NCBI GenBank assembly: GCA_964355955.1
Contig: CAYHFQ010000004.1
Location: forward strand, 1,162-65,161
DNA from: an uncultured Gammaproteobacteria bacterium
Lineage (GTDB): Bacteria > Patescibacteriota > Patescibacteriia > UBA9934
DNA: 64,000 nucleotides
Reading direction: 5' to 3'
In this document: piece after piece, positions 1 through 64,000 of the stretch
How positions within the stretch are numbered: the stretch's first letter is position 1
How the letters are laid out: every line of letters starts with the position of its first letter
Position numbers and translations under genes: made by a program
Notes under the pieces: generated by a model
The model's database searches: none
Told to the model about the DNA's origin: nothing
What the model saw: only the letters and a program-made list of their open reading frames with translations

Positions 1-281
1 AATGGAGTGAAGAGCCAAAAGAATTCATCCGTCACGCGTTGGCTCCAAGTAAAATTACTTCGATTACGATTCATGACGATGAACGCTCGGCGACTGCACT
101 GGTGGCCGCTGATCAGTTGTCGTTGGCAATTGGCCGTGGTGGTCAGAACGTCCGTTTGGCTGCTAAGTTGACCGGTTGGAAGTTGAATATTCAGGAAGAC
201 GGCGCACCAAAAATTGCGGCCGCTGACGTAGAAGCAGCCGAGTCGTCCATTGAACCAATTCTTGAAGGGACAGCTGAATAA
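1..281 (+). CDS. nusA: Transcription termination/antitermination factor NusA, C-terminal fragment (5' end outside window)
   Basis: Frame 3 reads ...EEPKEFIRHALAPSKITSITI...LAIGRGGQNVRLAAKLTGWKLNIQ, the tandem KH-domain signature of NusA. Stop codon at 279-281. Confidence 0.7.
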   Translation, partial: WSEEPKEFIRHALAPSKITSITIHDDERSATALVAADQLSLAIGRGGQNVRLAAKLTGWKLNIQEDGAPKIAAADVEAAESSIEPILEGTAE

Positions 282-283
282 GT

Positions 284-1045
284 ATGGGAAATATCTTTTT
301 CACCATCCTTTACCAGCCGCTGTACAACTTGCTAGTTCTGCTATTTAACCTGATTCCGGGTGGTGGCTTGGGCTTGGCGATTATCATCATGACGGTCTCG
401 ATCAAGGGTATTTTGTTCCCGTTGACTTACAAGAGCATGAAGTCGCAAAAGGACATGCAGGAGATTCAACCGAAGATTGCGGAGATTAAGGCAAAGTACA
501 AGGATGATAAGGAAACGCAGGCTAAGGAGTTGATGAGCGTGTACAAGAATAACAAGGTAAATCCGTTTGCTTCTTGTTTGCCGACCATTATACAGTTAGT
601 GATTTTTATCACTTTGTATCAAGTGTTGCGTAACGGATTAGGTACGATTGATGCCGCTAATCTCTACTCATTCGTGTATAACCCGGGTGAAATGGGCCAC
701 TGGTTCCTAGGCATTGATCTTGGCAAGGTGTCCATTCCTCTGGCGGTAATTTCTGCGATTGCGCAGTATTTCCAGGCTAAACAGATGGTGGGAGCACGTC
801 CGCCGAAGGAGGTGCGCCAGACATCCGCGGCGATGGATGAAGATATGACGGCAACTATGAACCGAATGACGGTAATAATGTTGCCACTCATGACGTTGCT
901 GATTGGTGTGACTACGTTGCCTGGTGGCTTAACTTTGTACATCTTAATTTCGACGATAGTAACTTTTGGCTTGTACCATTTCTTCTTGGGCAAGACCAAG
1001 GCTACGCCTACTACGCCGGGAATAATTGACGTAGTCGCCAAATAA
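284..1045 (+). CDS. yidC: Membrane protein insertase YidC/Oxa1 family (short Gram-positive type)
   Basis: 253 aa, multi-TM. Conserved N-terminal LYQPLYNLLVLL and the lumenal region KSMKSQKDMQEIQPKIAEIKAKYKDDKETQAKELMSVYKNNKVNPFASCLP are typical of YidC. Confidence 0.8.
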   Translation: MGNIFFTILYQPLYNLLVLLFNLIPGGGLGLAIIIMTVSIKGILFPLTYKSMKSQKDMQEIQPKIAEIKAKYKDDKETQAKELMSVYKNNKVNPFASCLPTIIQLVIFITLYQVLRNGLGTIDAANLYSFVYNPGEMGHWFLGIDLGKVSIPLAVISAIAQYFQAKQMVGARPPKEVRQTSAAMDEDMTATMNRMTVIMLPLMTLLIGVTTLPGGLTLYILISTIVTFGLYHFFLGKTKATPTTPGIIDVVAK

Positions 1046-1072
1046 ACTGGATAGGGTACAATAGCTAGCGAT

Positions 1073-2086
1073 ATGGCTACAGCTAAACATCGTATTAAGA
1101 AGGCTCTGTTAATTCTGTTAGCTTTTTTGATTGGTGGCGGTTTGTTCGCCTTGCTAATTTGGCGTACAGGACCTACGGAAACCTATGATAGCTTAGTGAT
1201 GTTCGGGATCTTGCCGTGCTTAGGCTTCATTACAATCTCACTAACTAACTTTGTACTTTATAGTTTGCGTTGGAAGTTGATTACAGACGACATTGCGCCG
1301 ACGCACAAGCTGAGTTTGGGTCGCTTCTTCTTGCACCGGATGAGTGGTTATGCGGCTGGGTATTTGACGCCAGGCTCGCAGGTAGCTGGTGAGCCAATCA
1401 GGGTGGCAATGTTGGTGGGAGACGGTATTAGTGCAAAAGAAGCGACGAGTTCGGTGGTCCTGGACCTAGCCTTTGAAATTTCGGCCGTGGTGGCGTTCAT
1501 TATTTCCGGTATTATCATTGCGGTCAGTGAAGGACTCGGTGGTACTAAAGCGGTGGCTGGAGCAGGCGTCTTTATTGTAGTAATCGTGCTAATTCTGTTG
1601 GCTTTCTTTTGGCGCTTGGCTAAAGGGGATGGCTTCTTCTCGGCGTTAATGAGACTATTCCGCTTCAATAGGGTTAAGAAGATGAAAGGGGCATATGAAT
1701 GGTTGGTGGAAACGGAAGGCCTCATGAGTAAATTTTTTGCTGGTAAGAAGGCACGCTTGGCGTTAATTGTCTGCTTGAGCATTGTCATGGTGTCGTTCAA
1801 GGCGGTGGAGGCGTTCTTTATTACGCATTTCTTTGGGGTGCCAATTAGCTTCCGTGATGGTTTCTTGTTGGCGACGTTGCCAGGCCTCGCCCTGTTGTTG
1901 CCGGTACCAGGCGGTTTGGGAGTTTACGAGGGTAGTAATGCGGCTGTCTTCTCCATGCTTGGTTTGCAATTGAATGCGGTGGCTTATACGGCGATTATTC
2001 GTATTCGTGATTTCGTATTTATCATGATTGGTGTTATTCACGCGGTGCGTCGAGGAGAGAAGCTCATAGTCTCTGAACCTGTTTAA
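1073..2086 (+). CDS. Integral membrane protein, UPF0104 / lysyl-phosphatidylglycerol-synthase TM-region-like family (flippase-like)
   Basis: 337 aa, about 8 predicted TM helices, basic N-terminus MATAKHRIKK followed by a hydrophobic run. The family assignment rests on topology and length only. Confidence 0.35.
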   Translation: MATAKHRIKKALLILLAFLIGGGLFALLIWRTGPTETYDSLVMFGILPCLGFITISLTNFVLYSLRWKLITDDIAPTHKLSLGRFFLHRMSGYAAGYLTPGSQVAGEPIRVAMLVGDGISAKEATSSVVLDLAFEISAVVAFIISGIIIAVSEGLGGTKAVAGAGVFIVVIVLILLAFFWRLAKGDGFFSALMRLFRFNRVKKMKGAYEWLVETEGLMSKFFAGKKARLALIVCLSIVMVSFKAVEAFFITHFFGVPISFRDGFLLATLPGLALLLPVPGGLGVYEGSNAAVFSMLGLQLNAVAYTAIIRIRDFVFIMIGVIHAVRRGEKLIVSEPV

Positions 2087-2087
2087 T

Positions 2088-3014
2088 ATGTTCACCGAAC
2101 CCGAAAGCATATCGCTCGCTTCGGTGCTCGAGTGGGATTGTTTTAGAGTGCTGGCTTATTTTGCGTATTTTAAATATCCGTTGACGGCGTTTGAGGTGTG
2201 GAAGTGGCTATATGCGCCGGAAGGAAAGTGGGCGTTGGCTGAGGTGGTAGATGTACTCCAGAATTCTAGTTGGCTGAATGAACGAGTGAGTAGTAAGAAC
2301 GGGTTTTATGCGCTCGGCACAAGTATTGACGAACAGCTGCAAGATAGGCAATTGCGCTTACATGATGCTTTGCGGAAGTATGGGGTGCTGGCACCGGTGT
2401 TGAAATATTTGGGACGTTTGCCCTTTGTAGAAGGGGTGTTTGTCTGTAACTCGCTAGCTTGGCAGCACACCAATGCGGAGAGTGATATTGATTTGTTTAT
2501 AGTGACGCGGCCAGGTCGAGTATGGACGGTTAGACTACTAGCCGTGGCGATGATGGCGCTGCTGCGTAAACGCCCAGGGGAAGCGAAGATTGACCCGGTT
2601 TGTTGTAGTTTTTTTGTAGATTGTGATCACCTGGATTTGGCGTCGCTTAAAATTGACGAACAGGACCCGTATTTAGCTTTTTGGTTGGCTACTTTGGTGC
2701 CAATGGTGGATAAAAAGGGGATTGCGACTAGGTTGCGGGTAATGAACAGGTGGGTCGACGAGGTACTACCGAATGCTAAGAGCGTGGTACGAGTTAGCCG
2801 TTGGCTGCCGAAACAGATGAAAGCCTGGCCGTTGCCGATCCTGGCCGAAGCGAAGTCGCGGGAAATACAGGAGAAGAGGTTTACTGGTGTCATTCGAGAA
2901 ATGAGGAATGTTGATACGCGGGTGGTAGTCAATGATTTTATGTTAAAATTCCATGAGAATGATAGACGGGCTGAGATTATTCAAGCTTTAGCAGATACTC
3001 TATGCGCTTCTTAA
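2088..3014 (+). CDS. Hypothetical protein (contains ESDIDLFIV nucleotidyltransferase-like acidic motif)
   Basis: 308-aa ORF placed tightly between two membrane glycan-related genes. I recognise no confident family. Confidence 0.4.
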   Translation: MFTEPESISLASVLEWDCFRVLAYFAYFKYPLTAFEVWKWLYAPEGKWALAEVVDVLQNSSWLNERVSSKNGFYALGTSIDEQLQDRQLRLHDALRKYGVLAPVLKYLGRLPFVEGVFVCNSLAWQHTNAESDIDLFIVTRPGRVWTVRLLAVAMMALLRKRPGEAKIDPVCCSFFVDCDHLDLASLKIDEQDPYLAFWLATLVPMVDKKGIATRLRVMNRWVDEVLPNAKSVVRVSRWLPKQMKAWPLPILAEAKSREIQEKRFTGVIREMRNVDTRVVVNDFMLKFHENDRRAEIIQALADTLCAS

Positions 3015-4315
3015 AGGAATTTTTTGCTAAGTATAGTTGGTTGACGTGGTGGCTGACGGCTTTCTTCTTTTTGCTGCCGTGGCAGACACATTATCTTTTT
3101 GCGACGACCTTGATTGGTGGCGTGGCCTCGCCGTTTGGAGACGTGAGTTTGTATGTGACTGAAGTGTTTTTGTGGGTTGGCGTGTTGGCCTCGTTTGTGA
3201 GAAAGCAAGACAGGCCTAAGTTTGACGTTTCGAGTAAGAAGCCGTTGTTGTTTGCCGCCTTGGTGTTTGTGATGGCGACGTTGTCAGTGATGGGGAGCGC
3301 TCACGAGTCAATTTCGTTCGCGATGCTGTTGCACTTGGCCTCGGCTTTGGCGGTGTTTGTGATGTTATTGAGCAGGAAAGTTGAATGGCGGCCGATTTTG
3401 GCTGGCTTTGGTTTGGGCTTGGTGGTTCCGGCAGTTGTCGGGGTTTGGCAGATTGTGGTTGATTGGTCGCCAGCATCGACGATTTTTGGCTTGGCCAGCC
3501 GAGATGCGAATAATTTAGGTGATGCAATTACGCTCAAAAATGGCGTGCGCGAACTGCGGGCTTATGGCAGCTTTCCACACCCGAATATTTTCGCTGGTTA
3601 CTTGGCGGTTGGCGTGTTGTGTTTGCGGACGCTGTTGATTCGAGCGAAGAAGGGAAATTATCGACGGATGCTGCTGGCGAGCATGTTACTGCTGACAATT
3701 TTGTTGGTTTATACAGGGTCGCGCTCGGCCATGCTCGGCTTGCTGCTCGGCATTGGTTTGGCGGCGTTCGTGACGTATTACAAGAATACGGCCAAGGCGA
3801 GAATACTGGTGGTGCCAATCGCGCTTGTGGTGATTGGTGGCGCCTTGCTTGGCACGTTTTTGGCGCCGAATATTGCGGCTTCATTGCGTGGCGGGGGAGT
3901 ATTCGAGGATCAATCGGTTAGTGACAGAGTAGCGCAGTATACAGCGTATCCGGCAATGATTGGCCGTGATGTTGGGCAAGTGCTGGTTGGGTCAGGCATT
4001 GGCACTTATGCCATGACTTGGTCTGAAGTTAAACCAGGCCAGTCAGTGTGGGATTACGAGCCGATTCATAATATTCCGTTCTTGATTTTGGCGGAAATTG
4101 GCTTGCTTGGCTTGATTGCGGTGCTACTGTGGGCGTCGTCGATTGATAAGATTAACTTTGCACGCTTCCCGAACCATGACGCCTTGATGGCGTTTGCGAT
4201 GGGGAATGTGGTGCTCGTCATTCTTTTCTTCGATCATTACATTTGGTCGAGTTATGCGGGGCTCGTATTGATTGCGTTCGTGATGGCGCTGACTGTACGA
4301 ATGGGAGAGAAATAG
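3002..4315 (+). CDS. O-antigen ligase (Wzy_C) family polytopic membrane protein
   Basis: 437 aa with more than 10 TM helices. The motif YTGSRSAMLGLLLGIGLAAF resembles the conserved Wzy_C/WaaL loop. Confidence 0.5.
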   Translation: MRFLKEFFAKYSWLTWWLTAFFFLLPWQTHYLFATTLIGGVASPFGDVSLYVTEVFLWVGVLASFVRKQDRPKFDVSSKKPLLFAALVFVMATLSVMGSAHESISFAMLLHLASALAVFVMLLSRKVEWRPILAGFGLGLVVPAVVGVWQIVVDWSPASTIFGLASRDANNLGDAITLKNGVRELRAYGSFPHPNIFAGYLAVGVLCLRTLLIRAKKGNYRRMLLASMLLLTILLVYTGSRSAMLGLLLGIGLAAFVTYYKNTAKARILVVPIALVVIGGALLGTFLAPNIAASLRGGGVFEDQSVSDRVAQYTAYPAMIGRDVGQVLVGSGIGTYAMTWSEVKPGQSVWDYEPIHNIPFLILAEIGLLGLIAVLLWASSIDKINFARFPNHDALMAFAMGNVVLVILFFDHYIWSSYAGLVLIAFVMALTVRMGEK

Positions 4316-4316
4316 A

Positions 4317-4463
4317 CGCTCGCAACCGCCGTATCTCCTGTTCCTAGCTGCGCCTCGTCAACCGTGCCAGCCGGCTCACCTCGTATGACTCGGGGGTTGG
4401 CACAGGGCCGAGGCTGGCGTCGTCACAGGAGACACGACAGTCGTTCGCTTCTACAAGGCTCTG
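4317..4463 (+). repeat. Family-1 GC-rich structured intergenic repeat, copy A
   Basis: About 150 nt starting 2 nt after the stop codon. Shares CGCTCGCAACCG...TTCCTAGCTGCGCCTCGTCAACCG...GTCTCACCTCGTATGACTCGGG...CAGGGCCGAGGCTGGCGTCGTCACAGGAGACA...CTACAAGGCTCTG with the copies at 4838, 57884 and 60447. Confidence 0.85.
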
Positions 4464-4481
4464 ACCCTAAGAATTTACGAT

Positions 4482-4508
4482 TTGGCAGTCATTGACAATG
4501 AGTGCCAA
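4482..4508 (+). promoter_or_regulatory. CIRCE-like inverted repeat (HrcA operator) upstream of groES
   Basis: TTGGCAGTC-N9-GAGTGCCAA versus consensus TTAGCACTC-N9-GAGTGCTAA. It sits 40 nt upstream of the groES start, with TTGACA hexamers nearby. Confidence 0.7.
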
Positions 4509-4547
4509 TTTTGACAATATGAGGTTGAAAACTTAACTGATATTTCT

Positions 4548-4835
4548 ATGCAATTAAGACCGCTCGGAGGACATATCATTGTTGAGGCTAAGGTAAAAGA
4601 AAGTAAGACCGCTTCGGGGATTTTTTTGCCAGAGAATGAGGAAAAACAGCCGGAACAGGGTAAAGTGATTGCTGTCGGTCCGGGCAAGTTTTTGGAGAAT
4701 GGGATGAGGCAGATTATAGAAGTGAAGGTTGGCGATACCATCGTTTTTAAAAAATATGGGCCGGATGAGGTGGAGGTTGAAGGGAAGAAGTTTTTAGTGG
4801 TCGCCGCGGAAGATATTATGGCAGTGATTGAATAG
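4548..4835 (+). CDS. groES: Co-chaperonin GroES
   Basis: 95 aa reading MQLRPLGGHIIVEAKVKESKTASGIFLPE...KVIAVGPG, a full-length GroES match. Confidence 0.95.
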   Translation: MQLRPLGGHIIVEAKVKESKTASGIFLPENEEKQPEQGKVIAVGPGKFLENGMRQIIEVKVGDTIVFKKYGPDEVEVEGKKFLVVAAEDIMAVIE

Positions 4836-4837
4836 TT

Positions 4838-4985
4838 CGCTCGCAACCGCCGTATCTCCTGTTCCTAGCTGCACCTCGTCAACCGTAACGGCCGTCTCAC
4901 CTCGTATGACTCGGGCGCCGTTACAGGGCCGAGGCTGGCGTCGTCACAGGAGACACGGCAGTCGCTCGCTCCTACAAGGCTCTGG
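4838..4985 (+). repeat. Family-1 structured intergenic repeat, copy B (inside the groES-groEL spacer)
   Basis: Near-identical to copy A. The internal stem differs (CCGTAACGGC/GCCGTTACAGG here versus GTGCCAG/TTGGCAC in A), which is a compensatory change. Confidence 0.85.
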
Positions 4986-5001
4986 CTCATGAATGATTTA
5001 A

Positions 5002-6663
<1,662 letters not shown>

Positions 6664-6860
6664 CTTCGTAACTCGTACAGCTTCTCGTTCGGCCTTCATC
6701 GGGTCCTGCCGACTGCGGACCCCATTGGGTGCTCACTAGCGTTGCGCGCCCAATAGGGGACCCCCCTCCGTGTCACCCGATTAGAGGAAGCTTGTTTACG
6801 AGGCCTTCTCTCGAAGCTATTCTCCACGCTAAAGGCCTCCGTCACACTAAAAAGTTTAAT
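6664..6860 (+). other. GC-rich multi-hairpin intergenic element (possible structured RNA / leader)
   Basis: Hairpins GGGTCC-N10-GGACCC and CCCCATTGGG/CCCAATAGGGG, plus AGCTTCG...CGAAGCT. GC is well above the flanking sequence. It lies between the groEL stop and the prfB leader. Confidence 0.35.
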
Positions 6861-6899
6861 CTACTTTCTACCCTCTACAATCTACCAACCTATTACCCT

Positions 6900-8018
6900 A
6901 TGTCCCACCTCCGTAATCGCTTAAAAGAATTAGAGAATAGGCTCGCGAAGGCGACGGTGGCTTTGGGTTTAGAAGTGTCGAGGGCGAGGATTGCGGAGAT
7001 TGAGGGGGAGATGAATGACCCGGCTTTTTGGAGTGAGCAGGCAAAGGCCCGCATGGTGTCGCAGGAGTCGGCGGAATTGAAGAAAGAGCTAGCTGAGTTT
7101 GATTCGGTTAAGAAAGAATTAGCGGATTTAGATGCGCTCGATAAAATGGCGGAGGAAGAAAATGATGATGAGATGCTGAAGGAGGAAGAGGTGGCGTTGA
7201 CGGTTTTGGAGGCAAAGTTTGCCAAAATGGAGTTCCAGATGCTGCTCAGCGGTGAGTATGACCAGCGCAATGCGATTATGTCATTTCATGCCGGAGCAGG
7301 CGGTACTGATGCGCTCGATTGGGTGGCGATGTTGATTAGGATGTATGCCCGATTTGCGGAGACGCATGATTGGACGTTCGAGGTACTCGATGAATCGCGG
7401 GGTGAAGAAACGGGCTATAAGAGCGCGACGATTGCGGTGCGCGGCAGGTTTGCTTACGGTTGGCTGCGGAGTGAAGCTGGCGTCCACCGCTTGGTGCGTA
7501 TTTCACCGTTTGATGCGGAGAAGATGCGACACACCACGTTTGCGCTAGTGGAGGTGCTGCCGGAGTTTGAGGAGGTGGATGAAAAGAATCTGGTGATACC
7601 GGACGATGACTTGCGGATTGATACGTTCTTGTCTTCGGGCAAGGGTGGGCAGTCGGTAAATACCACATATTCCGCGGTACGAATTACGCATTTACCAACG
7701 GGGATCGCGGTGTCGTGTCAAAATGAGCGTTCGCAGTCACAGAATAAAGAGACGGCCATGCGGGTGTTGAAGTCCCGGCTCCACGCGATTATGGTGAAGG
7801 AACGGGCGGCGGCACTGAGCGATATTAAAGGCGAACACAAGAGTGCAGAATGGGGCAATCAGATTAGGAGTTACGTATTGCACCCATATAAGCTGGTAAA
7901 GGATCACCGCACAGACGTGGAGACGGTGGATACGGAAGCGGTGTTGGGTGGCGGTTTAACCCAGTTTATGGAGGCTTATTTGCGAATGGATGCGGAAGTG
8001 CGGAATGGTGTTGCCTAG
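6900..8018 (+). CDS. prfB: Peptide chain release factor 2
   Basis: SPF motif (ISPFDAEK) and GGQ motif (GKGGQSVNTTYSAVRITHLPTGI). One continuous frame with no +1 frameshift site. The track ORF starting at 6729 has a 57-aa non-homologous extension, so I chose the ATG at 6900. Confidence 0.85.
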   Translation: MSHLRNRLKELENRLAKATVALGLEVSRARIAEIEGEMNDPAFWSEQAKARMVSQESAELKKELAEFDSVKKELADLDALDKMAEEENDDEMLKEEEVALTVLEAKFAKMEFQMLLSGEYDQRNAIMSFHAGAGGTDALDWVAMLIRMYARFAETHDWTFEVLDESRGEETGYKSATIAVRGRFAYGWLRSEAGVHRLVRISPFDAEKMRHTTFALVEVLPEFEEVDEKNLVIPDDDLRIDTFLSSGKGGQSVNTTYSAVRITHLPTGIAVSCQNERSQSQNKETAMRVLKSRLHAIMVKERAAALSDIKGEHKSAEWGNQIRSYVLHPYKLVKDHRTDVETVDTEAVLGGGLTQFMEAYLRMDAEVRNGVA

Positions 8019-8049
8019 AGATGCGAAGAGTGTTACTTTGGATAAATCT

Positions 8050-8973
8050 ATGGCGTACTCGAAAGTAATCGTAACTGGCGGGGCGGGGTTTATTGGCTCG
8101 CATTTAGTTGATGCTTTGGTGGCCAAGGGCTGCCAAGTTGTTGTGTTAGATAAAGAAGCTCCGAATGAGGAGAGGCGCAATGTGGCGGCGAAGTATGAGC
8201 AGTGTGATATTCGTGATGCGGTCGTGCGAGAGATTTTTATTACTGAGCAGCCGGAAGTAGTTTTTCATTTGGCGGCGCATGTTGATGATAGGGAATCGGT
8301 GAAGGAGCCAGTCATGAATGCGGAGAATAATATCATTGGTTCATTGAACGTTTTTGAGGCGGCGCGATTAGTCGGAATAAAAAAGATTATTTTTCCGTCG
8401 ACGAGTGTGGTTTACGGCTCGGCGGAAATGAGGCCGACGAGTGAAGACGAACTGCCTAAGCCGTTAACACCGTACGCGGTGTCGAAGCTAGCTGGTGAAC
8501 GTTATTTGCATTGTTACCGCGCTTTGTATGGTGTCGACTATGTGGCTTTGCGTTTGAGTAATGTTTACGGGCCAAGGCAGGACGGCAGTAAAGAATGTGG
8601 AGCGATGGCGATTTTTACCAGCAAGTTGTTGGCTGGGGAACCGGTCAAGATGAATAATGACGGCTTGACGACGCGTGATTATGTTTATGTAAGCGACGTG
8701 ATAGAGGCAATGCTGGCGGCGGCTGAGAGCGAGGCTACGGGCGTTTATAATATTGGAACGGGAGTTGCTACGTCGACGAATGAGCTGTTGGCTATGGTGG
8801 TAAAAGAGCTTGGTGTGATGCCAGAAATTGTGGCTCGACCAGAAGTAATGGATGAGGTGAAGCACGTCGCACTTGAGGCTACGAAGGCTAAGAATGAGTT
8901 TAGTTGGACGCCGCAAGTGCGGTTGGCCGATGGGCTAGCGTCGACGATTGCTTGGTATAAAGCTCGCTTATGA
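8050..8973 (+). CDS. NAD-dependent epimerase/dehydratase (UDP-sugar 4-epimerase-like)
   Basis: Rossmann motif VTGGAGFIGSHLVDAL and catalytic YAVSKLAGE (YxxxK). Start moved to the ATG at 8050 (MAYSKVIV). Confidence 0.8.
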   Translation: MAYSKVIVTGGAGFIGSHLVDALVAKGCQVVVLDKEAPNEERRNVAAKYEQCDIRDAVVREIFITEQPEVVFHLAAHVDDRESVKEPVMNAENNIIGSLNVFEAARLVGIKKIIFPSTSVVYGSAEMRPTSEDELPKPLTPYAVSKLAGERYLHCYRALYGVDYVALRLSNVYGPRQDGSKECGAMAIFTSKLLAGEPVKMNNDGLTTRDYVYVSDVIEAMLAAAESEATGVYNIGTGVATSTNELLAMVVKELGVMPEIVARPEVMDEVKHVALEATKAKNEFSWTPQVRLADGLASTIAWYKARL

Positions 8974-9902
8974 AAGTTTTAGTCACAGGTGGAGCTGGGT
9001 TTGTGGGGTCACATCTGGTAGATGGCTTGGTTGAGGCTGGCTATGACGTGGTAGTGGTGGACCATCACCAGCGGGAGAAGTTACGTTATCCGAATGAAAA
9101 AACGGTGGTCTATAAAATTGCTTTTAATGATCCGCAGATGGCGGACGTATTGGCGGATGAAAAGCCGGACGTGATTTGTCATTTGGCGGCGCAGATTAGT
9201 GTGACCAAGTCGATTGCCGATCCGTTGTTTGATGCCGATCGTAACATTGTTGATTCATTGCAGCTGTTGGAACGAGCACGCTTGGCTGGGGTCAAGAAAA
9301 TCGTCTTTGCTTCGAGTGGAGGAGCGATTTATGGCGATTATGCGGTGCGACCGACGCCACTAGCGGAAGATAGTCAGCCGACCACGCCGTATGGTGTGAG
9401 TAAACAGGTTTTTGAATATTATTTGGCAGCCTATTACAAAATGTATGGGTTGGACTACGTGGCGCTGCGTTTTGCGAATATTTACGGGCCACGTCAACAG
9501 GCGAGCAAACTGGGAGAAGAGGGCAATGTGATCTCCATCTTTTTGAACCGTTTGTTGACGGGGAAGCCAGTGACAATTTTTGGTGATGGATCCGCTTCGC
9601 GCGATTATTTGTTCGTGTTGGATGCGGTGCAGGCGTTTATTCGGGCGATTGAGAGCGATTACGTGGGGAAGGTGAACGTTAGTACGAGTGAGGAGACTTC
9701 GGTGCAAGAGTTGTTCGATAAAATGGTGGCCATTCACGGGACGAAACACGAGGCGGATTACGAGCCGTTTCGTAATGGGGAGACCATGAGAAGTGTGCTC
9801 GATAACTCGTCGGCTAAGGCATTTTTGGGTTGGGAGCCGGAAACGAGTCTCGACGAAGGGTTGAAAGAGACGTACGATTGGTTCATGCAGGTTTTTAAGT
9901 AA
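8970..9902 (+). CDS. NAD-dependent epimerase/dehydratase, second paralogue
   Basis: MKVLVTGGAGFVGSHLVDGL...YGVSKQVFEYY (YxxxK). Overlaps the upstream stop by 4 nt. Confidence 0.8.
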   Translation: MKVLVTGGAGFVGSHLVDGLVEAGYDVVVVDHHQREKLRYPNEKTVVYKIAFNDPQMADVLADEKPDVICHLAAQISVTKSIADPLFDADRNIVDSLQLLERARLAGVKKIVFASSGGAIYGDYAVRPTPLAEDSQPTTPYGVSKQVFEYYLAAYYKMYGLDYVALRFANIYGPRQQASKLGEEGNVISIFLNRLLTGKPVTIFGDGSASRDYLFVLDAVQAFIRAIESDYVGKVNVSTSEETSVQELFDKMVAIHGTKHEADYEPFRNGETMRSVLDNSSAKAFLGWEPETSLDEGLKETYDWFMQVFK

Positions 9903-9905
9903 AAT

Positions 9906-10511
9906 ATGAAACGTTTAACCGTGGACGATATTGAGGAAGCGATTACCCTCCTGAAGAATGGAGGAGTTATTGTGTATCCAACGGAAACGTCATACGGTTT
10001 GGGTTGTGATGCGACAAATTTGGCGGCAGTGGAAAGGATTTTTGCGATCAAGGGGCGGCCGGAGAGTAAAGCATTGTCGGTAATTTTACCGTCGCTTAAA
10101 GAGGCGACTAAGTATGTTATTTTGCGGACGTATTCTAGCCGTTTAGCCGCACATTATTGGCCAGGGCCATTTACGTTGGTGTCGGAAAAGCAACCAGCGT
10201 CGCCCTTGTCACCGCATTGTGCTAGGCGAAATAGGCATGCGGTACGAGTTTCGTCGCATCCGGTGGCAGCAGCTTTGGCAGTAGGCTTGGGTGTGCCGAT
10301 TGTGGCTACGAGTGCCAATATTTCTGGAACAAAGGATATTTATAATATTGCTGACGTTTTGGCGACGTATGAGGGTTCGGCAAATGAGCCGGATGCCTAT
10401 ATTGACGGGGGAGATTTGCCGGTGGTGCCGCCGAGTACAATTGTGGAGCTGGGTCAAGAAGGTTTTAAGGTATTGCGCCAAGGTGGCCTCGTAATTCGAC
10501 CAGTATGGTAG
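9906..10511 (+). CDS. tsaC: L-threonylcarbamoyladenylate synthase TsaC/YrdC family
   Basis: VIVYPTETSYGLGCDATNLAAVERIFAIKGRPESKALSV matches the YrdC/Sua5 core. Confidence 0.8.
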   Translation: MKRLTVDDIEEAITLLKNGGVIVYPTETSYGLGCDATNLAAVERIFAIKGRPESKALSVILPSLKEATKYVILRTYSSRLAAHYWPGPFTLVSEKQPASPLSPHCARRNRHAVRVSSHPVAAALAVGLGVPIVATSANISGTKDIYNIADVLATYEGSANEPDAYIDGGDLPVVPPSTIVELGQEGFKVLRQGGLVIRPVW

Positions 10512-11326
10512 TACCAAAGAAATCATTCGGGCAACATTTTTTGCATGATCAGAGTGTGATTGGCAAGATTATTGCGGCGGCGGAGCCTGAGGCTTTTAAG
10601 TTTGTAGTAGAAGTAGGGCCAGGGACGGGGGCGTTGACCAAGTACCTAAAGGCCTCCCCTAACCCCTCCATAACTGGAGGGGGGCTTACGTTGCTTGAGG
10701 CTGATAATGAGTTGATTGCGCAACTGGCTACGGATTATCCTGAAGCGACGATAGTCAGAACGGATGCGGCTGCTTTTGATTATGACTCGTTGCCGTTTGG
10801 TGATGAACCGTGGCTGTTAATTGGCAACTTACCTTATAATGCGGCGACAGCGATTGTCATGAAGGCGCTAGAGGCTAAACACCCACCAGCCAGATTGGTG
10901 ATAATGGTGCAGAAAGAGGTGGGGGAGCGCATGTTGGCACTGCCTGGACACATGAGTGTGCTGAGTGTGGCAATTGGGGTGTACGCCACAGCGGAGAGAG
11001 TTTGTATCGTGAAGCCAGGAGCGTTTATACCGCCGCCCAAGGTGGATAGCATGGTGTTGAAATTGAGTACTAGAAAGTACAACGAAATTTCAGAATGTAG
11101 CAATGCACGACCTGACCCCAGTCAAGTTATTTTGATAGCGAAGGCGGGATTTGCGAGCAGACGAAAGTTTTTGGTAAGTAATTTGGTGAAAGCAGAAATG
11201 GGAAAGCCAGATGAGATTAGAGGCTGGCTCGTGGCGAACGGGTTTACGGACAAGGCGAGGGCAGAAGAGTTGATGGTTGAACACTGGAAGCAGCTCACTG
11301 CACACCTGACTGTGCACACAAGTTAA
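10505..11326 (+). CDS. rsmA: 16S rRNA (adenine1518/1519-N6)-dimethyltransferase RsmA/KsgA
   Basis: KKSFGQHFLHDQSVIGKII...VVEVGPGTGALT. Carries an unusual insertion of about 14 aa (KASPNPSITGGGLT) directly after the SAM motif. Confidence 0.85.
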   Translation: MVVPKKSFGQHFLHDQSVIGKIIAAAEPEAFKFVVEVGPGTGALTKYLKASPNPSITGGGLTLLEADNELIAQLATDYPEATIVRTDAAAFDYDSLPFGDEPWLLIGNLPYNAATAIVMKALEAKHPPARLVIMVQKEVGERMLALPGHMSVLSVAIGVYATAERVCIVKPGAFIPPPKVDSMVLKLSTRKYNEISECSNARPDPSQVILIAKAGFASRRKFLVSNLVKAEMGKPDEIRGWLVANGFTDKARAEELMVEHWKQLTAHLTVHTS

Positions 11327-11344
11327 TAACCTGTGCATAAAAAG

Positions 11345-11377
11345 TACTCATCGCGTTCCAGGCGATGAGTATTTTTG
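11345..11377 (+). terminator. Rho-independent terminator after rsmA
   Basis: TACTCATCGC-GTTCCAG-GCGATGAGTA followed by TTTTTGG. Confidence 0.7.
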
Positions 11378-11422
11378 GTATACTACTGTTGTACTAGGAG
11401 GATTGCCGTTCGCTTCGCGTCT

Positions 11423-12082
11423 ATGGCCGAGAACATTGAAGTAACTAAAGCAACGCGCCACGTTTTTTCGCGGCAAGAAAAAGTTGGTTACTCCGTAGTG
11501 GTTGCTACGGGGTGTTTGGCTATTGTGCTAGGAGTGTTTTACATGGGGACGCATTTACATGCACCTTTTAGTATTACCTATACCGGCAACCATTATTTAT
11601 CTGCTGACGATCAGCAACAAGCGCAGATTGCGGCACAGAAAAAGTTAGATACGGATAATGATGGCATCAATGACTATGACGAGCTGAACGTCTACGGCAC
11701 CAGTCCGTATTTGAGTGATACTGATGGCGATGGTTTGCTTGATGGATCAGAAATTAATAGTGGCGGGGATCCATTATGTGCGACAGGCAAGACGTGTGGT
11801 AATACTACGAATAAGGTGTCTATGCCGACGCCGGACGTGGGCCCAGAGCCGGTGGTACCGGTCGACGTTGACCCGGTTGCGGCTTTGAAGACGAGCTTAC
11901 TGGAGGCCTCGATTGATGATATTAAGGCAATGTTAATACAGTCTGGTGTTACGCAGGCCCAGTTGGATGCGATGACGGAAGCTGAGATTAAGACGACTTA
12001 TACTGGTGTGATTGATCAATTGGAATCGTCTGGAGAGTTGGCTAAGATTGTGAATGAAACTTCTACTCAAACATCTCCGTAG
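11423..12082 (+). CDS. Membrane-anchored protein with thrombospondin-type-3-like Ca-binding aspartate repeats
   Basis: One N-terminal TM helix, then DTDNDGINDYDELNVYGTSPYLSDTDGDGLLDGSEIN. The track ORF begins at TTG 11375 and the first ATG is 11423. It ends 4 nt before the giant gene. Confidence 0.55.
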   Translation: MAENIEVTKATRHVFSRQEKVGYSVVVATGCLAIVLGVFYMGTHLHAPFSITYTGNHYLSADDQQQAQIAAQKKLDTDNDGINDYDELNVYGTSPYLSDTDGDGLLDGSEINSGGDPLCATGKTCGNTTNKVSMPTPDVGPEPVVPVDVDPVAALKTSLLEASIDDIKAMLIQSGVTQAQLDAMTEAEIKTTYTGVIDQLESSGELAKIVNETSTQTSP

Positions 12083-12085
12083 CGT

Positions 12086-15000
12086 ATGAAAGTTCGCGGT
12101 TTTAAAAGATTGAGCATAGTAGCCTTGTTGGCCCTGTTAGTTTTGCCGACATTGTTTTTGACGGTTAAGCCTGCGTTAGCTATTCCTACCGAATCGCCGG
12201 ATCTGGTGGCTAGTGATAATGCTAACGCTATCAGGTTGCAATCACAAAAAAAGGCTGAGAATTTAGCTAAGAAATCATTGTCTGGAATATTATTTTCGGG
12301 ATTGATTAACTTAATGCAATTTGCTGCAGATAAAGCTGCATATACGATGGCAACAGCTTTGGTGTCTGGTGGTGCAGCGGGTGACCCATTAGTGGAATTT
12401 AGGACGCCTGGTGTTTTGGCGCGTGACTACTTCCAATCGGTCGGTGGCGAGTTGGTTGGTTTGGTCAGCGAGGATTTGCAAACCACTAAGATTGGTGGCG
12501 TGGCCTATTTTGCCAACTTCAACTTATGCGCACCAAGTAGCCCAGCGGTGCTACTTAGTTTGAAATTGGGTATTAAATCCATGTTTGAAGAGCCGTTACC
12601 AAAATGCGAATGGAATGCTATAAAGACTAATTGGGCTGGTTTTATTGCAGATAATGCAAATACATTTGTTGGTGAGGACAGCATATTGAAGAATGACGCT
12701 GTGCTAACGCAATTAGCTAGTGCTTTTGACCCACAAACGAATGAATTTTCGGCTAGTATAAGTTTGTTTAATAAGGTGTTGTATCAGGCAAAGGGTAAGA
12801 GTGATACTGCTTTGATTAATTTGATTGTAAAGGGTCCAACTAAGGATATTTTGGACGTTGTTACGGGTAATGTTAAAACTGCTTCACAGACAATTGATTG
12901 GTATAGAATTTCTCAGAATGATCACATTGAAAATCAGAAGTATGATTTTGGAAAGATGCTGATAAGCAACTCAGCGGCTTTTGAACAGGTTGGTTTGCAT
13001 GCTGCTAGCATGTTCGCTAATACTTTGGTGACTTCTGGTTTGCAGGCACTTTTGAGCGGTCAATTTAAAACTAATGCTAATACAGTGGATCCATTCAATG
13101 CTGGTTTGGTGGCTTTGATGGATAAGGAGACTGAGCAGGCTAGATTAAAATCTCTTTATACTTCGGTACCATTTGAGGTCACGAATTATGATGCATTGTC
13201 TGATTATGCGAATTGTCCAAATAGCGGTAATAGGGGATTGTATAACTGTGTAATGGATACTAGTTTTGCGAGTGCGGTGGCTAGTGCTGCGGCTGATAAC
13301 GCTCTCACAGTGCAGGGGGCAGTTGATCAGGGTTTGGTGAATGGTGATTGGGCACTCATTCCAAGTTCGGATAAGTCGCGCGATCAAGATCCGTATTGCT
13401 ATACCTATGGTTATTGCTACAGTAACTTGGTGAAGTTACGTAAGGCTCGGATCATTCCTGACGGTTGGGAGATGGCGGCGGATTCAATTTATAATAGTGA
13501 GAGTAGTCCGGTGACCTTACAGACGGTGATGGACGGTTTTGATGATTGTAATGCGGCTGGACAGCCTGATGAGAGTCATAACTGGTGTAAGCTGATTGAT
13601 CCGAATTGGATTCTTAAGTATCCAGACACGACTTGTAAGAACTTGGCGTACGGTGAATTGCTAGAGTCCTCAACCGATGCTACTCGTCAACAAAACTGTG
13701 TAGATGCGCCAAGCTGTATTAGTACGGATGCGGATGGTAATTGTACTGGTGGTTATGGCTATTGCGTACGGGAAAGCAATGTATGGCAGTTCCGGGGTGA
13801 TAGCTGTCCGGACTATGCTTCATCCTGTTTATCATTTACCACGAGCGAGGGAGCGAAGGCTAATTACCTAACGAATACTGTTGATTACGGTAGTTGTAAT
13901 GCTGACAACGCTGGTTGTACATGGTACGCCACAGATAAGACCGTTCAGGATGATGGGACCTATGCTTGGCCAACGGTAACGAGCGTGGCAGAGGCAGACA
14001 TTGCTACTGATACTTATAAAACCCGCATTTACTACAATGATAATGTAGAAACTTGTGATGCGAGTGCGGCTGGCTGCAATAAGTTGGTAGAGCGTGGTAG
14101 TGATGTCGGCCTTAACTTAATTCCAAATTCGAGCTTTGAAACCGATGCTGACGTTAACGGCTTGCCAGATAATTGGTTGAGTACTAATGCGACGGCAGTG
14201 ACTTATGATGACAGCGGCGTAGCCTTGAATGGCGACTGGGTTATCGGCTCCAATCTCGGTGGTCTGCTTTATCAAAGTGGTATTGTGTTGCAGCAGGGTA
14301 GTTTTTACACCTTGTCCTATTATGCTCGATTGATGGATAGTTCTGATGGCGAAGAGACTGCTAACATGTTGATTAGTTTGAATGCAGATAATGGTGAAGT
14401 GATTGATTTGCGGGGTACTAGCATGAGTACGAGCTGTAATATTTACGTTGACGGCAGTAGCGTGACACAGCCTGAAGTATTGCAGTTATCCGGGTATACA
14501 ACTACTACCGACTATCAGCGTTATACCTGTACTTTTACTGCTCCAATTTTGACTGACCGATCAGCTACAGTGAGAGCATATGTTGACGTTGGTGACGGCG
14601 TGAATGTGGCTGATGTCTGGATGGATGAAATTCAACTTGAACAGTCAGAAACGGTGACAGCTTGGCATGATGGTTACAGCACGGCGTCGCCAACCTTTGT
14701 GTATGCTAACGTGCCACCAACCTACCTTGGTTGTACGGGGGCGGATACAGATGCTGCTGAATGTGCCGATTACTCGACCGTTTGTCAGGAGCAGGATGTT
14801 GGTTGTACGGAATATACGCCGGCTAATGGTGACCCAGCCGTGTTTGGTGTGGTGAGTAGTTTAGATACTTGTCCAGCCACTTGTGATGGTTATGACAGTT
14901 ATAAGCAGGAGGCCACATTGTACGAACCGGATGGTGACTTCCCAGTTTACTTTATTCCAAGCAGCGCCACCACTTGTAGCGCCGCGGACGCCGGTTGTGA

Positions 15001-18000
15001 CGAGTTTACTAAGCTGAGCGACGAATCGCTTGGTTACTTTACTTATCTCCGTGCTTGTTTGACGCCAGAGCAGGATGCTGGTTCCACTTACTATACTTGG
15101 GAGGGTAGCGACGCCACTGGTTACCAGTTGGTGACTTGGAAGTTGCTGGAATCTGATTTGGGTGATAGCGCTTCGAGTACATATACTGCCAGTTCTAACG
15201 TTGAGACGAATGTTGGCAAGGCCCCTTGTACAATGTGGGAAACTTCGGCGACTGGCATGACTTGCGATGATAACGCTGACGGTGACACTGGTGAACATTT
15301 TGATACAGATACTGAGACCTGTGATCAGCACGATGACATTTTCGCTGACCCAGATTGTCGCGAGTTCTATGACACTGCTGGTGATATTCACTACCGTTTG
15401 TGGAGTAAAACGGTGACGGTGAACGAGGCATGTGCTAGTTACCGTAAGACGGATTTGGTTGGCCTTGGACTTGATTCAAATGGTGACCTTGTAGACGATG
15501 GTGATGCCAATTGTACTAACTCCGGTGGCTTCTTCGATGATACTCTGAACGAGTGTACTTATTACGGTTACTCGGATGAAAGTAATACTTGTGCGGCGGC
15601 AGCTAACGGTTGTCGCGACTACACTGGTGGCCGCAGTGCCAACAGTCGTGTGGCCTTTACGGATACTTTAGAAACTGGGGACTATACGAGCTGGGATTCG
15701 ACGAGTACAGCGAATGTGACTTATAGCAATGAATCCGTAGCGACGGATGGGCACTCGCTGTCTTCACTTGGTCAGACCGTGTGGACGTTTATGGGTGGTG
15801 ACGGCACGGTGTGTGTGGACGAAGCTGGTTGTGATGAAACGGCGGTGGCTCTTGGTGGTACTTGTACCGTGGGGCTCGACGGTGGCTATTGCGGCACTTT
15901 GCAGGATGAACTTTACGCAGGTAAGACTTATACTTTAAGCTTCTGGGCTAAGGGAACTGGGACTTTGACGGCTGGGTTCAATGTCGACGCAGTAACTTCG
16001 GGTATTAACTTGAATACGGCTTCTGGCGCTGGACGTGATGCCACCTTCGGCACGGCTACGTTGTCGGCTAGTGACTGGCAGGAATATAGCTTGGGACCAC
16101 TCAACATGACGGCTGATGATTATGCTGACTTTGGCAACGGTACGGTCTTGGCCTTTATTCCAGATAGTTCCAGCAGCCGCTTCTACTTGGACAACGTGGT
16201 GCTGCGTGAGGGTGAGGATAGTATTGATGTGATTAAGGGTTCTTGGACGACGCCAACTGAATGTGACGCTACGCCAGAAGGTACGGCGTTCCCACAGTAT
16301 TACCTGGGTTGTCAGCAGTACACCTCGCAGACGGGTGAGACTAGCTATGAGAAGTCGTTCTCGTCCTTGTGTTCCGAGAAAAAAGTAGGTTGTTCGGCTT
16401 ACTACAGCACGGCCCAGACGGATAGCGCTTATGGCCAGGTGTATGGTTTGACGTGTTCGACTTTGGATGGCGCGATTGTCGGCGCGGCTACTAACTGTTA
16501 TTACGGCGTGATTGATGAGGATAGTGCGGATACTGTCGACCCAGTTTACGACACGACCAGCGCCTTTATGTGTACGATCGGTGTCGGGTTCTCGAGCTGT
16601 AGCGCCAACATGGACTGGAGTATTCCAGCTGATCAGTTGCTAAGTCACTTGAGTTACGGTCCTTCAGCACATGTGGTGCCGGCCGATGCACCGTTGTACT
16701 TGATTGTGGGTGATACTAATTCCTGTCAGTCGGCTGACGCTGGTTGTGAAGAGGTGGGCTTGCCAACTTTCAGCCCAGACCATACGGCAGTGACGGCTAG
16801 CACGAGCACCTACTTGCTTAACTCGCCAGCGGATTATGACACGACGCTGTGTTCGCAGGATGATTTGTTCTGTCAGGCTTGGGATGCTGGTGATAAAGGT
16901 GAATACTACTTTAAAGATCCGGGTAACCAGAGCTGTGAATACCGCACTGGCGTGACGGTGAATAATACGAGTTATGATGGTTGGTTCCGCACCGGAACAG
17001 ATAACTTCTGCTACGGCAGCGGGACTTGTGTGACTACTGATGGCTCTGTTGGTGCTAGTTGTACCACGGACGCTGAATGTGGCACGGGGGTTAGCTGTAA
17101 CATAACCAGCGGCTCTTACTTAGTTGGCGGTGATCAGTCTGGTATTTGGCATAATGGTGACCCTAGTTACAATAACTGGGTGGGTACTTGTGATGCGGGG
17201 GATAGTACTTGTAGCGAGTTCCAGGATCTATTGCAGATTCCAGACGGTCACTTGTACGGCGAGTCAGACGGTACCTCTTACTTCTTCTTGGATAATAGTA
17301 GTTTAGATGAATCTGGTTTGACCACTAACGAACAATGTAATGGATTGGTGAGCCAGAAGGCTGGTTGTGTCTTGTTTAACAACACGGCTGTGACAGCCCA
17401 GACTTATAATGCATCGGCCAGCTATGTTGCTAGCTTGCATGCGGATACGTTGTTTGGTGACAAGCCAAACGATTTAGAAAACCCGATTTCTTGTACGGAT
17501 GCCGTCACCTCGACGATTACTACGCCAGCGGGGGACAGTGTGGACTTGTGTGCCAGCCGCTGTGCTTACGGTAGTTATGCATTGCATGATGCGAATAACG
17601 GTAGTACGGATGTAAGTGATACTAGTGTAGGTGGTTATTATGCCGGGCGTTCAGCGGCGCAGATGGCTAGTGTTAATGGTTTAGCAGCTCTTGGTTTAAC
17701 AGCAACTGACCTATATACCTTTGGTGCTTCTTGTCTTAGCGATAGTGACTGTCCAGCTATGACCAGCGATTTGGGAGATGAGGTAGATGGAACATGTGGG
17801 ACAACTGTTATAACAATTTCTGAATCTTTCTATTCTACTGAAGTGAGTGAAATAGTGCCACGTCTAGAAGACGATAGTAACCGCGTACTTAAAGTTGACC
17901 GTGACCGTCAGTGTAGTGAATGGTTGAGCTGTGCTGATAGTCAGCAGGTGTGGGATGCCAGGACCGGTACTTACCGCACAATTTGTGGCGACATCGATCT

Positions 18001-21000
18001 CTGTAATGCTTATTCTGGCACTGGCGATGCCTCATTCTGTAGCAGTTGGGTGCAGGACGACGTGGCAACGGCGCTTGATGTGACTCGCTATACCAGTCGT
18101 GATACCAGTTGGTATGGTCACGAGTATTCAGGCTACGCCATTCCTGATTTGTTGCCGGTGCAGATGTTGAGTCAGGTCAACATTACGCCGCCACCGGGTT
18201 ACTGTAATTTGCCGATGTCGGCTGGACCGGCAGTGCGGTCTGAGTACCAGGGCGATACATGTAGTGTGGATGCTGACTGTAGTAATCAGGCAACTGCTTT
18301 CCCGACTATCTATCATGGCTCTTGCTCGCAAGCTACGGCAGCAGATTACCGCTTGGTTTTTGACGCTGGGAGTTGCGACGAGTCTTACGGCGCAAGCTGT
18401 ACAGTAGGTTACTGTAGCGACACTGCAGCGGCCTGTAGCAGTAATGATCAGTGTGGCAGTAACAGCTGTGTGATTGGTACCTGTTACACTGTTGGTAGCA
18501 CGGATTGTGTGACGGATAGCGATTGTAGCAGTGGTGATACTTGTTTGGCGGAAGGCAAATGTGCGACCGATAACGGTCAACTAGATGTGGGTGCTAGCTG
18601 CGATACAGGTGAAACTCTATATGCGGACCTTAACGATAAAACTGGAACGTGTATTAATGCGTCATGTTTGTTGACGGCAGAGGGACAGCCGGTGGATACA
18701 GGATTGACAGAAGCTAAGGATTGCCGAGCATATCCAGAAAGCAGTAGTCCGTTTGACAATGAGGTGGTGAGCATGTGGGTGAATCCGGATATGAGTGAGG
18801 AGCCTAATGGTAATGATAGTAAACAGCCGTTTGCTGATGTAGCATCAAAACTTGATATTGCGCCAGACATGGTGCCGTACTCGTTTATTACTGGTTTTGA
18901 TAATGCTAATGTTTGCGTGGGTGGTGTTGACTGCAGCTGTAGCTATAAAAAGATTACTTATGGTACTGGTAGCACAACCAGTTATGTTTCGGCTGATCCG
19001 GCAGTCTCGATAATAAACCAGTCGCTGGGTATTTGTAGCGGTGGTGGATTCGATGGTGCAGCTTGTGCAAAATCTGATGAGGACACCGGAGTTATTAGTG
19101 AAGCTATGTGTGAGCGTGGCTGCACCAGTACTGATTGTAGTGATGGCATAGCTGTGACAAGTGATGGAAATGATTCAGATGGTCATAGTACGACACTAAA
19201 TAATTCTGGTGATGTAAAAGGTGGCGGTACGTGTAATTATCCAACGCAGGAAGATACTATTCTTGGCCTAGACGGATATTGCTTGGAGCGCGATACGTCT
19301 ATTAATGTTAACGGTAACCGCGATGATGCTCACCGGGCATGTCTCACTTGGTTGCCGGTGGACCAGTTGGCGGGCAGTACAGACCTGTATGGCAAGGACT
19401 TGAGTGCTGGTTACTTTGCTCATGCTTCAGTATGTTCCAATGTCAGTATTTTCATGGACCTCGGACCAACATTAGTGCCAGAGTTGAATGCTACGGTTGG
19501 CACGGAGGGTACTCCTGGTGGTCAGATGGTAGCTTGTGCAGAAAGCAAAATAACTGACAGGACAGAAAGTAGCAGTACAGAATTTGATGGTACTGTTGAT
19601 GATGTATTTTCGGATGACACAATGTCGAATTGTGGTCATAATCTTGTTTGTCCTGCAGGATATTGGGCACTGATTGGTCAACCATCATGGGCTGATGGAG
19701 CGATCTCGATCAATAGTCAAGTAATCGCTAATGCGTGTATGGGCGTAGATTCCGCTGAGTATAATGATTGTCCTTACGTTTGTATTCCATTGGGTGCTGT
19801 TGAGCCAACTAGCGGCATGTCATGTGATTATGGCGGTGCCTATACAAACGAGGTATTGGCGAATACGCCAAATGGAGTTTCGGTATTAGATACTGTCAAC
19901 GATAGGCTGCCAGACAATGTGTACGCTATCGGTAGTCAGCCAAGTGGCAGAGCTGAGACTGATAGTTTGTATGGGTATCAGAACTTTGATTATGTAGCTA
20001 GTTCACTGAAATTGTGTCGTGTTAGGGGCGTAGAGTATACCGATGCCTTTGCCATGTCGGTATTTGCCCTTCCAGAGACAACCGATTATTACCGGAACTT
20101 AGTAGCAGGACAAGCTGTTACGGGTGTTGATATTTATACGTTTGATGAAAATGATCTAAATGTTGAATATTATCCAGCGTGTGCCGAAGTATTAAATGTT
20201 GTTGATTCTGCTACTGACATTGGTTACCCATTCACAGATCGTATTCTCAATGATTCCCAGAATTACATGATTAGTGATGACACTTATTCAAACATGCAGT
20301 ATGAACGAACGACTACTCCAGAGCCATTCGGTGTTATAACAACTGATTTATCAGCTAGAGATAATTCTGATCCACCAATAATTGCTGCATCCTGTGCTGA
20401 TTTAGCGGATGCTTCTGATGTGTATCGGAACTTTGATACTATTGTGCCACCTCTTGGTGATAGTTTGAACTCGTGTGATTCGTTAATCGATTATAGTGAT
20501 AAGGTAGCCGAATCGTATCCTGGTAATGCATTAGCACGAGCTTGGGTTAGTTTTACACTGAGTATACAAAAGGTCACCCATGGTACCTTCAGTGTTAAGA
20601 CATCAATGTGGTCTGTATTGCCTTCTGTGGGTGCTGCAGAAGAGGCATTTACTAGAATCAGTAAAATATTTGCCAAGGCTGACATTGGTACTGACGATAA
20701 CTTGAGTACCTGGGTCGGTGAGTGGTCTTCGGATGGGGGAGACGCGCTTGGTTATCAGACGGCTGCAACAACTTCTGATGATGGTTATGATGTTTATGAC
20801 GTACGCGGCGCTGAGGGTAATCCACCAAAGGTGTGGGCCTTGAGTAATAGTACGTGTGACGGGACGCAGTGTGAGGAGGGAGATGAAGGGGCGCTGACGT
20901 TGAATGATCAGAACAGTGGCGATTTGGAGGGAACGGGCGGGTTCTACCGTGCCTACCTCAAGTTCTATGCCGCGGCGGATAAGAACCAACTGCCGATTAG

Positions 21001-21562
21001 AAGAGTGATTGTTGATTGGGGTGACAATAAGCAGTCGGGTGCGGTTGATGGGGGTAACTTCTACAAGAACCATCGTGGGTATCAGGACGGTACGACGACG
21101 AGTATCTGTGATACGGATCCGAATGAGAGTACCTACGAGTGGGGCATGAATGGTGATAGTTGCGACCCTAACTACTTCAGCTATAACCATAACTACACTT
21201 GTAACGACTCCCTGATCTTGGGCATGGACGCTTGTGTCGACGCTAACACGGACGGCATTAACGACGTGTCGCCGTGTATGGCGGTGACGGACGAAGGCAG
21301 CTTCTGTGTCTTTACGCCGAAGGTACATGTACGTGATAACTGGGGTTGGTGTACGGGTAGCTGTGTTGATGCAAGCACGGACTCTATAATCAATCATGAG
21401 GCTGATGCATCAAATAACGGAGGAGCTGGTTGCTTTGACAGCGTTGGTACAATATCCGCAACTTCAATTCAGAGTGAATGTAATTATGAAAGCTATCCGC
21501 TTAATGCATCGAATAATGATCCTTGGGTGCATTATCAGGGAGCGGTATATGTGAAGCCATAA
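12086..21562 (+). CDS. Giant (3158 aa) secreted cysteine-rich surface protein with CBM4/9-like modules
   Basis: Signal peptide MKVRGFKRLSIVALLALLVLPTLFLTVKPALA. Recurrent C-x(3-5)-AGC-x-[ED]-[FY] motifs (TCDASAAGCNKL, TCSAADAGCDEF, SCQSADAGCEEV, CAAAANGCRDYTG). NLIPNSSFETDADVNGLPDNW is carbohydrate-binding-module-like. It is a single uninterrupted ORF. Confidence 0.85.
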   Translation: MKVRGFKRLSIVALLALLVLPTLFLTVKPALAIPTESPDLVASDNANAIRLQSQKKAENLAKKSLSGILFSGLINLMQFAADKAAYTMATALVSGGAAGDPLVEFRTPGVLARDYFQSVGGELVGLVSEDLQTTKIGGVAYFANFNLCAPSSPAVLLSLKLGIKSMFEEPLPKCEWNAIKTNWAGFIADNANTFVGEDSILKNDAVLTQLASAFDPQTNEFSASISLFNKVLYQAKGKSDTALINLIVKGPTKDILDVVTGNVKTASQTIDWYRISQNDHIENQKYDFGKMLISNSAAFEQVGLHAASMFANTLVTSGLQALLSGQFKTNANTVDPFNAGLVALMDKETEQARLKSLYTSVPFEVTNYDALSDYANCPNSGNRGLYNCVMDTSFASAVASAAADNALTVQGAVDQGLVNGDWALIPSSDKSRDQDPYCYTYGYCYSNLVKLRKARIIPDGWEMAADSIYNSESSPVTLQTVMDGFDDCNAAGQPDESHNWCKLIDPNWILKYPDTTCKNLAYGELLESSTDATRQQNCVDAPSCISTDADGNCTGGYGYCVRESNVWQFRGDSCPDYASSCLSFTTSEGAKANYLTNTVDYGSCNADNAGCTWYATDKTVQDDGTYAWPTVTSVAEADIATDTYKTRIYYNDNVETCDASAAGCNKLVERGSDVGLNLIPNSSFETDADVNGLPDNWLSTNATAVTYDDSGVALNGDWVIGSNLGGLLYQSGIVLQQGSFYTLSYYARLMDSSDGEETANMLISLNADNGEVIDLRGTSMSTSCNIYVDGSSVTQPEVLQLSGYTTTTDYQRYTCTFTAPILTDRSATVRAYVDVGDGVNVADVWMDEIQLEQSETVTAWHDGYSTASPTFVYANVPPTYLGCTGADTDAAECADYSTVCQEQDVGCTEYTPANGDPAVFGVVSSLDTCPATCDGYDSYKQEATLYEPDGDFPVYFIPSSATTCSAADAGCDEFTKLSDESLGYFTYLRACLTPEQDAGSTYYTWEGSDATGYQLVTWKLLESDLGDSASSTYTASSNVETNVGKAPCTMWETSATGMTCDDNADGDTGEHFDTDTETCDQHDDIFADPDCREFYDTAGDIHYRLWSKTVTVNEACASYRKTDLVGLGLDSNGDLVDDGDANCTNSGGFFDDTLNECTYYGYSDESNTCAAAANGCRDYTGGRSANSRVAFTDTLETGDYTSWDSTSTANVTYSNESVATDGHSLSSLGQTVWTFMGGDGTVCVDEAGCDETAVALGGTCTVGLDGGYCGTLQDELYAGKTYTLSFWAKGTGTLTAGFNVDAVTSGINLNTASGAGRDATFGTATLSASDWQEYSLGPLNMTADDYADFGNGTVLAFIPDSSSSRFYLDNVVLREGEDSIDVIKGSWTTPTECDATPEGTAFPQYYLGCQQYTSQTGETSYEKSFSSLCSEKKVGCSAYYSTAQTDSAYGQVYGLTCSTLDGAIVGAATNCYYGVIDEDSADTVDPVYDTTSAFMCTIGVGFSSCSANMDWSIPADQLLSHLSYGPSAHVVPADAPLYLIVGDTNSCQSADAGCEEVGLPTFSPDHTAVTASTSTYLLNSPADYDTTLCSQDDLFCQAWDAGDKGEYYFKDPGNQSCEYRTGVTVNNTSYDGWFRTGTDNFCYGSGTCVTTDGSVGASCTTDAECGTGVSCNITSGSYLVGGDQSGIWHNGDPSYNNWVGTCDAGDSTCSEFQDLLQIPDGHLYGESDGTSYFFLDNSSLDESGLTTNEQCNGLVSQKAGCVLFNNTAVTAQTYNASASYVASLHADTLFGDKPNDLENPISCTDAVTSTITTPAGDSVDLCASRCAYGSYALHDANNGSTDVSDTSVGGYYAGRSAAQMASVNGLAALGLTATDLYTFGASCLSDSDCPAMTSDLGDEVDGTCGTTVITISESFYSTEVSEIVPRLEDDSNRVLKVDRDRQCSEWLSCADSQQVWDARTGTYRTICGDIDLCNAYSGTGDASFCSSWVQDDVATALDVTRYTSRDTSWYGHEYSGYAIPDLLPVQMLSQVNITPPPGYCNLPMSAGPAVRSEYQGDTCSVDADCSNQATAFPTIYHGSCSQATAADYRLVFDAGSCDESYGASCTVGYCSDTAAACSSNDQCGSNSCVIGTCYTVGSTDCVTDSDCSSGDTCLAEGKCATDNGQLDVGASCDTGETLYADLNDKTGTCINASCLLTAEGQPVDTGLTEAKDCRAYPESSSPFDNEVVSMWVNPDMSEEPNGNDSKQPFADVASKLDIAPDMVPYSFITGFDNANVCVGGVDCSCSYKKITYGTGSTTSYVSADPAVSIINQSLGICSGGGFDGAACAKSDEDTGVISEAMCERGCTSTDCSDGIAVTSDGNDSDGHSTTLNNSGDVKGGGTCNYPTQEDTILGLDGYCLERDTSINVNGNRDDAHRACLTWLPVDQLAGSTDLYGKDLSAGYFAHASVCSNVSIFMDLGPTLVPELNATVGTEGTPGGQMVACAESKITDRTESSSTEFDGTVDDVFSDDTMSNCGHNLVCPAGYWALIGQPSWADGAISINSQVIANACMGVDSAEYNDCPYVCIPLGAVEPTSGMSCDYGGAYTNEVLANTPNGVSVLDTVNDRLPDNVYAIGSQPSGRAETDSLYGYQNFDYVASSLKLCRVRGVEYTDAFAMSVFALPETTDYYRNLVAGQAVTGVDIYTFDENDLNVEYYPACAEVLNVVDSATDIGYPFTDRILNDSQNYMISDDTYSNMQYERTTTPEPFGVITTDLSARDNSDPPIIAASCADLADASDVYRNFDTIVPPLGDSLNSCDSLIDYSDKVAESYPGNALARAWVSFTLSIQKVTHGTFSVKTSMWSVLPSVGAAEEAFTRISKIFAKADIGTDDNLSTWVGEWSSDGGDALGYQTAATTSDDGYDVYDVRGAEGNPPKVWALSNSTCDGTQCEEGDEGALTLNDQNSGDLEGTGGFYRAYLKFYAAADKNQLPIRRVIVDWGDNKQSGAVDGGNFYKNHRGYQDGTTTSICDTDPNESTYEWGMNGDSCDPNYFSYNHNYTCNDSLILGMDACVDANTDGINDVSPCMAVTDEGSFCVFTPKVHVRDNWGWCTGSCVDASTDSIINHEADASNNGGAGCFDSVGTISATSIQSECNYESYPLNASNNDPWVHYQGAVYVKP

Positions 21563-21570
21563 AAGAGAAA

Positions 21571-21597
21571 AGAGCGGGCGCTGGCTCGCTCTTTTCG
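21571..21597 (+). terminator. Terminator after giant gene
   Basis: AGAGCG-GGCGCTGGCT-CGCTCT followed by TTTCGTT. Confidence 0.6.
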
Positions 21598-21607
21598 TTG
21601 GAATAGG

Positions 21608-21639
21608 AAAACCCCCACTCGCTCTCCACGAATGGGGGT
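21608..21639 (-). terminator. Terminator for convergent minus-strand lipoprotein gene
   Basis: ACCCCCA-N15-TGGGGGT with a T-run on the minus strand. Confidence 0.55.
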
Positions 21640-21668
21640 CTACTCCTGGTCTTGTTCAGGAAGACATA

Positions 21669-22472
21669 CTACTGGCAGGTGACACTCTCGCCAGCACTGG
21701 TGGTGAACGACACGATGCCGTTTTTCTGGTCGATGCTCGAGGCAGTGATGGTGCGTTCGGAGTCACCACCGAACTTCAGTGATTCTCCATCAATCTCGAT
21801 CCAAAGTCCGGTGCTGTCGGTCACGCCGATCATGTCCAGTTTGTACCCGTACTGCACGGCCAGATCGCTCTGGTCGAAGTCGTCGGTGTAGCTGTTCAGG
21901 ACGTAGTGGCACGTCACAGCCCCCAGGTCGAACCAGAGGTTCAGGTTGGCCGTGAGCGTCATCACGCCGTCGGGGACGGGGTAGCTGGACAGGGCTGCCT
22001 CGGGCTCGGTGTCCGACGGATCGTAGGTCGGGCTGTAAATGTCCAGCACGTCCAGAACGTCGTCGAAGTAGAGCTGCCTCGGCATGGTGGCCCAGAGACC
22101 GGCCTCGTCCTCGAACTTGGGCGTGACTTCACCTTCCACGAGGTTGTTCGCATCGCCGGCGGTGAGCCAGGTCAGCTTGTTCGCCTCGAGGGTAAGCACG
22201 GCGTTGGCCAGGCTGCCGTCACCGGACTTGGCAGACTGGTCGCCCAGGTGCGTGTCGATGACGTCGCCGAGCTGGGTACCGAGCTCGCTGATGAGGTACG
22301 CCAACTGCATGGTTGCGGGTGGATCTGCGGTGTCCGTGTCGCTGTCGCAGTTGCTCGTGCAGTCCGTGCTGTCCTGGTTGTTGCTGTCGTTGGGGTCAAC
22401 GCAGCCGACGAGGGCGAGCAGGGCGGTGAGGGTGAAGAGTGCGGACAGGGTGGGGGTGAGGGTCTTGGTCAT
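21669..22472 (-). CDS. Lipoprotein, Asp/Thr-rich (high-GC gene)
   Basis: MTKTLTPTLSALFTLTALLALVGC carries an L-V-G-C lipobox. About 60% GC against a ~47% background. The track ORF extends 30 codons further upstream. I chose the ATG giving the signal peptide. Confidence 0.6.
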   Translation of the reverse strand: MTKTLTPTLSALFTLTALLALVGCVDPNDSNNQDSTDCTSNCDSDTDTADPPATMQLAYLISELGTQLGDVIDTHLGDQSAKSGDGSLANAVLTLEANKLTWLTAGDANNLVEGEVTPKFEDEAGLWATMPRQLYFDDVLDVLDIYSPTYDPSDTEPEAALSSYPVPDGVMTLTANLNLWFDLGAVTCHYVLNSYTDDFDQSDLAVQYGYKLDMIGVTDSTGLWIEIDGESLKFGGDSERTITASSIDQKNGIVSFTTSAGESVTCQ

Positions 22473-22677
22473 GTGATCTCCGGCCAGGTTGTCTGGCTGT
22501 TGGTTGGAAATAACGAGGGAATCTCGTGCGCTAACCGTAGCCCAAAAATGGCTTTTTGTCAATGGTGTGGATAAGATTTTTGGATGGTTGCCAATTAAAA
22601 AATGGCTAATTTGAGAGAAGAATGTTAATTACGAATGTCTTTATTAATTTGTCTAAATAATGAATAAATTTTAAATA

Positions 22678-23370
22678 TTAATGAAACAAAGCGGTTCTGC
22701 GCTGACTCTCCGGCAATTCGCGCTGTGCGTCTTTGACGATGTCACCGTAATCGCGAAGTTCAAGCTGGTCTTTTGGCAGTTGTAATAGGGCAATCATGTA
22801 GTCGAGTTCTTCTGGGGTGCGCGTTTCTATTTCCAAGTAGGTGCCGATGTCTTTGGGAAAGGTATCGAAGGTGACGTGATTAGTGCCTTTTGAATATTGA
22901 GTCCGTTTCTTTTCAATAAAAATTCTTAGAGCAGGGAAGCTAATAATACCGAGGAACGATTGGAGCTGACGCAAATCCTGGAATGAATGAATTGTTTCTG
23001 GCAGTGTGTGTTTAGTAGTTTGCTCAAGAATCGTATTGATCGCCTTAAATATATCGTAATTTATGTTAGAAAAGTAATATTCTAATTCTCGAGCATCTTG
23101 AAAACCTTTTTTATTGGTTTTGCCAATTTTAAGTGAGAGTAAAATGTCGTCCTTGGTTTCGTTTCTGACTTGTCTAAACCTGAGCAATAGATTATTTTGG
23201 CGGCAGAGAAAATCTTCTGTGTCGGGGAGGAAGTCAGTTTCTAATTGTTCTGGAGCGGCGATGAAATGATTGTTGAGTAGGATGGATTGGAATTTTAGAA
23301 GTGTTTCTTGTCCGTAAAGAGCGAATTTGACCTCGCACTCTCTAATTCCTACGGTTTTAGCAATTGGCAT
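22678..23370 (-). CDS. CYTH-domain protein (CyaB-type adenylyl cyclase / triphosphate tunnel metalloenzyme-like)
   Basis: N-terminal ExExK motif (GIRECEVKF) and C-terminal YLEIETRTPEE are the CYTH signatures. The gene is AT-rich. Confidence 0.5.
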   Translation of the reverse strand: MPIAKTVGIRECEVKFALYGQETLLKFQSILLNNHFIAAPEQLETDFLPDTEDFLCRQNNLLLRFRQVRNETKDDILLSLKIGKTNKKGFQDARELEYYFSNINYDIFKAINTILEQTTKHTLPETIHSFQDLRQLQSFLGIISFPALRIFIEKKRTQYSKGTNHVTFDTFPKDIGTYLEIETRTPEELDYMIALLQLPKDQLELRDYGDIVKDAQRELPESQRRTALFH

Positions 23371-23391
23371 ATATCTCTATACTAGCATAGA

Positions 23392-23967
23392 ATGGTGAAT
23401 AATAAAGGGAAAATGTTAATATTACGTATGGATATTTTAAAGGAGATTAGTGGTCGTGTTAAGGAGCAATTCGCCAAAGAATACGCCTGTCATTTGGTAT
23501 TCGTTCATAAAGTCGCCGTAGAATTGCAGCAGCGCTATGGTGGAGATTTAGAGGTAATTGAGATTGCAGCGATGGCGCACGATATTGGTAGAGTAGAGGA
23601 TGGTGATAATTCCATGCATCCAGAGATTGGGGCGACCAAGATTATTCCGTGGTTGCAGGAGTTTGCTTATGAGAATGAAGAGGCCAAGTCGTTGATTGCC
23701 CGCTGTATTTTAATGCACAATAAGGTCGACGGCTTTCAAGGAATAGAAGAGGAGATAATCAGTAATGCGGATGGTTTGTCGAAGCTGTTGTATCACGACA
23801 TGTTCATGTTGATGTGCAGGAAGGATAATTACCTCGATAAGGCTAAGTGGGGACTCAAGTATATCGAGAAGGGTTATAGTAAGTTGACGCTGCCTGGATT
23901 GAGGGAGGAATATAAAGGGTTGTATGAGGGTTTGAAAGGGAGGTATGAGGGTGTGTTGAAAGTTTAG
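23392..23967 (+). CDS. HD-domain phosphohydrolase
   Basis: HLVFVHKV...IEIAAMAHDIGR is an H...HD metal-binding motif. Divergent from the CYTH gene, separated by a 21-bp spacer. Confidence 0.55.
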   Translation: MVNNKGKMLILRMDILKEISGRVKEQFAKEYACHLVFVHKVAVELQQRYGGDLEVIEIAAMAHDIGRVEDGDNSMHPEIGATKIIPWLQEFAYENEEAKSLIARCILMHNKVDGFQGIEEEIISNADGLSKLLYHDMFMLMCRKDNYLDKAKWGLKYIEKGYSKLTLPGLREEYKGLYEGLKGRYEGVLKV

Positions 23968-24431
23968 AGTCAAAACTTATCCCCCGACTTTGCCGACAGC
24001 CGCCGACACGAGAAGTGTAGTATAAACTCGCAGAAAAGTGGCAGTACGTAAAACCTGTCGGTGGGCGTCGACAAGAAATGGCCAGGATGGGCCATTTTTT
24101 GTTTGAGGGAGAATTTTAGTCGAGCTATAGTTTAAGCACGACGTCGACAGAAGGAGACAGCCTACTATCACAAACGTTTGGTAAAAGTCGTGAACATCTA
24201 AATTAGGTAGATGCGAGCGGCACGGTAGCAAAGCGTTGTCATGGTCGGAATGTCTCGGGCCTAGAGAAGACAACTGGGGAGTAGTTTTTCCCTAGGCCTC
24301 GTCGCTTCTGTAAATTTGGTTAATCGAAGAGGTAACACCGCCCTAAGGCTGTTCCGTGAAAGTCATGGACACTCCTAAAGCCAAAGGGATGTGTTGACCA
24401 ATTCCGGTTGACCATCTCAGTGGAGAGTATC

Positions 24432-26183
24432 ATGCGTTCCTTGTATTTCCTGTTCGGTGTTTCGATCTCGCTCGCGTTGATGGCGGCCATGAGCGGCTGC
24501 TGTGGCCCGTTCTGTATGGTCGAGCGTGACGTCAGCCAGGTTGGCGGCGAAGATGCGGTGACTGTCGACATGCCTTTTGCCATGGGCTACCAGAGCCGGT
24601 GCGTGCAGGGCGTCGATGGCAGCTACTCACATCACTCCAACTCCACCTACTTCGACGTGGACTTTGACACGCCGAATGGGGAGGACGACATCGTCTATGC
24701 TCCGGTGAGCGGGACGGCCTACGTGCACGAGAGTGACCCAACGCGCAACTTTGGCAACCACATCAACCTCGACATGAACGACGGGACCTACCTGGTGCTT
24801 GGGCACATGGAGGACATCTTCGTCAGTGACGGGAGTGAGGTGGCGGCCGGGCAGATCCTCGGTTTCGAGGGCACGACCGGCTACAGCACTGGCGATCACG
24901 TCCACATGGGGCGACACGACGGTGATGCGACGCAGGACGCGGTGCGCGGGACGTCGATTGAGGGGCTGGAGTTCAGCCTGTATGACGCGACGACGCGGCA
25001 AACGCTGACCGAGTCGACGGGCGACATGACTTGCGACTTGTCGAGCGGCCACGTCTACCAGTCCACCCTGCCAGTCAACCGCTGGCACCCGGACGGTAGC
25101 TTGGTCAAAACGCCGAGCGACGCCCAGGTGTACCTGGTGGAGAGCGGGCAATTGCGCTACATCAGCGATGAAACCGCGTTCTGGAGCCGTAACTACAGCT
25201 TCAGCGACGTGGCGCTCATCGACACCGACGAAGAAGCCTGCTACGGCCTGGGCAGCGACATCAGCGGCAGTAGCGAAGTGCAGGCCGTGTACCAGTCGGG
25301 CGTGGTCTGGCTACTGCTCGAGACGCCGAGTACCAGCAATCGGCAACGGTTGCGGGTCAAGAGCACGGGCTGGCAAGCGGTGTTGAAGAGCTGGGGCGTG
25401 GTGGCCAGTACCTACGACGACCTGGCGACCAAGCCGATGGACGGCAATCTGACCGACTGGCCAGACAGCGGATACGCTTTGTTCCGCGACGGTAGCCTCA
25501 TCTCGGAAGTCTCGAGCAGCGCGGTCTACGTCGTGAGCGACGGGATTGCTATGCCAATCGAGAGCTGGGATACGTACCTGCTCATGGGCTTCGGTTCACG
25601 GGCGGTCAGCGAGGTGGACAATGGCACAGTGGCCAGCGTCATGAGCCGTGTCGGGGACTGCAACACCAACACCTACTGCGTCAGCCATGAGGACGCGACG
25701 ACCTGTGGCGGACCCTCCGGCAGCGAAGGGGCGTACGACAGCGGCGGTGAAGGTGGCGCGCCGGATACGGGGCAACTCGACACGGGCTATGTGCCACAAC
25801 AGACGGACACGGGCAGCGAGGCGGCGAACCAGAGCCTGAGCGTGAGCTGGTCAACGCCCAGCTTGGCCACGGCCAGCCGCATTGCCCTCTCTGGCGAGTA
25901 TTCGTCAGGTGGGGCAGCGCAAGGCTGGCAGAACTACGGAGAGGTGAGCAATGCGAGCAACCTGACGCAGGTGTTCGTGAACGCGGCACCAGGCGACAGT
26001 CTGCGCTTCTCCGTGGAATACACCATCGGCGGCAACACCAGCTGGTCGTGTTTGGCGCCATTCCCGCCGGGCACCGTACAAGGCAGCCCGAGTGCAGTGT
26101 GGAACGGGCAAGCACTCCCCGTGGTGGCGACGGACGACCCGAGCAGCGATGGCTGTGGGCTGACGGTGACCGTGCCGAACTAG
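24432..26183 (+). CDS. Secreted peptidase M23 (LytM-like) family protein with long C-terminal Ser/Gly-rich domain (high-GC gene)
   Basis: Signal/TM segment MRSLYFLFGVSISLALMAAMSGC. M23 motifs FGNHINLD and TGYSTGDHVHMG. GGAGAG Shine-Dalgarno 4 nt upstream of the ATG at 24432. About 60% GC. Confidence 0.75.
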   Translation: MRSLYFLFGVSISLALMAAMSGCCGPFCMVERDVSQVGGEDAVTVDMPFAMGYQSRCVQGVDGSYSHHSNSTYFDVDFDTPNGEDDIVYAPVSGTAYVHESDPTRNFGNHINLDMNDGTYLVLGHMEDIFVSDGSEVAAGQILGFEGTTGYSTGDHVHMGRHDGDATQDAVRGTSIEGLEFSLYDATTRQTLTESTGDMTCDLSSGHVYQSTLPVNRWHPDGSLVKTPSDAQVYLVESGQLRYISDETAFWSRNYSFSDVALIDTDEEACYGLGSDISGSSEVQAVYQSGVVWLLLETPSTSNRQRLRVKSTGWQAVLKSWGVVASTYDDLATKPMDGNLTDWPDSGYALFRDGSLISEVSSSAVYVVSDGIAMPIESWDTYLLMGFGSRAVSEVDNGTVASVMSRVGDCNTNTYCVSHEDATTCGGPSGSEGAYDSGGEGGAPDTGQLDTGYVPQQTDTGSEAANQSLSVSWSTPSLATASRIALSGEYSSGGAAQGWQNYGEVSNASNLTQVFVNAAPGDSLRFSVEYTIGGNTSWSCLAPFPPGTVQGSPSAVWNGQALPVVATDDPSSDGCGLTVTVPN

Positions 26184-26304
26184 AATTCGGCAACAAGTTT
26201 CTTCTCGATGACGTTCGTTTCCGCTCCTGGGACGAACGTCATTTTCTTTGCTGTGCAAAACCTACGGCGCAGAGTTGAGGGGTGTGATATACTTCTTACT
26301 AACT

Positions 26305-29142
26305 ATGTCGTATCTAGTTAAGTTGGCGAAGTTTGGTCAGAATTTTTTAAGAAATTACGGGAAAATTATTTTTCCAGTATTGCTGTTGATGGCACTTGGT
26401 ACGCCTCAGTTATTGAAGGCTGAAGATCCAGTGACGACAATTCCACAAGGTGTTACACATACAGAGAGCATTGCGGATCTTCAGGCTTCTATTGATGCCA
26501 CTAATGCTGCTGCTGATGCAGGTTTAGCGGCAGACGCAGGATCTAACGTGCCACCGGCAACTAACGCGCCGTCAGCAGCGAGTTATTTGGCAGATGAGGG
26601 TTTAACACAGACAGCGGTGAATGGCGTTATTCTGTTGCTCGGTACGGTTTTTACGTACCTGGCCCAGGGCGTGGGGTGGATTATCTTGCTATTGATTAAG
26701 ATTATCTTGATCCCCATTCTGCATTACGATGGTTTTGCGACCAGTCGTATTATTGGCTTGGGCTGGAGTTTAGTGCGTGACGTTGTCAACATGTTCGTAG
26801 TGGTGGTGCTTTTAGTGATTGCCGTGATGACCATTGTTGGCAGTCCTAAGGCTAACTGGGAACAGCAAATTCCACGATTGTTTATTTATGTCGTGGCTGT
26901 CAACTTTAGCCGTACTATCTGTGGTTTATTGCTCGACGTCGGCAATGTAGTGATGTTTCAGTTTGTTAATGCTATTTTAGATGTTGGAGCTGGTAACTTT
27001 GCTCAGTTGCTGAAGTTAAATATTACCGGAACATTTACTGATCACTTGAATACTACGATTGGTTCGGCCCAGTTGTTAGCCGGTGCTTATATGCAGCTGG
27101 CGTTATTGCTGGCGGTGCTGGCGGTGATTGGTATCATGGTTCTGGTCTTTTTATACCGTATTGTAGTGTTGTGGGTGTTGATTATTATGTCGCCGGCAGC
27201 CTTTTTTGCTGGTGGAATCAAAGATGTGTTGGGTCAAGCTGGAAGTGCTTATAATGACTGGTGGAAGAAGTTCAGTTCGGCGATTATCCTTGGCCCGTTG
27301 TTGACGTTCTTCTTGTGGCTAGCACTAGCAGCGGCTAGTAGCGGTGACATTATTTCGAGTGAAAATTTCCCAACTGGTGGAGCGAGCGAGAACATTCCAG
27401 GTATTGTGTTGCAGCAGTTTGATATGTCGCAATTGGCTGGCTTGATGCTTGGCTTGGTGTTGCTGGTGGTGGGTATGCAACAAGCGTCGCACGCAGCTGG
27501 AGCGCTTGGCCCGATTGCTGCTGGTTTGGTGAGTGAAGGCATGGGTATGAGGATTGTAAAGGGTGCCATGCGTATGCCGGCGCAGCAGTTTGGACGACAG
27601 GCGAACAAGCGTTTGGCGCCAGCTGGGAGTACTCTTACTTCGGAAATTGGTAAGGGTGTTATTGGGCTCGGTCAGGCAGCGAGAAGTACCGGTATACCTA
27701 TTTTAGGTACGGCTTTTGGGGCGACGATTGGCAAAGGCTTGTCCATTGCTGGTAGCGCAATCCAGAAGACTGGTGATGATCAGTTGCATGAGTCGCAGCA
27801 TAATGCTGAGGAGCGAGTTAAGGCTTGGAGCCCAGAGCGTTTGGCTTCTGAATTGGCGTTGGTGGCCAGTGGTGAGAGAGCTGTGTTGCTTTCTAGTGGT
27901 GGCTCGAAAGAGGCGGCTGTTAAGAAGTTGGTGACGGATAAGGGGACTCAGGATATGGTGGCGGCTCAGTTGTATAAGAAAGACAAGGTAAACGGTGCGC
28001 AACAATTCCAGGATTTGATGAGGACTGCTATTGGTCAGGTTGAGCATCATGAGTCGCATATTATTGGTGACGACGACAAGGCCGGTCAAGCCTTTAACGC
28101 GACTAAGTCACGCTATGTGCACTTGATTGGTGCTATGGCTGATGATAAGGGTGAGATGCATACAGCAGCTGAGCGTATGAAGGCACACATGGATAATCCT
28201 AAGTTTAAGGCCGGTGACATGAGTACAGATGCGGTCAAGAATGAAGTGGTGCAGAATAACGCTCGTAACATTGTGACCGGAACTGACGCGGCTGGTAATA
28301 ATATTACAATGTGGGATGAGATTATATCTGGTAAGGGCGTATCTAATAAAATTCGTGAAGCTGCTTTGGCGACGCCTGTTAGAGCTAGTATTGCACCGGA
28401 CGACAAACAGGCTGCACGTTGGGTTTCTGGCGGAGTACGAATTGGTACTTTGAATAACCGTGATGTTACAGAAGCGGATATTCAAAATAACATTACAGGT
28501 GGAGCGCTTGAGATTAATAGTTTAACGAATGCTGACTTTGCGGCTGCTGGAGGTCCAAATCCAGGACATCGAGGAGAAGAAATTGCCAGGTCTATTGCTT
28601 TGTCTGGAGCCAACTTTACGCTGCCTCACAATCAACTTAATGCTGGTGCTTTGGCTGAATTTGAGAGGAATATTACGCGTGTTATCGGTGACACGACTAA
28701 TAATACAAAGGAAGAGATTGTTAAAGCAATTGCGGCTAAATTCGCTTTGCAAAATGCGGCTGGTGTGCCTAATGACTTGTTCGATCCTGCCAATGGTCGA
28801 GGTGTTGGTGATGATATGGCCGCTTTGGCTGAGGCTATGAAGATTGATCAATCCGCTATTAGGTATGTTGATCCAGCCGCACACGGTGGTGTTAATAAGG
28901 AAGTTATTGAAAAAGCGATTGACAGTGCGGTGTCAGTTAATATGATAAACACCTTGCTAGCCAAGATGAAGAAACTGAAAAAGACAGATGTGGAGTATGT
29001 CAATTACAAAGCGGCTATTGACCGAATTGATGCTGCATTGATTAGTTTAGATACTGCGGGTGGTCCATCAGGATCTAAGCAAACATCTGGCTTCAAAAAC
29101 AAGCGCAACCGAGCTCATGAAGTTAAGATTGAAACGGATTAA
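26305..29142 (+). CDS. Large polytopic membrane protein, VirB6/TrbL-like by topology and context, with ~530-aa soluble C-terminal domain
   Basis: Signal peptide, then about 7-8 TM helices at aa 110-420, then a hydrophilic tail. Position upstream of the VirB3/VirB4-like genes. The track start is TTG 26248. The ATG at 26305 gives the signal peptide. Confidence 0.35.
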   Translation: MSYLVKLAKFGQNFLRNYGKIIFPVLLLMALGTPQLLKAEDPVTTIPQGVTHTESIADLQASIDATNAAADAGLAADAGSNVPPATNAPSAASYLADEGLTQTAVNGVILLLGTVFTYLAQGVGWIILLLIKIILIPILHYDGFATSRIIGLGWSLVRDVVNMFVVVVLLVIAVMTIVGSPKANWEQQIPRLFIYVVAVNFSRTICGLLLDVGNVVMFQFVNAILDVGAGNFAQLLKLNITGTFTDHLNTTIGSAQLLAGAYMQLALLLAVLAVIGIMVLVFLYRIVVLWVLIIMSPAAFFAGGIKDVLGQAGSAYNDWWKKFSSAIILGPLLTFFLWLALAAASSGDIISSENFPTGGASENIPGIVLQQFDMSQLAGLMLGLVLLVVGMQQASHAAGALGPIAAGLVSEGMGMRIVKGAMRMPAQQFGRQANKRLAPAGSTLTSEIGKGVIGLGQAARSTGIPILGTAFGATIGKGLSIAGSAIQKTGDDQLHESQHNAEERVKAWSPERLASELALVASGERAVLLSSGGSKEAAVKKLVTDKGTQDMVAAQLYKKDKVNGAQQFQDLMRTAIGQVEHHESHIIGDDDKAGQAFNATKSRYVHLIGAMADDKGEMHTAAERMKAHMDNPKFKAGDMSTDAVKNEVVQNNARNIVTGTDAAGNNITMWDEIISGKGVSNKIREAALATPVRASIAPDDKQAARWVSGGVRIGTLNNRDVTEADIQNNITGGALEINSLTNADFAAAGGPNPGHRGEEIARSIALSGANFTLPHNQLNAGALAEFERNITRVIGDTTNNTKEEIVKAIAAKFALQNAAGVPNDLFDPANGRGVGDDMAALAEAMKIDQSAIRYVDPAAHGGVNKEVIEKAIDSAVSVNMINTLLAKMKKLKKTDVEYVNYKAAIDRIDAALISLDTAGGPSGSKQTSGFKNKRNRAHEVKIETD

Positions 29143-29213
29143 TATTGCTTATGGAGGGGGGTGACATTCGCGGTATTCCAATAGTTAGCCAGTTTTTAAC
29201 GAATGGGGAGTCC

Positions 29214-31073
29214 ATGGAAAAACTGGAGACGATGCAAGAAAAGTATAAACTGCCTGTTGATCGGGCGGACGAGTATTTAATGTTATGTCGGGCGGTGTTG
29301 GACGGGGATATACAACTTGACCACATGCCAGAGATGATTGCCGAGGCGTTTGGGGTGGATGAGGAGATGGCTAAGAAGATTGCTATGGATGTGGTGGCGA
29401 TTAGGTTGTTGCCGCTTGAGGGTTACTGGCCGGGAGTTGAGGCGCAGATTGTGAAGTGGGGTGGAAAAGTGAGTGATTATTCGGCATTTCGTGTAGGTAA
29501 GGAGAAGATTACGGCGGATAGGTTTGCTGGTAATTTAACGGAGAACTTAGAATTGACGTTGTCGCCCGTGCATATTAAGCGTTTGGGATTTTTGGTGAAG
29601 AGTTATTTTGCTGGCGAGAAGACGAGGGATGCGACAATGACGTTTTTTGCCCGACCGGTGAATATCGGAGGCTTGGGGTTGGCGCTTGAACAAGCTAAGG
29701 GTTTGATGGAGAGTATTGATGAGTCTAAAGAGATGGTGGAGTTGGTGGATGATGAGAGGGATGAGACTTTTAGGGAGGAATCTGAAGAGCCGGTAGAACC
29801 AGTTAATGAGGTTACTGAGAGTGATAATATTTTAAAGGAGGCTCGGCCGGTAGAAGAGATGAAAATTGAGACACTAATAGGCGGGGATACCATGCCCCGC
29901 CAGGAGGAGCCTGTAGTCGAGCCAATTATTGAAGATGTAAAGCGGGGGACGGTGACCCCGCCTATTACGAAGATAAAAGAAGAGGTCGTTGCAGAGAAGA
30001 TACCCGAAGAAATTCCAGTGATAGCGAATTTGCCGGAGGTGGCGCCGAGTATGGTAGTTTCGACCACGACGCCGGTGACGCCGAGGGTGATGGTGGCTGG
30101 GGGAGAGCTTGCGTCCGACAGCGAAGAGATTGCGGCGCAGGCTAAAGTGATTGCCAAGAAAGATATTGCGAGTGAGGGTAATGACGAGAAGTTAAAGGCG
30201 GCGGTGGATTTGGTGCTGACGTCAGCGTCGACCTTATTGCAGGCTAAGAGATTGGCGAAGAAAGAGTTTGCGCCAGTTTGCGAGATGATGATTAGAGGCG
30301 TACGAGATGTCATGCAGACGCGGGGAGTGCTAGTGAAAGAGTTTGGATTGGACGAGGCGTCGATTGATGCTTTGCTGGGATTCGTCGATGATGGGGCGAA
30401 ATTCTATCATCAGGCTGAGATTAAGCGGGGGACGGTGACCCCCCCTATTGAAGTGAAAGCTGCGGTGCCAACAGTAGGTGAAGTGATGGACCGGAGGTTC
30501 GCGGAGGTGACGAAAACGTTGCCTAAGGCACCGATTGTGCCGGTGATGGATGAAGCTAGGGTGAGTGCAGCCAGAAGCAAAGAAGATGAGGTAGCGGAAC
30601 AAGCGGCGAAGATTGATGTGGCTAAGCTCGAAGTGGCGGCAGAAGCGGCCAAGCCGGTGTTAGCGAAAGCGATGCTGACGGTGGGCAGTGTGGCGCCAAG
30701 CTTGCCAGGTGAGCCTGTGATGATGAACGACGTGAAGTTTAAGCCGCGATTGGTTGGCCCGGTGGATGAGCTCGGTACTATGATGCCGGCTGACTTTAGG
30801 CGTTTGTCGAGCGATCCAGTAGAGGCGACCAAGAAGATTGAAGATTTGTTGGCGGCGCTGCAGACAACGTCGTTTGAAGAAAGGATTAGAGGTATTCAGG
30901 CTTGGCGCGTGAGCCCAGTTTGTAGATTATATGCGGCCATGGCTGGCGAAGCGTTGCAGGCTGGCGTGGCGTTGGCGGAAGTAGCGAGTAAGAGACGTAA
31001 TAAGGGCGAGGAGAGTTTGAGCCCGGCGGAGATGAAGGCGATAGGATCGTTGAACGCAAAGATGAGATTCTAG
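29214..31073 (+). CDS. Acidic hypothetical protein with internal repeat (KRGTVTPPI twice)
   Basis: GGGGAG Shine-Dalgarno 4 nt before the ATG at 29214. Glu-rich with no TM helix. The repeat lines are VKRGTVTPPITKIKEEV and IKRGTVTPPIEVKAAV. Confidence 0.55.
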   Translation: MEKLETMQEKYKLPVDRADEYLMLCRAVLDGDIQLDHMPEMIAEAFGVDEEMAKKIAMDVVAIRLLPLEGYWPGVEAQIVKWGGKVSDYSAFRVGKEKITADRFAGNLTENLELTLSPVHIKRLGFLVKSYFAGEKTRDATMTFFARPVNIGGLGLALEQAKGLMESIDESKEMVELVDDERDETFREESEEPVEPVNEVTESDNILKEARPVEEMKIETLIGGDTMPRQEEPVVEPIIEDVKRGTVTPPITKIKEEVVAEKIPEEIPVIANLPEVAPSMVVSTTTPVTPRVMVAGGELASDSEEIAAQAKVIAKKDIASEGNDEKLKAAVDLVLTSASTLLQAKRLAKKEFAPVCEMMIRGVRDVMQTRGVLVKEFGLDEASIDALLGFVDDGAKFYHQAEIKRGTVTPPIEVKAAVPTVGEVMDRRFAEVTKTLPKAPIVPVMDEARVSAARSKEDEVAEQAAKIDVAKLEVAAEAAKPVLAKAMLTVGSVAPSLPGEPVMMNDVKFKPRLVGPVDELGTMMPADFRRLSSDPVEATKKIEDLLAALQTTSFEERIRGIQAWRVSPVCRLYAAMAGEALQAGVALAEVASKRRNKGEESLSPAEMKAIGSLNAKMRF

Positions 31074-31114
31074 AAGGTAGAGGGTAGAGAGTAGAACGTA
31101 GATTGTGCTATAAT
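31071..31114 (+). promoter_or_regulatory. Five tandem heptamers TAGA-N-N-G followed by extended -10 (TGCTATAAT)
   Basis: TAGAAGG TAGAGGG TAGAGAG TAGAACG TAGATTG then TGCTATAAT. The ATG at 31121 lies 7 nt after the -10 box, so the message is predicted leaderless. Confidence 0.55.
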
Positions 31115-31120
31115 GAAAGC

Positions 31121-31561
31121 ATGGCTGGTCGCAATCAATTTGTCGTGCCGCAGTTCCTCGACGTCGAGGCGAAAATTATCGGGCCAATTACGGCGCGGCA
31201 GTTTGTTATTTTTTTAGTGGTGCTGTTGTTTGAGTTCTTATTATATCGAATATTTTTAAGTTTAGCTGTCATTCTAATAGTTGGTTTGCCAGTGTTGGGC
31301 CTAGGTATACTTTTTGCTTTTTTTAAGGTTAATGGTCAACCTTTCCATTATATTCTGCTGAACGTAATTCAGACCATGCGGAAACCACGCTTAAGAGTTT
31401 GGGATAAGACGTTGTCTGATGCTGACATTAGGGTCTTTATGTTGCCGCCAGTAGTCGCTCCACCGCCACCGCCAGTAGCCAAGTCACCGATCGAAAGAGG
31501 AAGGTTGTCGGAATTGACGCTCGTGGTTAATACAGGCGGAAGTTACAATCCGGAGGACTAA
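31121..31561 (+). CDS. Small two-TM membrane protein, VirB3/PrgI-like
   Basis: N-terminal VVPQFLDVEAKIIGPITARQFVIFLVVLLFEF followed by a hydrophobic hairpin. Located immediately upstream of the VirB4-family gene, which is the canonical order. Confidence 0.45.
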   Translation: MAGRNQFVVPQFLDVEAKIIGPITARQFVIFLVVLLFEFLLYRIFLSLAVILIVGLPVLGLGILFAFFKVNGQPFHYILLNVIQTMRKPRLRVWDKTLSDADIRVFMLPPVVAPPPPPVAKSPIERGRLSELTLVVNTGGSYNPED

Positions 31562-31570
31562 AATAACTAT

Positions 31571-32257
31571 ATGGCAACCAATAAATTAGCTAAGCCAAAG
31601 GCGGGGCCACCAACACAGAGATATTTGGATATTGCCGAGATTCGTGAAGATGTGGTGGTGATGAAAGACGGAACACTGCGAACGGTGCTGATGACGAGCA
31701 GCCTAAATTTTGCTTTGAAGAGTGAAGACGAACAACAGGCCGTGATTCAGGGGTATATGCAGTTTTTAAATAGTTTGGAGCACCCGATTCAGATCGTTAT
31801 TCAATCGAGAAGGATGAACGTGGATGGGTATTTGGAACGTTTAAAGCAACAAGAAGATACGATTGGCAATGAGTTACTGAAGTCACAAATTCGAGACTAC
31901 ACGTCGTTTATTAGCGAGTTGGTGGAGTTAGGTGAGATCATGCAAAAGAGATTTTTTGTCATTATTCCGTTTGACCCACTGCAAGATAAGAAGCAAAGTT
32001 TTGTGACTAAATTGCAGACTGCCTTGGCACCAGCTTCGGTAGTGAAGTTGAATGAAAAGGTGTTTCGTACTAGGCGGGATAGTCTGATGCAGCGCACGAG
32101 CAATGTGGCTGGCGGCTTGGGCAGTATGGGCTTGCAAAGCGCTATGCTCGATACGCAGGGTCTGATTGAGTTGTATTATTCGGTGTATAATCCAGATATT
32201 GCAGAAACGCAGAAAATGACCGATATCAATAAGTTAAGAATCGAGACAAAATTCTAG
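31571..32257 (+). CDS. VirB4-family protein, N-terminal segment (separated from ATPase segment by a single in-frame TAG)
   Basis: DVVVMKDGTLRTVLMTSSLNFALKSEDEQQAVIQGYMQFLNSLEHPIQIVIQS. It is in the same reading frame as the 32261 ORF, with only TAG at 32255-32257 between them. Confidence 0.5.
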   Translation: MATNKLAKPKAGPPTQRYLDIAEIREDVVVMKDGTLRTVLMTSSLNFALKSEDEQQAVIQGYMQFLNSLEHPIQIVIQSRRMNVDGYLERLKQQEDTIGNELLKSQIRDYTSFISELVELGEIMQKRFFVIIPFDPLQDKKQSFVTKLQTALAPASVVKLNEKVFRTRRDSLMQRTSNVAGGLGSMGLQSAMLDTQGLIELYYSVYNPDIAETQKMTDINKLRIETKF

Positions 32258-32260
32258 TTT

Positions 32261-34174
32261 ATGGCTTTTGATGTCGAAAAACTGCAGCAGAGTAAGGTGA
32301 CTGTAGCTGCGCCTAAAGTTCAGCGCGTTTTGTCGCCGCAGGAATTAGCAGCGGCGCAGGAAAGAGTAACGCTTGAAGAAGAGCGAACTTACAGGCGCGG
32401 TGTGGTGTCGATCAGAGATTTGATTGCGCCAGCGGCGTACCAGATTTTTCCTAACTATTTGTTGTTGGGCGATACTTACGTCCGAACGTTGTTTGTGACG
32501 ATGTACCCTCGTTATGTGGGTATTGGTTGGGGGACGCCGATTATCAACTACAACAGTACCATTGATATCGGCATGTTCTTCTATCCAGTAAAACCGGAGA
32601 TTATTTTGAAGCAACTCAAGAATAAAGTAGGTGTACTTTCTGCGCAGATTATTTCTGATAATGAGAAAGGCGCGGCTCGTGACCCGATTCGTGAAACGGC
32701 GTTACGTGATATTGAACAATTGCGCGATGACTTGACGCAAGGCATCGAGCATTTCTTTCAATTTGCTTTTTATGTCACTGTTTACGCCAAGAATAAAGAG
32801 GAACTGGATAAACGATCGGAACAAATTGAAAGTATTTTTGGAACAAAATTAATTTCTAGTAAACGCGGTTTCTATCAGGCGGAGCAGGGCTTTAATTCCA
32901 CCATGCCACTTGGCAATGATGAGTTGATGATTAGCTTTAACATGAATACGTCGCCAATTGCGTCGTCATTCCCATTCACGTCAAGCGATTTGAGTAGCGA
33001 TAATGGTATTTTGTACGGCATTAATAGGCACAATAACTCGCTTATTTTGTTTGACCGTTTTAGCTTGCAGAATGCGAATGCCTTGGTGTTTGCGACTTCT
33101 GGTGCGGGTAAATCTTACACGGTCAAACTGGAAATTTTACGTTCGCTCATGATGGGAACGGACGTGATTGTTATTGACCCGGAAATGGAATACCGACACC
33201 TGAGCGATGCGGTTGGTGGGACGTATGTGAACGTTTCTTTGGCGTCCGATGCGAAGATTAACCCGTTTGATTTGCCACGCAGCAAGGGGGATGAAACGAG
33301 TTCGGAAGATGTTTTGCGAAGTGCGGTGATTACAATTAAGGGCTTGCTCCGGATCATGATTGGGACGCCGCGCGGTGAGAAGAGTCAGCTTGGTTTTACG
33401 CCGGAAGAAGATTCGTTGCTCGACCGGGCGTTGCTTGAAACGTATGCTAAGAAAGATATTACAGCTGATCTGCCTAACTTTATTGGGGTTGAATATCCGG
33501 TGCTGCAAGATTTGCAGGATGTGTTGCAAGGCATGCAAGGAGCAACGGATTTGGTGGCGCGTTTGCAAAAGTATACCGAGGGGACGTTTGCTGGCTTGTT
33601 GAATAGTTTGACGACGGTGGAGATGCGTAACCAGTTGGTTATTTTCTCAGTACGAGATTTGGAGGACGAGTTGCGCCCAATGGCGATTTATACCATCGTT
33701 AACTACATTTGGAATGTGGTGCGCAGTGAACGTAAGAAGCGTATTCTCGTGATCGACGAGGCTTGGTGGCTCATGCAGAATGAAGACTCGGCCAAGTTTA
33801 TTTTTGCGCTAGTCAAGCGAGCGCGTAAGTACTTCCTGGGCGTGACAACGATTACGCAGGATGTGAACGACTTTTTAACCAGTGTTTACGGCCAGGCGAT
33901 TGTGACCAACTCTTCCATGCAGATGTTGCTGAAACAGTCACCAGCGGCGATTGACTTGATTCAGAAGACGTTTAACCTGACAGATAGCGAGAAGTACTTG
34001 TTGCTTGAGAGCGCAGTGGGTGAAGGAATTTTCTTTGCTGGGCAGAAACATGCGGCCATTAAGGTGGTGGCGAGTTATACTGAGGACCAGTTAATTACGA
34101 CGAACCCACAGCAGTTATTGGAGCAAGAGCAAGCTAAAAAACAGTTTGAGAAATCATTAGGCGGCGGCAGTTAG
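32261..34174 (+). CDS. VirB4/TrbE/CagE-family type IV secretion ATPase (C-terminal ATPase segment)
   Basis: Walker A LVFATSGAGKSYTVK and Walker B RILVIDEAWWLM (the DEAW motif typical of VirB4/TraC). Conserved C-terminal TQ...ESAVGEGIFFAG. Confidence 0.7.
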   Translation: MAFDVEKLQQSKVTVAAPKVQRVLSPQELAAAQERVTLEEERTYRRGVVSIRDLIAPAAYQIFPNYLLLGDTYVRTLFVTMYPRYVGIGWGTPIINYNSTIDIGMFFYPVKPEIILKQLKNKVGVLSAQIISDNEKGAARDPIRETALRDIEQLRDDLTQGIEHFFQFAFYVTVYAKNKEELDKRSEQIESIFGTKLISSKRGFYQAEQGFNSTMPLGNDELMISFNMNTSPIASSFPFTSSDLSSDNGILYGINRHNNSLILFDRFSLQNANALVFATSGAGKSYTVKLEILRSLMMGTDVIVIDPEMEYRHLSDAVGGTYVNVSLASDAKINPFDLPRSKGDETSSEDVLRSAVITIKGLLRIMIGTPRGEKSQLGFTPEEDSLLDRALLETYAKKDITADLPNFIGVEYPVLQDLQDVLQGMQGATDLVARLQKYTEGTFAGLLNSLTTVEMRNQLVIFSVRDLEDELRPMAIYTIVNYIWNVVRSERKKRILVIDEAWWLMQNEDSAKFIFALVKRARKYFLGVTTITQDVNDFLTSVYGQAIVTNSSMQMLLKQSPAAIDLIQKTFNLTDSEKYLLLESAVGEGIFFAGQKHAAIKVVASYTEDQLITTNPQQLLEQEQAKKQFEKSLGGGS

Positions 34175-34177
34175 AAC

Positions 34178-34292
34178 TTGCCCAGTTGGCCTATTTTGAG
34201 CTTGTCGCTGCGCCAATCTCTTCACCGCACGCCAAAGTGCGCCTCAGAGACTTGGCTTGCTCCGCACTCAAACTAGTCGCAACTGAACAAGT
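34178..34292. repeat. Family-2 MITE-like repeat, copy E1
   Basis: Imperfect terminal inverted repeats CAGTTGGCCTATTTTG ... CAAACTAGTCGCAACTG. Internal hairpin GCAC-GCCAAA-GTGC. Confidence 0.75.
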
Positions 34293-34309
34293 CCTCCCGA
34301 ATCACTTTA

Positions 34310-34867
34310 ATGTATAATATGCAACGTAAAACTGAAATCATCATTGCTATCATCATCATTGTCGCTTTAGCGATTCTGCTGTTTTTCTGGTTCAACCGAA
34401 CGGTTAAGCAGGCTGCTACGCCAACTAAGGTGACACCTGAGGTGACGACGTCGATTAAGACGACGCCAACTCCGAGTGCAACTGGTATAGCAGTGGCAGC
34501 TCCATCATCGGCTAGTACGGTGGCTCGAGTTTTTGTCGAAAGATTTGGAAGCTATTCGACCGAGTCGGGTTATACGAATATTGATGACGTGATGTCACTG
34601 ACGACAAAAGATTTGCAGGGTCGCTTGCAGAGTTTATTAGAGGCGGCGCAAAAGGAGGCACAGAGTGATTATTACGGTGTCTCGACGCGCTTGATGGGGA
34701 GTAAGACAGAAGTGACGGCTGAAACGTCCATGACGTATAAGATGTCGACGCAACGGCAAGAGTCGTTTGATTCGCCAGCTAATACTTCGGTGAGGTACCA
34801 GGATATTCGAGTTGTGCTGACAAAATCTGGTGATAGTTGGCTCGTAAGCGACTTCACCTGGCTGTAG
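34310..34867 (+). CDS. Bitopic membrane protein (N-terminal TM, ~120-aa extracytoplasmic domain), function unknown
   Basis: IIIAIIIIVALAILLFFWF TM helix then a Thr/Pro linker. Bracketed on both sides by family-2 repeats. Confidence 0.5.
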   Translation: MYNMQRKTEIIIAIIIIVALAILLFFWFNRTVKQAATPTKVTPEVTTSIKTTPTPSATGIAVAAPSSASTVARVFVERFGSYSTESGYTNIDDVMSLTTKDLQGRLQSLLEAAQKEAQSDYYGVSTRLMGSKTEVTAETSMTYKMSTQRQESFDSPANTSVRYQDIRVVLTKSGDSWLVSDFTWL

Positions 34868-34987
34868 AACTTCCTCGGTTGGCCTATTTTGGGCTTGTCG
34901 CTGCGCCAATCTCTTCACCGCACTGCTCTAGTGCGCCTCAGAGACTTGGCTTGCTTCGCACCCAAACTAGTCACAACTGTGAAAGTT
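34868..34987. repeat. Family-2 MITE-like repeat, copy E2
   Basis: About 90% identical to E1. The internal hairpin loop is changed (GCACT-GCTC-TAGTGC). Confidence 0.75.
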
Positions 34988-35005
34988 CTCTAATGATCGA
35001 ATCAT

Positions 35006-35680
35006 ATGTCTGGTTTGGCTGAGCGAGTGCTCGAGGCGGTGTTCCCGAGGTTTTGTGTGAGCTGCCAGCGGGAAGGCGGCTTGTTATGTTTGGCGTGTGA
35101 CGAAGGGTGGAATCCAGAGAGGCCGAGAGTGCTCGAGAGCAAAGATGAGGGAGTTGACTGCGATATTAGCAAGCTGTGGGCGGTGTTGCCGTATGCTAAT
35201 CCGGTGGCGAGGGAGCTGATAACGTCGTGGAAGTACAATTACGATACTTCGGCATGGGCAATATTGCGTCGACGATTGGCGCCACAGATAGCTACATTGA
35301 CGCTGACGTTGGCCATGCATAAGATTGAGGCGATTGTGCCGTTGCCGCTGATGAATCAACGAAGATGCGAAAGGGGGTTCGATCAGTCGGTGGAGATTGC
35401 TGAGTGGCTGAGTAAGTTGACCAACTTGCCGGTGGCTCATTTGTTGGTACGAAAGCATACGGCGGGACACCAAGCAGATAGAACGGTAGACGAAAGATTA
35501 AAAGCGATGATGGCGTCGCCTTTTTCGTTGAGCACCGAGCTTTGTAATGCTATACCTCGAAGGGTTCTGTTGGTGGATGACGTATGGACGACGGGGGCGA
35601 CGATGAGTGCTGGGGCGAGGACGTTGAAGAGTGGGGGAGTAGAGGAGGTTTTTGGGTTTGCATTGGCGAGAGGAAAGTAG
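35006..35680 (+). CDS. comF: ComF family phosphoribosyltransferase-domain competence protein (ComFC-like)
   Basis: N-terminal Cys4 (CVSCQ...CLAC) and a C-terminal PRTase motif VLLVDDVWTTGATM. Confidence 0.7.
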   Translation: MSGLAERVLEAVFPRFCVSCQREGGLLCLACDEGWNPERPRVLESKDEGVDCDISKLWAVLPYANPVARELITSWKYNYDTSAWAILRRRLAPQIATLTLTLAMHKIEAIVPLPLMNQRRCERGFDQSVEIAEWLSKLTNLPVAHLLVRKHTAGHQADRTVDERLKAMMASPFSLSTELCNAIPRRVLLVDDVWTTGATMSAGARTLKSGGVEEVFGFALARGK

Positions 35681-35741
35681 AAATGTGGATAAGTTGTGGG
35701 TAAAGTGGGGAAGAGGTGGGGATAAATAAAGCTGTGGCAAC

Positions 35742-35770
35742 AAAAAATCCAGACAATGTCTGGATGTTTT
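35742..35770. terminator. Bidirectional terminator between comF and tRNA-Ser
   Basis: AAAAAATCCAGACAATGTCTGGATGTTTT. Confidence 0.6.
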
Positions 35771-35858
35771 TGGCGGAGGAGGTGAGATTCGAACTCACGG
35801 TGCCTTGCAGCACGGCGCATTTCAAGTGCGCTGGAATAAACCACTATCCGACTCCTCC
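35771..35858 (-). tRNA. tRNA-Ser (anticodon TGA)
   Basis: The reverse complement folds as a cloverleaf with anticodon loop CTTGAAA, a long variable arm (GTGC-TGCAA-GGCAC), T-loop GTTCGAATC, and CCA encoded. Confidence 0.8.
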
Positions 35859-35924
35859 GAACTCATTTACCCGACTGATGGGTCGACAAAATACTATCTG
35901 AAAAAGAGGTTTTCGTAAAGTACT

Positions 35925-36066
35925 GCTGACTCGATACGACTCGCCGGCGCCTCTCACCTCGTCGACACTCGGTTCGGGCTGGGCACCGCCTCGCCATGCT
36001 CGCTGGTGCTCGCATAAGGCTCCGGCGTTCTCGTCGTGACGCAAGCCAAGCAGTTGGCTTGCTCCG
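35925..36066. repeat. Degenerate composite of family-1 loop motif (TCTCACCTCGTCGACACTCGG) plus an 8-bp hairpin related to family 2 (GCAAGCCA-AGCAGT-TGGCTTGC)
   Basis: GC-rich spacer between two tRNA genes that shares sub-motifs with both repeat families. Confidence 0.4.
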
Positions 36067-36073
36067 GGCGCAA

Positions 36074-36103
36074 CAAAAAAACCCAGCCAAAGCTGGGATT
36101 TTT
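36074..36103. terminator. Terminator downstream of tRNA-Arg (bidirectional hairpin)
   Basis: AAAAAAACCCAGC-CAAA-GCTGGGATTTTTT. Confidence 0.65.
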
Positions 36104-36180
36104 TGGTGCGCCCGGCACGACTCGAACGTACGACCCTCAGCTCCGCAAGCTGATGCTCTATCCAACTGAGCTACGGGCGC
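36104..36180 (-). tRNA. tRNA-Arg (anticodon read as GCG)
   Basis: The reverse complement GCGCCCGTAGCTCAGTTGGATAGAGCATCAGCTTGCGGAGCTGAGGGTCGTACGTTCGAGTCGTGCCGGGCGCACCA folds as a cloverleaf. Anticodon loop TTGCGGA and CCA encoded. Confidence 0.7.
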
Positions 36181-36245
36181 TCGAATAAATAGCAAAGCTA
36201 TTTATGTAAGCATGGATTGAATTCGTTCAAAAAAGTACGAATTGC

Positions 36246-36782
36246 TCAGAGTTTATACAGTCTGGAGAGCATATCTGTCAAGTATTCACGCTCTCTATTG
36301 AGGTTTTCGAAGGCATACGGTAAAAGTGCCTTGCGGACGTCGTTGGGATTCATGTCTTCCAGTGGAACAGTCAAAGTTGGGGCTAAAGAACCATGAAAAG
36401 CCACATAAAGGGTTTTTACATCAGGTGGGTTGTAAATAATTGAAAAATCTCGCACATCCTGATAAGGATAGAAATTATGGCCGAAAACCACGCCACCAGT
36501 AGTTAAGTGAATTTCAACCCTATCTGGCTTACGGATATCACGCATGAGCGTAATAACCGCAAACATGATAATAATCACGGCAAACACGAAGTTCGCTGCG
36601 ATTATTGCATAGAGGAGTAAAGCTAGACCAAGGGTACTAGCAATAATGTACCAACGGCGCGATCGCACCACTGGCGGGTATTCCCAAGTCTCCCAACTAA
36701 GAATGGACGCTCCAGCGTCAATTTTCTCTTTATTCTCTTCCATATTTTGCTTAACTTCAGGCATGTTCATAGTATACCACAC
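36246..36782 (-). CDS. Hypothetical membrane protein (two central TM helices)
   Basis: 178-aa ORF with the hydrophobic core YIIASTLGLALLLYAIIAANFVFAVIIIMFAVI. Confidence 0.45.
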   Translation of the reverse strand: MWYTMNMPEVKQNMEENKEKIDAGASILSWETWEYPPVVRSRRWYIIASTLGLALLLYAIIAANFVFAVIIIMFAVITLMRDIRKPDRVEIHLTTGGVVFGHNFYPYQDVRDFSIIYNPPDVKTLYVAFHGSLAPTLTVPLEDMNPNDVRKALLPYAFENLNREREYLTDMLSRLYKL

Positions 36783-36942
36783 TGGCCCTTGAAAACATCC
36801 GGTTTATAAGCTACCCTAATGAGGCTTTACGAGCCCCCGCCAAGCGCAGCGCAGGCGAGACGAGCGGACCAACGTGCCGCGAGTGAGCGTGAGGTAGTTT
36901 GTTACGCGAACGCGAACGGCAGGCCGTTGCGTCCGCGAGTAC

Positions 36943-37032
36943 GGAGAGGTGGCCGAGTGGCTGAAGGCACAGGTTTGCTAAACCTGCGTACTTGAAAGAG
37001 TACCGGAGGTTCGAATCCTCTCCTCTCCGCCA
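36943..37032 (+). tRNA. tRNA-Ser (anticodon GCT)
   Basis: GGAGAGGTGGCCGAGTGG... with anticodon loop TTGCTAA, a long variable arm, T-loop GTTCGAATC, and CCA encoded. Confidence 0.85.
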
Positions 37033-37034
37033 CG

Positions 37035-37066
37035 AAAAAATGACAGCTTCGGTTGTCGTTTTTTCG
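37035..37066 (+). terminator. Terminator after tRNA-Ser(GCT)
   Basis: GACAGC-TTCG-GTTGTC followed by GTTTTTTCGTTTT. Confidence 0.6.
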
Positions 37067-37122
37067 TTTTAAGGGCTTATCAGATGGCGTGTTTGTTGTT
37101 ATAGTTTCTTTAGGTAATTTCT

Positions 37123-37674
37123 GTGTATATGCGATTGATGAGAAAATCCATCCTGACTGTCGCGGCTGTTAGTTTGTTGCTTGGCTGGTTTGGTCGACCA
37201 ACTGCGGTCTTGGCTTGTTCCTGCGTCTCAGCGACGCCAGCTGAGCATTTTGCTAATGCGACGACTGTGTTTATGGGTACGGTGAAGAATATTTCTGGGG
37301 ATGGCCGGAATGGTCAGAAGAGGCTAGTTGATTTTGCGGTTACTGAAGCACGGAAAGGTATTCTCGATAAAACGGTGACTGTGGCAACTGGTGCGGGTGG
37401 TGGGGATTGCGGCTTCGATTTTCAAGAAGGGCAAGAATATGTGGTTTATGCCTATGATGATGGTGGCAAGTTAGGTACGGGGATTTGCAGCGGTACCGCA
37501 TTAGTTAATGATGCTTCAGATAATGTCGACGAGTCTTTAATGAATAATATTTCCGAAGGGTCGATGGAAGAGGTAGAAGAAGGGAGTAATTTACTAGTCA
37601 CGACTGTGGTTTTAGGGGCTGCCTTTGGTGCCGGAATGTTGATGATGCATTTGTGGGGACGGAGGCGATTATAA
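37123..37674 (+). CDS. Hypothetical secreted/membrane-anchored protein (signal peptide, C-terminal TM)
   Basis: SILTVAAVSLLLGWFGRPTAVLACSC... and a C-terminal LLVTTVVLGAAFGAGMLMMHLWGRRRL, which resembles a sorting or anchor tail. Confidence 0.45.
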   Translation: MYMRLMRKSILTVAAVSLLLGWFGRPTAVLACSCVSATPAEHFANATTVFMGTVKNISGDGRNGQKRLVDFAVTEARKGILDKTVTVATGAGGGDCGFDFQEGQEYVVYAYDDGGKLGTGICSGTALVNDASDNVDESLMNNISEGSMEEVEEGSNLLVTTVVLGAAFGAGMLMMHLWGRRRL

Positions 37675-37680
37675 TAAGTT

Positions 37681-38220
37681 ATGAAAGATGAATATTTAGC
37701 TATTCTTGGTCTTGGTTCCAATGTTGGCGAGCGCGAAAGCTGGCTTAGACAAGCGGTGACTTGTTTACAAGAGATCGCCGGGCTGAGTGATGTTCGCGTC
37801 TCTTCGTTGTACGAGTCGGTGGCGCTTTTGCCGCCAGATGCTCCAGCGGATTGGGATAAGCCTTATTATAATGTGGTTATTAGTGGTAATACATTGTATT
37901 CGCCGCGGCAGTTGTTAGAAATTGTGCAGAAGATTGAAACTATGTTGGGCCGTGAAGAGGATCATCGATATTGGAGTCCAAGAATCATTGACATCGATAT
38001 TTTAGCTTATGGATCCGAAATAGTTAACGAAGATGATCTGGTTATTCCGCATAGGTTTTTAGGTCAACGAGTTTTTACACTTCTGCCATTACTAGAAATT
38101 TTACCTGTTTGGCGATTTCCAATCGGCAGTGAGATGGCGGGAAAAACTGCGAGTCAGGCATATGACGAACTCCCAATTTTGGATAAGCAGAACATTAATA
38201 AGATTGAAAACTTATGGTAA
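37681..38220 (+). CDS. folK: 2-amino-4-hydroxy-6-hydroxymethyldihydropteridine pyrophosphokinase
   Basis: AILGLGSNVGERESWL, IIDIDILAYGSEIV and DLVIPHRF are HPPK motifs. Confidence 0.8.
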   Translation: MKDEYLAILGLGSNVGERESWLRQAVTCLQEIAGLSDVRVSSLYESVALLPPDAPADWDKPYYNVVISGNTLYSPRQLLEIVQKIETMLGREEDHRYWSPRIIDIDILAYGSEIVNEDDLVIPHRFLGQRVFTLLPLLEILPVWRFPIGSEMAGKTASQAYDELPILDKQNINKIENLW

Positions 38221-38999
38221 CGAACGGTTGCTCGCTGGTTGGTATTTTGAATGTTACGCCTGATTCTTTTTCGGACGGGGGAACGTTTGTTGATCCGGAA
38301 GCGGTGGTTGTTAGGGTAGTACAGATGGTCAGTGAGAGGGCGACGGTAATCGATATTGGGGCTGAGTCGACCAGGCCTGGGGCGACGCCGTTAACTCACG
38401 AAGAAGAATGGCTGCGGCTTGAACCGATCTTACGAGCAGTTTTGACTCACGTGGCATGTGAGATTAGTGTTGATACTCGGCACCCGCAAACTGCGGAAAA
38501 GGCTTTGGCGCTAGGGGTACATTGGATAAATGACGTGAGTGGATTTTCTCAGCAGATGGTAGACGTGGTGAAGAATAGCAAATGTCGATTAGTGGTGATG
38601 CATAGTTTGAGTGTTCCGGCACGGAAAGATCTTGTATTTGACGAGACGGTTGACGTTGTAGAAGCGGTGCGTGACTGGTGTTTGGAAAAGTTGGCTATGC
38701 TTGAGCGTCATGGCATAGCTCGCGAACGGATTATATTCGATCCAGGAATTGGGTTTGGGAAGACGGCTGAGCAGTCAATGAAACTGATTGAACGAGTAAG
38801 TTATTTGAAAGTGCCTGGTACACAGTTATTAGTCGGTCATTCCCGTAAATCATTTTTGACAACCCTCGGCATAAAATCGCTGGCCGAGCGTGACGAGGCG
38901 ACGGGGCAACTATCAGCTTTTTTAGCGACTCAGGGGGTCGACTATGTGCGAGTTCACAATGTCGCAGTGAATCGATTGGCGATGAAGATGTTAGTGTAA
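38214..38999 (+). CDS. folP: Dihydropteroate synthase
   Basis: GILNVTPDSFSDGG motif and a pterin-binding TIM-barrel pattern. Overlaps folK by 7 nt. Confidence 0.85.
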   Translation: MVTNGCSLVGILNVTPDSFSDGGTFVDPEAVVVRVVQMVSERATVIDIGAESTRPGATPLTHEEEWLRLEPILRAVLTHVACEISVDTRHPQTAEKALALGVHWINDVSGFSQQMVDVVKNSKCRLVVMHSLSVPARKDLVFDETVDVVEAVRDWCLEKLAMLERHGIARERIIFDPGIGFGKTAEQSMKLIERVSYLKVPGTQLLVGHSRKSFLTTLGIKSLAERDEATGQLSAFLATQGVDYVRVHNVAVNRLAMKMLV

Positions 39000-39031
39000 T
39001 ACTATAGCTAGGAGTAGGATAATGATTAAAT

Positions 39032-39361
39032 ATGATCGATTGTTTAGATTTAACAGCCGAAGAGTTTGCTACTCTTGAACGGGCTAGTCAGGAGCGCGTG
39101 CCTGTTTTAGTTAACGGTCGGGAAGTGCTGCTCAAGCCTTTTAATGCTGAAAAAGAACACGTTCATTCAGACTGTGGCAGCTGTCCAGATGAGATGATGA
39201 TGGACGAAGTTGGTGGCAAGGCTTGTTTAGCGGCTTCCAGAGATGTCGACGAGGAAACTTGGCGCGTCCATGCTATGCGACCGTTGCTGTGGGGTTGGTT
39301 TGGTTATTTGGGGAGTAGTTTGCGAACGTTGAGTGTTGGTGGACGGGAGTTAGGAAGATAA
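39032..39361 (+). CDS. Hypothetical small protein
   Basis: 109-aa ORF with no recognised motif. Confidence 0.3.
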   Translation: MIDCLDLTAEEFATLERASQERVPVLVNGREVLLKPFNAEKEHVHSDCGSCPDEMMMDEVGGKACLAASRDVDEETWRVHAMRPLLWGWFGYLGSSLRTLSVGGRELGR

Positions 39362-39431
39362 TAAAAGAGCGCGTCCCGTCGAACAAGGATGCCGACGGTC
39401 GGCGCCTCTTATTTCGCGGAACGCGCGAGCG

Positions 39432-40010
39432 CTATTTTGTCTGCAGATCTTGCATCTTCCTGTGCACGGCCATTCCGAGAAGGCTTAGTTGCAGTGTTTC
39501 GACGGGATCTTCGTCTTTATCTAGCACCTCGTTGCTGGCTGCGATGATCAGGTATTTATCCAACAATGCCAGAGGTTTCTGTACTTGACGTCGATTTATT
39601 GTGGGGGTACTCCCGATGAAGTGCTTGACGATGGTACTCCTGGGAATCCGTTGGCCGTAATAACCATAGAACCAGTTGAGCAGCGCGTAGATCGTCTGAG
39701 CGTTGCGTCGGCTCATCAGGTCTTTGACAATGGCCGTCGCCCTGGCGTCAAATTGCGCGCGCTGTATGCCTTCTGCCAGGCCTAGGATTCGGCCAAGTTG
39801 TTCGGAGGCTGCAACGGATGGTGATGGTACGTCTATACGAGCTCGAAAGAGAGTGACTACTGCTTGGAGGTATTCTTGCATGAATGGTGTCTCGAACGAA
39901 CCTGTGAGCAGGCTACCGATCATTTGTCGTCTTTCTCGATGCGCTACGTCTGTATCTTCCCAGAGCTTATATAGACTCTGGACGAAACTTGGTAGATCTT
40001 GTTCTGTCAC
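39432..40010 (-). CDS. Hypothetical protein
   Basis: 192-aa ORF, convergent with the upstream gene, with no recognised motif. Confidence 0.4.
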   Translation of the reverse strand: MTEQDLPSFVQSLYKLWEDTDVAHRERRQMIGSLLTGSFETPFMQEYLQAVVTLFRARIDVPSPSVAASEQLGRILGLAEGIQRAQFDARATAIVKDLMSRRNAQTIYALLNWFYGYYGQRIPRSTIVKHFIGSTPTINRRQVQKPLALLDKYLIIAASNEVLDKDEDPVETLQLSLLGMAVHRKMQDLQTK

Positions 40011-40141
40011 CTTGACTCCCGTGTCGACGTTGCCCGGTATGGGTAATTGTCGACTAAGAACCTTACAGCGGTAGAATACTTAAGTCAATCAACTCGAATA
40101 TATGCTATACTTTTAGTATTAGATGTCATCAGTATTTTAGT

Positions 40142-40663
40142 ATGGGAGAGATTGTTATCCGTATCCCTTGGAATAAGAAGATAATCAAGCGCGTAGTTAT
40201 TGGCTTGTTGATTGCCTTGCCGATTGTTTATATTTTGGTCATGCATGGTGCGGAGAAATACATTAACGTTATACAGAGAAGTGCGATTTGTGACTTATGT
40301 GAACCAAGTGGAAATAACACCGAGTCTAGCTGGATTGTCACCCTGCGGCATGATTTGCCGTTTGAGAGTAAATATGGCCAGAGATATGAGGTGTGCTTGG
40401 ATCAGATTCATTTAGAGCGAGTCTATGTTCGTAATAGTAGCGGTGGATTTGATTCGAGTAGAGCGTATTTTAATAAGGACGGTGAGGCGATGGGTACTTG
40501 GAGTAGTGATGATACCGGACAGGCTTACCAAAATGGAGAGTATGTCGGTAGCATAATAGACGAAGTAAATCCGGCTAAAGATTTGTTTAGAGAGAGTCTT
40601 TGGAACTGTAAGAGGGTGCCGGCTTGGTTTTTTAATATGAAGGTAGATGTTAGCTCTTCTTGA
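40142..40663 (+). CDS. Hypothetical protein with N-terminal TM anchor
   Basis: VVIGLLIALPIVYILVM, followed by a Cys-containing soluble domain. Confidence 0.4.
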   Translation: MGEIVIRIPWNKKIIKRVVIGLLIALPIVYILVMHGAEKYINVIQRSAICDLCEPSGNNTESSWIVTLRHDLPFESKYGQRYEVCLDQIHLERVYVRNSSGGFDSSRAYFNKDGEAMGTWSSDDTGQAYQNGEYVGSIIDEVNPAKDLFRESLWNCKRVPAWFFNMKVDVSSS

Positions 40664-40675
40664 GACTATTCTGTT

Positions 40676-41317
40676 GTGGTAGGATCATTTTGTATGAATG
40701 ATTTTTTACGCGAGACTATACGGTTTTATAACGATTATGCCGATTCTTTTGAGGAGAAAACAAAGAATAAGCAAAAGCGAGAATGGCTTGATCGATTTGT
40801 AGCGGCCTTGCCAGCAAAAGGCGAAGTTCTTGATTTGGGCTGTGCTTATGGTCGCGACTTGCGAACTTTTGTGGATCTTGGATTGAGTGCAGTAGGAATT
40901 GATGGATCCGAGGTGATGGTTGGCAAGGCACAAGAACTTGTCCCTGAGGCCAAAGTTATGGTCGGCGATGTGCGGAAGTTGCCATTCAATGTTGAACAAT
41001 TTGTTGGAGTTTGGGCGTCGAATATTTTTGTTCATTTGCCAAAGAGCGATATGCCAGCTGCTCTTAAGGGGATTGCAGATTGTCTTGTAACTGATGGCGT
41101 GCTTTACGGGTCGTTATATCTTGGGGACTCGGAAGGCATGGAAGAAGATTCGCGCTACGAAAATGCTGCAAAATATTATTCATATTTTACGGAGGAGGAA
41201 ATTCGTAAGCTCTTAAGCGATGCTGGCTTTGAGATAGTGGCTTTTGAACCGAGGGATAAAGATGAATATGAGAGGGCGGATATTCTTGAGTTTTTGGCGA
41301 AGAAAATGTCGATGTAG
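40676..41317 (+). CDS. Class I SAM-dependent methyltransferase
   Basis: Motif I VLDLGCAYGRDL and motif post-I AVGIDGSEVMV. The first ATG is at 40694. Confidence 0.7.
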   Translation: MVGSFCMNDFLRETIRFYNDYADSFEEKTKNKQKREWLDRFVAALPAKGEVLDLGCAYGRDLRTFVDLGLSAVGIDGSEVMVGKAQELVPEAKVMVGDVRKLPFNVEQFVGVWASNIFVHLPKSDMPAALKGIADCLVTDGVLYGSLYLGDSEGMEEDSRYENAAKYYSYFTEEEIRKLLSDAGFEIVAFEPRDKDEYERADILEFLAKKMSM

Positions 41318-41443
41318 ACGGGTGGTGAAGTATTGACGATGCATGGCGAGGTGAAGATTATCGGCTAGGGTGAAGCTGGACAAAAAGGGGGATTAATGCT
41401 ACAAAACCCCCTTATTCTTGCTTGGGAAGTCCAATAAACCTGT

Positions 41444-42436
41444 ATGAAACGTCAACTATTCGCGGTTTTGTTGAGTGTGATTGTGGTAGTAATGCCAGTG
41501 ACGCAGGCAGAGGCGGCGTCGACGGACGGCCGAATATTGCTGGCGGTTGAGAGCCATGGCGAGACTTGGTATGTTGATCCGGTGACGAGTGAACGTAGTT
41601 TTTTGAATCATGGTGCGGGCTTGGTGGCGGTAATTCCGACTGTAGCGCTTGGTATTAGTAATGCGGATATTTGGCGCATTCCGGTGGGTGTTTTGGTGCC
41701 ACTTAAGGGCGAGGTAGATGCCGACCATGATGGTTTAACGAATCAAATGGAACAGGCTTTGGGTACATATTCTGGGAGCGCCGATACCGATCATGACGGT
41801 TATAGCGACGGTGTTGAATTCAGCAATAACTACACGCCGTTTGGAGCTGGCAAGATTCCCGTCGATACCGCGTTGGTGAATCGCTTGAAAGGTCGCATTC
41901 TCTTGCAGGTGGAGGGTAGAGGTGAAGCCTGGTATTTGAATCCGACTGATGGCAGACGTTACTTTATTGGTAATGCGGATGAGGCTGACCGTTTGATCAC
42001 CATGTTTAGCTTGGGGATTACGAATGCTGACTTGGCGAAGATTGCGGTTAGCGCCGAGTCTGATGTGCCAGGTTGTGAGAGTTCGTGGAGTTTGTTTACG
42101 AGTGAGGAAGTGAGCTTCTGTTACCCAACTGGTGTAGTGGTACAGAGTCGGGGGGATAGCGAATTTGTAAATACAGAAATATTGGTGGCTAAAGCGACTG
42201 GTAATTTAACTACACAAGAAATGGTTAGCATGCCAGAGAGTTACGGCGTGGCTAAAACTTATAATGGAATTGCTGGCGTAGAGTTTACTGACGCAGGCTA
42301 TGGCGCCATAAGTGCTTTTGTTTTCCAGATCGGAGGCAAGACGTATTCCATTGTCGAGGCTAAGCCTTTGTCACAGCGAGAGTTAACGATTACTGAGTGG
42401 CAGCAGATGCTCGGCTCTTTGATTATCTCACAATAA
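41444..42436 (+). CDS. Secreted protein with duplicated module (ILLAVESHGETWYVDP / ILLQVEGRGEAWYLNP) and TSP3-like Asp-rich linker
   Basis: Signal peptide MKRQLFAVLLSVIVVVMPVTQAEA. The internal ~130-aa duplication is linked by DADHDGLTNQ...DTDHDGYSDG. Confidence 0.55.
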   Translation: MKRQLFAVLLSVIVVVMPVTQAEAASTDGRILLAVESHGETWYVDPVTSERSFLNHGAGLVAVIPTVALGISNADIWRIPVGVLVPLKGEVDADHDGLTNQMEQALGTYSGSADTDHDGYSDGVEFSNNYTPFGAGKIPVDTALVNRLKGRILLQVEGRGEAWYLNPTDGRRYFIGNADEADRLITMFSLGITNADLAKIAVSAESDVPGCESSWSLFTSEEVSFCYPTGVVVQSRGDSEFVNTEILVAKATGNLTTQEMVSMPESYGVAKTYNGIAGVEFTDAGYGAISAFVFQIGGKTYSIVEAKPLSQRELTITEWQQMLGSLIISQ

Positions 42437-42458
42437 ATAGAAGTAGTTCGGTTGCGCA

Positions 42459-42486
42459 TAAATCCCTATTAAGTTAGGGATTTTGT
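42459..42486. terminator. Hairpin terminator
   Basis: ATCCCTA-TTAAGT-TAGGGAT followed by TTTGTG. Confidence 0.55.
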
Positions 42487-42521
42487 GTTATAGTGAAGGT
42501 GCCTAACGGCAAGGAGCCAAC

Positions 42522-42929
42522 ATGAATCGAGAACGTGCTAGTCGGCCAGAGTGTGCGGTGTGTGAGGTGATTGATTTTGGAGATTACCATAGTTACGGGC
42601 TTTTTCCGGAACGGGTGTGTACCCTCCGCTTTCGCTATCCACGAGCAGCGCCGCCACGTTGGTTGGTCAGTTTGATCGGGACCGAAGAGGACAGGGGAGA
42701 AGAGGTGACGGAAACACCGAGAAGCCTGTGGAGGGACGACGAAGTGAGCTTTCGAGTAGTTCGTCTGCTGCCTCCGCCGGCAGCTGGCTGGCTGCTCGAG
42801 ACCTGTCAACACGAGGTTTTCAACTGGGGAGCACATGAGCAACGTCTGGTTGTGATGGTGGTTCCGGAAGGGGATCGTCGTAGAGGGATCGTCATGGCTG
42901 AAGCCACCTGGCAGGAGTGCTACAAGTAA
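42522..42929 (+). CDS. Small hypothetical protein in locally GC-rich segment (strand ambiguous)
   Basis: AAGGAG Shine-Dalgarno 6 nt upstream of the ATG. An overlapping antisense ORF runs 42474-42989 on the minus strand. Confidence 0.3.
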   Translation: MNRERASRPECAVCEVIDFGDYHSYGLFPERVCTLRFRYPRAAPPRWLVSLIGTEEDRGEEVTETPRSLWRDDEVSFRVVRLLPPPAAGWLLETCQHEVFNWGAHEQRLVVMVVPEGDRRRGIVMAEATWQECYK

Positions 42930-43022
42930 TGAGGCGTCGTCTTGGCTCGATCTTACCGAAAGGTGAGGTCGAGCTTTACATTTTTTCAAAATCTGTCATA
43001 ATGGCGCGGATAATATACGCCT

Positions 43023-45095
43023 ATGGCTTGTCTCAGCCAAGAAATTTCCATGTTGCGCGGAGTCGGTGCGATTAAGGCGCGCGATTTTGCTAGGTTGGGT
43101 TTAAAGACGCTGGAAGAAGCGTTGTATGACTTTCCTTTTAGGTACGACGACTTGAGCAACGTCTTGGCGATTGCTGAGGTAAAAGCCGGCATGAAAGTGA
43201 CGGTACAGGGTCGGATTAGCACGATTGAGAACCGTAAAAGCACGCAATCACGACGGATGATGGTAACGGAGGCGATCGTGGAAGATGGTAGTGGCACGAT
43301 TAAAGCGACTTGGTTTCACCAAGGTTTTTTGACGAAAGTTTTGAAGCCGGGCGTGATTGTTTCTTTGGCTGGTAAAGTTGATGACCGTTACGGGTTGTCT
43401 TTAGTGAACCCGGCTTACGAGATAGTTGGTAAGTCTTCCACAACCAGTAATACTGGGCGAATTGTGCCGATTTATCGCTTGACTGGTGCATTGACGCAGA
43501 AGGCTCGTCGATTAGTCGCGGAGAAGGCGATCGTGTGCGTGCCGGAGGTGGCCGAATGGATGCCGGAATATATTAAGACGGATTTGCGTTTGCAACCGCT
43601 CGGCGCAGCACTCCGCGAAATGCATTTTCCAGAGTCGACGGAAACTAAGGATAAAGCGATTTATAGGTTGAAGTTTGACGAGTTCTTGTTGCACCAGTTA
43701 TTGCACGCCAAGTCACGTCGCGATTTGCAAAAGCAAAAAGCGCCGAAGATTGCTTTTAACGAACGTGAGGTGAAATCGGCGATTAGTGAACTGCCGTTTA
43801 CGTTGACGGGAGCGCAGAAGAAGGCGGTGTGGGCGATTATTAAGGACATGGACCGCACGGAGCCAATGAACCGTTTACTTGAAGGTGACGTAGGTAGCGG
43901 TAAAACGGCAGTGGCGGCACTCGTGGCTGTAAACGCAGCGGCTGATGGTTGGCAGACTTCCATGTTGGCCCCGACCGAAATTTTGGCTGAACAGCATGCC
44001 AAGACGTTGGAACGCTTGCTGGGGAGTCGCTTAAGGATTGCGCTTTACACGAGGACCAAACGCCGAATTCACGGTAAAGAGGTGACGAAGGAGGAATTGC
44101 TCAAGGCCTTGCGTAACGGCGAGGTTGATTTAGTGGTAGGTACTCATGCTCTGCTCACCGAGCAAGTTTTGTTCTTGCGTTTGGGATTGATTGTGGTCGA
44201 CGAACAGCACAGGTTCGGCGTGAAGCAACGTCAGGCTTTGAAGGACAAACAAGGGGATAAAGATGGTATCCCGCACTTGCTCTCCATGACGGCGACACCG
44301 ATTCCACGTTCATTGGCGTTGGTGGTTTATGGCGATTTGGACCGATCGTTGCTCGACGAATATCCAGCCGGACGTCAGCCGATTGATACGCATATTGTCG
44401 ACGTTGGTCGCGAGAATGAGGCTTATGCGAAGATGCGACTCGACATGGATAATGGCCGACAGGTTTTTGTGGTCTGTCCGTTGATTGAGGAGAGCGATGC
44501 ACTGGGTGTGCAGAGCGTGAATGAAGTATTTAGTAGTTTTAGTGAAGGTCCGTTTGCTGGTTACCGCTTGGCGATGTTGCACGGTAAGCTGAAGACTAAG
44601 GAAAAAGATGGTGTGATGCGCGCGTTTGCAGCTGGGGAGTTTGATATGTTGATTGCGACCACGGTTGTTGAAGTCGGCATTGACGTGCAGAACGCGACCA
44701 TTATGTACGTGGAAGGTGCGGAACGGTTTGGTTTGGCGCAGTTGCACCAGTTGCGTGGTCGAGTAGGACGTGGTGAGCACGGTAGTCATTGTTACTTGCA
44801 TGCCAGTGCAATGCTCTCGCCGATGGCTAAGGAACGTTTGTTGGCGCTTGTGAACAGCCAGGATGGCTTCGAGCTGGCGGAAGCTGACTTGCGCTTGCGT
44901 GGGCCAGGTGATGTGTTCGGTACACGGCAGAGTGGCTTTGAGGAGTTTAAGCTTGGCACGTATGCGGATATTGATGTGATCAGCAAGGCTAAGGATTTTG
45001 CTAAGGAGTTGTTGGACCAAGATATTGATCTCAAACAATATCCAAAACTACGCGAAAGGATGATGGCTTATGCGCAAGAAGTTCACTTTGAATAA
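43023..45095 (+). CDS. recG: ATP-dependent DNA helicase RecG
   Basis: Wedge-domain N-terminus, helicase motif I GDVGSGKTAVAAL, and DEQHRFGV. Confidence 0.9.
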   Translation: MACLSQEISMLRGVGAIKARDFARLGLKTLEEALYDFPFRYDDLSNVLAIAEVKAGMKVTVQGRISTIENRKSTQSRRMMVTEAIVEDGSGTIKATWFHQGFLTKVLKPGVIVSLAGKVDDRYGLSLVNPAYEIVGKSSTTSNTGRIVPIYRLTGALTQKARRLVAEKAIVCVPEVAEWMPEYIKTDLRLQPLGAALREMHFPESTETKDKAIYRLKFDEFLLHQLLHAKSRRDLQKQKAPKIAFNEREVKSAISELPFTLTGAQKKAVWAIIKDMDRTEPMNRLLEGDVGSGKTAVAALVAVNAAADGWQTSMLAPTEILAEQHAKTLERLLGSRLRIALYTRTKRRIHGKEVTKEELLKALRNGEVDLVVGTHALLTEQVLFLRLGLIVVDEQHRFGVKQRQALKDKQGDKDGIPHLLSMTATPIPRSLALVVYGDLDRSLLDEYPAGRQPIDTHIVDVGRENEAYAKMRLDMDNGRQVFVVCPLIEESDALGVQSVNEVFSSFSEGPFAGYRLAMLHGKLKTKEKDGVMRAFAAGEFDMLIATTVVEVGIDVQNATIMYVEGAERFGLAQLHQLRGRVGRGEHGSHCYLHASAMLSPMAKERLLALVNSQDGFELAEADLRLRGPGDVFGTRQSGFEEFKLGTYADIDVISKAKDFAKELLDQDIDLKQYPKLRERMMAYAQEVHFE

Positions 45096-45220
45096 AAAAT
45101 CACCGAGTTGGCCTATTTTCGTCTCACAACTGCACAAATCTTTTTCAACTTAGCACCAACTAAGCTTCAAAATATTTGTTTGTTGTTCAACGAAACTAGT
45201 CTCAACTGGGTGGTTTTTTT
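45096..45220. repeat. Family-2-related MITE-like element, copy E3 (between convergent recG and radA)
   Basis: Ends GAGTTGGCCTATTTTCG ... CGAAACTAGTCTCAACTGGG, flanked by an A-run and a T-run. The interior has diverged. Confidence 0.55.
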
Positions 45221-45228
45221 AAATACAA

Positions 45229-46512
45229 TTATTTACTCAATACTTCGCTAATATTTTTTATTGTTTTGGGGGTGAGGAGAGTGTGACAACCGAGGCGTTC
45301 GGCTTCTTTGAGGCGGCGGTCCAAGAAGGGGACGGAGCGAATTTCACCGCCGAGACCAAGTTCTCCAATGACGACGGCGTCTTTGGGGAGGGCGACGTTT
45401 TTGATGGCGGAAAGAATGGCGGCAGCGACAGCTAGATCCGCGGCCTTCTCCGTAATCTTCATGCCGCCGACGACGTTAACGTAGACGTCCAAGTCGCCAG
45501 TGCGGGCGCCGCAGCGTTTGCTTAAAATGGCGAGGAGCATTTGCAGACGGCTGGCGTCGAAACCGCTGGTACGGCGAACGGGGTTGGCGAAGAGCGACTT
45601 GTCGACGAGGGCCTGAACTTCGAGCAGGAATGGCCGACTACCTTCCATGATGCAGGTAACGACGGAACCGGCGCCGGCGACACGCTCGGCTAAGAACTTG
45701 GCGGAGGGATTCTCCACAGCCATCATGCCGTTCTCGGTCATTTCGAAAACGCCAACTTCGTCTGTGCTGCCAAAACGGTTCTTGGTACTGCGGAGGATGC
45801 GGTAGGAGGAATCAGGGTCGCCTTCGAGCGTGAGGAGGGTGTCGACTAAATGCTCCATGGTTTTGGGGCCAGCAATGCCGCCATCTTTAGTGACTTGGCC
45901 GATGATGAGGACGGGCACGTTGCTGCTTTTGGCGTAGTTGATGAGTTCGCTCGTAGCAGCCCGGACGGCGTTTGGGGTGCCAGGGTAGGCCTCGAGACCG
46001 TCGACCATCATGGTCTGGATGGAGTCGATGATGAGGAGACTTGGTTTTTGAGTTTTGGCGGCCGCTAAAATACTGCCGATTTCTACGGCATTACTGAACA
46101 TGATGGATTCTGGGGGCAGGCCGAGGCGGTTAAAGCGCAAGAGAACTTGACCTTCGGATTCTTCGCCGGAGACGTAGTAAGTGAGACCAGGAATGGCGTG
46201 AGCCAGCTGAGCGACGAGGGTTGATTTACCAATACCAGGTTCGCCAGCGAGCAGAGTGACGGAACCGGCCACGAGGCCACCGGAGAGCACGCGGTCTAGT
46301 TCCGAGAGGCCACTTGGCGTGCGGCTGACTTGAGCCTTGCTGGCCGCGCTCAAGGCGAGGACGGGAGCTGGTTTGGCTTTGGTCGAAGTGAGACTCGGAG
46401 CTTTACCTGGTGCCGTACCGCCTTCTTCGCTTAACGTGCCCCAACCGCCGCATTCGGTGCAACGGCCTTGCCATTTACTGTATTGGTAGTCGCATTTTGA
46501 ACAGGAGAACAT
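45229..46512 (-). CDS. radA: DNA repair protein RadA/Sms
   Basis: N-terminal zinc finger CSKCDYQYSKWQGRCTECGGW, Walker A LLAGEPGIGKST, and a Lon-like C-terminus. Confidence 0.9.
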   Translation of the reverse strand: MFSCSKCDYQYSKWQGRCTECGGWGTLSEEGGTAPGKAPSLTSTKAKPAPVLALSAASKAQVSRTPSGLSELDRVLSGGLVAGSVTLLAGEPGIGKSTLVAQLAHAIPGLTYYVSGEESEGQVLLRFNRLGLPPESIMFSNAVEIGSILAAAKTQKPSLLIIDSIQTMMVDGLEAYPGTPNAVRAATSELINYAKSSNVPVLIIGQVTKDGGIAGPKTMEHLVDTLLTLEGDPDSSYRILRSTKNRFGSTDEVGVFEMTENGMMAVENPSAKFLAERVAGAGSVVTCIMEGSRPFLLEVQALVDKSLFANPVRRTSGFDASRLQMLLAILSKRCGARTGDLDVYVNVVGGMKITEKAADLAVAAAILSAIKNVALPKDAVVIGELGLGGEIRSVPFLDRRLKEAERLGCHTLLTPKTIKNISEVLSK

Positions 46513-46521
46513 AGTGGGGCA

Positions 46522-48021
46522 TTAACCGCAGGTGGTGGTGGGGCACATGGTGGTTGGCTTATTTTTAGGATCTGTAGCGATGTGACAGCAATGGTTTTTA
46601 TAGTCCCAGATAGAACAGGTAGAGTCTGGATTGTTTGTGCCGGTAGTGTGAGAGTTGGTATTAGTGGGACGACAACTTGTTTTGTCGACCTTGACCTTAT
46701 CTAGCTCAAAGTGCCAGGCTTCACTATCTAAGCGACAGAAACCATAGGCAGGATCGGTCATGGTTTTGGCTAGAGCGTCCATTTCCACTACGCTAGCACA
46801 GAAGCTGCCTGAATGGCCACTTTCTGGCCAGATGTCGACGGCAACGTTTGAAGTGTGAGGGCAGTTACTAGTTTTACTGTCAGCAATGAGAGCAGAGAGA
46901 ATTGTGCCGCGGTTGGTGGCGTTGGCGGTGAGTCCAATCAATGCACCTTTGAGGGTGAAGACACGGGGTTTAGAAGAACTACGATTAATGGTTGTTGAGC
47001 CATTCGTGTAGCCACTACCAGTTGGATCACAGGTGCCTGGATTGCAGATGCCGCCGTTAGCTAGACAGTTGTCATAAAAGAGGGACGCCTGTTTGTTAGT
47101 TGTGCGACTGGCGGAAGTGACGCGAATACCGGTGATGCCGAGGCTTGAACGGTAATTATTATAGTAGGCTGTGGCCGCAGAATTTAAGGCAGTCAAGACC
47201 TCGTTACCTATTTGACCATCGTCTCCGGTTTGATTGTTAATATGAGTACCAGTAACAGTGCTCAGACCGCCAGTGTAAGCAGTGCCCGCTGTGCCGCCTT
47301 GATCAAAGTCTTCTTCTGGTTCGTACAACTCAACTCGAGCAACGGATTCGATTTTGAGACTAGCAAAACTTGTGGTGGAAGGATCAATGAGATAGGCCAG
47401 GGTGTAGGCACACATTAGAAGGACCAGGCCGATGACGGCGTTTTTAATACGGTCTTTGGCTTTGGTTATGCCTTTGGGGTTGCCGCGAGCGAGGGTGTAT
47501 TGCAGGCCAGCGACCATGATCATGGTGACAGCTATAATACTACCAGAGACCATGAGGAGTTTGTAGATGGCATTAAGATAGGTAGCGAAGAAATTTACTT
47601 GAGTCTTGCCATTTATTATAGTTGGAGCAGTGAAGACAGCACCAACGTCGACGTTGAGAATAGGGATGACTGGACTTGGTTTTTCTTCGGCGGTTGAGGG
47701 AGGGGCGACGTAGGTGATGGGGCCAGCGACGTAGGTGATGGTAGTGGAGGGTGTGGCTTTGTTGGTGCAAGTAATAGAGTACTGAGTTTCACTAGAATAA
47801 TCTGTAGCGCAACTAGCTTGACAAGCAGTAGAATCGAGAGGCGCACTAAGAGCTACAGCACTCGGTTTAGTACCGCAATAACATTTGTAAGTTGCCGTGT
47901 TGCAAGTAGTGGCTAATTCTTGAGTGATGACGCTTCTGCTAGATTCGTCGCTGGCAGCAAAAACAAAAGTAGCAGGAATGAATAGGGCTAGCAGGAGGCT
48001 AAGTAAGAAAAAGCGACGCAT
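46522..48021 (-). CDS. Secreted Cys-rich protein with pilin-like double hydrophobic hairpin and C-terminal LAS/M15-like peptidase motifs
   Basis: Signal peptide MRRFFLLSLLLALFIPATFVFA. Two helices joined by a basic loop (SIIAVTMIMVAGLQYTLARGNPKGITKAKDRIKNAVIGLVLLMCAYTLAYLI). H-x6-D (HTSNVAVD) and ExxH (EAWHFE). Confidence 0.45.
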   Translation of the reverse strand: MRRFFLLSLLLALFIPATFVFAASDESSRSVITQELATTCNTATYKCYCGTKPSAVALSAPLDSTACQASCATDYSSETQYSITCTNKATPSTTITYVAGPITYVAPPSTAEEKPSPVIPILNVDVGAVFTAPTIINGKTQVNFFATYLNAIYKLLMVSGSIIAVTMIMVAGLQYTLARGNPKGITKAKDRIKNAVIGLVLLMCAYTLAYLIDPSTTSFASLKIESVARVELYEPEEDFDQGGTAGTAYTGGLSTVTGTHINNQTGDDGQIGNEVLTALNSAATAYYNNYRSSLGITGIRVTSASRTTNKQASLFYDNCLANGGICNPGTCDPTGSGYTNGSTTINRSSSKPRVFTLKGALIGLTANATNRGTILSALIADSKTSNCPHTSNVAVDIWPESGHSGSFCASVVEMDALAKTMTDPAYGFCRLDSEAWHFELDKVKVDKTSCRPTNTNSHTTGTNNPDSTCSIWDYKNHCCHIATDPKNKPTTMCPTTTCG

Positions 48022-48027
48022 ACAAGA

Positions 48028-48672
48028 TTAGCGAAGGGCAGCTTTAATAGCAGCATTGATGTCAGACTTTGCTAGAGTGCCGGTGAAGCGGGCACCGTTG
48101 ATGAAGATGGTTGGCGTAGCACTGATTTTGAGAGCAAGGCCTTCTTCGTAAGTGCGTTGGACCAGAGGAAGAGTGTCTTGTTTGGTTAGGCAGTTGGTGA
48201 GAGTCTCGGCTTTGAGGCCAAGTTGGGTGGCGAGGGTGGAATAGAGTTCAGTGCCGAGGCTGCCTTGATTGGCAAAGAGATTGTCGTGGTAAAGGAAGAA
48301 AATCGAAGAGTCTTGCTTAGCGGCACAGCGAGCGGCCATAGCGGCGTTGAGAGCTTCTGGGTGAGCGGAAGTATTAGGCATATCCTTCCAGATGATGCGG
48401 AGGTCGTTCGGGTAGATGTTGCTTAGTTCGGTTAGTGTGGAGTCGACGCTTTTGCAAGATGGGCAAGCGTAATCGCCAAAGTCGACGATGGTGACACGGG
48501 CGGTGGCGGGGCCGAGACTTGGATCCGCGATAGTTACTTCTGGGGCGCTGAGTGTGGGCAATTCGTCCGTGTAGGAGATGTGGTTTTTGGTTTGGATGGA
48601 TAAGAAGAAGAAAGCAAACATGGCAGCGGCCAGAAGTGTGATAGCGATGATTGCGTGCCAAAAATAGCGCAT
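48028..48672 (-). CDS. DsbA-like thiol:disulfide oxidoreductase, membrane-anchored
   Basis: N-terminal TM helix and a CPSC active site (DFGDYACPSCKS). Confidence 0.7.
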   Translation of the reverse strand: MRYFWHAIIAITLLAAAMFAFFFLSIQTKNHISYTDELPTLSAPEVTIADPSLGPATARVTIVDFGDYACPSCKSVDSTLTELSNIYPNDLRIIWKDMPNTSAHPEALNAAMAARCAAKQDSSIFFLYHDNLFANQGSLGTELYSTLATQLGLKAETLTNCLTKQDTLPLVQRTYEEGLALKISATPTIFINGARFTGTLAKSDINAAIKAALR

Positions 48673-48677
48673 ATTTT

Positions 48678-49901
48678 TTATTTAACGCGCATGGCACTTA
48701 GGAGGCCATTGCTATCTTGATAATATAAGGTTTTGCCGTCGCTTGAGAGAGAGAGATTTTGCATTTGCGTTTGGATGGCAGGGAAACCAACTAGGGTGAC
48801 TTTGCCGGATGGGACTTCCACTTTGTAAACATTGTCCATGGCAGTGGCTAGGGTGTGGTCGGCGCCATCACCGGCGGCGATGGTGCTTGGCGCGGCACAG
48901 TAAAGAGTGCTGGCATCGGCGTAAGTACACTTTTCTACCCAGGTACTCAGGTTGATCTTAACGCGAGCATCGCCATTGCGGTCTCCGCGACTGTCGGCGT
49001 ACCACAGGGCGGCGTTGTAGGTGTTGCTAGGATCGGCCACGGAATAGAGAAGGTGATTACCGTCAGGTGCCCAGATGGCACTGAAGTTGCTACCGTCGAC
49101 GATGAGTGCGCCGCTCGCTTGACCGTCGAGTCCAAGGAGATAGTATTGTTGACGACCAAAGCCTGATTGCACAGTACCAGTGCGGGAAAAAGCTACGACG
49201 TTGTTGCTTGGTGAGAGGTTGACGATTACCTTGCCAGCATTGTCACCGAGGGCAGCGATGACGCTAGTTTGTGAGCCGTCGGTGCTGGTCATGATTAGGG
49301 AGCGATTGCTGGCGTCATTACCGATGCTTTTAGCAGCAATGGCGTTGCCGTCGCTTGAGAAAGAGAAGTCAGTCCAGTGACTTGGCATACTGACTTGTTG
49401 GCCGGTAGTGAAGCCGTAAACGATGTTGCTACCGTCTGGGTATTCGAGGATGGCGCTGTCAGCGTTGTTAGAGAAGATGACGTTGCTGGCGGCAGGAAAC
49501 TGCTTGGGTGAAATAGCTGTGGCTGTACCTTGATCGGTGATGGTATAAAAGCGGCCATCGGCGGGGTCATAATAAGCGAGAGAGCCGCTTGCGGTGAGGG
49601 TGGGGGAGACGATGGCGCTGGTAGTGAGTTGACGAACGAGCGTTGAACCACCGTCGGCGATAGGGGATGGGGGCAGTGTGCCGGGACCGGTGGTACCGGG
49701 AGCTGCGGTGCCAGCACCTGGTAATTCACCAGCCGAACCAGCTCCGGTGAGACTACCGGTTGGTGTTCCTTGGCCGGTGGTGGTACCTGGGACGACAGCC
49801 GGAGTGCTGCGGAAGAAGGCGAAATAAAGTCCTAAGCCGATGAGACCCACGGCAAGAAGGAAGATTATTAGACGAAGGATGAGCTTGGCGCGATCAGACA
49901 T
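48678..49901 (-). CDS. Membrane-anchored beta-propeller protein (TolB/PD40-like repeats)
   Basis: TM helix, then a Pro/Gly/Thr linker, then repeated SSDG...A[IL]xY blocks (FSFSSDGNAIAA, LSLSSDGKTLYY). Confidence 0.5.
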   Translation of the reverse strand: MSDRAKLILRLIIFLLAVGLIGLGLYFAFFRSTPAVVPGTTTGQGTPTGSLTGAGSAGELPGAGTAAPGTTGPGTLPPSPIADGGSTLVRQLTTSAIVSPTLTASGSLAYYDPADGRFYTITDQGTATAISPKQFPAASNVIFSNNADSAILEYPDGSNIVYGFTTGQQVSMPSHWTDFSFSSDGNAIAAKSIGNDASNRSLIMTSTDGSQTSVIAALGDNAGKVIVNLSPSNNVVAFSRTGTVQSGFGRQQYYLLGLDGQASGALIVDGSNFSAIWAPDGNHLLYSVADPSNTYNAALWYADSRGDRNGDARVKINLSTWVEKCTYADASTLYCAAPSTIAAGDGADHTLATAMDNVYKVEVPSGKVTLVGFPAIQTQMQNLSLSSDGKTLYYQDSNGLLSAMRVK

Positions 49902-49910
49902 AGGGAGAAA

Positions 49911-50681
49911 TTAGAGAGCTGAGGCAATATGATAGAAAGTGTAGAGAATGGCTGCACCAGTAGTACCGATGACGGAAGCGATGATGATTGGTACTAGCAT
50001 AATGAGAGCTAGGCCGACTAGGCTCCAAAGTAGCACAAAGACGGCGTTGACTATCATGCCCCAGCCGACAATGGTTTTTTTATTGAAGCGTGGGGGTAGA
50101 GCCTTGCCTAAGCCACTGCTATCCATGTTATCGCCCACTTCATCCCAAAAAGTGATGAGGAGTTGATAAGCTGAGGTGACAGAAGCTAGGAGTAGAGCAA
50201 AACCACCGTCTTCACAGGGAGTGTCGCTATCACCGATGACGCCAGGGGCCGCGCCGTAAATTTCTTTGCCAGCTGATTCGATAGCTGAACTGGTTTGTTG
50301 GTCGGCTAAATTTCTGGTAGCTTCTTTGATTCGAGAAAGAGCGCGAACGGGGTCGTAGTCGTCGTTATCGACGTTGTCACGAATTTCATTTTGACTAACA
50401 GTCCAGGCATCATTATAGGCGTCGATGTTGGCTAAATCCTCTTCGCTTGGGTCATAATCAGTATTACCAACTGGAGTGTTGGTAGGCGGCTGAATGGCGA
50501 GACGAATGCGGTCGCGTTGTTGGGCGGCTTGGAGCATTTGTCCCCAGGAGCCGGTTGCTTCGGCGTTGATGGCTTGCTGTAAAGTTTTTGGAGCTAATTC
50601 GAAAGTACCGCCAGGTGGTTGTTGGCGGGCATTGCGGGCGGCAAATTGTGTTTGATTCCAAGTACCCAGGTTGGAGTCCAT
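49911..50681 (-). CDS. Hypothetical protein with C-terminal double TM hairpin
   Basis: Soluble N-terminal domain, then IVGWGMIVNAVFVLLWSLVGLALIMLV and PIIIASVIGTTGAAILYTF. Confidence 0.4.
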   Translation of the reverse strand: MDSNLGTWNQTQFAARNARQQPPGGTFELAPKTLQQAINAEATGSWGQMLQAAQQRDRIRLAIQPPTNTPVGNTDYDPSEEDLANIDAYNDAWTVSQNEIRDNVDNDDYDPVRALSRIKEATRNLADQQTSSAIESAGKEIYGAAPGVIGDSDTPCEDGGFALLLASVTSAYQLLITFWDEVGDNMDSSGLGKALPPRFNKKTIVGWGMIVNAVFVLLWSLVGLALIMLVPIIIASVIGTTGAAILYTFYHIASAL

Positions 50682-50705
50682 AGACCCCAGTAGTATAACA
50701 TGAAG

Positions 50706-53330
50706 TTACTTTTTTGTTTTGATTTTTTGTTTGTGGGTGGGGACTAAATGAGATATTTTTCTGGTGGTTTTGATGGTCGGGCGGATTTTATAGCGGGGCA
50801 TGGTAATCCCGCCTATTATGCGAAGAGAGATTGAGCCATTTTTGTCGAGCTCGACGAAGAATTTGTTAGCATTTGGTTGGTTGAGGATAAGGTCGGTTAG
50901 GGGATGTTCGATTAGTTCTTCCACTAAGTGGCGGACGTCGCGGGCACCCTGTTTGACGGAGACTCGGCTCGCGATGAAAGCGGCGATTGGTTTAGCGAAG
51001 TTGAGGGTGAGGTTTTGTTCTTGCAGACGTTGCTTGAGATTGTCGAGAGCCATGGTGGCGATGGTGGTGAAGTCGGACGTGTCGAGCGGACGGAAAAGAC
51101 AGGTGTGATCAATGCGATTTAATAATTCTGGGCGGAAGCTATCTTCGAGTAGTCCACGGATGTCTGTGGCGAGTTTTTGGTCGACGAGACTCTCGACATC
51201 GGTGAAACCAAGTCCAGCCTGGGTGAAGCGTTCGCGGCCGGCGTTCGTAGTCATGATGATGATGGTGTTGCGAAAGTTGACAGTGCGGCCGGTGGCGTCG
51301 GTTAACAAACCTTCGTCTAAAAGTTGGAGGAGGAGGTTGTGGACGTCGCCGTGAGCTTTTTCGAGTTCGTCAAAAAGGACCACGCTGTGGGGTTTGGCGC
51401 GAACGGCGTCGGTGAGCTTGGCGCCTTCACGGAAACCGACGTAGCCAGCGGGAGAGCCTAGGAGCTTGCTGACGGCGTAGCTTTCGGCAAATTCGCTCAT
51501 GTCGAGGCGGATGAGTGCTTGCTGGTCGTCAAAGTAATGGTTAGCAACGGCGCGGGCGAGTTCTGTTTTACCCACACCTGAGGGGCCGACAAAAAGGAAC
51601 GAGGCTAGCGGACGGTTGGGGCGATTGAGGCCTAATTTGGCACGTTTGAGGGCTTGCGTGACGCGAGCGGTGGCGCTCACTTGGCCGATGACTTGAGTTT
51701 GTAAGCGAGACTCGAGATTTTTGAGGGCGGTGGTTTGGTCGGTTGAGAGAGTGGTTAGGGGAATGCCGGTTAAGTGGGAAACGGCGCGCAAAATATCCTC
51801 GTGGTCAACCGTTTTAATAGGGGCTTTGAGATCTTTTTGATCAAGCTGATCGTATTCGAGGCGCAAGGCATCTTCGCGTTTTTTGAAGTCAGAGGCGGCC
51901 AGGAATTGTTCGCCCATGACGGCGTTGGCTTTGTTTAAGCGAGCCAGGGTGAGGGCGTCGGCGAGGCTGCGGCGCTTGAGGGTGGCGCGGGCAGCAACGT
52001 TGGTGAGCATGGCAGCGGCACCGGCTTCGTCGAGAATATCTACGGCTTTGTCCGGGAATTGTTTGCCGTGTAAGTAGCGCTCGGCCAGCTTGAGCGTGGT
52101 GTCGATAGCGGCTGGAGTGAATTTAACACGATGATAAGCCTCGTACTTGGGACGGAGGCCGTTAATGATGAGACGTGTTTCCGCCAGGGTTGGTTCCTTG
52201 ACGTTGATGGTTTGGAAGCGGCGTTCCAAGGCGGCGTCTGACTCAATGTGTTTTTTGAATTCGCTCCAGGTGGTGGCGCCAATACAGCGAATATCGCCCC
52301 GAGCTAAGGCGGGTTTGAGCATATTGGCCGCGTCGCCTGTACCGCCGGGGGAGCCAGCGCCGACGAGGTTGTGGATTTCGTCGATGAAAAGAATGATGTT
52401 CGGCTGCTCGGCTAGTTCTTCCAGAATTTCTTGCACGCGACTTTCAAAATCACCACGGTAGGTGGTGCCAGCGACGAGATTGGTGAGGTCCAAACGGAAG
52501 ATGCGTTTGTCGGCTAGAGCATCGGCTACTTTGCCGTTAACAATCATTTTAGCTAAACCTTCGACGATGGCGGTTTTACCAACGCCAGCTTCGCCGAGAA
52601 GAAGAGGATTATTTTTATTTTTGCGGAGAAGAATGCTGGCCAGGCGACTGACTTCCACTTCGCGACCAATGAGAGGATCGAAACGATCGGTCATTGCTTT
52701 CGTAGTAAGCTCGACGCCGAAGTATTCTAAAGCAGAAGTGGATGATTCGTGGTCACTTTCTTCGTTTAAGGCAGCTTCAGCTTCACGCAGAGCGCCTTCT
52801 AAATCTTCAAGATGACCTGCTTGATGAGAAGCGGCTCCGGGATTTCGTACGGCTGCTTTGTGCTTTTCAGGGAAAGTGGCGGTGGTGCGGAAGATGTTGC
52901 CGAGGGCGATGGTAATGGATTTTTCGGTAATGTTATGGTCGTGAAAGAAGTCACGAATATTAGGCTTCTCTAATTGCAGAAGACCGGACAAGAGGTGCTC
53001 GGTGCCGACGTAGCGATGCTCGAACATGGTGGCGGTAAGAACGGCTTTCTCGATGGCGTTTTTGGAGGCGGTTGAGAGGAGAGGAGTTGGTGCCGATTTG
53101 GCTGGTTTGGTAGGTACAGTAATGAAAGCACCGCCGAAAGCGCGTAACGAGTCTTCAGGGATCCCAGCTTTTTTCAGAATTTCACCGCCGATGGAGCCGG
53201 TTTCTGTGCCAATGGCCCAGAGTAAATGATGAGGTTCAATAATTTTGCCGTTTTGCTCGACGACTAAACAGAGTGCTCGGGTGAGCACGGTTTTGAGGTG
53301 GTTAGTAAATTTGTCGGTGACTTCGACCAT
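50706..53330 (-). CDS. Clp/Hsp100 AAA+ chaperone, two nucleotide-binding domains (ClpC/ClpB-like)
   Basis: Clp_N repeats, D1 Walker A LLLGEAGVGKTAIVEGLA, and D2 Walker A FVGPSGVGKTELARAVA. Start set at the ATG at 53330 (MVEVTDKF). The track ORF extends 61 codons further with no homology. Confidence 0.85.
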   Translation of the reverse strand: MVEVTDKFTNHLKTVLTRALCLVVEQNGKIIEPHHLLWAIGTETGSIGGEILKKAGIPEDSLRAFGGAFITVPTKPAKSAPTPLLSTASKNAIEKAVLTATMFEHRYVGTEHLLSGLLQLEKPNIRDFFHDHNITEKSITIALGNIFRTTATFPEKHKAAVRNPGAASHQAGHLEDLEGALREAEAALNEESDHESSTSALEYFGVELTTKAMTDRFDPLIGREVEVSRLASILLRKNKNNPLLLGEAGVGKTAIVEGLAKMIVNGKVADALADKRIFRLDLTNLVAGTTYRGDFESRVQEILEELAEQPNIILFIDEIHNLVGAGSPGGTGDAANMLKPALARGDIRCIGATTWSEFKKHIESDAALERRFQTINVKEPTLAETRLIINGLRPKYEAYHRVKFTPAAIDTTLKLAERYLHGKQFPDKAVDILDEAGAAAMLTNVAARATLKRRSLADALTLARLNKANAVMGEQFLAASDFKKREDALRLEYDQLDQKDLKAPIKTVDHEDILRAVSHLTGIPLTTLSTDQTTALKNLESRLQTQVIGQVSATARVTQALKRAKLGLNRPNRPLASFLFVGPSGVGKTELARAVANHYFDDQQALIRLDMSEFAESYAVSKLLGSPAGYVGFREGAKLTDAVRAKPHSVVLFDELEKAHGDVHNLLLQLLDEGLLTDATGRTVNFRNTIIIMTTNAGRERFTQAGLGFTDVESLVDQKLATDIRGLLEDSFRPELLNRIDHTCLFRPLDTSDFTTIATMALDNLKQRLQEQNLTLNFAKPIAAFIASRVSVKQGARDVRHLVEELIEHPLTDLILNQPNANKFFVELDKNGSISLRIIGGITMPRYKIRPTIKTTRKISHLVPTHKQKIKTKK

Positions 53331-53615
53331 ACTATTATTTATTTCGTCTTTGCGAGCGTCAGCGAAGCAATCTTGGTGAGCTCTCCATTCCAGCCAACGC
53401 GAGACTCGGGGAGTCCCTTTCTTTCTCTCTCGGGCATTTTGACGATCGATATTTACTACTTGAGTGAAATATCGCCACCAAAATGCGCGTCCCTCGGTCG
53501 ACGAAAGGGACATCCCACTCGTCTTCGTTGACTTCGGGCTCGTACCGTTGACATCCGAGGAAGACGGGGTCTACCTCGGATGTCGGCTCGTTAAGACGCG
53601 GTGGCTGCGAGTGCG

Positions 53616-54509
53616 TTACTTAATCATCTCATTCAACCGGGCGATGCGGTCAGCGACGGGTGGGTGAGTACTGAAAAGATTGGCGAACCAGCCGCGGGTA
53701 GTGTGACTGCCGAAGGGGTTAGCAATGAAGAGGTGGGCGGTAGCGCGGTTGGCGGTGCGGAGAGGTTGGGGGACGCCGGCGATTTTTTGGAGAGCAGCGG
53801 CGAGACCGGCGGGATAGCGGGTGAGGAGGGCGCTTGAAGAGTCGGCGAGATATTCACGGCGCCTGCTAATGGCGAATTTGATGAGTTGGGCGAAGAGCGG
53901 GGAGAGAATGGCGAGTACGAGGCCGATGATGAGCAGGGCGTTGCCACCTGAGTTTTCACTATTGCCTCGTCGACGGAAGAAGGTGGAGCGAAGCATGACG
54001 TCGGCCACTAACATGATGGCACCAATGAGAACGACGACGATGGTCATGACGCGAATGTCGTAATTTTTGATATGGGAGAGTTCATGAGCGGCCACGCCTT
54101 CGAGTTCGTTCTTGGCGAGTAAGGCGAGGATACCGGTGGTGAAAGTGATGGCAGCGTGTTCGGGGTCGCGACCAGTAGCGAAAGCGTTGGGGCTCACGTC
54201 GTCAATAACGTAGATGCGCGGCATGGGCAGGCCGCTCGCAATGGTGAGGTTCTCGACCAAGTTGTAGAGATCAGGCGCTTGGGCTTTGCTGATTTCTTTG
54301 GCGCCAGAAACGCTGAGGGCGATGTTGCTACTAAAGAAATAACTGAAGAGCGAGAAGCTGGTGGCTAGGATGATGCCGATAACGAGACTGTCTGTGGTCG
54401 CCAGGCCGTACATTCGACCTAGCAACCAAATAAGACCAACCAAAATGGCTGAGGCGCTAATGATGAGGAGCCAGGTTTGGCGCTTGTTGGCCGCAATCGC
54501 CGAGTACAT
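53616..54509 (-). CDS. htpX: Zinc metalloprotease HtpX (M48)
   Basis: HEXXH in AAHELSHIKNYD, with 4 TM helices. Confidence 0.85.
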   Translation of the reverse strand: MYSAIAANKRQTWLLIISASAILVGLIWLLGRMYGLATTDSLVIGIILATSFSLFSYFFSSNIALSVSGAKEISKAQAPDLYNLVENLTIASGLPMPRIYVIDDVSPNAFATGRDPEHAAITFTTGILALLAKNELEGVAAHELSHIKNYDIRVMTIVVVLIGAIMLVADVMLRSTFFRRRGNSENSGGNALLIIGLVLAILSPLFAQLIKFAISRRREYLADSSSALLTRYPAGLAAALQKIAGVPQPLRTANRATAHLFIANPFGSHTTRGWFANLFSTHPPVADRIARLNEMIK

Positions 54510-54524
54510 AAGGCGAGAGCTGGG

Positions 54525-55076
54525 TTAGAACTTTACTTCGACTGGTTCGTTCACAGCGTCAGGAGCGTCAAAGAAAGGGAACTTGTTGAAACCGAGTGCG
54601 CCACCGACCAAGTTGGTTGGAAAGACCTGTAGCTTGATGTTGAAGTCGCGAGCTTGGCCGTTGAAGAAACGACGTGAGGCAGAAATTTTGTCTTCGGCGT
54701 CGACCAATTCTTTTTGTAGATGCAAGAAATTGTCGGCGGCTTTGAGGGCTGGATAGTTCTCGGCGACAGCGAAGAGGGACTTGAGAGACTGGGAGAGCAT
54801 GTTTTCCGCGGCTGAATGTTCAGCCATGGTACCGGCGTTCATGGCGGCGGTGCGAGCTTCGGTTACTTTAACGAAGACGCCTTCTTCGTGAGCAGCGTAA
54901 CCTTTAACGGTGTTGACCAAGTTTGGAATGAGGTCATAACGACGCTTGAGCTGGACCTCGATGTCGCTCCAGGCTTCTTCGGTGCGGTTTTTGCCGCGGA
55001 TTAGGCCGTTAAAAGCGGTGATGAGCCAGAGTCCGAGAACTGCTACTACGATTAGGATGATTCCGATAATGGACAT
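54525..55076 (-). CDS. lemA: LemA family protein
   Basis: N-terminal TM helix and the conserved block EEAWSDIEVQLKRRYDLIPNLV. lemA and htpX lie in tandem. Confidence 0.85.
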   Translation of the reverse strand: MSIIGIILIVVAVLGLWLITAFNGLIRGKNRTEEAWSDIEVQLKRRYDLIPNLVNTVKGYAAHEEGVFVKVTEARTAAMNAGTMAEHSAAENMLSQSLKSLFAVAENYPALKAADNFLHLQKELVDAEDKISASRRFFNGQARDFNIKLQVFPTNLVGGALGFNKFPFFDAPDAVNEPVEVKF

Positions 55077-55147
55077 AGTAATTTGGGCAAAAGATGAATT
55101 ACTGTTAGAATGAGAGTACGTTTTTTGAAGCTTAATGTCAAAGAAGT

Positions 55148-56482
55148 ATGCTAGTTCCAGCTCATATTTTTAAGAAAAATGACATTCGTGGATTATTGGC
55201 TGAGGTTACGGTAGAAATCGCTAGGCAAACGGGCATGGCGTTGGTGGATATTACTAATGCTAAGAAAATTGTGGTTGGCCGGGATATGCGCAGCACCAGC
55301 CCAGCATTGGCTAAGGCGGCGATTGAGGGGATAACGGCGATGGGAGTAGATGTACTAGATATTGGCCAATGTACTACGAGTTTGTTCAATTTTGCGGTGT
55401 CTTCGCAGGCCGACGTCGACGCTGGCCTGATGGTGACGGCTTCGCATAATCCGGCTGAGTATAACGGAATTAAGTGTGCATGGGCGAATGGTTTGCCTAT
55501 TTCGGGGACAGATTTTTTGCCGTTGATGACGCAAGAATACGGGTTGGCGAAAGTGATGGGTCAAGTAGAAGATGGCGGCTTGCTCGACGAATATATTGAT
55601 TTTTGTTTGGCTGGCGTGGACGTACGGGATTTTGCGGGGACTAAGGTGGTGATTGATTATGGGAATGGCATGGGCGCATTAACGGTGCGAAAATTAGCCA
55701 AGAAGCTCGGCCTAGAAGCGGTTGAGTTGTATGCTGAGCCGGATGCACGTTTCCCTAATCATGAGGCTAATCCAGCGAAGGAGGAAACATTAACAGATAT
55801 CAAGGCGGCGGTATTGAGAGAGGGAGCTGACTTTGGTATTGCGCTTGACGGTGATGCTGACCGAGTAGCGTTTATTGATAACGAGGGTGTGAGTTTGCGG
55901 GGGGATCAGACGTTAGCGTTGTTGGCGTCTGTGGTGTTGGCTAGCCACCCAGAGGCAAAGGTGATTGTGGCACCAAACCAGTCATGGGCAACACGCGAGG
56001 CGATTACTGGAGCCGGTGGTGAATGCGTTGAGGTGGCAGTTGGTAGGACGACGGTAATTAGAGCAATGCATGATACTGGCGCGTTGCTTGGCGGCGAGTT
56101 GTCGAGCCATTTTATGTTTGCTGAGTCGCATAATTTAGAAGCGGTGGATTTGGCGATTGTGAAAATTTTAGCTTTGTGGAAAGAATCTGGGATGGCGTTT
56201 GCTGACTTAGTGCGACCACTCCGGGCGATGAGTAATAGTGGTGAAGTAAATATTGAGGTGCATGATAAAGAGTCGGCGCTTGGCAGACTTGAATCGATGT
56301 TTGTGGCGGATGCGACATTTGTTAATAGATTAGATGGAATCCGCTGCGAATACGGCCGCGACTGGTGGTTTTTGGTGCGAGCTAGTAATACGGAACCAAT
56401 CCTGCGCTTGATCGTGGAAGCGAAGTCGGAAGAACTGATGAAAGAGAAACGAGATGAACTGGCGGCGATTATTAAAGCTTAA
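55148..56482 (+). CDS. Alpha-D-phosphohexomutase (phosphoglucomutase/phosphomannomutase/GlmM family)
   Basis: Active-site TASHNPAEYNGIK, metal loop DGDADR, and the N-terminal IFKKNDIRG. Confidence 0.8.
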   Translation: MLVPAHIFKKNDIRGLLAEVTVEIARQTGMALVDITNAKKIVVGRDMRSTSPALAKAAIEGITAMGVDVLDIGQCTTSLFNFAVSSQADVDAGLMVTASHNPAEYNGIKCAWANGLPISGTDFLPLMTQEYGLAKVMGQVEDGGLLDEYIDFCLAGVDVRDFAGTKVVIDYGNGMGALTVRKLAKKLGLEAVELYAEPDARFPNHEANPAKEETLTDIKAAVLREGADFGIALDGDADRVAFIDNEGVSLRGDQTLALLASVVLASHPEAKVIVAPNQSWATREAITGAGGECVEVAVGRTTVIRAMHDTGALLGGELSSHFMFAESHNLEAVDLAIVKILALWKESGMAFADLVRPLRAMSNSGEVNIEVHDKESALGRLESMFVADATFVNRLDGIRCEYGRDWWFLVRASNTEPILRLIVEAKSEELMKEKRDELAAIIKA

Positions 56483-56484
56483 GT

Positions 56485-57882
56485 ATGCAGAAGATTGTCT
56501 CGTCGTATAAAACTTTCCGTTTTGTAAGTTATGACTTTGACGCAGACAGCGGCGAGGCGAGTTTTGTGTATGGGTTGGATGATAAGATGACGTTTACGGA
56601 GAAAGTAAAATTTCGAATTCCAGACCCGGCCCCAGCCCGCTCAATTGCCGAAATTGTAATAGGCGGGGTTACCATGCCTCGCCAGAATTTCGACGAGCTG
56701 CACAAGGCGTTATTTGCGCTGCATTTGATGGCTGGTATTAGTTATTATAAAACGTACTGTCCGGCCGAGATTGTCATCGAATCTGGGGAGTTGAGCGCCG
56801 ACGAGGCCGCCTTTTGGAATAAGTTGTATACGCATGGCTTGGGTGAGTTTTTTTACAAAAATGATTTGGATTTTAGGGGGTATATTAAGTTTCCGGTAAA
56901 TAGCGAAGGGGTCAGGTCTAGAATCGAGCATTTTGAGGATTTGTTGGCAAATGATGGGGCAATTGTACCGATAGGCGGAGGGAAAGACTCGCTAGTGGCG
57001 ATTGAGATGTTGCAGAAAGCGGGGATTGATTTCGACTTGGTGGCGTTGGGCAGACATGAACGAATTCAAGAAGTTGCCGAAGCGATTGATCAGCCGCTGC
57101 ATATTATTGAACGTCAACTAGATCCGCAGTTGTTTGAGTTGAACAAGCAGGGGGCGTTAAATGGTCATGTACCGATTAGTGCGTATATTGCTTTTACGAT
57201 GGTGGTGCATGCGTTACTAAATAATAAACGTGACATTGTGCTCAGTAATGAACGCAGCGCAAATGCTGGCAACGTGATGATGGGTGATATCGAGATTAAC
57301 CATCAGTACAGCAAGAGTTTGGAATGCGAACGTGATATTCAGGAGTACATTAAAAATTCGATTACGCCGAATGTGCGTTACTTTAGTTTGCTCAGGCCGT
57401 TGTCGGAGTTGGCGATTGTGAAGAAGTTTGTCGAGGAGGGGAAGTATTTTGAGGTGTTCTCGAGCTGTAATAGGAATTATGCGATTAATAAGAAGGCGAC
57501 GCAGCGCTGGTGCGGTGAGTGTCCGAAGTGTGCTTTCGTCTTTACGTTGCTAGCCGCGTTTATGCCGAAGGAAGGGATAGTCGAAGTCTTCGGTAAGAAT
57601 TTATATGCGGATGAGAGTTTGTTGTCGACGTATAAAGAATTATTAGCGATTGAAGGAATTAAGCCGTTTGAATGTGTGGGTGAGCCGGATGAAGTGTTAG
57701 CGGCGTTTGTGTTGGCGCAACGTAAAGGAGAGTTTGCTGAGGATGTGATTATGAAGTGGTTTGAGTCGGAAATTTTACCAACGAAGAAGAATGTTGAGGA
57801 GATTATCAATGAGGTGATGAAGCTGAGTAGTGAACATGCGATGCCAGAAGAATATGCTAAAATGATGATTGACGAAAAATAA
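56485..57882 (+). CDS. PP-loop ATP pyrophosphatase-domain protein (QueC-like core with ~160-aa N-terminal extension), function unknown
   Basis: PP-loop IVPIGGGKDSLVAIEM and a downstream CxxCxxC cluster (WCGECPKC) about 190 aa later, as in QueC-type enzymes. Lies between the phosphohexomutase and murD. Confidence 0.45.
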   Translation: MQKIVSSYKTFRFVSYDFDADSGEASFVYGLDDKMTFTEKVKFRIPDPAPARSIAEIVIGGVTMPRQNFDELHKALFALHLMAGISYYKTYCPAEIVIESGELSADEAAFWNKLYTHGLGEFFYKNDLDFRGYIKFPVNSEGVRSRIEHFEDLLANDGAIVPIGGGKDSLVAIEMLQKAGIDFDLVALGRHERIQEVAEAIDQPLHIIERQLDPQLFELNKQGALNGHVPISAYIAFTMVVHALLNNKRDIVLSNERSANAGNVMMGDIEINHQYSKSLECERDIQEYIKNSITPNVRYFSLLRPLSELAIVKKFVEEGKYFEVFSSCNRNYAINKKATQRWCGECPKCAFVFTLLAAFMPKEGIVEVFGKNLYADESLLSTYKELLAIEGIKPFECVGEPDEVLAAFVLAQRKGEFAEDVIMKWFESEILPTKKNVEEIINEVMKLSSEHAMPEEYAKMMIDEK

Positions 57883-57883
57883 C

Positions 57884-58027
57884 TTCACTCTCAACCGTCA
57901 TGTTTCCTATTCCTAGCTGCACCTCGTCAACCGCACCACCCGTCTCACCTCGTCTGACTCGGGCGGTGGCGCAGGGCCGAGGTTGGCGTCGTCATAGGAG
58001 ACAATGACAGTTGTTCGTTTAGATCGG
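57884..58027 (+). repeat. Family-1 structured intergenic repeat, copy C
   Basis: Carries TTCCTAGCTGCACCTCGTCAACCG...GTCTCACCTCGTCTGACTCGGG...CAGGGCCGAGGTTGGCGTCGTCATAGGAGACA. The outer stem covaries (TCCTAT/ATAGGA versus CTCCTGT/ACAGGAG). Confidence 0.8.
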
Positions 58028-58048
58028 TAAAGAAGTAAAATTGTTTGT

Positions 58049-59305
58049 ATGAAAATTAACGATTTAAAAAATAAAAAAGTAGTCATTTTTGGCTACGGTC
58101 GCGAAGGACAGGCGACGCTGGTTGCACTGCGAAATCGAGGGATTGGTCAGATTGTGGTGACGGATGAGAAGACACTTGATGTGCCAGAGTTTGTAGCTGT
58201 TGATGAGGTGACGGTTGATGCGGAGACAGTGGTGATTAAGGCGCCGGGGATTCCGCTGACGAATTCGATGATTGTGAAATGGCGAGAGGCAGGTGCGGTG
58301 ATTACGTCGTCGACCAATATTTTTATAGCGGAGCGAAAGGGGAGAGGGAAGTTGATTGGCGTGACGGGCACGAAGGGTAAGAGTACAACGTCGGCTTTGT
58401 TGGCTCATGTTTTGGTGACGGCTGGGTTGCCGGTTAGACTCGTCGGTAATATTGGTGTGCCGTCGATTAGTGAAGTAGAGGCGACTGATGACACAATTTT
58501 CGTGCTTGAGATGTCGAGCTATCAGCTGGCAGATTTAGAGGTCGCGCCTAATATTGGCATTATTTTGAACTTGTACGAGGAGCATATGGATTGGCACGGA
58601 AGTGTCGACGAATATCAAAAGGCGAAGTTACGTTTGGGGGAGGTGATGACCATGAATGATACGTTGGTTTATAACGCGAAGTTTCCGCGCTTGGCGGAGC
58701 TCGGCGATAAGACGGAGGCTTGGCCGTGTCCGATTGATTTTATTGAAAGGGAAGTTTTACATTCGTTGAAACTGTTGGGGGAGCATAACCGGGAGAATGC
58801 CTGTGCAGTGCTTGAAGTGGCGAAGATTTTGCGAATCGACGAGAATGTGGTGAAAGAAGCGTTCGCTAGTTTTGAGCCGTTGCCGCACAGACTACAAGAA
58901 GTCGGCAAGATTGGTGAGGTGCTATTTGTGAATGACTCGATTTCAACGACGCCTGAGAGTGCTATGGCAGCTATTGAGGTTTACGCGGATAATCCATTGA
59001 CGATAATTCTTGGGGGGCAAGACAGAGGTTATAATTTTACGGAGTTGGCGAAGCGATTAAGTAAAGTCGATAACGTGTTGGCGCTCGTGATGCCGGGAGG
59101 TGAACGAGTGTTTACGGCACTCGAGGAGGCTGGGGTCGCGGCCGAGAGAGTGGCGACGCTTGATGAAGCGGTAGCTAAGTCGTTGGCGCATTTGTCTAAT
59201 GGTGGAGTTTGCTTGTTGTCCCCTGCGTCGCCGAGTTATGGGCAGTTTAAGAATTTTGAGGAGCGGGGGAGGATGTTTGCGGAGGTGGTTAAGAAGATTG
59301 CCTAA
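58049..59305 (+). CDS. murD: UDP-N-acetylmuramoyl-L-alanine--D-glutamate ligase
   Basis: N-terminal Rossmann-like KKVVIFGYGREGQA and Mur ligase P-loop GVTGTKGKSTT. Confidence 0.85.
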   Translation: MKINDLKNKKVVIFGYGREGQATLVALRNRGIGQIVVTDEKTLDVPEFVAVDEVTVDAETVVIKAPGIPLTNSMIVKWREAGAVITSSTNIFIAERKGRGKLIGVTGTKGKSTTSALLAHVLVTAGLPVRLVGNIGVPSISEVEATDDTIFVLEMSSYQLADLEVAPNIGIILNLYEEHMDWHGSVDEYQKAKLRLGEVMTMNDTLVYNAKFPRLAELGDKTEAWPCPIDFIEREVLHSLKLLGEHNRENACAVLEVAKILRIDENVVKEAFASFEPLPHRLQEVGKIGEVLFVNDSISTTPESAMAAIEVYADNPLTIILGGQDRGYNFTELAKRLSKVDNVLALVMPGGERVFTALEEAGVAAERVATLDEAVAKSLAHLSNGGVCLLSPASPSYGQFKNFEERGRMFAEVVKKIA

Positions 59306-59329
59306 GTTGAGCTTTTATCGTAGAATTGA

Positions 59330-60436
59330 ATGACTATGATTTGGACTATTTTGTTGTTTTTACTCATTTTGAGCGTGCTGGTGCTGGGCCATGAGTGGGG
59401 TCATTACTTTGCCGCCAAGAGAATGGGCATGAAGGTGGATGAGTTTGGTTTGGGTTTTCCGCCACGGTTGTGGGCTTGGAAGCGCAAAGATGGCATGGAA
59501 GTTTCGCTGAATATGATTCCGCTTGGCGGATTCGTGAAGATTAAGGGGGAGACCCCAGCAGTAGACGACGGGGTCGTCACTGCGGGGTCCGTTGAAGCAG
59601 ATGACAGCTTTGCGAGTAAGAGTATTCCCCGGAGGTTTGTGGTGTTGGTGGCTGGTGTCGCTATGAACTTGGTGATGGCCTGGGTGATTTTTACGGTTGG
59701 TTTTTGGGTAGGTATTCCAGCGATCACGGACGGTGGCGTGACTGGTGGCACAGTGACGAATGAAGGCGTGACGATTTTTGACGTGATGAAGGACTCGCCA
59801 GGTGCGCAGGCTGGTATGGAAATTGGCGACATGGTGAAGAGTATTGATAATGTGGTTTATACGGAGAGTGACGCGGCAAGATTGGCTTTAGCGCCAGGCA
59901 TGACGCACCAGGTGGTACTTGATCGTAGCGGCAAAGAAGTAAGTGTCGACGTGACCGCGAGTTTGATTGAGAGTTTGGGGCATGAGGCGATTGGGATTGA
60001 ATTGCTGAAGACCGGGACGGTGCGCTTCCCGTGGTACCAGGCACCATGGCGGGGCATGAAGCAGGCGGTGGAAGGTACTGTGGCGATTTTTGCAGCCTTG
60101 GGTGGGTTAATAGCTGGTATTTTTAGCCATAACGGCGTTGGGGCGGCAGTGTCAGGGCCGGTCGGGATTGCGGTGGTAACAGGCCAAGTGGCCAAGATGG
60201 GCTTTGCTCATATTCTACAATTTGCCGCTATGCTTAGCTTAAACTTGGCGGTGCTGAACGTGTTGCCAATTCCGGCACTCGACGGCGGCCGGGTAGGGTT
60301 CTTGTTTATTGAGGCGATTCGACGTAAAAAGGCTAGCGTGCAGTTCGAGAGCACCGTGCATGCCATTGGGTTTGCACTGTTGATGTTGCTGGTTGTTTTT
60401 GTGACGTTTAAGGATATACTGGGACTGGTTCGTTAG
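59330..60436 (+). CDS. rseP: Site-2 protease RseP family zinc metalloprotease (M50) with PDZ domain
   Basis: HEXXH in LGHEWGHYFAAK, a PDZ region, and a C-terminal LDGG motif (ALDGGRVGF). Confidence 0.85.
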   Translation: MTMIWTILLFLLILSVLVLGHEWGHYFAAKRMGMKVDEFGLGFPPRLWAWKRKDGMEVSLNMIPLGGFVKIKGETPAVDDGVVTAGSVEADDSFASKSIPRRFVVLVAGVAMNLVMAWVIFTVGFWVGIPAITDGGVTGGTVTNEGVTIFDVMKDSPGAQAGMEIGDMVKSIDNVVYTESDAARLALAPGMTHQVVLDRSGKEVSVDVTASLIESLGHEAIGIELLKTGTVRFPWYQAPWRGMKQAVEGTVAIFAALGGLIAGIFSHNGVGAAVSGPVGIAVVTGQVAKMGFAHILQFAAMLSLNLAVLNVLPIPALDGGRVGFLFIEAIRRKKASVQFESTVHAIGFALLMLLVVFVTFKDILGLVR

Positions 60437-60446
60437 CTTAAAATTC

Positions 60447-60603
60447 ATCGCTCGCAACCGGCAGGGTAGTCCTTTTCCTAGCTGCGCCTCGTCAACCGTA
60501 ACGGCCGTCTCACCTCGTCTGACTCGGGCGCCGTTACAGGGCCGAGGCTAGCGTCGTCAGAGGGCCACCCCGCCAGTCGCTCGCTCCTACAAGACTCAGG
60601 CTC
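60447..60603 (+). repeat. Family-1 structured intergenic repeat, copy D
   Basis: CATCGCTCGCAACCGG...TTCCTAGCTGCGCCTCGTCAACCGTAACGGCCGTCTCACCTCGTCTGACTCGGGCGCCGTTACAGGGCCGAGGCTAGCGTCGTCAGAGGG...CTACAAGACTCAGG. Confidence 0.8.
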
Positions 60604-60624
60604 TTAAAAGTTTTATCGTGATTT

Positions 60625-61695
60625 ATGGAAAATGAATTAAGACAATTATTAGCGGAGGCGCAAGTGAAGTTAGTGGTGGTGAGTACGCTCGCCGATCTCG
60701 AAGTGGAAAGAATCGAGGTACTGGGCCGGAAGGGCAAGCTTGCCGAATTGTTGAAGGGATTGGCGGCGTTGTCGATTGAAGAGAAGAAAACGGTCGGTAT
60801 GGCTGCGAATGAGGTCAAGATGGGGATTGAAAAAGCGTTTGCGGAGGCAGAGAGTAGGTTGAGCGTGGCAGCGGCTTTGGCAAAGAACGAGAGTGAATGG
60901 CTCGATGTGACGTTGCCGGGGATTGCGCCGGAGGTTGGTCATGCTCATTTGACCACACAGGCGATTGAGGATATTACAAATATTTTTGCGCACTTGGGTT
61001 TTGTGCGGTCGCGGCACCCAGAAGTGGATTGGGATTATTATGCTTTTGAGGCCATGAACATGCCGAGTGACCACCCGGCACGCGATGATTGGGAAACATT
61101 TTTTGTACGAGGACAAAATGGTGAGGTGATGACGGGTGAGAAGGGTAAGGTTTTATTGACGCCGCATACCAGTAACGGTCAGGTACGGGAAATGGAAAAG
61201 GGCGTGTTTCCGATTCGCATGATTAGTATTGGTAAGTGTTTTAGACGCCAGGCTGATGTGCGTCACTTGCCGATGTTCTACCAGTTTGAAGGTTTGGTGA
61301 TTGATAAGAAAGCGAGTGTGACGGAATTGAAAGGCGTGTGTGATTATTTCGCTAAGCATTATTTTGGACCAGATAGGGTAACGCGTTTGCGACCATATCA
61401 TTTTAGGTTTACGGAACCGAGTTTTGAGCTCGACGTTTCCTGCAGTATGTGTGGTGGGAGTGGTTTGGTGGACGGCGTGAAATGTAAGTTGTGTAAGGAA
61501 GGTTGGTTGGAGTTGGGTGGCGCTGGCATGGTGCACCCGAATGTGATTAAAGCAGGGGGCTTGGATCCAGATGAGTACTCGGGATTCGCCTTTGGTTGGG
61601 GCGTTGAACGAACGATGATGATGCGGGCTGGTTTGAATATCGATGACATCCGAATACTCTACAAAAATGATTTACGTTTCATTCGCCAATTCTAG
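60625..61695 (+). CDS. pheS: Phenylalanine--tRNA ligase alpha subunit
   Basis: Class II aaRS motifs including FRFTEPSFELDV and GAGMVHPNV. Confidence 0.9.
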   Translation: MENELRQLLAEAQVKLVVVSTLADLEVERIEVLGRKGKLAELLKGLAALSIEEKKTVGMAANEVKMGIEKAFAEAESRLSVAAALAKNESEWLDVTLPGIAPEVGHAHLTTQAIEDITNIFAHLGFVRSRHPEVDWDYYAFEAMNMPSDHPARDDWETFFVRGQNGEVMTGEKGKVLLTPHTSNGQVREMEKGVFPIRMISIGKCFRRQADVRHLPMFYQFEGLVIDKKASVTELKGVCDYFAKHYFGPDRVTRLRPYHFRFTEPSFELDVSCSMCGGSGLVDGVKCKLCKEGWLELGGAGMVHPNVIKAGGLDPDEYSGFAFGWGVERTMMMRAGLNIDDIRILYKNDLRFIRQF

Positions 61696-61698
61696 TTT

Positions 61699-64000
61699 AT
61701 GAATAATCTTGCGAGCTATAACTGGTTGAAGGAATATTGCGCGACTAATTTGTCGGTGGTAGATTTTGCACGAGAACTGAGTTTACGTTCGATGTCGGTG
61801 GAGAAGATCGACGACGTGGCGGCACGGTTCGATAAGATTGTAGTTGGTTTGGTGAATGAAGTGCGGCCACATCCGAACGCGGATAAGTTGCGTTTGGTGA
61901 CGACTAACATTGGCGCTGAGACGGTGGAGATTGTGTGCGGTGGCGTCAACGTGGTGACCGGCATGAAGGTGTGTGTAGCGATGCCTGGCAGCCGTGTGCG
62001 GTGGCATGGTGAAGGTGATTATATTACGCTCGGCGAGAGTGAGATTCGCGGTGTGAAGAGTATTGGCATGATTTGTGGGGCGGGCGAGGTGGGCTTTCCA
62101 GATTTAGAAAAAGGTGACAAAGAGATTTGGGATTTAAGTTTTATTAAGGCGCCAGCCGGGACTAATTTGGCGGTGGCGTTGGAACTTGAGGACACGGTGT
62201 TTGATATTGAAGTGACGACCAATCGCCCAGACGTGATGGGTATTATTGGTTTGGCACGTGAGGCGGCGGTAGCGGTCGGCGGTAAATTTAGCGATAAGAA
62301 GCCGGCGACGATTGTGCCTGGAACGAGCATTCCGTTTACAGTAAAGATTGAGGACGTGGCGCGTTGTGCCCGGCAAATGGCGGTAGTGATTGATGACGTG
62401 ACCGTGGCCGAGTCGCCGTGGTGGTTGCAGAAGCGTTTATTGTTGGCTGGAGTGCGACCGATAAATAACATTGTCGACGTGACGAATTATGTGTTGCTTG
62501 AGTACGCTCAGCCGCTCCATGCTTTTGATTATAAAAAGATTGAGGGTAGTGAGATTATTGTGCGGGCTGGTAAGACAGGTGAAAAGATTAAGGCATTGAA
62601 TGGCAAAGAGTACGCTCTTGATGGTCATATTGTGTTGGCCGACGCTGTGAAGCCGCTAGACATTGCTGGCATTATGGGTGGTGACGAGACTGGGACAACT
62701 GTGGCAACTAAGACTATTGTACTGTCAGCGTCGACCTTTGATGGTACGGTGATTAGGCGGACGGCGCGAGCTTTGAATTTGCAGAGTGATGCACAGTTAT
62801 TGTTTGAGAAAGGCTTGTCGACGGAAGCACTACCGATGGCTTTAGCGCGAGCTGTTGAACTTATCTTGCAGACGGCAGGTGGTACGGTGGCGAGTGCGGT
62901 TTGTGATACGAGGGTGAAAGAATATGCGGCGTTGGTTTTTCCATTCCGCCCAGTTATGGCGCGACAAAGAATTGGCGTAGAGATTGCGGATGAGAGAATG
63001 GAAAAGATTTTAGCTGAGCTGGGTTTTGGCGTCGACCGCACTGCGGAAGTGTGGCAGGTGACGGTACCGTTTTGGCGCGACCATGACATTGAGGCGGAGG
63101 TCGACTTGGGCGAGGAGATTGCTAGAATGTATGGCTACCACTTGATGACGGGCGTATTGCCAGCTGGGAGCCCACCAACTACGCAGGAACCGGTGGCGAT
63201 TACTTGGGAGAGATTCACTAAGAAATTGTTGATGACAGCAGGATACGACGAGTTCTTCAGTTACTCGTTTACGAACGCGGAAGATATTGCGAAGTATGGC
63301 GATGACGCGTCGACGGCTTATGCGATTCTTAATCCTTTAGTTTCTGAACAGAGCCACTTGCGTGTCAGCTTGATGCCGGGCATTTTGCGGGCGATTGAGG
63401 GTAATCAGGGGCATACGCGAGCCGCCAAATTCTTCGAGTTGTCGAGAGTGTATTTGCCACGGACTAACGATTTGCCAGACGAAGCGACGCAGTTAGTGTT
63501 CGGCGAGTATGGCTATACTGATGCCGAAAGTGTGTTCCGAAAGTTGCGCGGGACGCTTGAGATGCTGACTGGCAAGACTGGGCTTGAAATGAAATTAGTC
63601 AGAGAAGATATTAGTGATAAATGGCACGCGACGAGAAGTGCTAATATCGTCATCGGCGAAAAGGTAGTTGGCACGATTGGTGAGGTGGCCGAGAAGATTC
63701 AGCAGAGTTTTGGCGTCGACCTGCGCGTGTTCGTGGTGACGCTGGAGATTGAAAAGTTATTCGAGTTCATGAAGCTGACGCACCGTTATGCTCCAAGTAG
63801 CGAGTTCCCGGCGATTACGCGCGATTTGTCCGTAGTAGTGGCAGAACGTGTGGAGTTTGCGGCGTTGGCGAATGAGTTGAAAAATGATTTGTTGACGGCG
63901 ATTGCTTTGGCTGATGTTTATCGTGGTAAGGGGGTTGAGGCGGGGCAGAAGAGTTTGACGTTGTCGCTAACGCTCCAGGCACCAGACAAGACTTTGACGG
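61699..64000 (+). CDS. pheT: Phenylalanine--tRNA ligase beta subunit (3' end outside window)
   Basis: Translated by hand from the ATG at 61699: MNNLASYNWLKEYCATNLS...VNEVRPHPNADKLRLVTTNIGAETVEIVCGG is the tRNA-binding domain, and the later B3/4 and B5 regions follow. The frame stays open to the window end. Confidence 0.85.
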   Translation, partial: MNNLASYNWLKEYCATNLSVVDFARELSLRSMSVEKIDDVAARFDKIVVGLVNEVRPHPNADKLRLVTTNIGAETVEIVCGGVNVVTGMKVCVAMPGSRVRWHGEGDYITLGESEIRGVKSIGMICGAGEVGFPDLEKGDKEIWDLSFIKAPAGTNLAVALELEDTVFDIEVTTNRPDVMGIIGLAREAAVAVGGKFSDKKPATIVPGTSIPFTVKIEDVARCARQMAVVIDDVTVAESPWWLQKRLLLAGVRPINNIVDVTNYVLLEYAQPLHAFDYKKIEGSEIIVRAGKTGEKIKALNGKEYALDGHIVLADAVKPLDIAGIMGGDETGTTVATKTIVLSASTFDGTVIRRTARALNLQSDAQLLFEKGLSTEALPMALARAVELILQTAGGTVASAVCDTRVKEYAALVFPFRPVMARQRIGVEIADERMEKILAELGFGVDRTAEVWQVTVPFWRDHDIEAEVDLGEEIARMYGYHLMTGVLPAGSPPTTQEPVAITWERFTKKLLMTAGYDEFFSYSFTNAEDIAKYGDDASTAYAILNPLVSEQSHLRVSLMPGILRAIEGNQGHTRAAKFFELSRVYLPRTNDLPDEATQLVFGEYGYTDAESVFRKLRGTLEMLTGKTGLEMKLVREDISDKWHATRSANIVIGEKVVGTIGEVAEKIQQSFGVDLRVFVVTLEIEKLFEFMKLTHRYAPSSEFPAITRDLSVVVAERVEFAALANELKNDLLTAIALADVYRGKGVEAGQKSLTLSLTLQAPDKTLT

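Follow-up and report, generated by a model that had tools for sequence, protein, structure and literature searches.

An in-frame TAG between a TrsD-like gene and a VirB4 ATPase gene is an ordinary gene boundary in a type IV secretion locus of Patescibacteria

The sections on TrsD in Quinonero-Coronel et al. (2025, Microb Genom; PMC12102498) describe this protein as a remote homologue of the N-terminal part of VirB4. In the same sections, TrsD is the most abundant component of type IV secretion systems (T4SS) in Patescibacteria, is encoded mostly adjacent to virB4, and forms with VirB4 a pair taken as a hallmark of their T4SS. A TrsD homologue is also reported there to be essential in Ca. S. 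epibionticum ML1, a strain in which the T4SS itself is reported to be essential (PMC10633639). That organism is the only member that is genetically tractable, and its epibiotic way of life is reported to depend on the T4SS. The main text of Guglielmini et al. (2014; PMC4027160), the source cited for the relation of TrsD to VirB4, does not mention TrsD, and the homology between TrsD and VirB4 is therefore attributed here only to PMC12102498.

A comparable pair of genes, here called A and B, lies within the 64,000-nucleotide stretch of DNA that was analyzed (the window), together with the following features.

24408 to 26183, + strand: Peptidase_M23-domain protein, 591 aa (PF01551, 55.5 bits; NCBIfam peptidoglycan hydrolase matches)
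26248 to 29142, + strand: candidate VirB6-like channel subunit, a 964-aa polytopic membrane protein (position and topology)
29145 to 31073, + strand: 642-aa protein within the cluster (no Pfam or NCBIfam match, no hydrophobic segment)
31103 to 31561, + strand: membrane protein of the PrgI family (VirB3-like), 152 aa if counted from the listed TTG (PF12666, 41.8 bits, above the cutoff of 27)
31571 to 32257, + strand: ORF A, 228 aa, ATG start, TAG stop
32255 to 32257, + strand: TAG stop of gene A, a genuine terminator
32258 to 32260, + strand: intergenic spacer TTT, 3 nt
32261 to 34174, + strand: ORF B, 637 aa, ATG start
33092 to 33115, + strand: Walker A motif ATSGAGKS, B residues 278 to 285, inside the AAA_10/DUF87 match
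33743 to 33769, + strand: Walker B region ILVIDEAWW, B residues 495 to 503, kept in fused relatives
34310 to 34867, + strand: 185-aa protein downstream of VirB4, with one N-terminal hydrophobic segment at residues 4 to 33

Genes A and B start in the same frame (31571 mod 3 = 32261 mod 3 = 2), and their products sum to 865 aa (228 + 637), or to 866 if the TTT codon is counted. An initial annotation had viewed the pair as one VirB4-family ATPase divided by the TAG and had offered three explanations: a nonsense mutation, a two-subunit arrangement restarting at the adjacent ATG, and stop codon readthrough. Its coordinates for both ORFs, the TAG, the TTT and the shared frame were all exact when rechecked. 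The block typical of VirB4 N-terminal domains that it had pointed out in A is also present, as SSLNFALKSEDEQ at residues 43 to 55 and PIQIVIQS at residues 72 to 79. Among its three explanations, only the two-subunit arrangement was borne out by the comparison with relatives (80 of 80 loci). We consider it very likely that the window holds an intact two-gene operon unit of a chromosomal T4SS of Patescibacteria (Uhrbacteria-like), in which a PrgI/VirB3-like protein is followed by a TrsD-like protein (A) and a VirB4 ATPase (B). The split between A and B is real, ordinary and already known.

In searches of NCBIfam, A matched VirB4_plasma (positions 111 to 233 of 894), TrsD/TraD (24 to 168 of 201) and the CD1110 VirB4 family, NF045971, with A residues 16 to 97 mapping to positions 2 to 88 of 752. 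The TrsD/TraD model, NF041427, gave 27.2 bits (E 2.9e-6) against a curated cutoff of 200; at that distance from the cutoff, A is a remote relative that lies outside this narrow subfamily. When A was compared with an annotated TrsD of Peribacillus, hhalign returned a probability of 93.8% (E 1.7e-7). Because A is detectably homologous both to TrsD and to the N-terminal part of VirB4, it is TrsD-like in the broad sense, and it also has the size and position of TrsD-like proteins, as a stand-alone protein of 228 aa (the usual range being ~200 to 250 aa) encoded 3 nt before B. Homologues of A numbered 5303, of which the best 120 were all 222 to 244 aa long. A Pfam search with the local library returned no family for A; the precomputed annotations of the A homologues carry PF26593.2 on all of them, and this family is evidently newer than that library. 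No transmembrane or hydrophobic segment was found in the 228-aa sequence, and a comparison of the A profile with PDB sequences yielded no meaningful match. The predicted structure of A alone had a moderate pLDDT of 60, falling below 50 at residues 206 to 228. With this model, the top Foldseek matches were all TrwK/VirB4, the R388 TrwK/VirB4 chains first, but these matches were weak (E 2e-3, TM ~0.37 to 0.40), and because the model is only moderate they are taken as supportive only. These comparisons identify A as a TrsD-like, predicted soluble protein that is the opening part of VirB4's N-terminal region, detached in the course of evolution.

Gene B carries the remainder of VirB4. Its product scored 353.4 bits (E 2.4e-105) against NF045971, above the curated cutoff of 325, with residues 21 to 596 mapping to positions 158 to 730 of 752, so that the VirB4 kinship originally proposed for both pieces holds. 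Its Pfam matches were P-loop_TraG (103 bits), AAA_10, DUF87 and the C-terminal part of TraC_F_IV, and residues 240 to 613 matched the VirB4 C-terminal domain of PDB 4AG5 (E 1.2e-44). B accordingly comprises the latter half of VirB4's N-terminal region (approximately residues 1 to 239) and, after it, the C-terminal ATPase domain (240 to 613). All of the best 120 B homologues were 629 to 687 aa long. A single-chain VirB4 has a complete N-terminal region and the ATPase on one polypeptide; B lacks NF045971 positions 1 to 157, and the missing part is supplied by A. By alignment, it is the A and B pair, not B alone, that is the predicted equivalent of canonical VirB4.

The junction between the two genes was compared across 80 loci, comprising 79 species-representative genomes and the window, with orthologues down to 56% identity. 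The A orthologue ended in a real stop codon in all 80 Patescibacteria loci (TAA in 40, TAG in 28 and TGA in 12), and the B orthologue restarted at a conserved ATG (MAF/MAI). The spacer was 1 to 12 nt long in 71 loci and 19 to 484 nt long in the other 9, and the genes never overlapped. The comparison of fused and split orthologues that the initial annotation had called for therefore shows consistently two separate genes, the outcome that it had named as refuting a VirB4 ATPase split by an in-frame TAG. dN/dS was 0.012 to 0.024 for A and 0.014 to 0.034 for B, with synonymous sites near saturation, which indicates purifying selection on both genes.

These data bear directly on the first of the early explanations, in which a single virB4 of ~865 aa was recently broken by the TAG and is now a decaying pseudogene. 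This would account for two ORFs that share a frame and are separated only by TAG and TTT, and fused versions of 797 to 898 aa do exist in distant relatives. However, a recent mutation is contradicted by the split at the same place in 80 of 80 orthologous loci and by the split lengths of all of the best 120 homologues of each half. Both halves also have dN/dS values of 0.01 to 0.03, and B retains both Walker motifs (A and B) as well as its conserved ATG/MAF start. Fusion, moreover, was found in just 2 of the 150 best representatives. A pseudogene is excluded because the same-place splits use three different stop codons, the homologues have split lengths and dN/dS is this low; we regard a nonsense mutation as extremely improbable.

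Programmed readthrough or reassignment of TAG would instead yield a single VirB4 of ~866 aa, either as the principal product or as a minor but functional isoform. In the window, as in 28 of 80 relatives, the two ORFs share a frame and the spacer contains no second stop, and the natural covalent fusions show that fusion is compatible with function. The relative frames 0, 1 and 2 were nevertheless found in 28, 22 and 30 loci, so that in-frame junctions were not enriched over the one-third expected by chance (28/78, p=0.36; 17/46 and p=0.35 once loci were collapsed at 80% identity). Orthologues that are 92% and 85% identical have a 2-nt spacer that places B out of frame with A, and all three stop codons are used at the site. 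TAG is also a routine stop: of 48 long ORFs in the window, 17 end in it, among them groEL and gene B, and the 3 tRNA genes detected there include none with a CUA anticodon. Because approximately two-thirds of the orthologues are out of frame and TAG is a routine stop, designed readthrough, the second early explanation to fall, is excluded, and we judge this reading very unlikely. Since approximately one-third of orthologous junctions are in frame, the shared frame of A and B is no more than chance; in the window, it is a coincidence of the 3-nt spacer.

Point errors are possible in metagenome-assembled genomes, and the TAG might accordingly be a sequencing or assembly artefact in a gene that is truly continuous. 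The 228-aa A product recurs without any change on 4 contigs, which are listed under NCBI, ENA and Logan, and the unchanged B product on 3. An independent, 96%-identical genome (L001) has an identical TAG-TTT-ATG junction, and the split is universal in the family. These findings contradict the assembly error that had been listed as an alternative, and its probability is negligible.

The rare fused relatives show where the two genes meet. Among the 150 best representatives at 50% identity, 148 were no longer than 443 aa and 2 were fused (P0265, 797 aa, and P0262, 898 aa), each with an A-like part at the N terminus followed by a B-like part. P0265 residues 17 to 750 align in one stretch to TIGR00929 positions 18 to 725, P0262 residues 3 to 882 align in one stretch to VirB4_plasma positions 92 to 893, and the N termini of both match the TrsD model too. 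In P0265, the A tail and B residues 1 to 46 are replaced by approximately 12 aa, while P0262 carries a Pro/Ala-rich linker of approximately 100 aa at residues 224 to 322. The boundary between A and B falls in a variable linker, in line with the pLDDT below 50 at the end of the A model. Because such natural fusions exist, a fused full-length VirB4 could function. In the lineages with an in-frame junction (approximately one-third), occasional natural readthrough of the TAG might supply a little fused VirB4 that seeds or stabilizes assembly of the two-piece ATPase, an idea that we hold to be highly improbable.

Under the two-gene reading that we prefer, translation of A ends at the TAG, and B has its own initiation at the ATG that follows after 3 nt. 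The spacing of 1 to 12 nt suggests that B may be translated from the same ribosome traffic by termination-reinitiation coupling, which would give roughly matched amounts of A and B. Such coupling cannot be obligatory, given the spacers of 19 to 484 nt in 9 of 80 loci. In the window, a strong GGAGGA precedes A and none precedes B. Family-wide, Shine-Dalgarno strength before the A or B starts was the same as at random positions, and the GGAGGA contrast is for that reason not used as evidence for coupling. The two products probably associate noncovalently and rebuild a complete VirB4; this would then bind to the PrgI/VirB3 membrane protein and drive the secretion channel. A joint AlphaFold2 model of A and B was uninformative on their interface (pLDDT 41.6, pTM 0.25).

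Alternatively, A could resemble the VirB4 N terminus through ancient descent alone and now act as an independent accessory, such as an adaptor or regulator bound to PrgI/VirB3, that does not complete the VirB4 fold. On an Embleya plasmid, PrgI rather than the ATPase is the fusion partner of a TrsD-like module, and the ATPase gene is set apart from this fusion by an unrelated gene; long spacers also occur in 9 of 80 loci. The sections of PMC12102498 that deal with TrsD add that Gracilibacteria encode their TrsD homologues away from virB4 and that experiments have assigned no function to any TrsD. Against an accessory role, A is tightly adjacent to B in 71 of 80 loci, A-like modules fused to the ATPase are found repeatedly, in Rubrobacter as well as in Patescibacteria relatives, and the module aligns collinearly with the N terminus of canonical VirB4. 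An accessory role is thus unlikely, and a two-piece VirB4 remains the preferred reading. Taken together, the junction statistics, the rare fusions and the PrgI-TrsD fusion suggest, as a Rosetta-stone argument, that TrsD works together with VirB4 and PrgI/VirB3.

The genes around the pair were also examined. The PrgI-family protein is encoded directly upstream of A and has a hydrophobic segment at residues 23 to 78; a PrgI gene is associated with virB4, as in Patescibacteria and MPF-FATA-type T4SS. The 964-aa protein has seven hydrophobic segments in its N-terminal 411 residues and no Pfam or NCBIfam match, and its position and topology make it a candidate VirB6-like subunit. The M23 protein is a candidate T4SS cell wall hydrolase that may take the role of VirB1. 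M23 hydrolases accompany T4SS loci of Patescibacteria and Bacillota. For the 185-aa protein, the only NCBIfam match was a subthreshold one to IcmG/DotF (26 bits against a cutoff of 200). No relaxase or coupling protein was found among the window ORFs covered by a nonexhaustive scan. KsgA and YidC are encoded near the T4SS locus. Separately, a +1 frameshift in prfB was suspected, as the RF2 model match begins at ORF residue 65; it was rejected, since no CTTTGAC site lies nearby, and the offset of the match is explained by an in-frame ATG at 6900.

As a discovery, the pair carries little weight, since TrsD and VirB4 have already been described together and are near-universal in Patescibacteria T4SS. 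The locus does offer a lesson for annotation: an in-frame stop codon between two halves of a familiar protein can suggest pseudogenization or recoding, neither of which applies here, and pipelines and readers should not flag or "repair" it. The Rosetta-stone argument could also guide experiments on the poorly understood TrsD subunit.

The closest described system is the Patescibacteria T4SS pair. As far as the account of that pair in PMC12102498 goes, the window has the same lineage type (Uhrbacteria/Patescibacteria relatives), the same PrgI/VirB3-TrsD-VirB4 order and the same chromosomal KsgA/YidC context; it shows no substantive difference from that account and is a further instance of it. 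What is added to the account is the stop codon and frame statistics, the rare fused relatives and the placement of the boundary in a variable linker. The TrsD/TraD and TrsE/TraE proteins of Bacillota (pGO1/pSK41 type, the pGO1 subclass of MPF-FATA) likewise comprise a stand-alone protein of ~200 to 230 aa encoded immediately before a VirB4-type ATPase of ~620 to 670 aa. The same split pair occurs on Pontibacillus and Peribacillus plasmids, the latter with a trsD product of 219 aa and a DUF87 ATPase of 657 aa, like A and B. These Bacillota systems reside on conjugative plasmids, whereas the system in the window is chromosomal and its A protein scores below the NF041427 cutoff.

Full-length Gram-positive VirB4 proteins (NF045971, CD1110; NF045975, Mbov_0397; TIGR00929, VirB4_CagE) are single chains with which A and B are collinear, and the fused Patescibacteria-type relatives match full-length VirB4 end to end. 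The window differs in that the first ~90 to 160 model positions are on a separate polypeptide. At 865 aa, A and B together are longer than the 752-position CD1110 model, owing to the variable tail of A and head of B where the two genes meet. The VirB3-VirB4 fusions of some conjugative systems, as mentioned in PMC12102498, are the reverse rearrangement, while the window keeps the three modules separate. The PrgI and TrsD-like fusion of Embleya is of the same kind, and such fusions illustrate how the modules on the cytoplasmic face of the T4SS (VirB3, VirB4 N terminus and ATPase) have been repeatedly fused and split in evolution.

The initial annotation had described a VirB4-family ATPase gene split by an in-frame TAG, and its coordinates matched the sequence exactly:

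31571-32257, + strand: ORF A (TrsD-like), 228 aa, ATG start, closed by TAG (32255-32257)
32258-32260, + strand: spacer between ORF A and ORF B, TTT
32261-34174, + strand: ORF B (VirB4-type ATPase), 637 aa, ATG start

The two starts share a frame, as had been claimed, and the motif block noted in ORF A was found at residues 43-55 (SSLNFALKSEDEQ) and 72-79 (PIQIVIQS). Matches to NCBIfam VirB4 models bore out the proposed kinship of both ORFs with VirB4.

ORF B encodes a VirB4-type type IV secretion ATPase. It contained the Pfam domains P-loop_TraG, AAA_10, DUF87, and the C-terminal part of TraC_F_IV, and it scored 353 bits against the NCBIfam CD1110 VirB4 family (cutoff, 325; model positions 158-730 of 752). 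Residues 240-613 matched the C-terminal domain of a VirB4 solved by crystallography (4AG5; E = 1.2e-44), and both the Walker A (ATSGAGKS, residues 278-285) and Walker B (ILVIDEAWW, residues 495-503) motifs were intact.

ORF A had no match in the Pfam copy searched. In NCBIfam, it matched two full-length VirB4 models in their N-terminal regions (CD1110, positions 2-88; Mbov_0397 family, positions 111-233), and a third match, to the TrsD/TraD family of stand-alone proteins (positions 24-168 of 201; 27 bits), was far under the 200-bit cutoff. The pair is thus collinear with canonical single-chain VirB4, and the gene boundary lies within the VirB4 N-terminal region, not at the ATPase domain border. 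With hhalign, the ORF A family was similar to an annotated Peribacillus TrsD (probability, 93.8%; E = 1.7e-7). The AlphaFold model of ORF A alone was of moderate quality (pLDDT 60), with values below 50 at residues 206-228, and its top PDB fold matches were R388 TrwK/VirB4 chains (E = 2.3e-3; TM, ~0.37 to 0.40), a weak fold match that is nevertheless consistent with a VirB4 origin.

When 1.84 billion representatives were searched exhaustively with the ORF A profile, 3,099 relatives were returned; among the best 150, 148 were 443 aa or shorter and 2 were long. In one long protein, P0265 (797 aa), an A-like part (residues 5-214) is followed after ~12 residues by a B-like part that begins at the equivalent of ORF B residue 47. 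In the other, P0262 (898 aa), an A-like part (residues 3-223) and a B-like part flank a Pro/Ala-rich low-complexity linker of ~100 aa (residues 224-322). P0265 residues 17-750 aligned in one stretch to TIGR00929 (18-725 of 792), as did P0262 residues 3-882 to VirB4_plasma (92-893 of 894), and both N termini also matched the TrsD model. By a Rosetta stone argument, these fused proteins demonstrate that ORF A is a detached N-terminal module of VirB4. They also show that the ORF A/ORF B boundary sits in a variable linker, and the end of ORF A was modeled at low confidence. P0262 has the appearance of two genes fused across what was once an intergenic junction.

A recent nonsense mutation had been one proposed explanation of the split. 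ORF A had 5,303 homologues, of which the best 120 (68 to 96% identical) were all 222 to 244 aa; the best 120 homologues of ORF B (76 to 100% identical) were all 629 to 687 aa. Junctions were sampled at 80 loci from species-representative genomes of Uhrbacteria, Falkowbacteria, Buchananbacteria, and other Patescibacteria (56 to 96% identity); one fetched locus ran off its contig, leaving 79 loci plus the window. In all 80 junctions a true stop closed the ORF A orthologue (TAA, 40; TAG, 28; TGA, 12), so that the genes were separate throughout, and a conserved ATG, encoding MAF, MAI, or MS[FI], restarted the ATPase. The spacer was 1 to 12 nt in 71/80 junctions, and overlap occurred in none. Very strong purifying selection acts on both ORFs (dN/dS, 0.012 to 0.024 for ORF A and 0.014 to 0.034 for ORF B); synonymous sites were already close to saturation in the comparison with the 96%-identical orthologue. 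The universal split, uniform homologue lengths, and purifying selection led us to reject the split as a lesion.

Stop-codon readthrough had also been suggested. Relative frames 0, 1, and 2 occurred in 28, 22, and 30 junctions, so that all three frames as well as all three stop codons were used among orthologues. In-frame junctions were not enriched over the one-third expectation (28/78, P = 0.36), nor when collapsed at 80% identity (17/46, P = 0.35), and the nearest relatives of differing geometry (92% and 85% identical) had a 2-nt, out-of-frame spacer. Within the window, TAG closed 17/48 long ORFs, including groEL and ORF B; TGA was the rarest stop (4/48), and none of the three tRNA genes found had a CUA anticodon. 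As for assembly error, 4 contigs listed under NCBI, ENA, and Logan (longest, 1,085,513 bp) had a called product identical to the 228-aa ORF A protein and 3 contigs had the exact ORF B product, and an independent genome (L001, 96% identity) had an identical TAG-TTT-ATG junction. Because the TAG recurs independently and is a routine stop, and because the split is conserved, pseudogene, assembly error, and programmed readthrough were all rejected. The common frame is a coincidence of the 3-nt spacer. These data show that ORF A and ORF B are two conserved genes, separately terminated and initiated, with a restart at the adjacent ATG.

Six loci (L007, L034, L036, L044, L067, and L069) had trsD-virB4 spacings of 75 to 484 nt instead of 1 to 12 nt. 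In L007, a mini-ORF (ATGGCGTTCGTTTGA) lies directly 3' of the stop and a second MAF start follows 145 nt on, which may stem from local duplication or from misassembly.

The 1- to 12-nt spacing suggests that translation of ORF B could be coupled to that of ORF A. Shine-Dalgarno signals, uninformative family-wide, did not support coupling independently, and 9/80 spacers were longer. In the window the order is PrgI-TrsD-like-VirB4, with the PrgI gene (31103-31561) directly upstream of ORF A. By analogy with what the VirB4 N-terminal domain does in the top fold matches, the R388 structures, the ORF A product and the N-terminal part of the ORF B product would assemble non-covalently to rebuild a complete VirB4, which may dock on membrane-located PrgI/VirB3. 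A joint model of the two products was of low confidence (pLDDT 41.6).

The locus resembles a chromosomal Patescibacteria type IV secretion system (T4SS), with YidC, GroEL, RF2, and KsgA genes upstream:

24408-26183: Peptidase_M23 protein, first in cluster order
next: 964-aa polytopic membrane protein, 7 hydrophobic segments, no HMM match, possibly VirB6-like
next: 642-aa protein, preceding PrgI
next: PrgI, TrsD-like protein, and VirB4
after VirB4: small membrane-anchored protein
35006-35680, + strand: ComF-family protein (TIGR00201, 87 bits, under cutoff), just 3' of the cluster
within 35771-37032: tRNA-Ser (tga), tRNA-Arg (gcg), and tRNA-Ser (gct), 3' of the ComF-family gene
46522-48021, - strand: 499-aa protein with T4SS_pilin (PF18895, VirB2-like) at residues 146-212

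The pilin gene lies ~12 kb downstream of virB4 on the opposite strand, adjoined by same-strand ORFs at 48028-50681. The neighboring ComF-family gene is suggestive of a competence link, with the T4SS perhaps repurposed for uptake.

About 3 kb upstream of the cluster is a 3,158-aa ORF (12086-21562, + strand); before it, at 11375-12082, lies the gene for a 235-aa protein that contains bacterial TSP3 repeats. The sole Pfam signal of the 3,158-aa ORF was a weak CBM_4_9 carbohydrate-binding match, and this ORF may encode a giant surface or adhesin protein; such proteins are common in epibiotic Patescibacteria. The RF2 gene, prfB (465 bits to TIGR00020), contained no programmed +1 frameshift site. 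Its listed GTG start at 6729 over-extends into the 236-nt groEL-prfB intergenic region (6664-6899), and the start is likely ATG 6900 (gene, 6900-8018, + strand).

The TrsD-like module shifts between architectures. On a Pontibacillus plasmid it stands alone ahead of a 621-aa ATPase of the CD1110 family (11-nt overlap), and on a Peribacillus plasmid it is annotated as trsD (219 aa) and precedes a DUF87 ATPase of 657 aa; in Rubrobacter it is embedded in a 1,344-aa ATPase. On Embleya sp. plasmid NZ_CP108778.1 (L084), the product of 3129-4178 (349 aa, annotation "PrgI family protein") joins a PrgI domain (residues 14-101) to a TrsD-like region (~125-249); the second gene downstream, separated from it by an XF1762-family gene, encodes a VirB4-type ATPase. 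Here the PrgI, TrsD-like, and VirB4 modules are wired in an alternative way, and the fusion ties the TrsD-like module functionally to PrgI/VirB3. Junction and fusion statistics together support a TrsD-VirB4-PrgI functional unit.

The ORF A/ORF B junction is thus a real, correctly located, and ordinary two-gene arrangement that has already been described, and junctions such as TAG-TTT-ATG call for caution before a pseudogene or recoding site is assigned. According to Quinonero-Coronel et al. (2025, PMC12102498), no T4SS component was recovered more abundantly in Patescibacteria than TrsD (2,272 homologues, 1,664 of them VirB4 associated); within Bacillota, it is known from the pGO1 subclass alone, and the list of essential genes in Ca. 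S. epibionticum ML1 includes it. For epibiotic growth of that strain, the T4SS is reported to be essential (Wang et al. 2023, PMC10633639). PMC12102498 and PMC12857230 report VirB2-like pilins as an unusual feature of Patescibacteria T4SSs. PMC12102498 also places KsgA and origin-proximal genes near virB4 in Patescibacteria, and KsgA likewise lies near virB4 in the window.

Follow-up and report, generated by a model that had tools for sequence, protein, structure and literature searches.

Family-2, a probable MITE-like foldback repeat with a hairpin-conserved centre in Candidatus Uhrbacteria

The window, i.e. the whole stretch of 64,000 nucleotides analysed here, belongs to a member of Candidatus Uhrbacteria, a tiny groundwater bacterium. 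It contains three copies (E1, E2 and E3) of a repeat termed Family-2, each intergenic and all on the + strand. The copies and their neighbouring genes are:

32261-34174, + strand: virB4/traC-like ATPase gene, directly 5' of E1 (Pfam P-loop_TraG 1.8e-29, AAA_10, DUF87)
34172-34296, + strand: E1, full Family-2 element (covariance model 129.1 bits; hairpin MFE -46.8 kcal/mol, z -4.7)
34175-34197, + strand: conserved 5' arm of E1, AACTTGCCCAGTTGGCCTATTTT ((nearly) invariant columns in alignments of 8 and 10 copies); equivalents on the + strand at 34868-34890 in E2 and 45097-45119 in E3
34270-34294, + strand: conserved 3' arm of E1, AAACTAGTCGCAACTGAACAAGTCC (AAACTAGTCnCAACTG exact in the three window copies); equivalents on the + strand starting at 34964 in E2 and 45193 in E3
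34319-34867, + strand: VirB8-like bitopic gene between E1 and E2 (35 homologues, some with PF04335; position constant in the relatives examined)
34865-34990, + strand: E2, full Family-2 element (covariance model 131.4 bits; 87% identical to E1)
35006-35680, + strand: comF-like phosphoribosyltransferase-domain gene, 3' of E2 (weak Pfam Pribosyltran, DZR_2; syntenic in relatives)
43023-45095, + strand: recG, ending at E3 (RecG_wedge, DEAD, Helicase_C and RecG_dom3_C on syntenic orthologues)
45094-45219, + strand: E3, diverged Family-2 element (covariance model 125.7 bits; MFE -41.1 kcal/mol, z -7.0)
45229-46512, - strand: radA, convergent on E3 (RadA homologues; Pfam tables of syntenic loci)

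The virB4-like gene takes its stop codon, TAG, from bases 34172-34174 of E1, and the virB8-like gene takes its own, also TAG, from bases 34865-34867 of E2; the end of E2 is 15 nt from the comF-like start codon. The VirB8-like gene most likely starts at 34319 rather than at 34310, because its homologues share that start. E3 overlaps the TAA stop of recG (45093-45095) and is bordered by A6 and T7 runs. RecG has 95% amino-acid identity with its orthologue in L007 (L numbers are our handles for the comparison sequences). The placement of E3 between convergent recG and radA, with A- and T-runs alongside, had been described in an earlier note on this DNA, and the Pfam tables of syntenic loci confirm both genes.

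The Family-2 unit is an imperfect hairpin of ~125 nt with the kept ends TA|GAACTTnCnCAGTTGGCCTATTTT ... AAACTAGTCnCAACTGnnnAAGTTC|TA. The three related copies noticed earlier were recovered on the + strand by one covariance model, and the end words AGTTGGCCTATTTT and AAACTAGTCnCAACTG are exact in all of them; with up to three mismatches allowed, the window count of these words exceeds that of every one of 100 shuffles. E1 and E2, first read as about 90% identical, share 87% identity across the whole aligned element and 89-93% within ungapped blocks, and their apical loops differ as previously described. E3 has 57% overall identity to either. Terminal inverted repeats are indeed present, but the earlier limits were too narrow: the inverted repeat reaches ~10 nt farther outward on each side (TAGAACTT.../...AAGTTCT), hence the units 34172-34296, 34865-34990 and 45094-45219. 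The outer 3' arm of E1 is degenerate (AAGTCCTC in place of AAGTTCTA), and in E3 the outer stem is swapped for AAAAAATCACC/GGTGGTTTTTTT. With a GC content of 52-54% in E1 and E2 versus 50% in the window, the elements are not A+T-rich. Their copy number is low, three per ~104 kb sampled of the 1.09-Mb genome, all inside 11 kb. Family-2 had no match in Rfam, and no account of it was found in the literature.

The predicted fold of every window copy is one long hairpin (E1, E2, E3: -46.8, -50.6, -41.1 kcal/mol; z-scores against dinucleotide shuffles -4.7, -5.7, -7.0). Under the covariance model these copies scored 126-131 bits, whereas the remainder of the window stayed below 19 bits throughout. 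Ten copies from seven loci in six genomes reached 117-142 bits under one model, and an L034 copy with an internal deletion reached 58.6 bits; the E-values were ~1e-31 to 1e-39. In an alignment of eight copies, 96.1% of the pairing cells were paired and 22 of the 42 pairs had double-sided changes. None of 500 shuffles matched the observed pairing or covariation score, and shifting the register by 1-3 columns lowered pairing to 31-46%. Between loci, the central regions are 39-75% identical and the ends 70-96%; a bulged U and N plus C/U mismatches are kept in the consensus fold. The anatomy is thus two ~25-nt arms, imperfectly inverted with respect to each other and mostly ending in TA, around ~75 nt that are variable but self-pairing. 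This centre is kept as a hairpin through compensatory change, a feature absent from the earlier note. Wobble pairs are scarce (3 G.U pairs and 3 A.C cells among 378 pair cells). The near-absence of G.U pairs means that there is no RNA signature specific to one strand, and the hairpin may act at the DNA level instead of as RNA.

E1 and E2, direct repeats with 87% identity, immediately flank a single small gene on either side. They had therefore been suspected to mark a gene cassette that either was inserted or arose as a duplicate when the repeats recombined. Synteny contradicts this. The order virB4-virB8like-comF is kept in L007/L040, L020, L021, L034, L035/36 and L039, and in these six relatives the virB8-like gene (51-88% amino-acid identity) has the same place with one element, a remnant or none: E1 only in L007, E2 only in L034, an E1 remnant only in L035, neither in L020, L021 and L039. 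Moreover, the window contains no second copy of the gene. Judged by its homologues and position, the bracketed gene is a resident VirB8-like component of the surrounding type IV secretion (T4SS) operon, and not a cassette, an interpretation to which we assign virtually no probability. The elements came and went around it.

Intact E1 was found in the window genome and in the distant relative L007/L040. All that L035 retains of it is a 21-nt remnant, TAGGACTTGCTCAGTTGGCCTC fused to the 3' flank, and it is absent from L034, L020, L039 and L021. Only the window genome and L034 carry E2, and the L034 orthologue (L034:8465-8563) has lost ~29 alignment columns from the 5' arm. Where E2 is absent (L007, L020, L021, L036, L039), the virB8-like and comF genes lie 2-45 nt apart. 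L035 has an extra copy 5' of an M23 peptidase gene, and the orthologous window site (24274-24407) has none. The other loci lie between xerC and rpsO-pnp, between cobA and DUF4178, and between a gene without assigned function and ftsW. Family-2 thus occupies seven distinct intergenic loci in six genomes, four of them beyond the window in other Uhrbacteria genomes, and identical 14-16-nt ends reappear at unrelated loci in four other Uhrbacteria species. Instead of three copies with identical spacing in relatives, we therefore see patchy occupancy with both filled and empty sites and mostly TA termini, in line with the MITE-like family with terminal inverted repeats that had been proposed. So far it appears confined to one Candidatus Uhrbacteria clade. 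Several intergenic spacers have acquired a copy of the unit, with E2 as the clearest gain, and it has also been deleted repeatedly.

The dinucleotide TA, which makes up 5.1% of the dinucleotides of the window, lies just outside GAAC...GTTC (or the E3 equivalent) at both ends of L004, L007_E1, L007_E3, L035, L034_E2 and E3. At E1, E2 and L004 the TAG of the element is the stop codon of the upstream gene. In the directly comparable E2-empty sequences (L020, L036, L007) the upstream gene stops with TAA at the same codon; the L034 E2 junction shows no clean reduction to a TAA stop. The TA termini fit a target-site duplication as well as an inverted repeat longer by 2 bp; the two look alike, TA being self-complementary.

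The recG/radA junction carries some hairpin in every relative, among them REP hairpins in L020 and L023 and a GC-rich palindrome in L021; what stands in the place of E3 in other genomes is a RAYT/REP insertion or other hairpins. From its position and flanking runs, E3 is plausibly a bidirectional terminator. It was not flagged by a simple terminator scan because its stem and loop surpass the limits of the scan. The same arrangement between convergent genes, with A and T runs alongside, could suggest that all copies are ordinary terminator hairpins, alike by chance or through common descent of neighbouring spacers. However, the usual terminators of this genome consist of a short GC stem with a T-run behind it, and while such terminators were found nearby, no T-run directly follows E1 or E2, which lie inside an operon. 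This, the recurrence of identical ends in other species and the covariance-model E-values contradict the explanation and leave it extremely improbable.

Orthologous Family-2 copies are 79-89% identical, compared with ~49% at four-fold degenerate sites (neutral reference: recG, radA and virB4 of the window genome versus L007, 48-52%). The E3 orthologue (L007:1927-2052) is 89% identical overall and 95% in the centre, where one of the changes is compensatory (U-A to C-G). The lower stem of E1 is identical between the window and L007 over ~2 x 34 nt. Surviving copies are kept intact by selection, which acts on the fold and, at certain loci, also on the sequence.

Such conservation, far above that of four-fold sites for E1 and E3, could also be expected of a non-mobile cis-acting structured RNA motif of the host: a hairpin of long standing between genes, recognised or cleaved by e.g. 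RNase III. Such a motif would adjust the expression of type IV secretion, competence and recombination genes, be passed on by vertical descent and disappear from some lineages. The strong covariation, the conserved internal loops and bulges and the uniform orientation with transcription of all copies between co-directional genes agree with this. The L035 remnant implies that E1 predates the divergence of these genomes, and four of the seven loci lie within or beside the T4SS/comF/recG/radA region. That bias, however, arises in part from the way in which the loci were retrieved, and the remaining loci (xerC|rpsO-pnp, cobA|DUF4178, the ftsW locus) are functionally unrelated. E2 is a lineage-specific extra copy close to the E1 of its own genome, and relatives manage without elements, with genes 2-17 nt apart (L020, L021, L034, L039). 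Within a clade, different loci have apical modules in common, which points to copying or conversion between copies. G.U pairs, finally, are almost lacking. Overall we regard a non-mobile host motif as unlikely.

In the search for a mobilising enzyme, the cognate transposase that had been envisaged, a gene bounded by the Family-2 ends, was not seen in ~330 kb of related sequence. The window contains no recombinase or transposase, and no integrase or HUH gene was found in the window or its 10-kb flanks. The sole nearby recombinase (L002) is XerC/D-like and scored 131.9 bits on the integron-integrase model, under the cut-off of 265. The RAYT of the window species (L037) is flanked by a different 35-nt hairpin, and the RAYTs found in L020, L037 and L039 have other 35-nt GC-rich hairpins alongside, not Family-2.

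These findings weigh against a folded single-stranded DNA site for recombination or transposition, like an integron attC or an IS200/REPIN substrate, in which a putative tyrosine or HUH enzyme would read the basal module and the extrahelical bases and ignore the variable stem. The build does resemble attC, with conserved paired ends, fixed unpaired bases and a structure-only centre (PMC5027507). In most copies the outer arms contain AAC (5') and GTT (3'), pairing is nearly all Watson-Crick with wobble pairs that show no strand bias, one gene is flanked by two copies, and RAYT/REP insertions occupy the same junctions in relatives. Yet the outer boxes TAGAAC/GTTCTA deviate from RYYYAAC/GTTRRRY, an array is absent, and the bracketed gene is resident in relatives without sites. 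Such a site is therefore quite improbable.

Bacterial MITEs match Family-2 in their published size, their terminal inverted repeats with TA at the termini, their long 5'-3' stem-loop and their influence on adjacent mRNAs (Delihas 2008, PMC2229807). They include Correia/NEMIS, RUP and ERIC, the latter also known as IRU (RU-1), a 127-bp enterobacterial intergenic repeat; the proposed actions of the RNA hairpin involve RNase III for Correia and RNase E/stability for ERIC (PMC2229807). Like these, Family-2 is non-coding, ~100-150 bp long, ends in terminal inverted repeats with 5'-TA-3' and forms one long stem-loop of the whole unit by 5'-3' pairing. It lies in presumably transcribed intergenic spacers beside stop codons, with filled and empty sites among relatives, and would likewise affect neighbouring mRNAs through an RNA hairpin. 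It differs in having no sequence similarity, in its Patescibacteria/CPR host, in not being A+T-rich and in its apparently low copy number; its centre falls to 39-75% identity yet remains 96% paired with conserved internal loops, and no IS with matching ends is known for it.

REPINs, which are REP doublets forming hairpins and mobilised by RAYT transposases, have inverted ends that are conserved and, between them, a variable spacer with compensating changes (Bertels & Rainey 2011, PMC3116915). Family-2 shares the conserved inverted ends, a spacer in which length and the ability to form a hairpin matter most and compensatory changes are frequent, the long persistence at orthologous sites, decay into remnants and singlets, and the presence of RAYT genes in the genomes. 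However, the RAYTs of L020, L037 and L039 accompany other hairpins, the Family-2 ends have no conserved local REP palindrome, and neither E3 nor L035 preserves a possible AACT(N5)AGTT mini-hairpin.

Integron attC sites, e.g. the Vibrio cholerae repeats, are imperfect hairpins of 57-141 nt with conserved structure (Nivina et al. 2016, PMC5027507). Family-2 resembles them in placing structure over sequence, in its fixed unpaired bases near the stem base, in its outer-box AAC...GTT pair and in its position directly 3' of ORFs, where it can flank a gene on both sides. In contrast to attC it has no IntI, attI or cassette array, its outer boxes do not match the attC consensus, the flanked gene is not mobile, and some copies lie between housekeeping genes.

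Taken together, Family-2 is probably a non-coding foldback repeat of the MITE/ERIC/REPIN kind, undescribed yet fairly ordinary among small repeats of MITE/REPIN type. Insertion would typically occur on the TA of a stop codon, and the initial base of the element, in most cases G, would restore the stop (TA+G). Such rebuilding of stop codons would allow harmless entry into the few-nucleotide spacers of a compact operon. Co-transcription with the neighbours would then produce a long, nearly perfect RNA hairpin. In the virB4-virB8like-comF operon, E1 and E2, which have no U-tract, would most likely serve as processing sites or exonuclease barriers, in the manner of Correia and ERIC elements. At E3 the outer stem may have been turned into A6...T7, so that the hairpin would work as a two-way terminator for recG and radA. 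Phage T7-type RNase III processing hairpins and REP 3' stabiliser hairpins are likewise repeated, related intergenic hairpins in polycistronic transcripts with conserved internal loops; the likeness of mechanism to Family-2 would be one by analogy only. That orthologous copies are so well conserved is easier to reconcile with a function for the host than with a selfish repeat, and a compensatory centre together with orthologue conservation above neutral sites sets Family-2 apart from simple decaying transposon debris, which would be expected to have neither.

Three copies of the foldback repeat Family-2 lie in the window, at the places given in the earlier note and all on the + strand:

34172-34296, + strand: E1, a Family-2 unit that opens with the TAG stop codon of the virB4-like gene (32261-34174)
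34865-34990, + strand: E2, a Family-2 unit whose opening TAG is the stop codon of the bracketed VirB8-like gene (34319-34867)
45094-45219, + strand: E3, a diverged Family-2 unit at the recG/radA junction

The inverted repeat continues further outward than that note had drawn it, and the identity of E1 and E2, put there at about 90%, is 87% over the aligned unit. E3 is indeed more diverged, with 57% overall identity to E1 and to E2, and retains AGTTGGCCTATTTT and AAACTAGTCnCAACTG exactly. The consensus unit consists of GAACTTnCnCAGTTGGCCTATTTT, about 75 variable nt and AAACTAGTCnCAACTGnnnAAGTTC, with a TA directly outside either end. GAACTTnCnCAGTTGGCCTATTTT pairs with AAACTAGTCnCAACTGnnnAAGTTC in pairs that are invariant or covary, i. 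e. the unit has terminal inverted repeats as expected of a MITE. The long imperfect hairpin has a minimum free energy of -46.8 (E1), -50.6 (E2) and -41.1 kcal/mol (E3), with z-scores of -4.7 to -7.0.

RNAalifold gave one hairpin of 42-43 pairs for the family. Among the eight copies compared, 96.1% of the cells pair (shuffled, 82.5 +/- 1.2), and 22 of the 42 pairs changed on both sides. None of 500 shuffles attained the observed pairing or covariation score, and with the register slid by 1-3 columns 31-46% of the cells paired. Even the stem that appears "invariant" covaries in the copy at L035, a locus of a syntenic relative, where AGTTG/CAACT is replaced by ATTTG/CAAAT. Watson-Crick pairs occupy 361 of the 378 cells; as G.U and A.C occur in three cells each, the data do not tell the folding strand, nor RNA from DNA. 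Several unpaired positions are also fixed in all copies: a bulged U and a bulged N in the 3' arm, C/U and U/C mismatches, a CU.../...CA internal loop, and a UCAn/CYUY loop beneath the apical stem.

Between loci, identity is 70-96% at the ends and 39-75% in the centres. In E1 of the window genome and of the relative L007 the lower stem is identical and the apical stem wholly different. An apical stem of the type GCAC...GTGCG is common to E1, E2, the E2 copy of the relative L034 and the M23-upstream copy of L035; the type CTTAG...CTAAG is common to E3, the E1 of L007 and the copies at L003 and L004, two other Uhrbacteria loci. Family-2 is modular, and the sharing of apical types by different loci implies that copies have exchanged these modules.

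The comparison with L007 also bears on selection. Four-fold degenerate sites of recG, radA and virB4 are 48-52% identical between the two genomes, whereas identity of E3 reaches 89% (95% for the centre, which includes one compensatory change from U-A to C-G) and the lower stem of E1 is unchanged. A neutrally decaying copy would not match so closely at this distance, and thus selection acts on the hairpin and, at some loci, on its sequence too. Recent recombination could have imported E3 and produced such a match, but the flanking coding DNA from recG to radA has a flat identity of 77-88% with no local peak near E3. Independently of Family-2, the C-terminal 133 residues of the VirB4-like protein (gene at 32261-34174; L007:7601-7999) are 100% identical although only about 48% of the four-fold sites of its gene agree, which indicates that this protein is under very strong purifying selection.

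The two repeats that bracket the VirB8-like gene had been taken for a possible cassette insertion. Homologues of this gene include members with the Pfam domain VirB8 (PF04335), and the gene order is PrgI, TraC-like, VirB4, VirB8-like, ComF. To judge how the genomes are related, the VirB4 C-terminus, the VirB8-like protein and ComF were compared at the amino-acid level; relative to the window genome, they are about 91% identical in L034 and L020 (which form a trio with it), 89% in L035/36, 84% in L039, 80% in L007/L040 and 71% in L021. The VirB8-like gene is at the same place in all of them. E1 is present in the window genome and L007/L040; in L035 only 21 nt of its 5' end are left, joined to the 3' flank at a CCT...CCT junction; and L034, L020, L039 and L021 lack it, with spacers of 3-17 nt between the genes. 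E2 is present in the window genome and, minus about 29 alignment columns of its 5' arm, in L034; it is absent from L020, L036, L039, L007 and L021. The cassette idea therefore falls, since the gene is resident in relatives without E2 and/or E1, and for annotation this means that a gene is not a cassette merely by having a repeat on either side. From this occupancy pattern, E1 is older than this clade and has been deleted several times, whereas E2 was added later and is close in sequence to the E1 of its own genome. As relatives live without them, both are dispensable.

At the recG/radA junction some hairpin was always found in the genomes examined. E3 is present in the window genome and L007; its site is taken in L020 by a RAYT-like gene with a 35-nt GC hairpin on either side, in L023 by one 35-nt GC hairpin of the L020 kind, and in L021 by a different GC-rich palindrome. 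Gene content nearby is variable as well: for the block of about 5 kb at 37123-42436, L007 has no match between its tRNA cluster and recG. It contains HPPK/folK, the pterin-binding folP, a methyltransferase and several genes without a family match, and is a region variable between related genomes.

The sites themselves suggest how the element enters. TA, which makes up 5.1% of the dinucleotides of the window, directly adjoins the inverted repeat on both sides in six of ten copies, and on one side in another three; since TA is self-complementary, a target-site duplication would look the same as a longer inverted repeat, and the empty sites have diverged too far to be compared base by base. At E1, E2 and L004, TA and the first G of the element form the stop codon of the upstream gene. 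Three empty genomes have sequence directly comparable at the E2 site (L020, L036, L007), and all have TAA at exactly that codon. When the element and one TA are removed from the L007 E1, L004 or E3, a TAA or TAG stop remains; the L034 junction (GTTC TA TAATAATCG) does not reduce cleanly. We infer that Family-2 inserts into the TA of a stop codon and restores a stop. The combination of UAG and hairpin could also be read as a recoding signal of the PYLIS/SECIS kind, but this reading is rejected, as the read-through frames stop at a different point from copy to copy (in E1 at the conserved CTAG, in L004 in the apical loop).

A covariance model was built from eight copies and run with filters off. 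It found no further copy in the rest of the window, in 10 kb on each side or in another 20 kb of the same species, so that about 104 kb of the window species hold three copies, all inside 11 kb. In relatives it added a full copy at L035:6-131, with 116.9 bits, and at L034:8465-8563 an E2 with an internal deletion, with 58.6 bits. A pattern search of one genome per GTDB species gave seven matches; four are real, each from a different Candidatus Uhrbacteria MAG, and three are chance (Colwellia, Bathyarchaeia and one other bacterium). Metagenome contigs searched with CCTATTTTN{60,88}AAACTAGTCNCAAC gave 12 loci, all chance and none with a hairpin, and a pattern scan of viral contigs gave 0 matches. 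Copy number per genome and taxonomic range from these scans are lower bounds, because the exact pattern overlooks variants such as the L035 copy (ATTTGG/CAAAT), and the true range is thus underestimated.

Assemblies of these organisms also break inside Family-2, which calls for caution in annotation. In other samples of the same species E2 is identical and their contigs end within it; this is mere breakage, not polymorphism of E2 within the species. Short-read assemblies of the same or related species (L032:1, L033:1, L042:1) break at a 31-mer common to E1 and E2, or inside E1. Family-2 thus breaks up assemblies, and its copies will be under-represented in MAGs.

Among known systems, bacterial MITEs (PMC2229807) match Family-2 in architecture and placement. 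Like them it is shorter than 200 bp (125-127 bp) and lacks coding capacity, the reading frames differing among copies as the centres diverge and the apical loops vary by indels. Its copies are dispersed over seven loci in six genomes, with presence/absence differences among genomes for E2, E1 and the M23-upstream copy, i. e. filled and empty sites. Base composition differs from the A+T-rich MITEs (GC content 53.6% in E1, 52.4% in E2 and 35.7% in E3; window, 49.6%), the TA at the ends would fit a target duplication or a longer inverted repeat alike, and no transposase gene with matching ends was found in the window, its flanks or related loci.

Family-2 also shares with REPINs (PMC3116915) the pattern of conserved inverted ends and a variable spacer with compensatory changes. 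However, the RAYT of the window species (P0161, L037:10001-10591), which was located by homologue search, is flanked by AACAAGTCCCGGACTCCAGGAGTCCGGGACTTG hairpins and not by Family-2, and no match to Family-2 was found in the 20-kb locus around it. The RAYT loci of L020 and L039 are likewise flanked by other hairpins, which argues against membership in a REPIN-RAYT system.

The resemblance to attC sites of integrons (PMC5027507) is structural only. Their R boxes, RYYYAAC and GTTRRRY, are not present: the outer boxes of Family-2 are (T)AGAAC and GTTCT(A), so that only the triplets AAC and GTT agree, and E3 of the window is without them. No tyrosine recombinase was found in the window or 10 kb on either side, and a XerC/D-like neighbour at the Uhrbacteria locus L002 scored 131.9 bits with the IntI model (cut-off 265). 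A cassette array is lacking, since at most two copies follow one another, and the flanked VirB8-like ORF does not move with the site. Rfam 15 at gathering thresholds found three tRNAs in the window and no match to Family-2; at E<=10 it returned nothing meaningful for E1/E2 and E3. A bacterial Y RNA was considered on account of the AGUUGG.../...ACUAG... of Family-2, which we take to resemble Ro-binding stems; there is no match to the Rfam families Y_RNA or YrlA, and the multi-copy placement overlapping stop codons is unfit for such an RNA. Family-2 is therefore filed with the small foldback repeats as a kind, not under any named family.

In sum, the inverted ends of Family-2 are conserved and its hairpin is under selection; copies stand at seven intergenic loci unrelated to one another, with placement on stop codons, and their history includes one clear gain and several deletions. 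That it is a mobile-type foldback repeat with a selected hairpin is the reading we favour, with reasonable though far from full confidence; the specific RNA roles of the hairpin, as processing site, barrier or terminator, deserve only about half of it. The repeat may have spread as a non-autonomous foldback element, served by an enzyme encoded elsewhere or no longer present, and a copy would then be tolerated or retained where its transcribed hairpin is harmless or useful. The hairpins of E1 and E2, inside an operon, would more likely be a processing site or a barrier to 3' exonucleases than a terminator, because neither is followed by a T-run, while the ordinary terminators of this genome are short GC stems with T-runs. 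Such processing sites or exonuclease barriers have been reported for Correia and ERIC elements (PMC2229807). In E3 a T7 run follows the stem on the + strand and, in the opposite direction, a T6 run follows it on the - strand, although the terminator scan does not report E3; its outer stem has become A6/T7, which would fit a two-way terminator.

Another interpretation, which we regard as improbable, is that Family-2, perhaps together with the unrelated Family-1 hairpins of this genome, represents a novel kind of structure-specific element in CPR bacteria. Its constant basal module, with fixed extrahelical bases and pyrimidine mismatches, and its freely varying, strictly Watson-Crick upper stem would then form, as folded single-stranded DNA or RNA, the substrate of a dedicated putative enzyme. 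This would be a functional parallel to attC/IntI or REPIN/RAYT with a different partner, and that machinery would exchange the apical modules between copies.

CPR/Patescibacteria have densely packed genomes of about 1 Mb, which are commonly regarded as poor in repeats and mobile DNA. The window genome nonetheless has a well-defined foldback repeat, long kept at some sites and lost at others, that can enter operon gaps of a few nt, apparently by rebuilding the stop codon at its landing site. Nothing relevant on MITEs or REPs in this group was found in the searchable literature; with no Rfam entry either, Family-2 is a new family with unusually clean covariation for catalogues of RNA motifs and mobile elements. 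Should its hairpins turn out to process or stabilise the mRNA of an operon, they would rank with the earliest cis-acting RNA elements put forward for the type IV secretion/competence region of CPR bacteria.

Other repeats and RAYT-type elements occur in and around the same region:

4317-4463, 4838-4984, 57886-58032 and 60451-60597 of the window, + strand: Family-1, GC-rich long hairpins of about 145 nt; also at L026:13737-13876 and L040:2819-2947
L020:11310-12101 and L037:9829-10625: RAYT-like Y1 transposase genes with hairpins; solo hairpins at L023:5650-5690 and L026:20944-20978
29875-29903, 29940-29966, 30423-30449, 50791-50817 and 56657-56685 of the window: repeated short GC hairpin word TAATAGGCGGGG...CCCCGCC

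Family-1 is unrelated to Family-2 and reaches 15-18 bits on its model purely as long hairpins. Its copies show apparent compensatory differences and have no Rfam match, and a pair of them encloses groES (about 4548-4835), just as the VirB8-like gene is enclosed by E1 and E2. The RAYT-like Y1 genes fall under the Pfam and NCBIfam cut-offs and are flanked by 35-nt hairpins, CAAGTCCCGGnC...GnCCGGGACTTG; a DnaA-box-like word, TTATCCACA, adjoins the hairpin at the L020 and L037 loci and at the solo copy of L023. One RAYT insertion in L020 sits at the recG/radA junction, exactly where the window has E3, and the second solo hairpin (L026) is in the window genome, just outside the window. Another type of Y1_Tnp gene (186 aa; L039:1509-2125), flanked by TCAACCCTTAG...CTAAGGGTTGA hairpins, lies between the M23 peptidase gene and the next gene of the T4SS cluster. 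Three copies of the short GC word fall within the T4SS-cluster gene of 642 aa (29145-31073) and code there for a recurring peptide motif, KRGTVTPPI.
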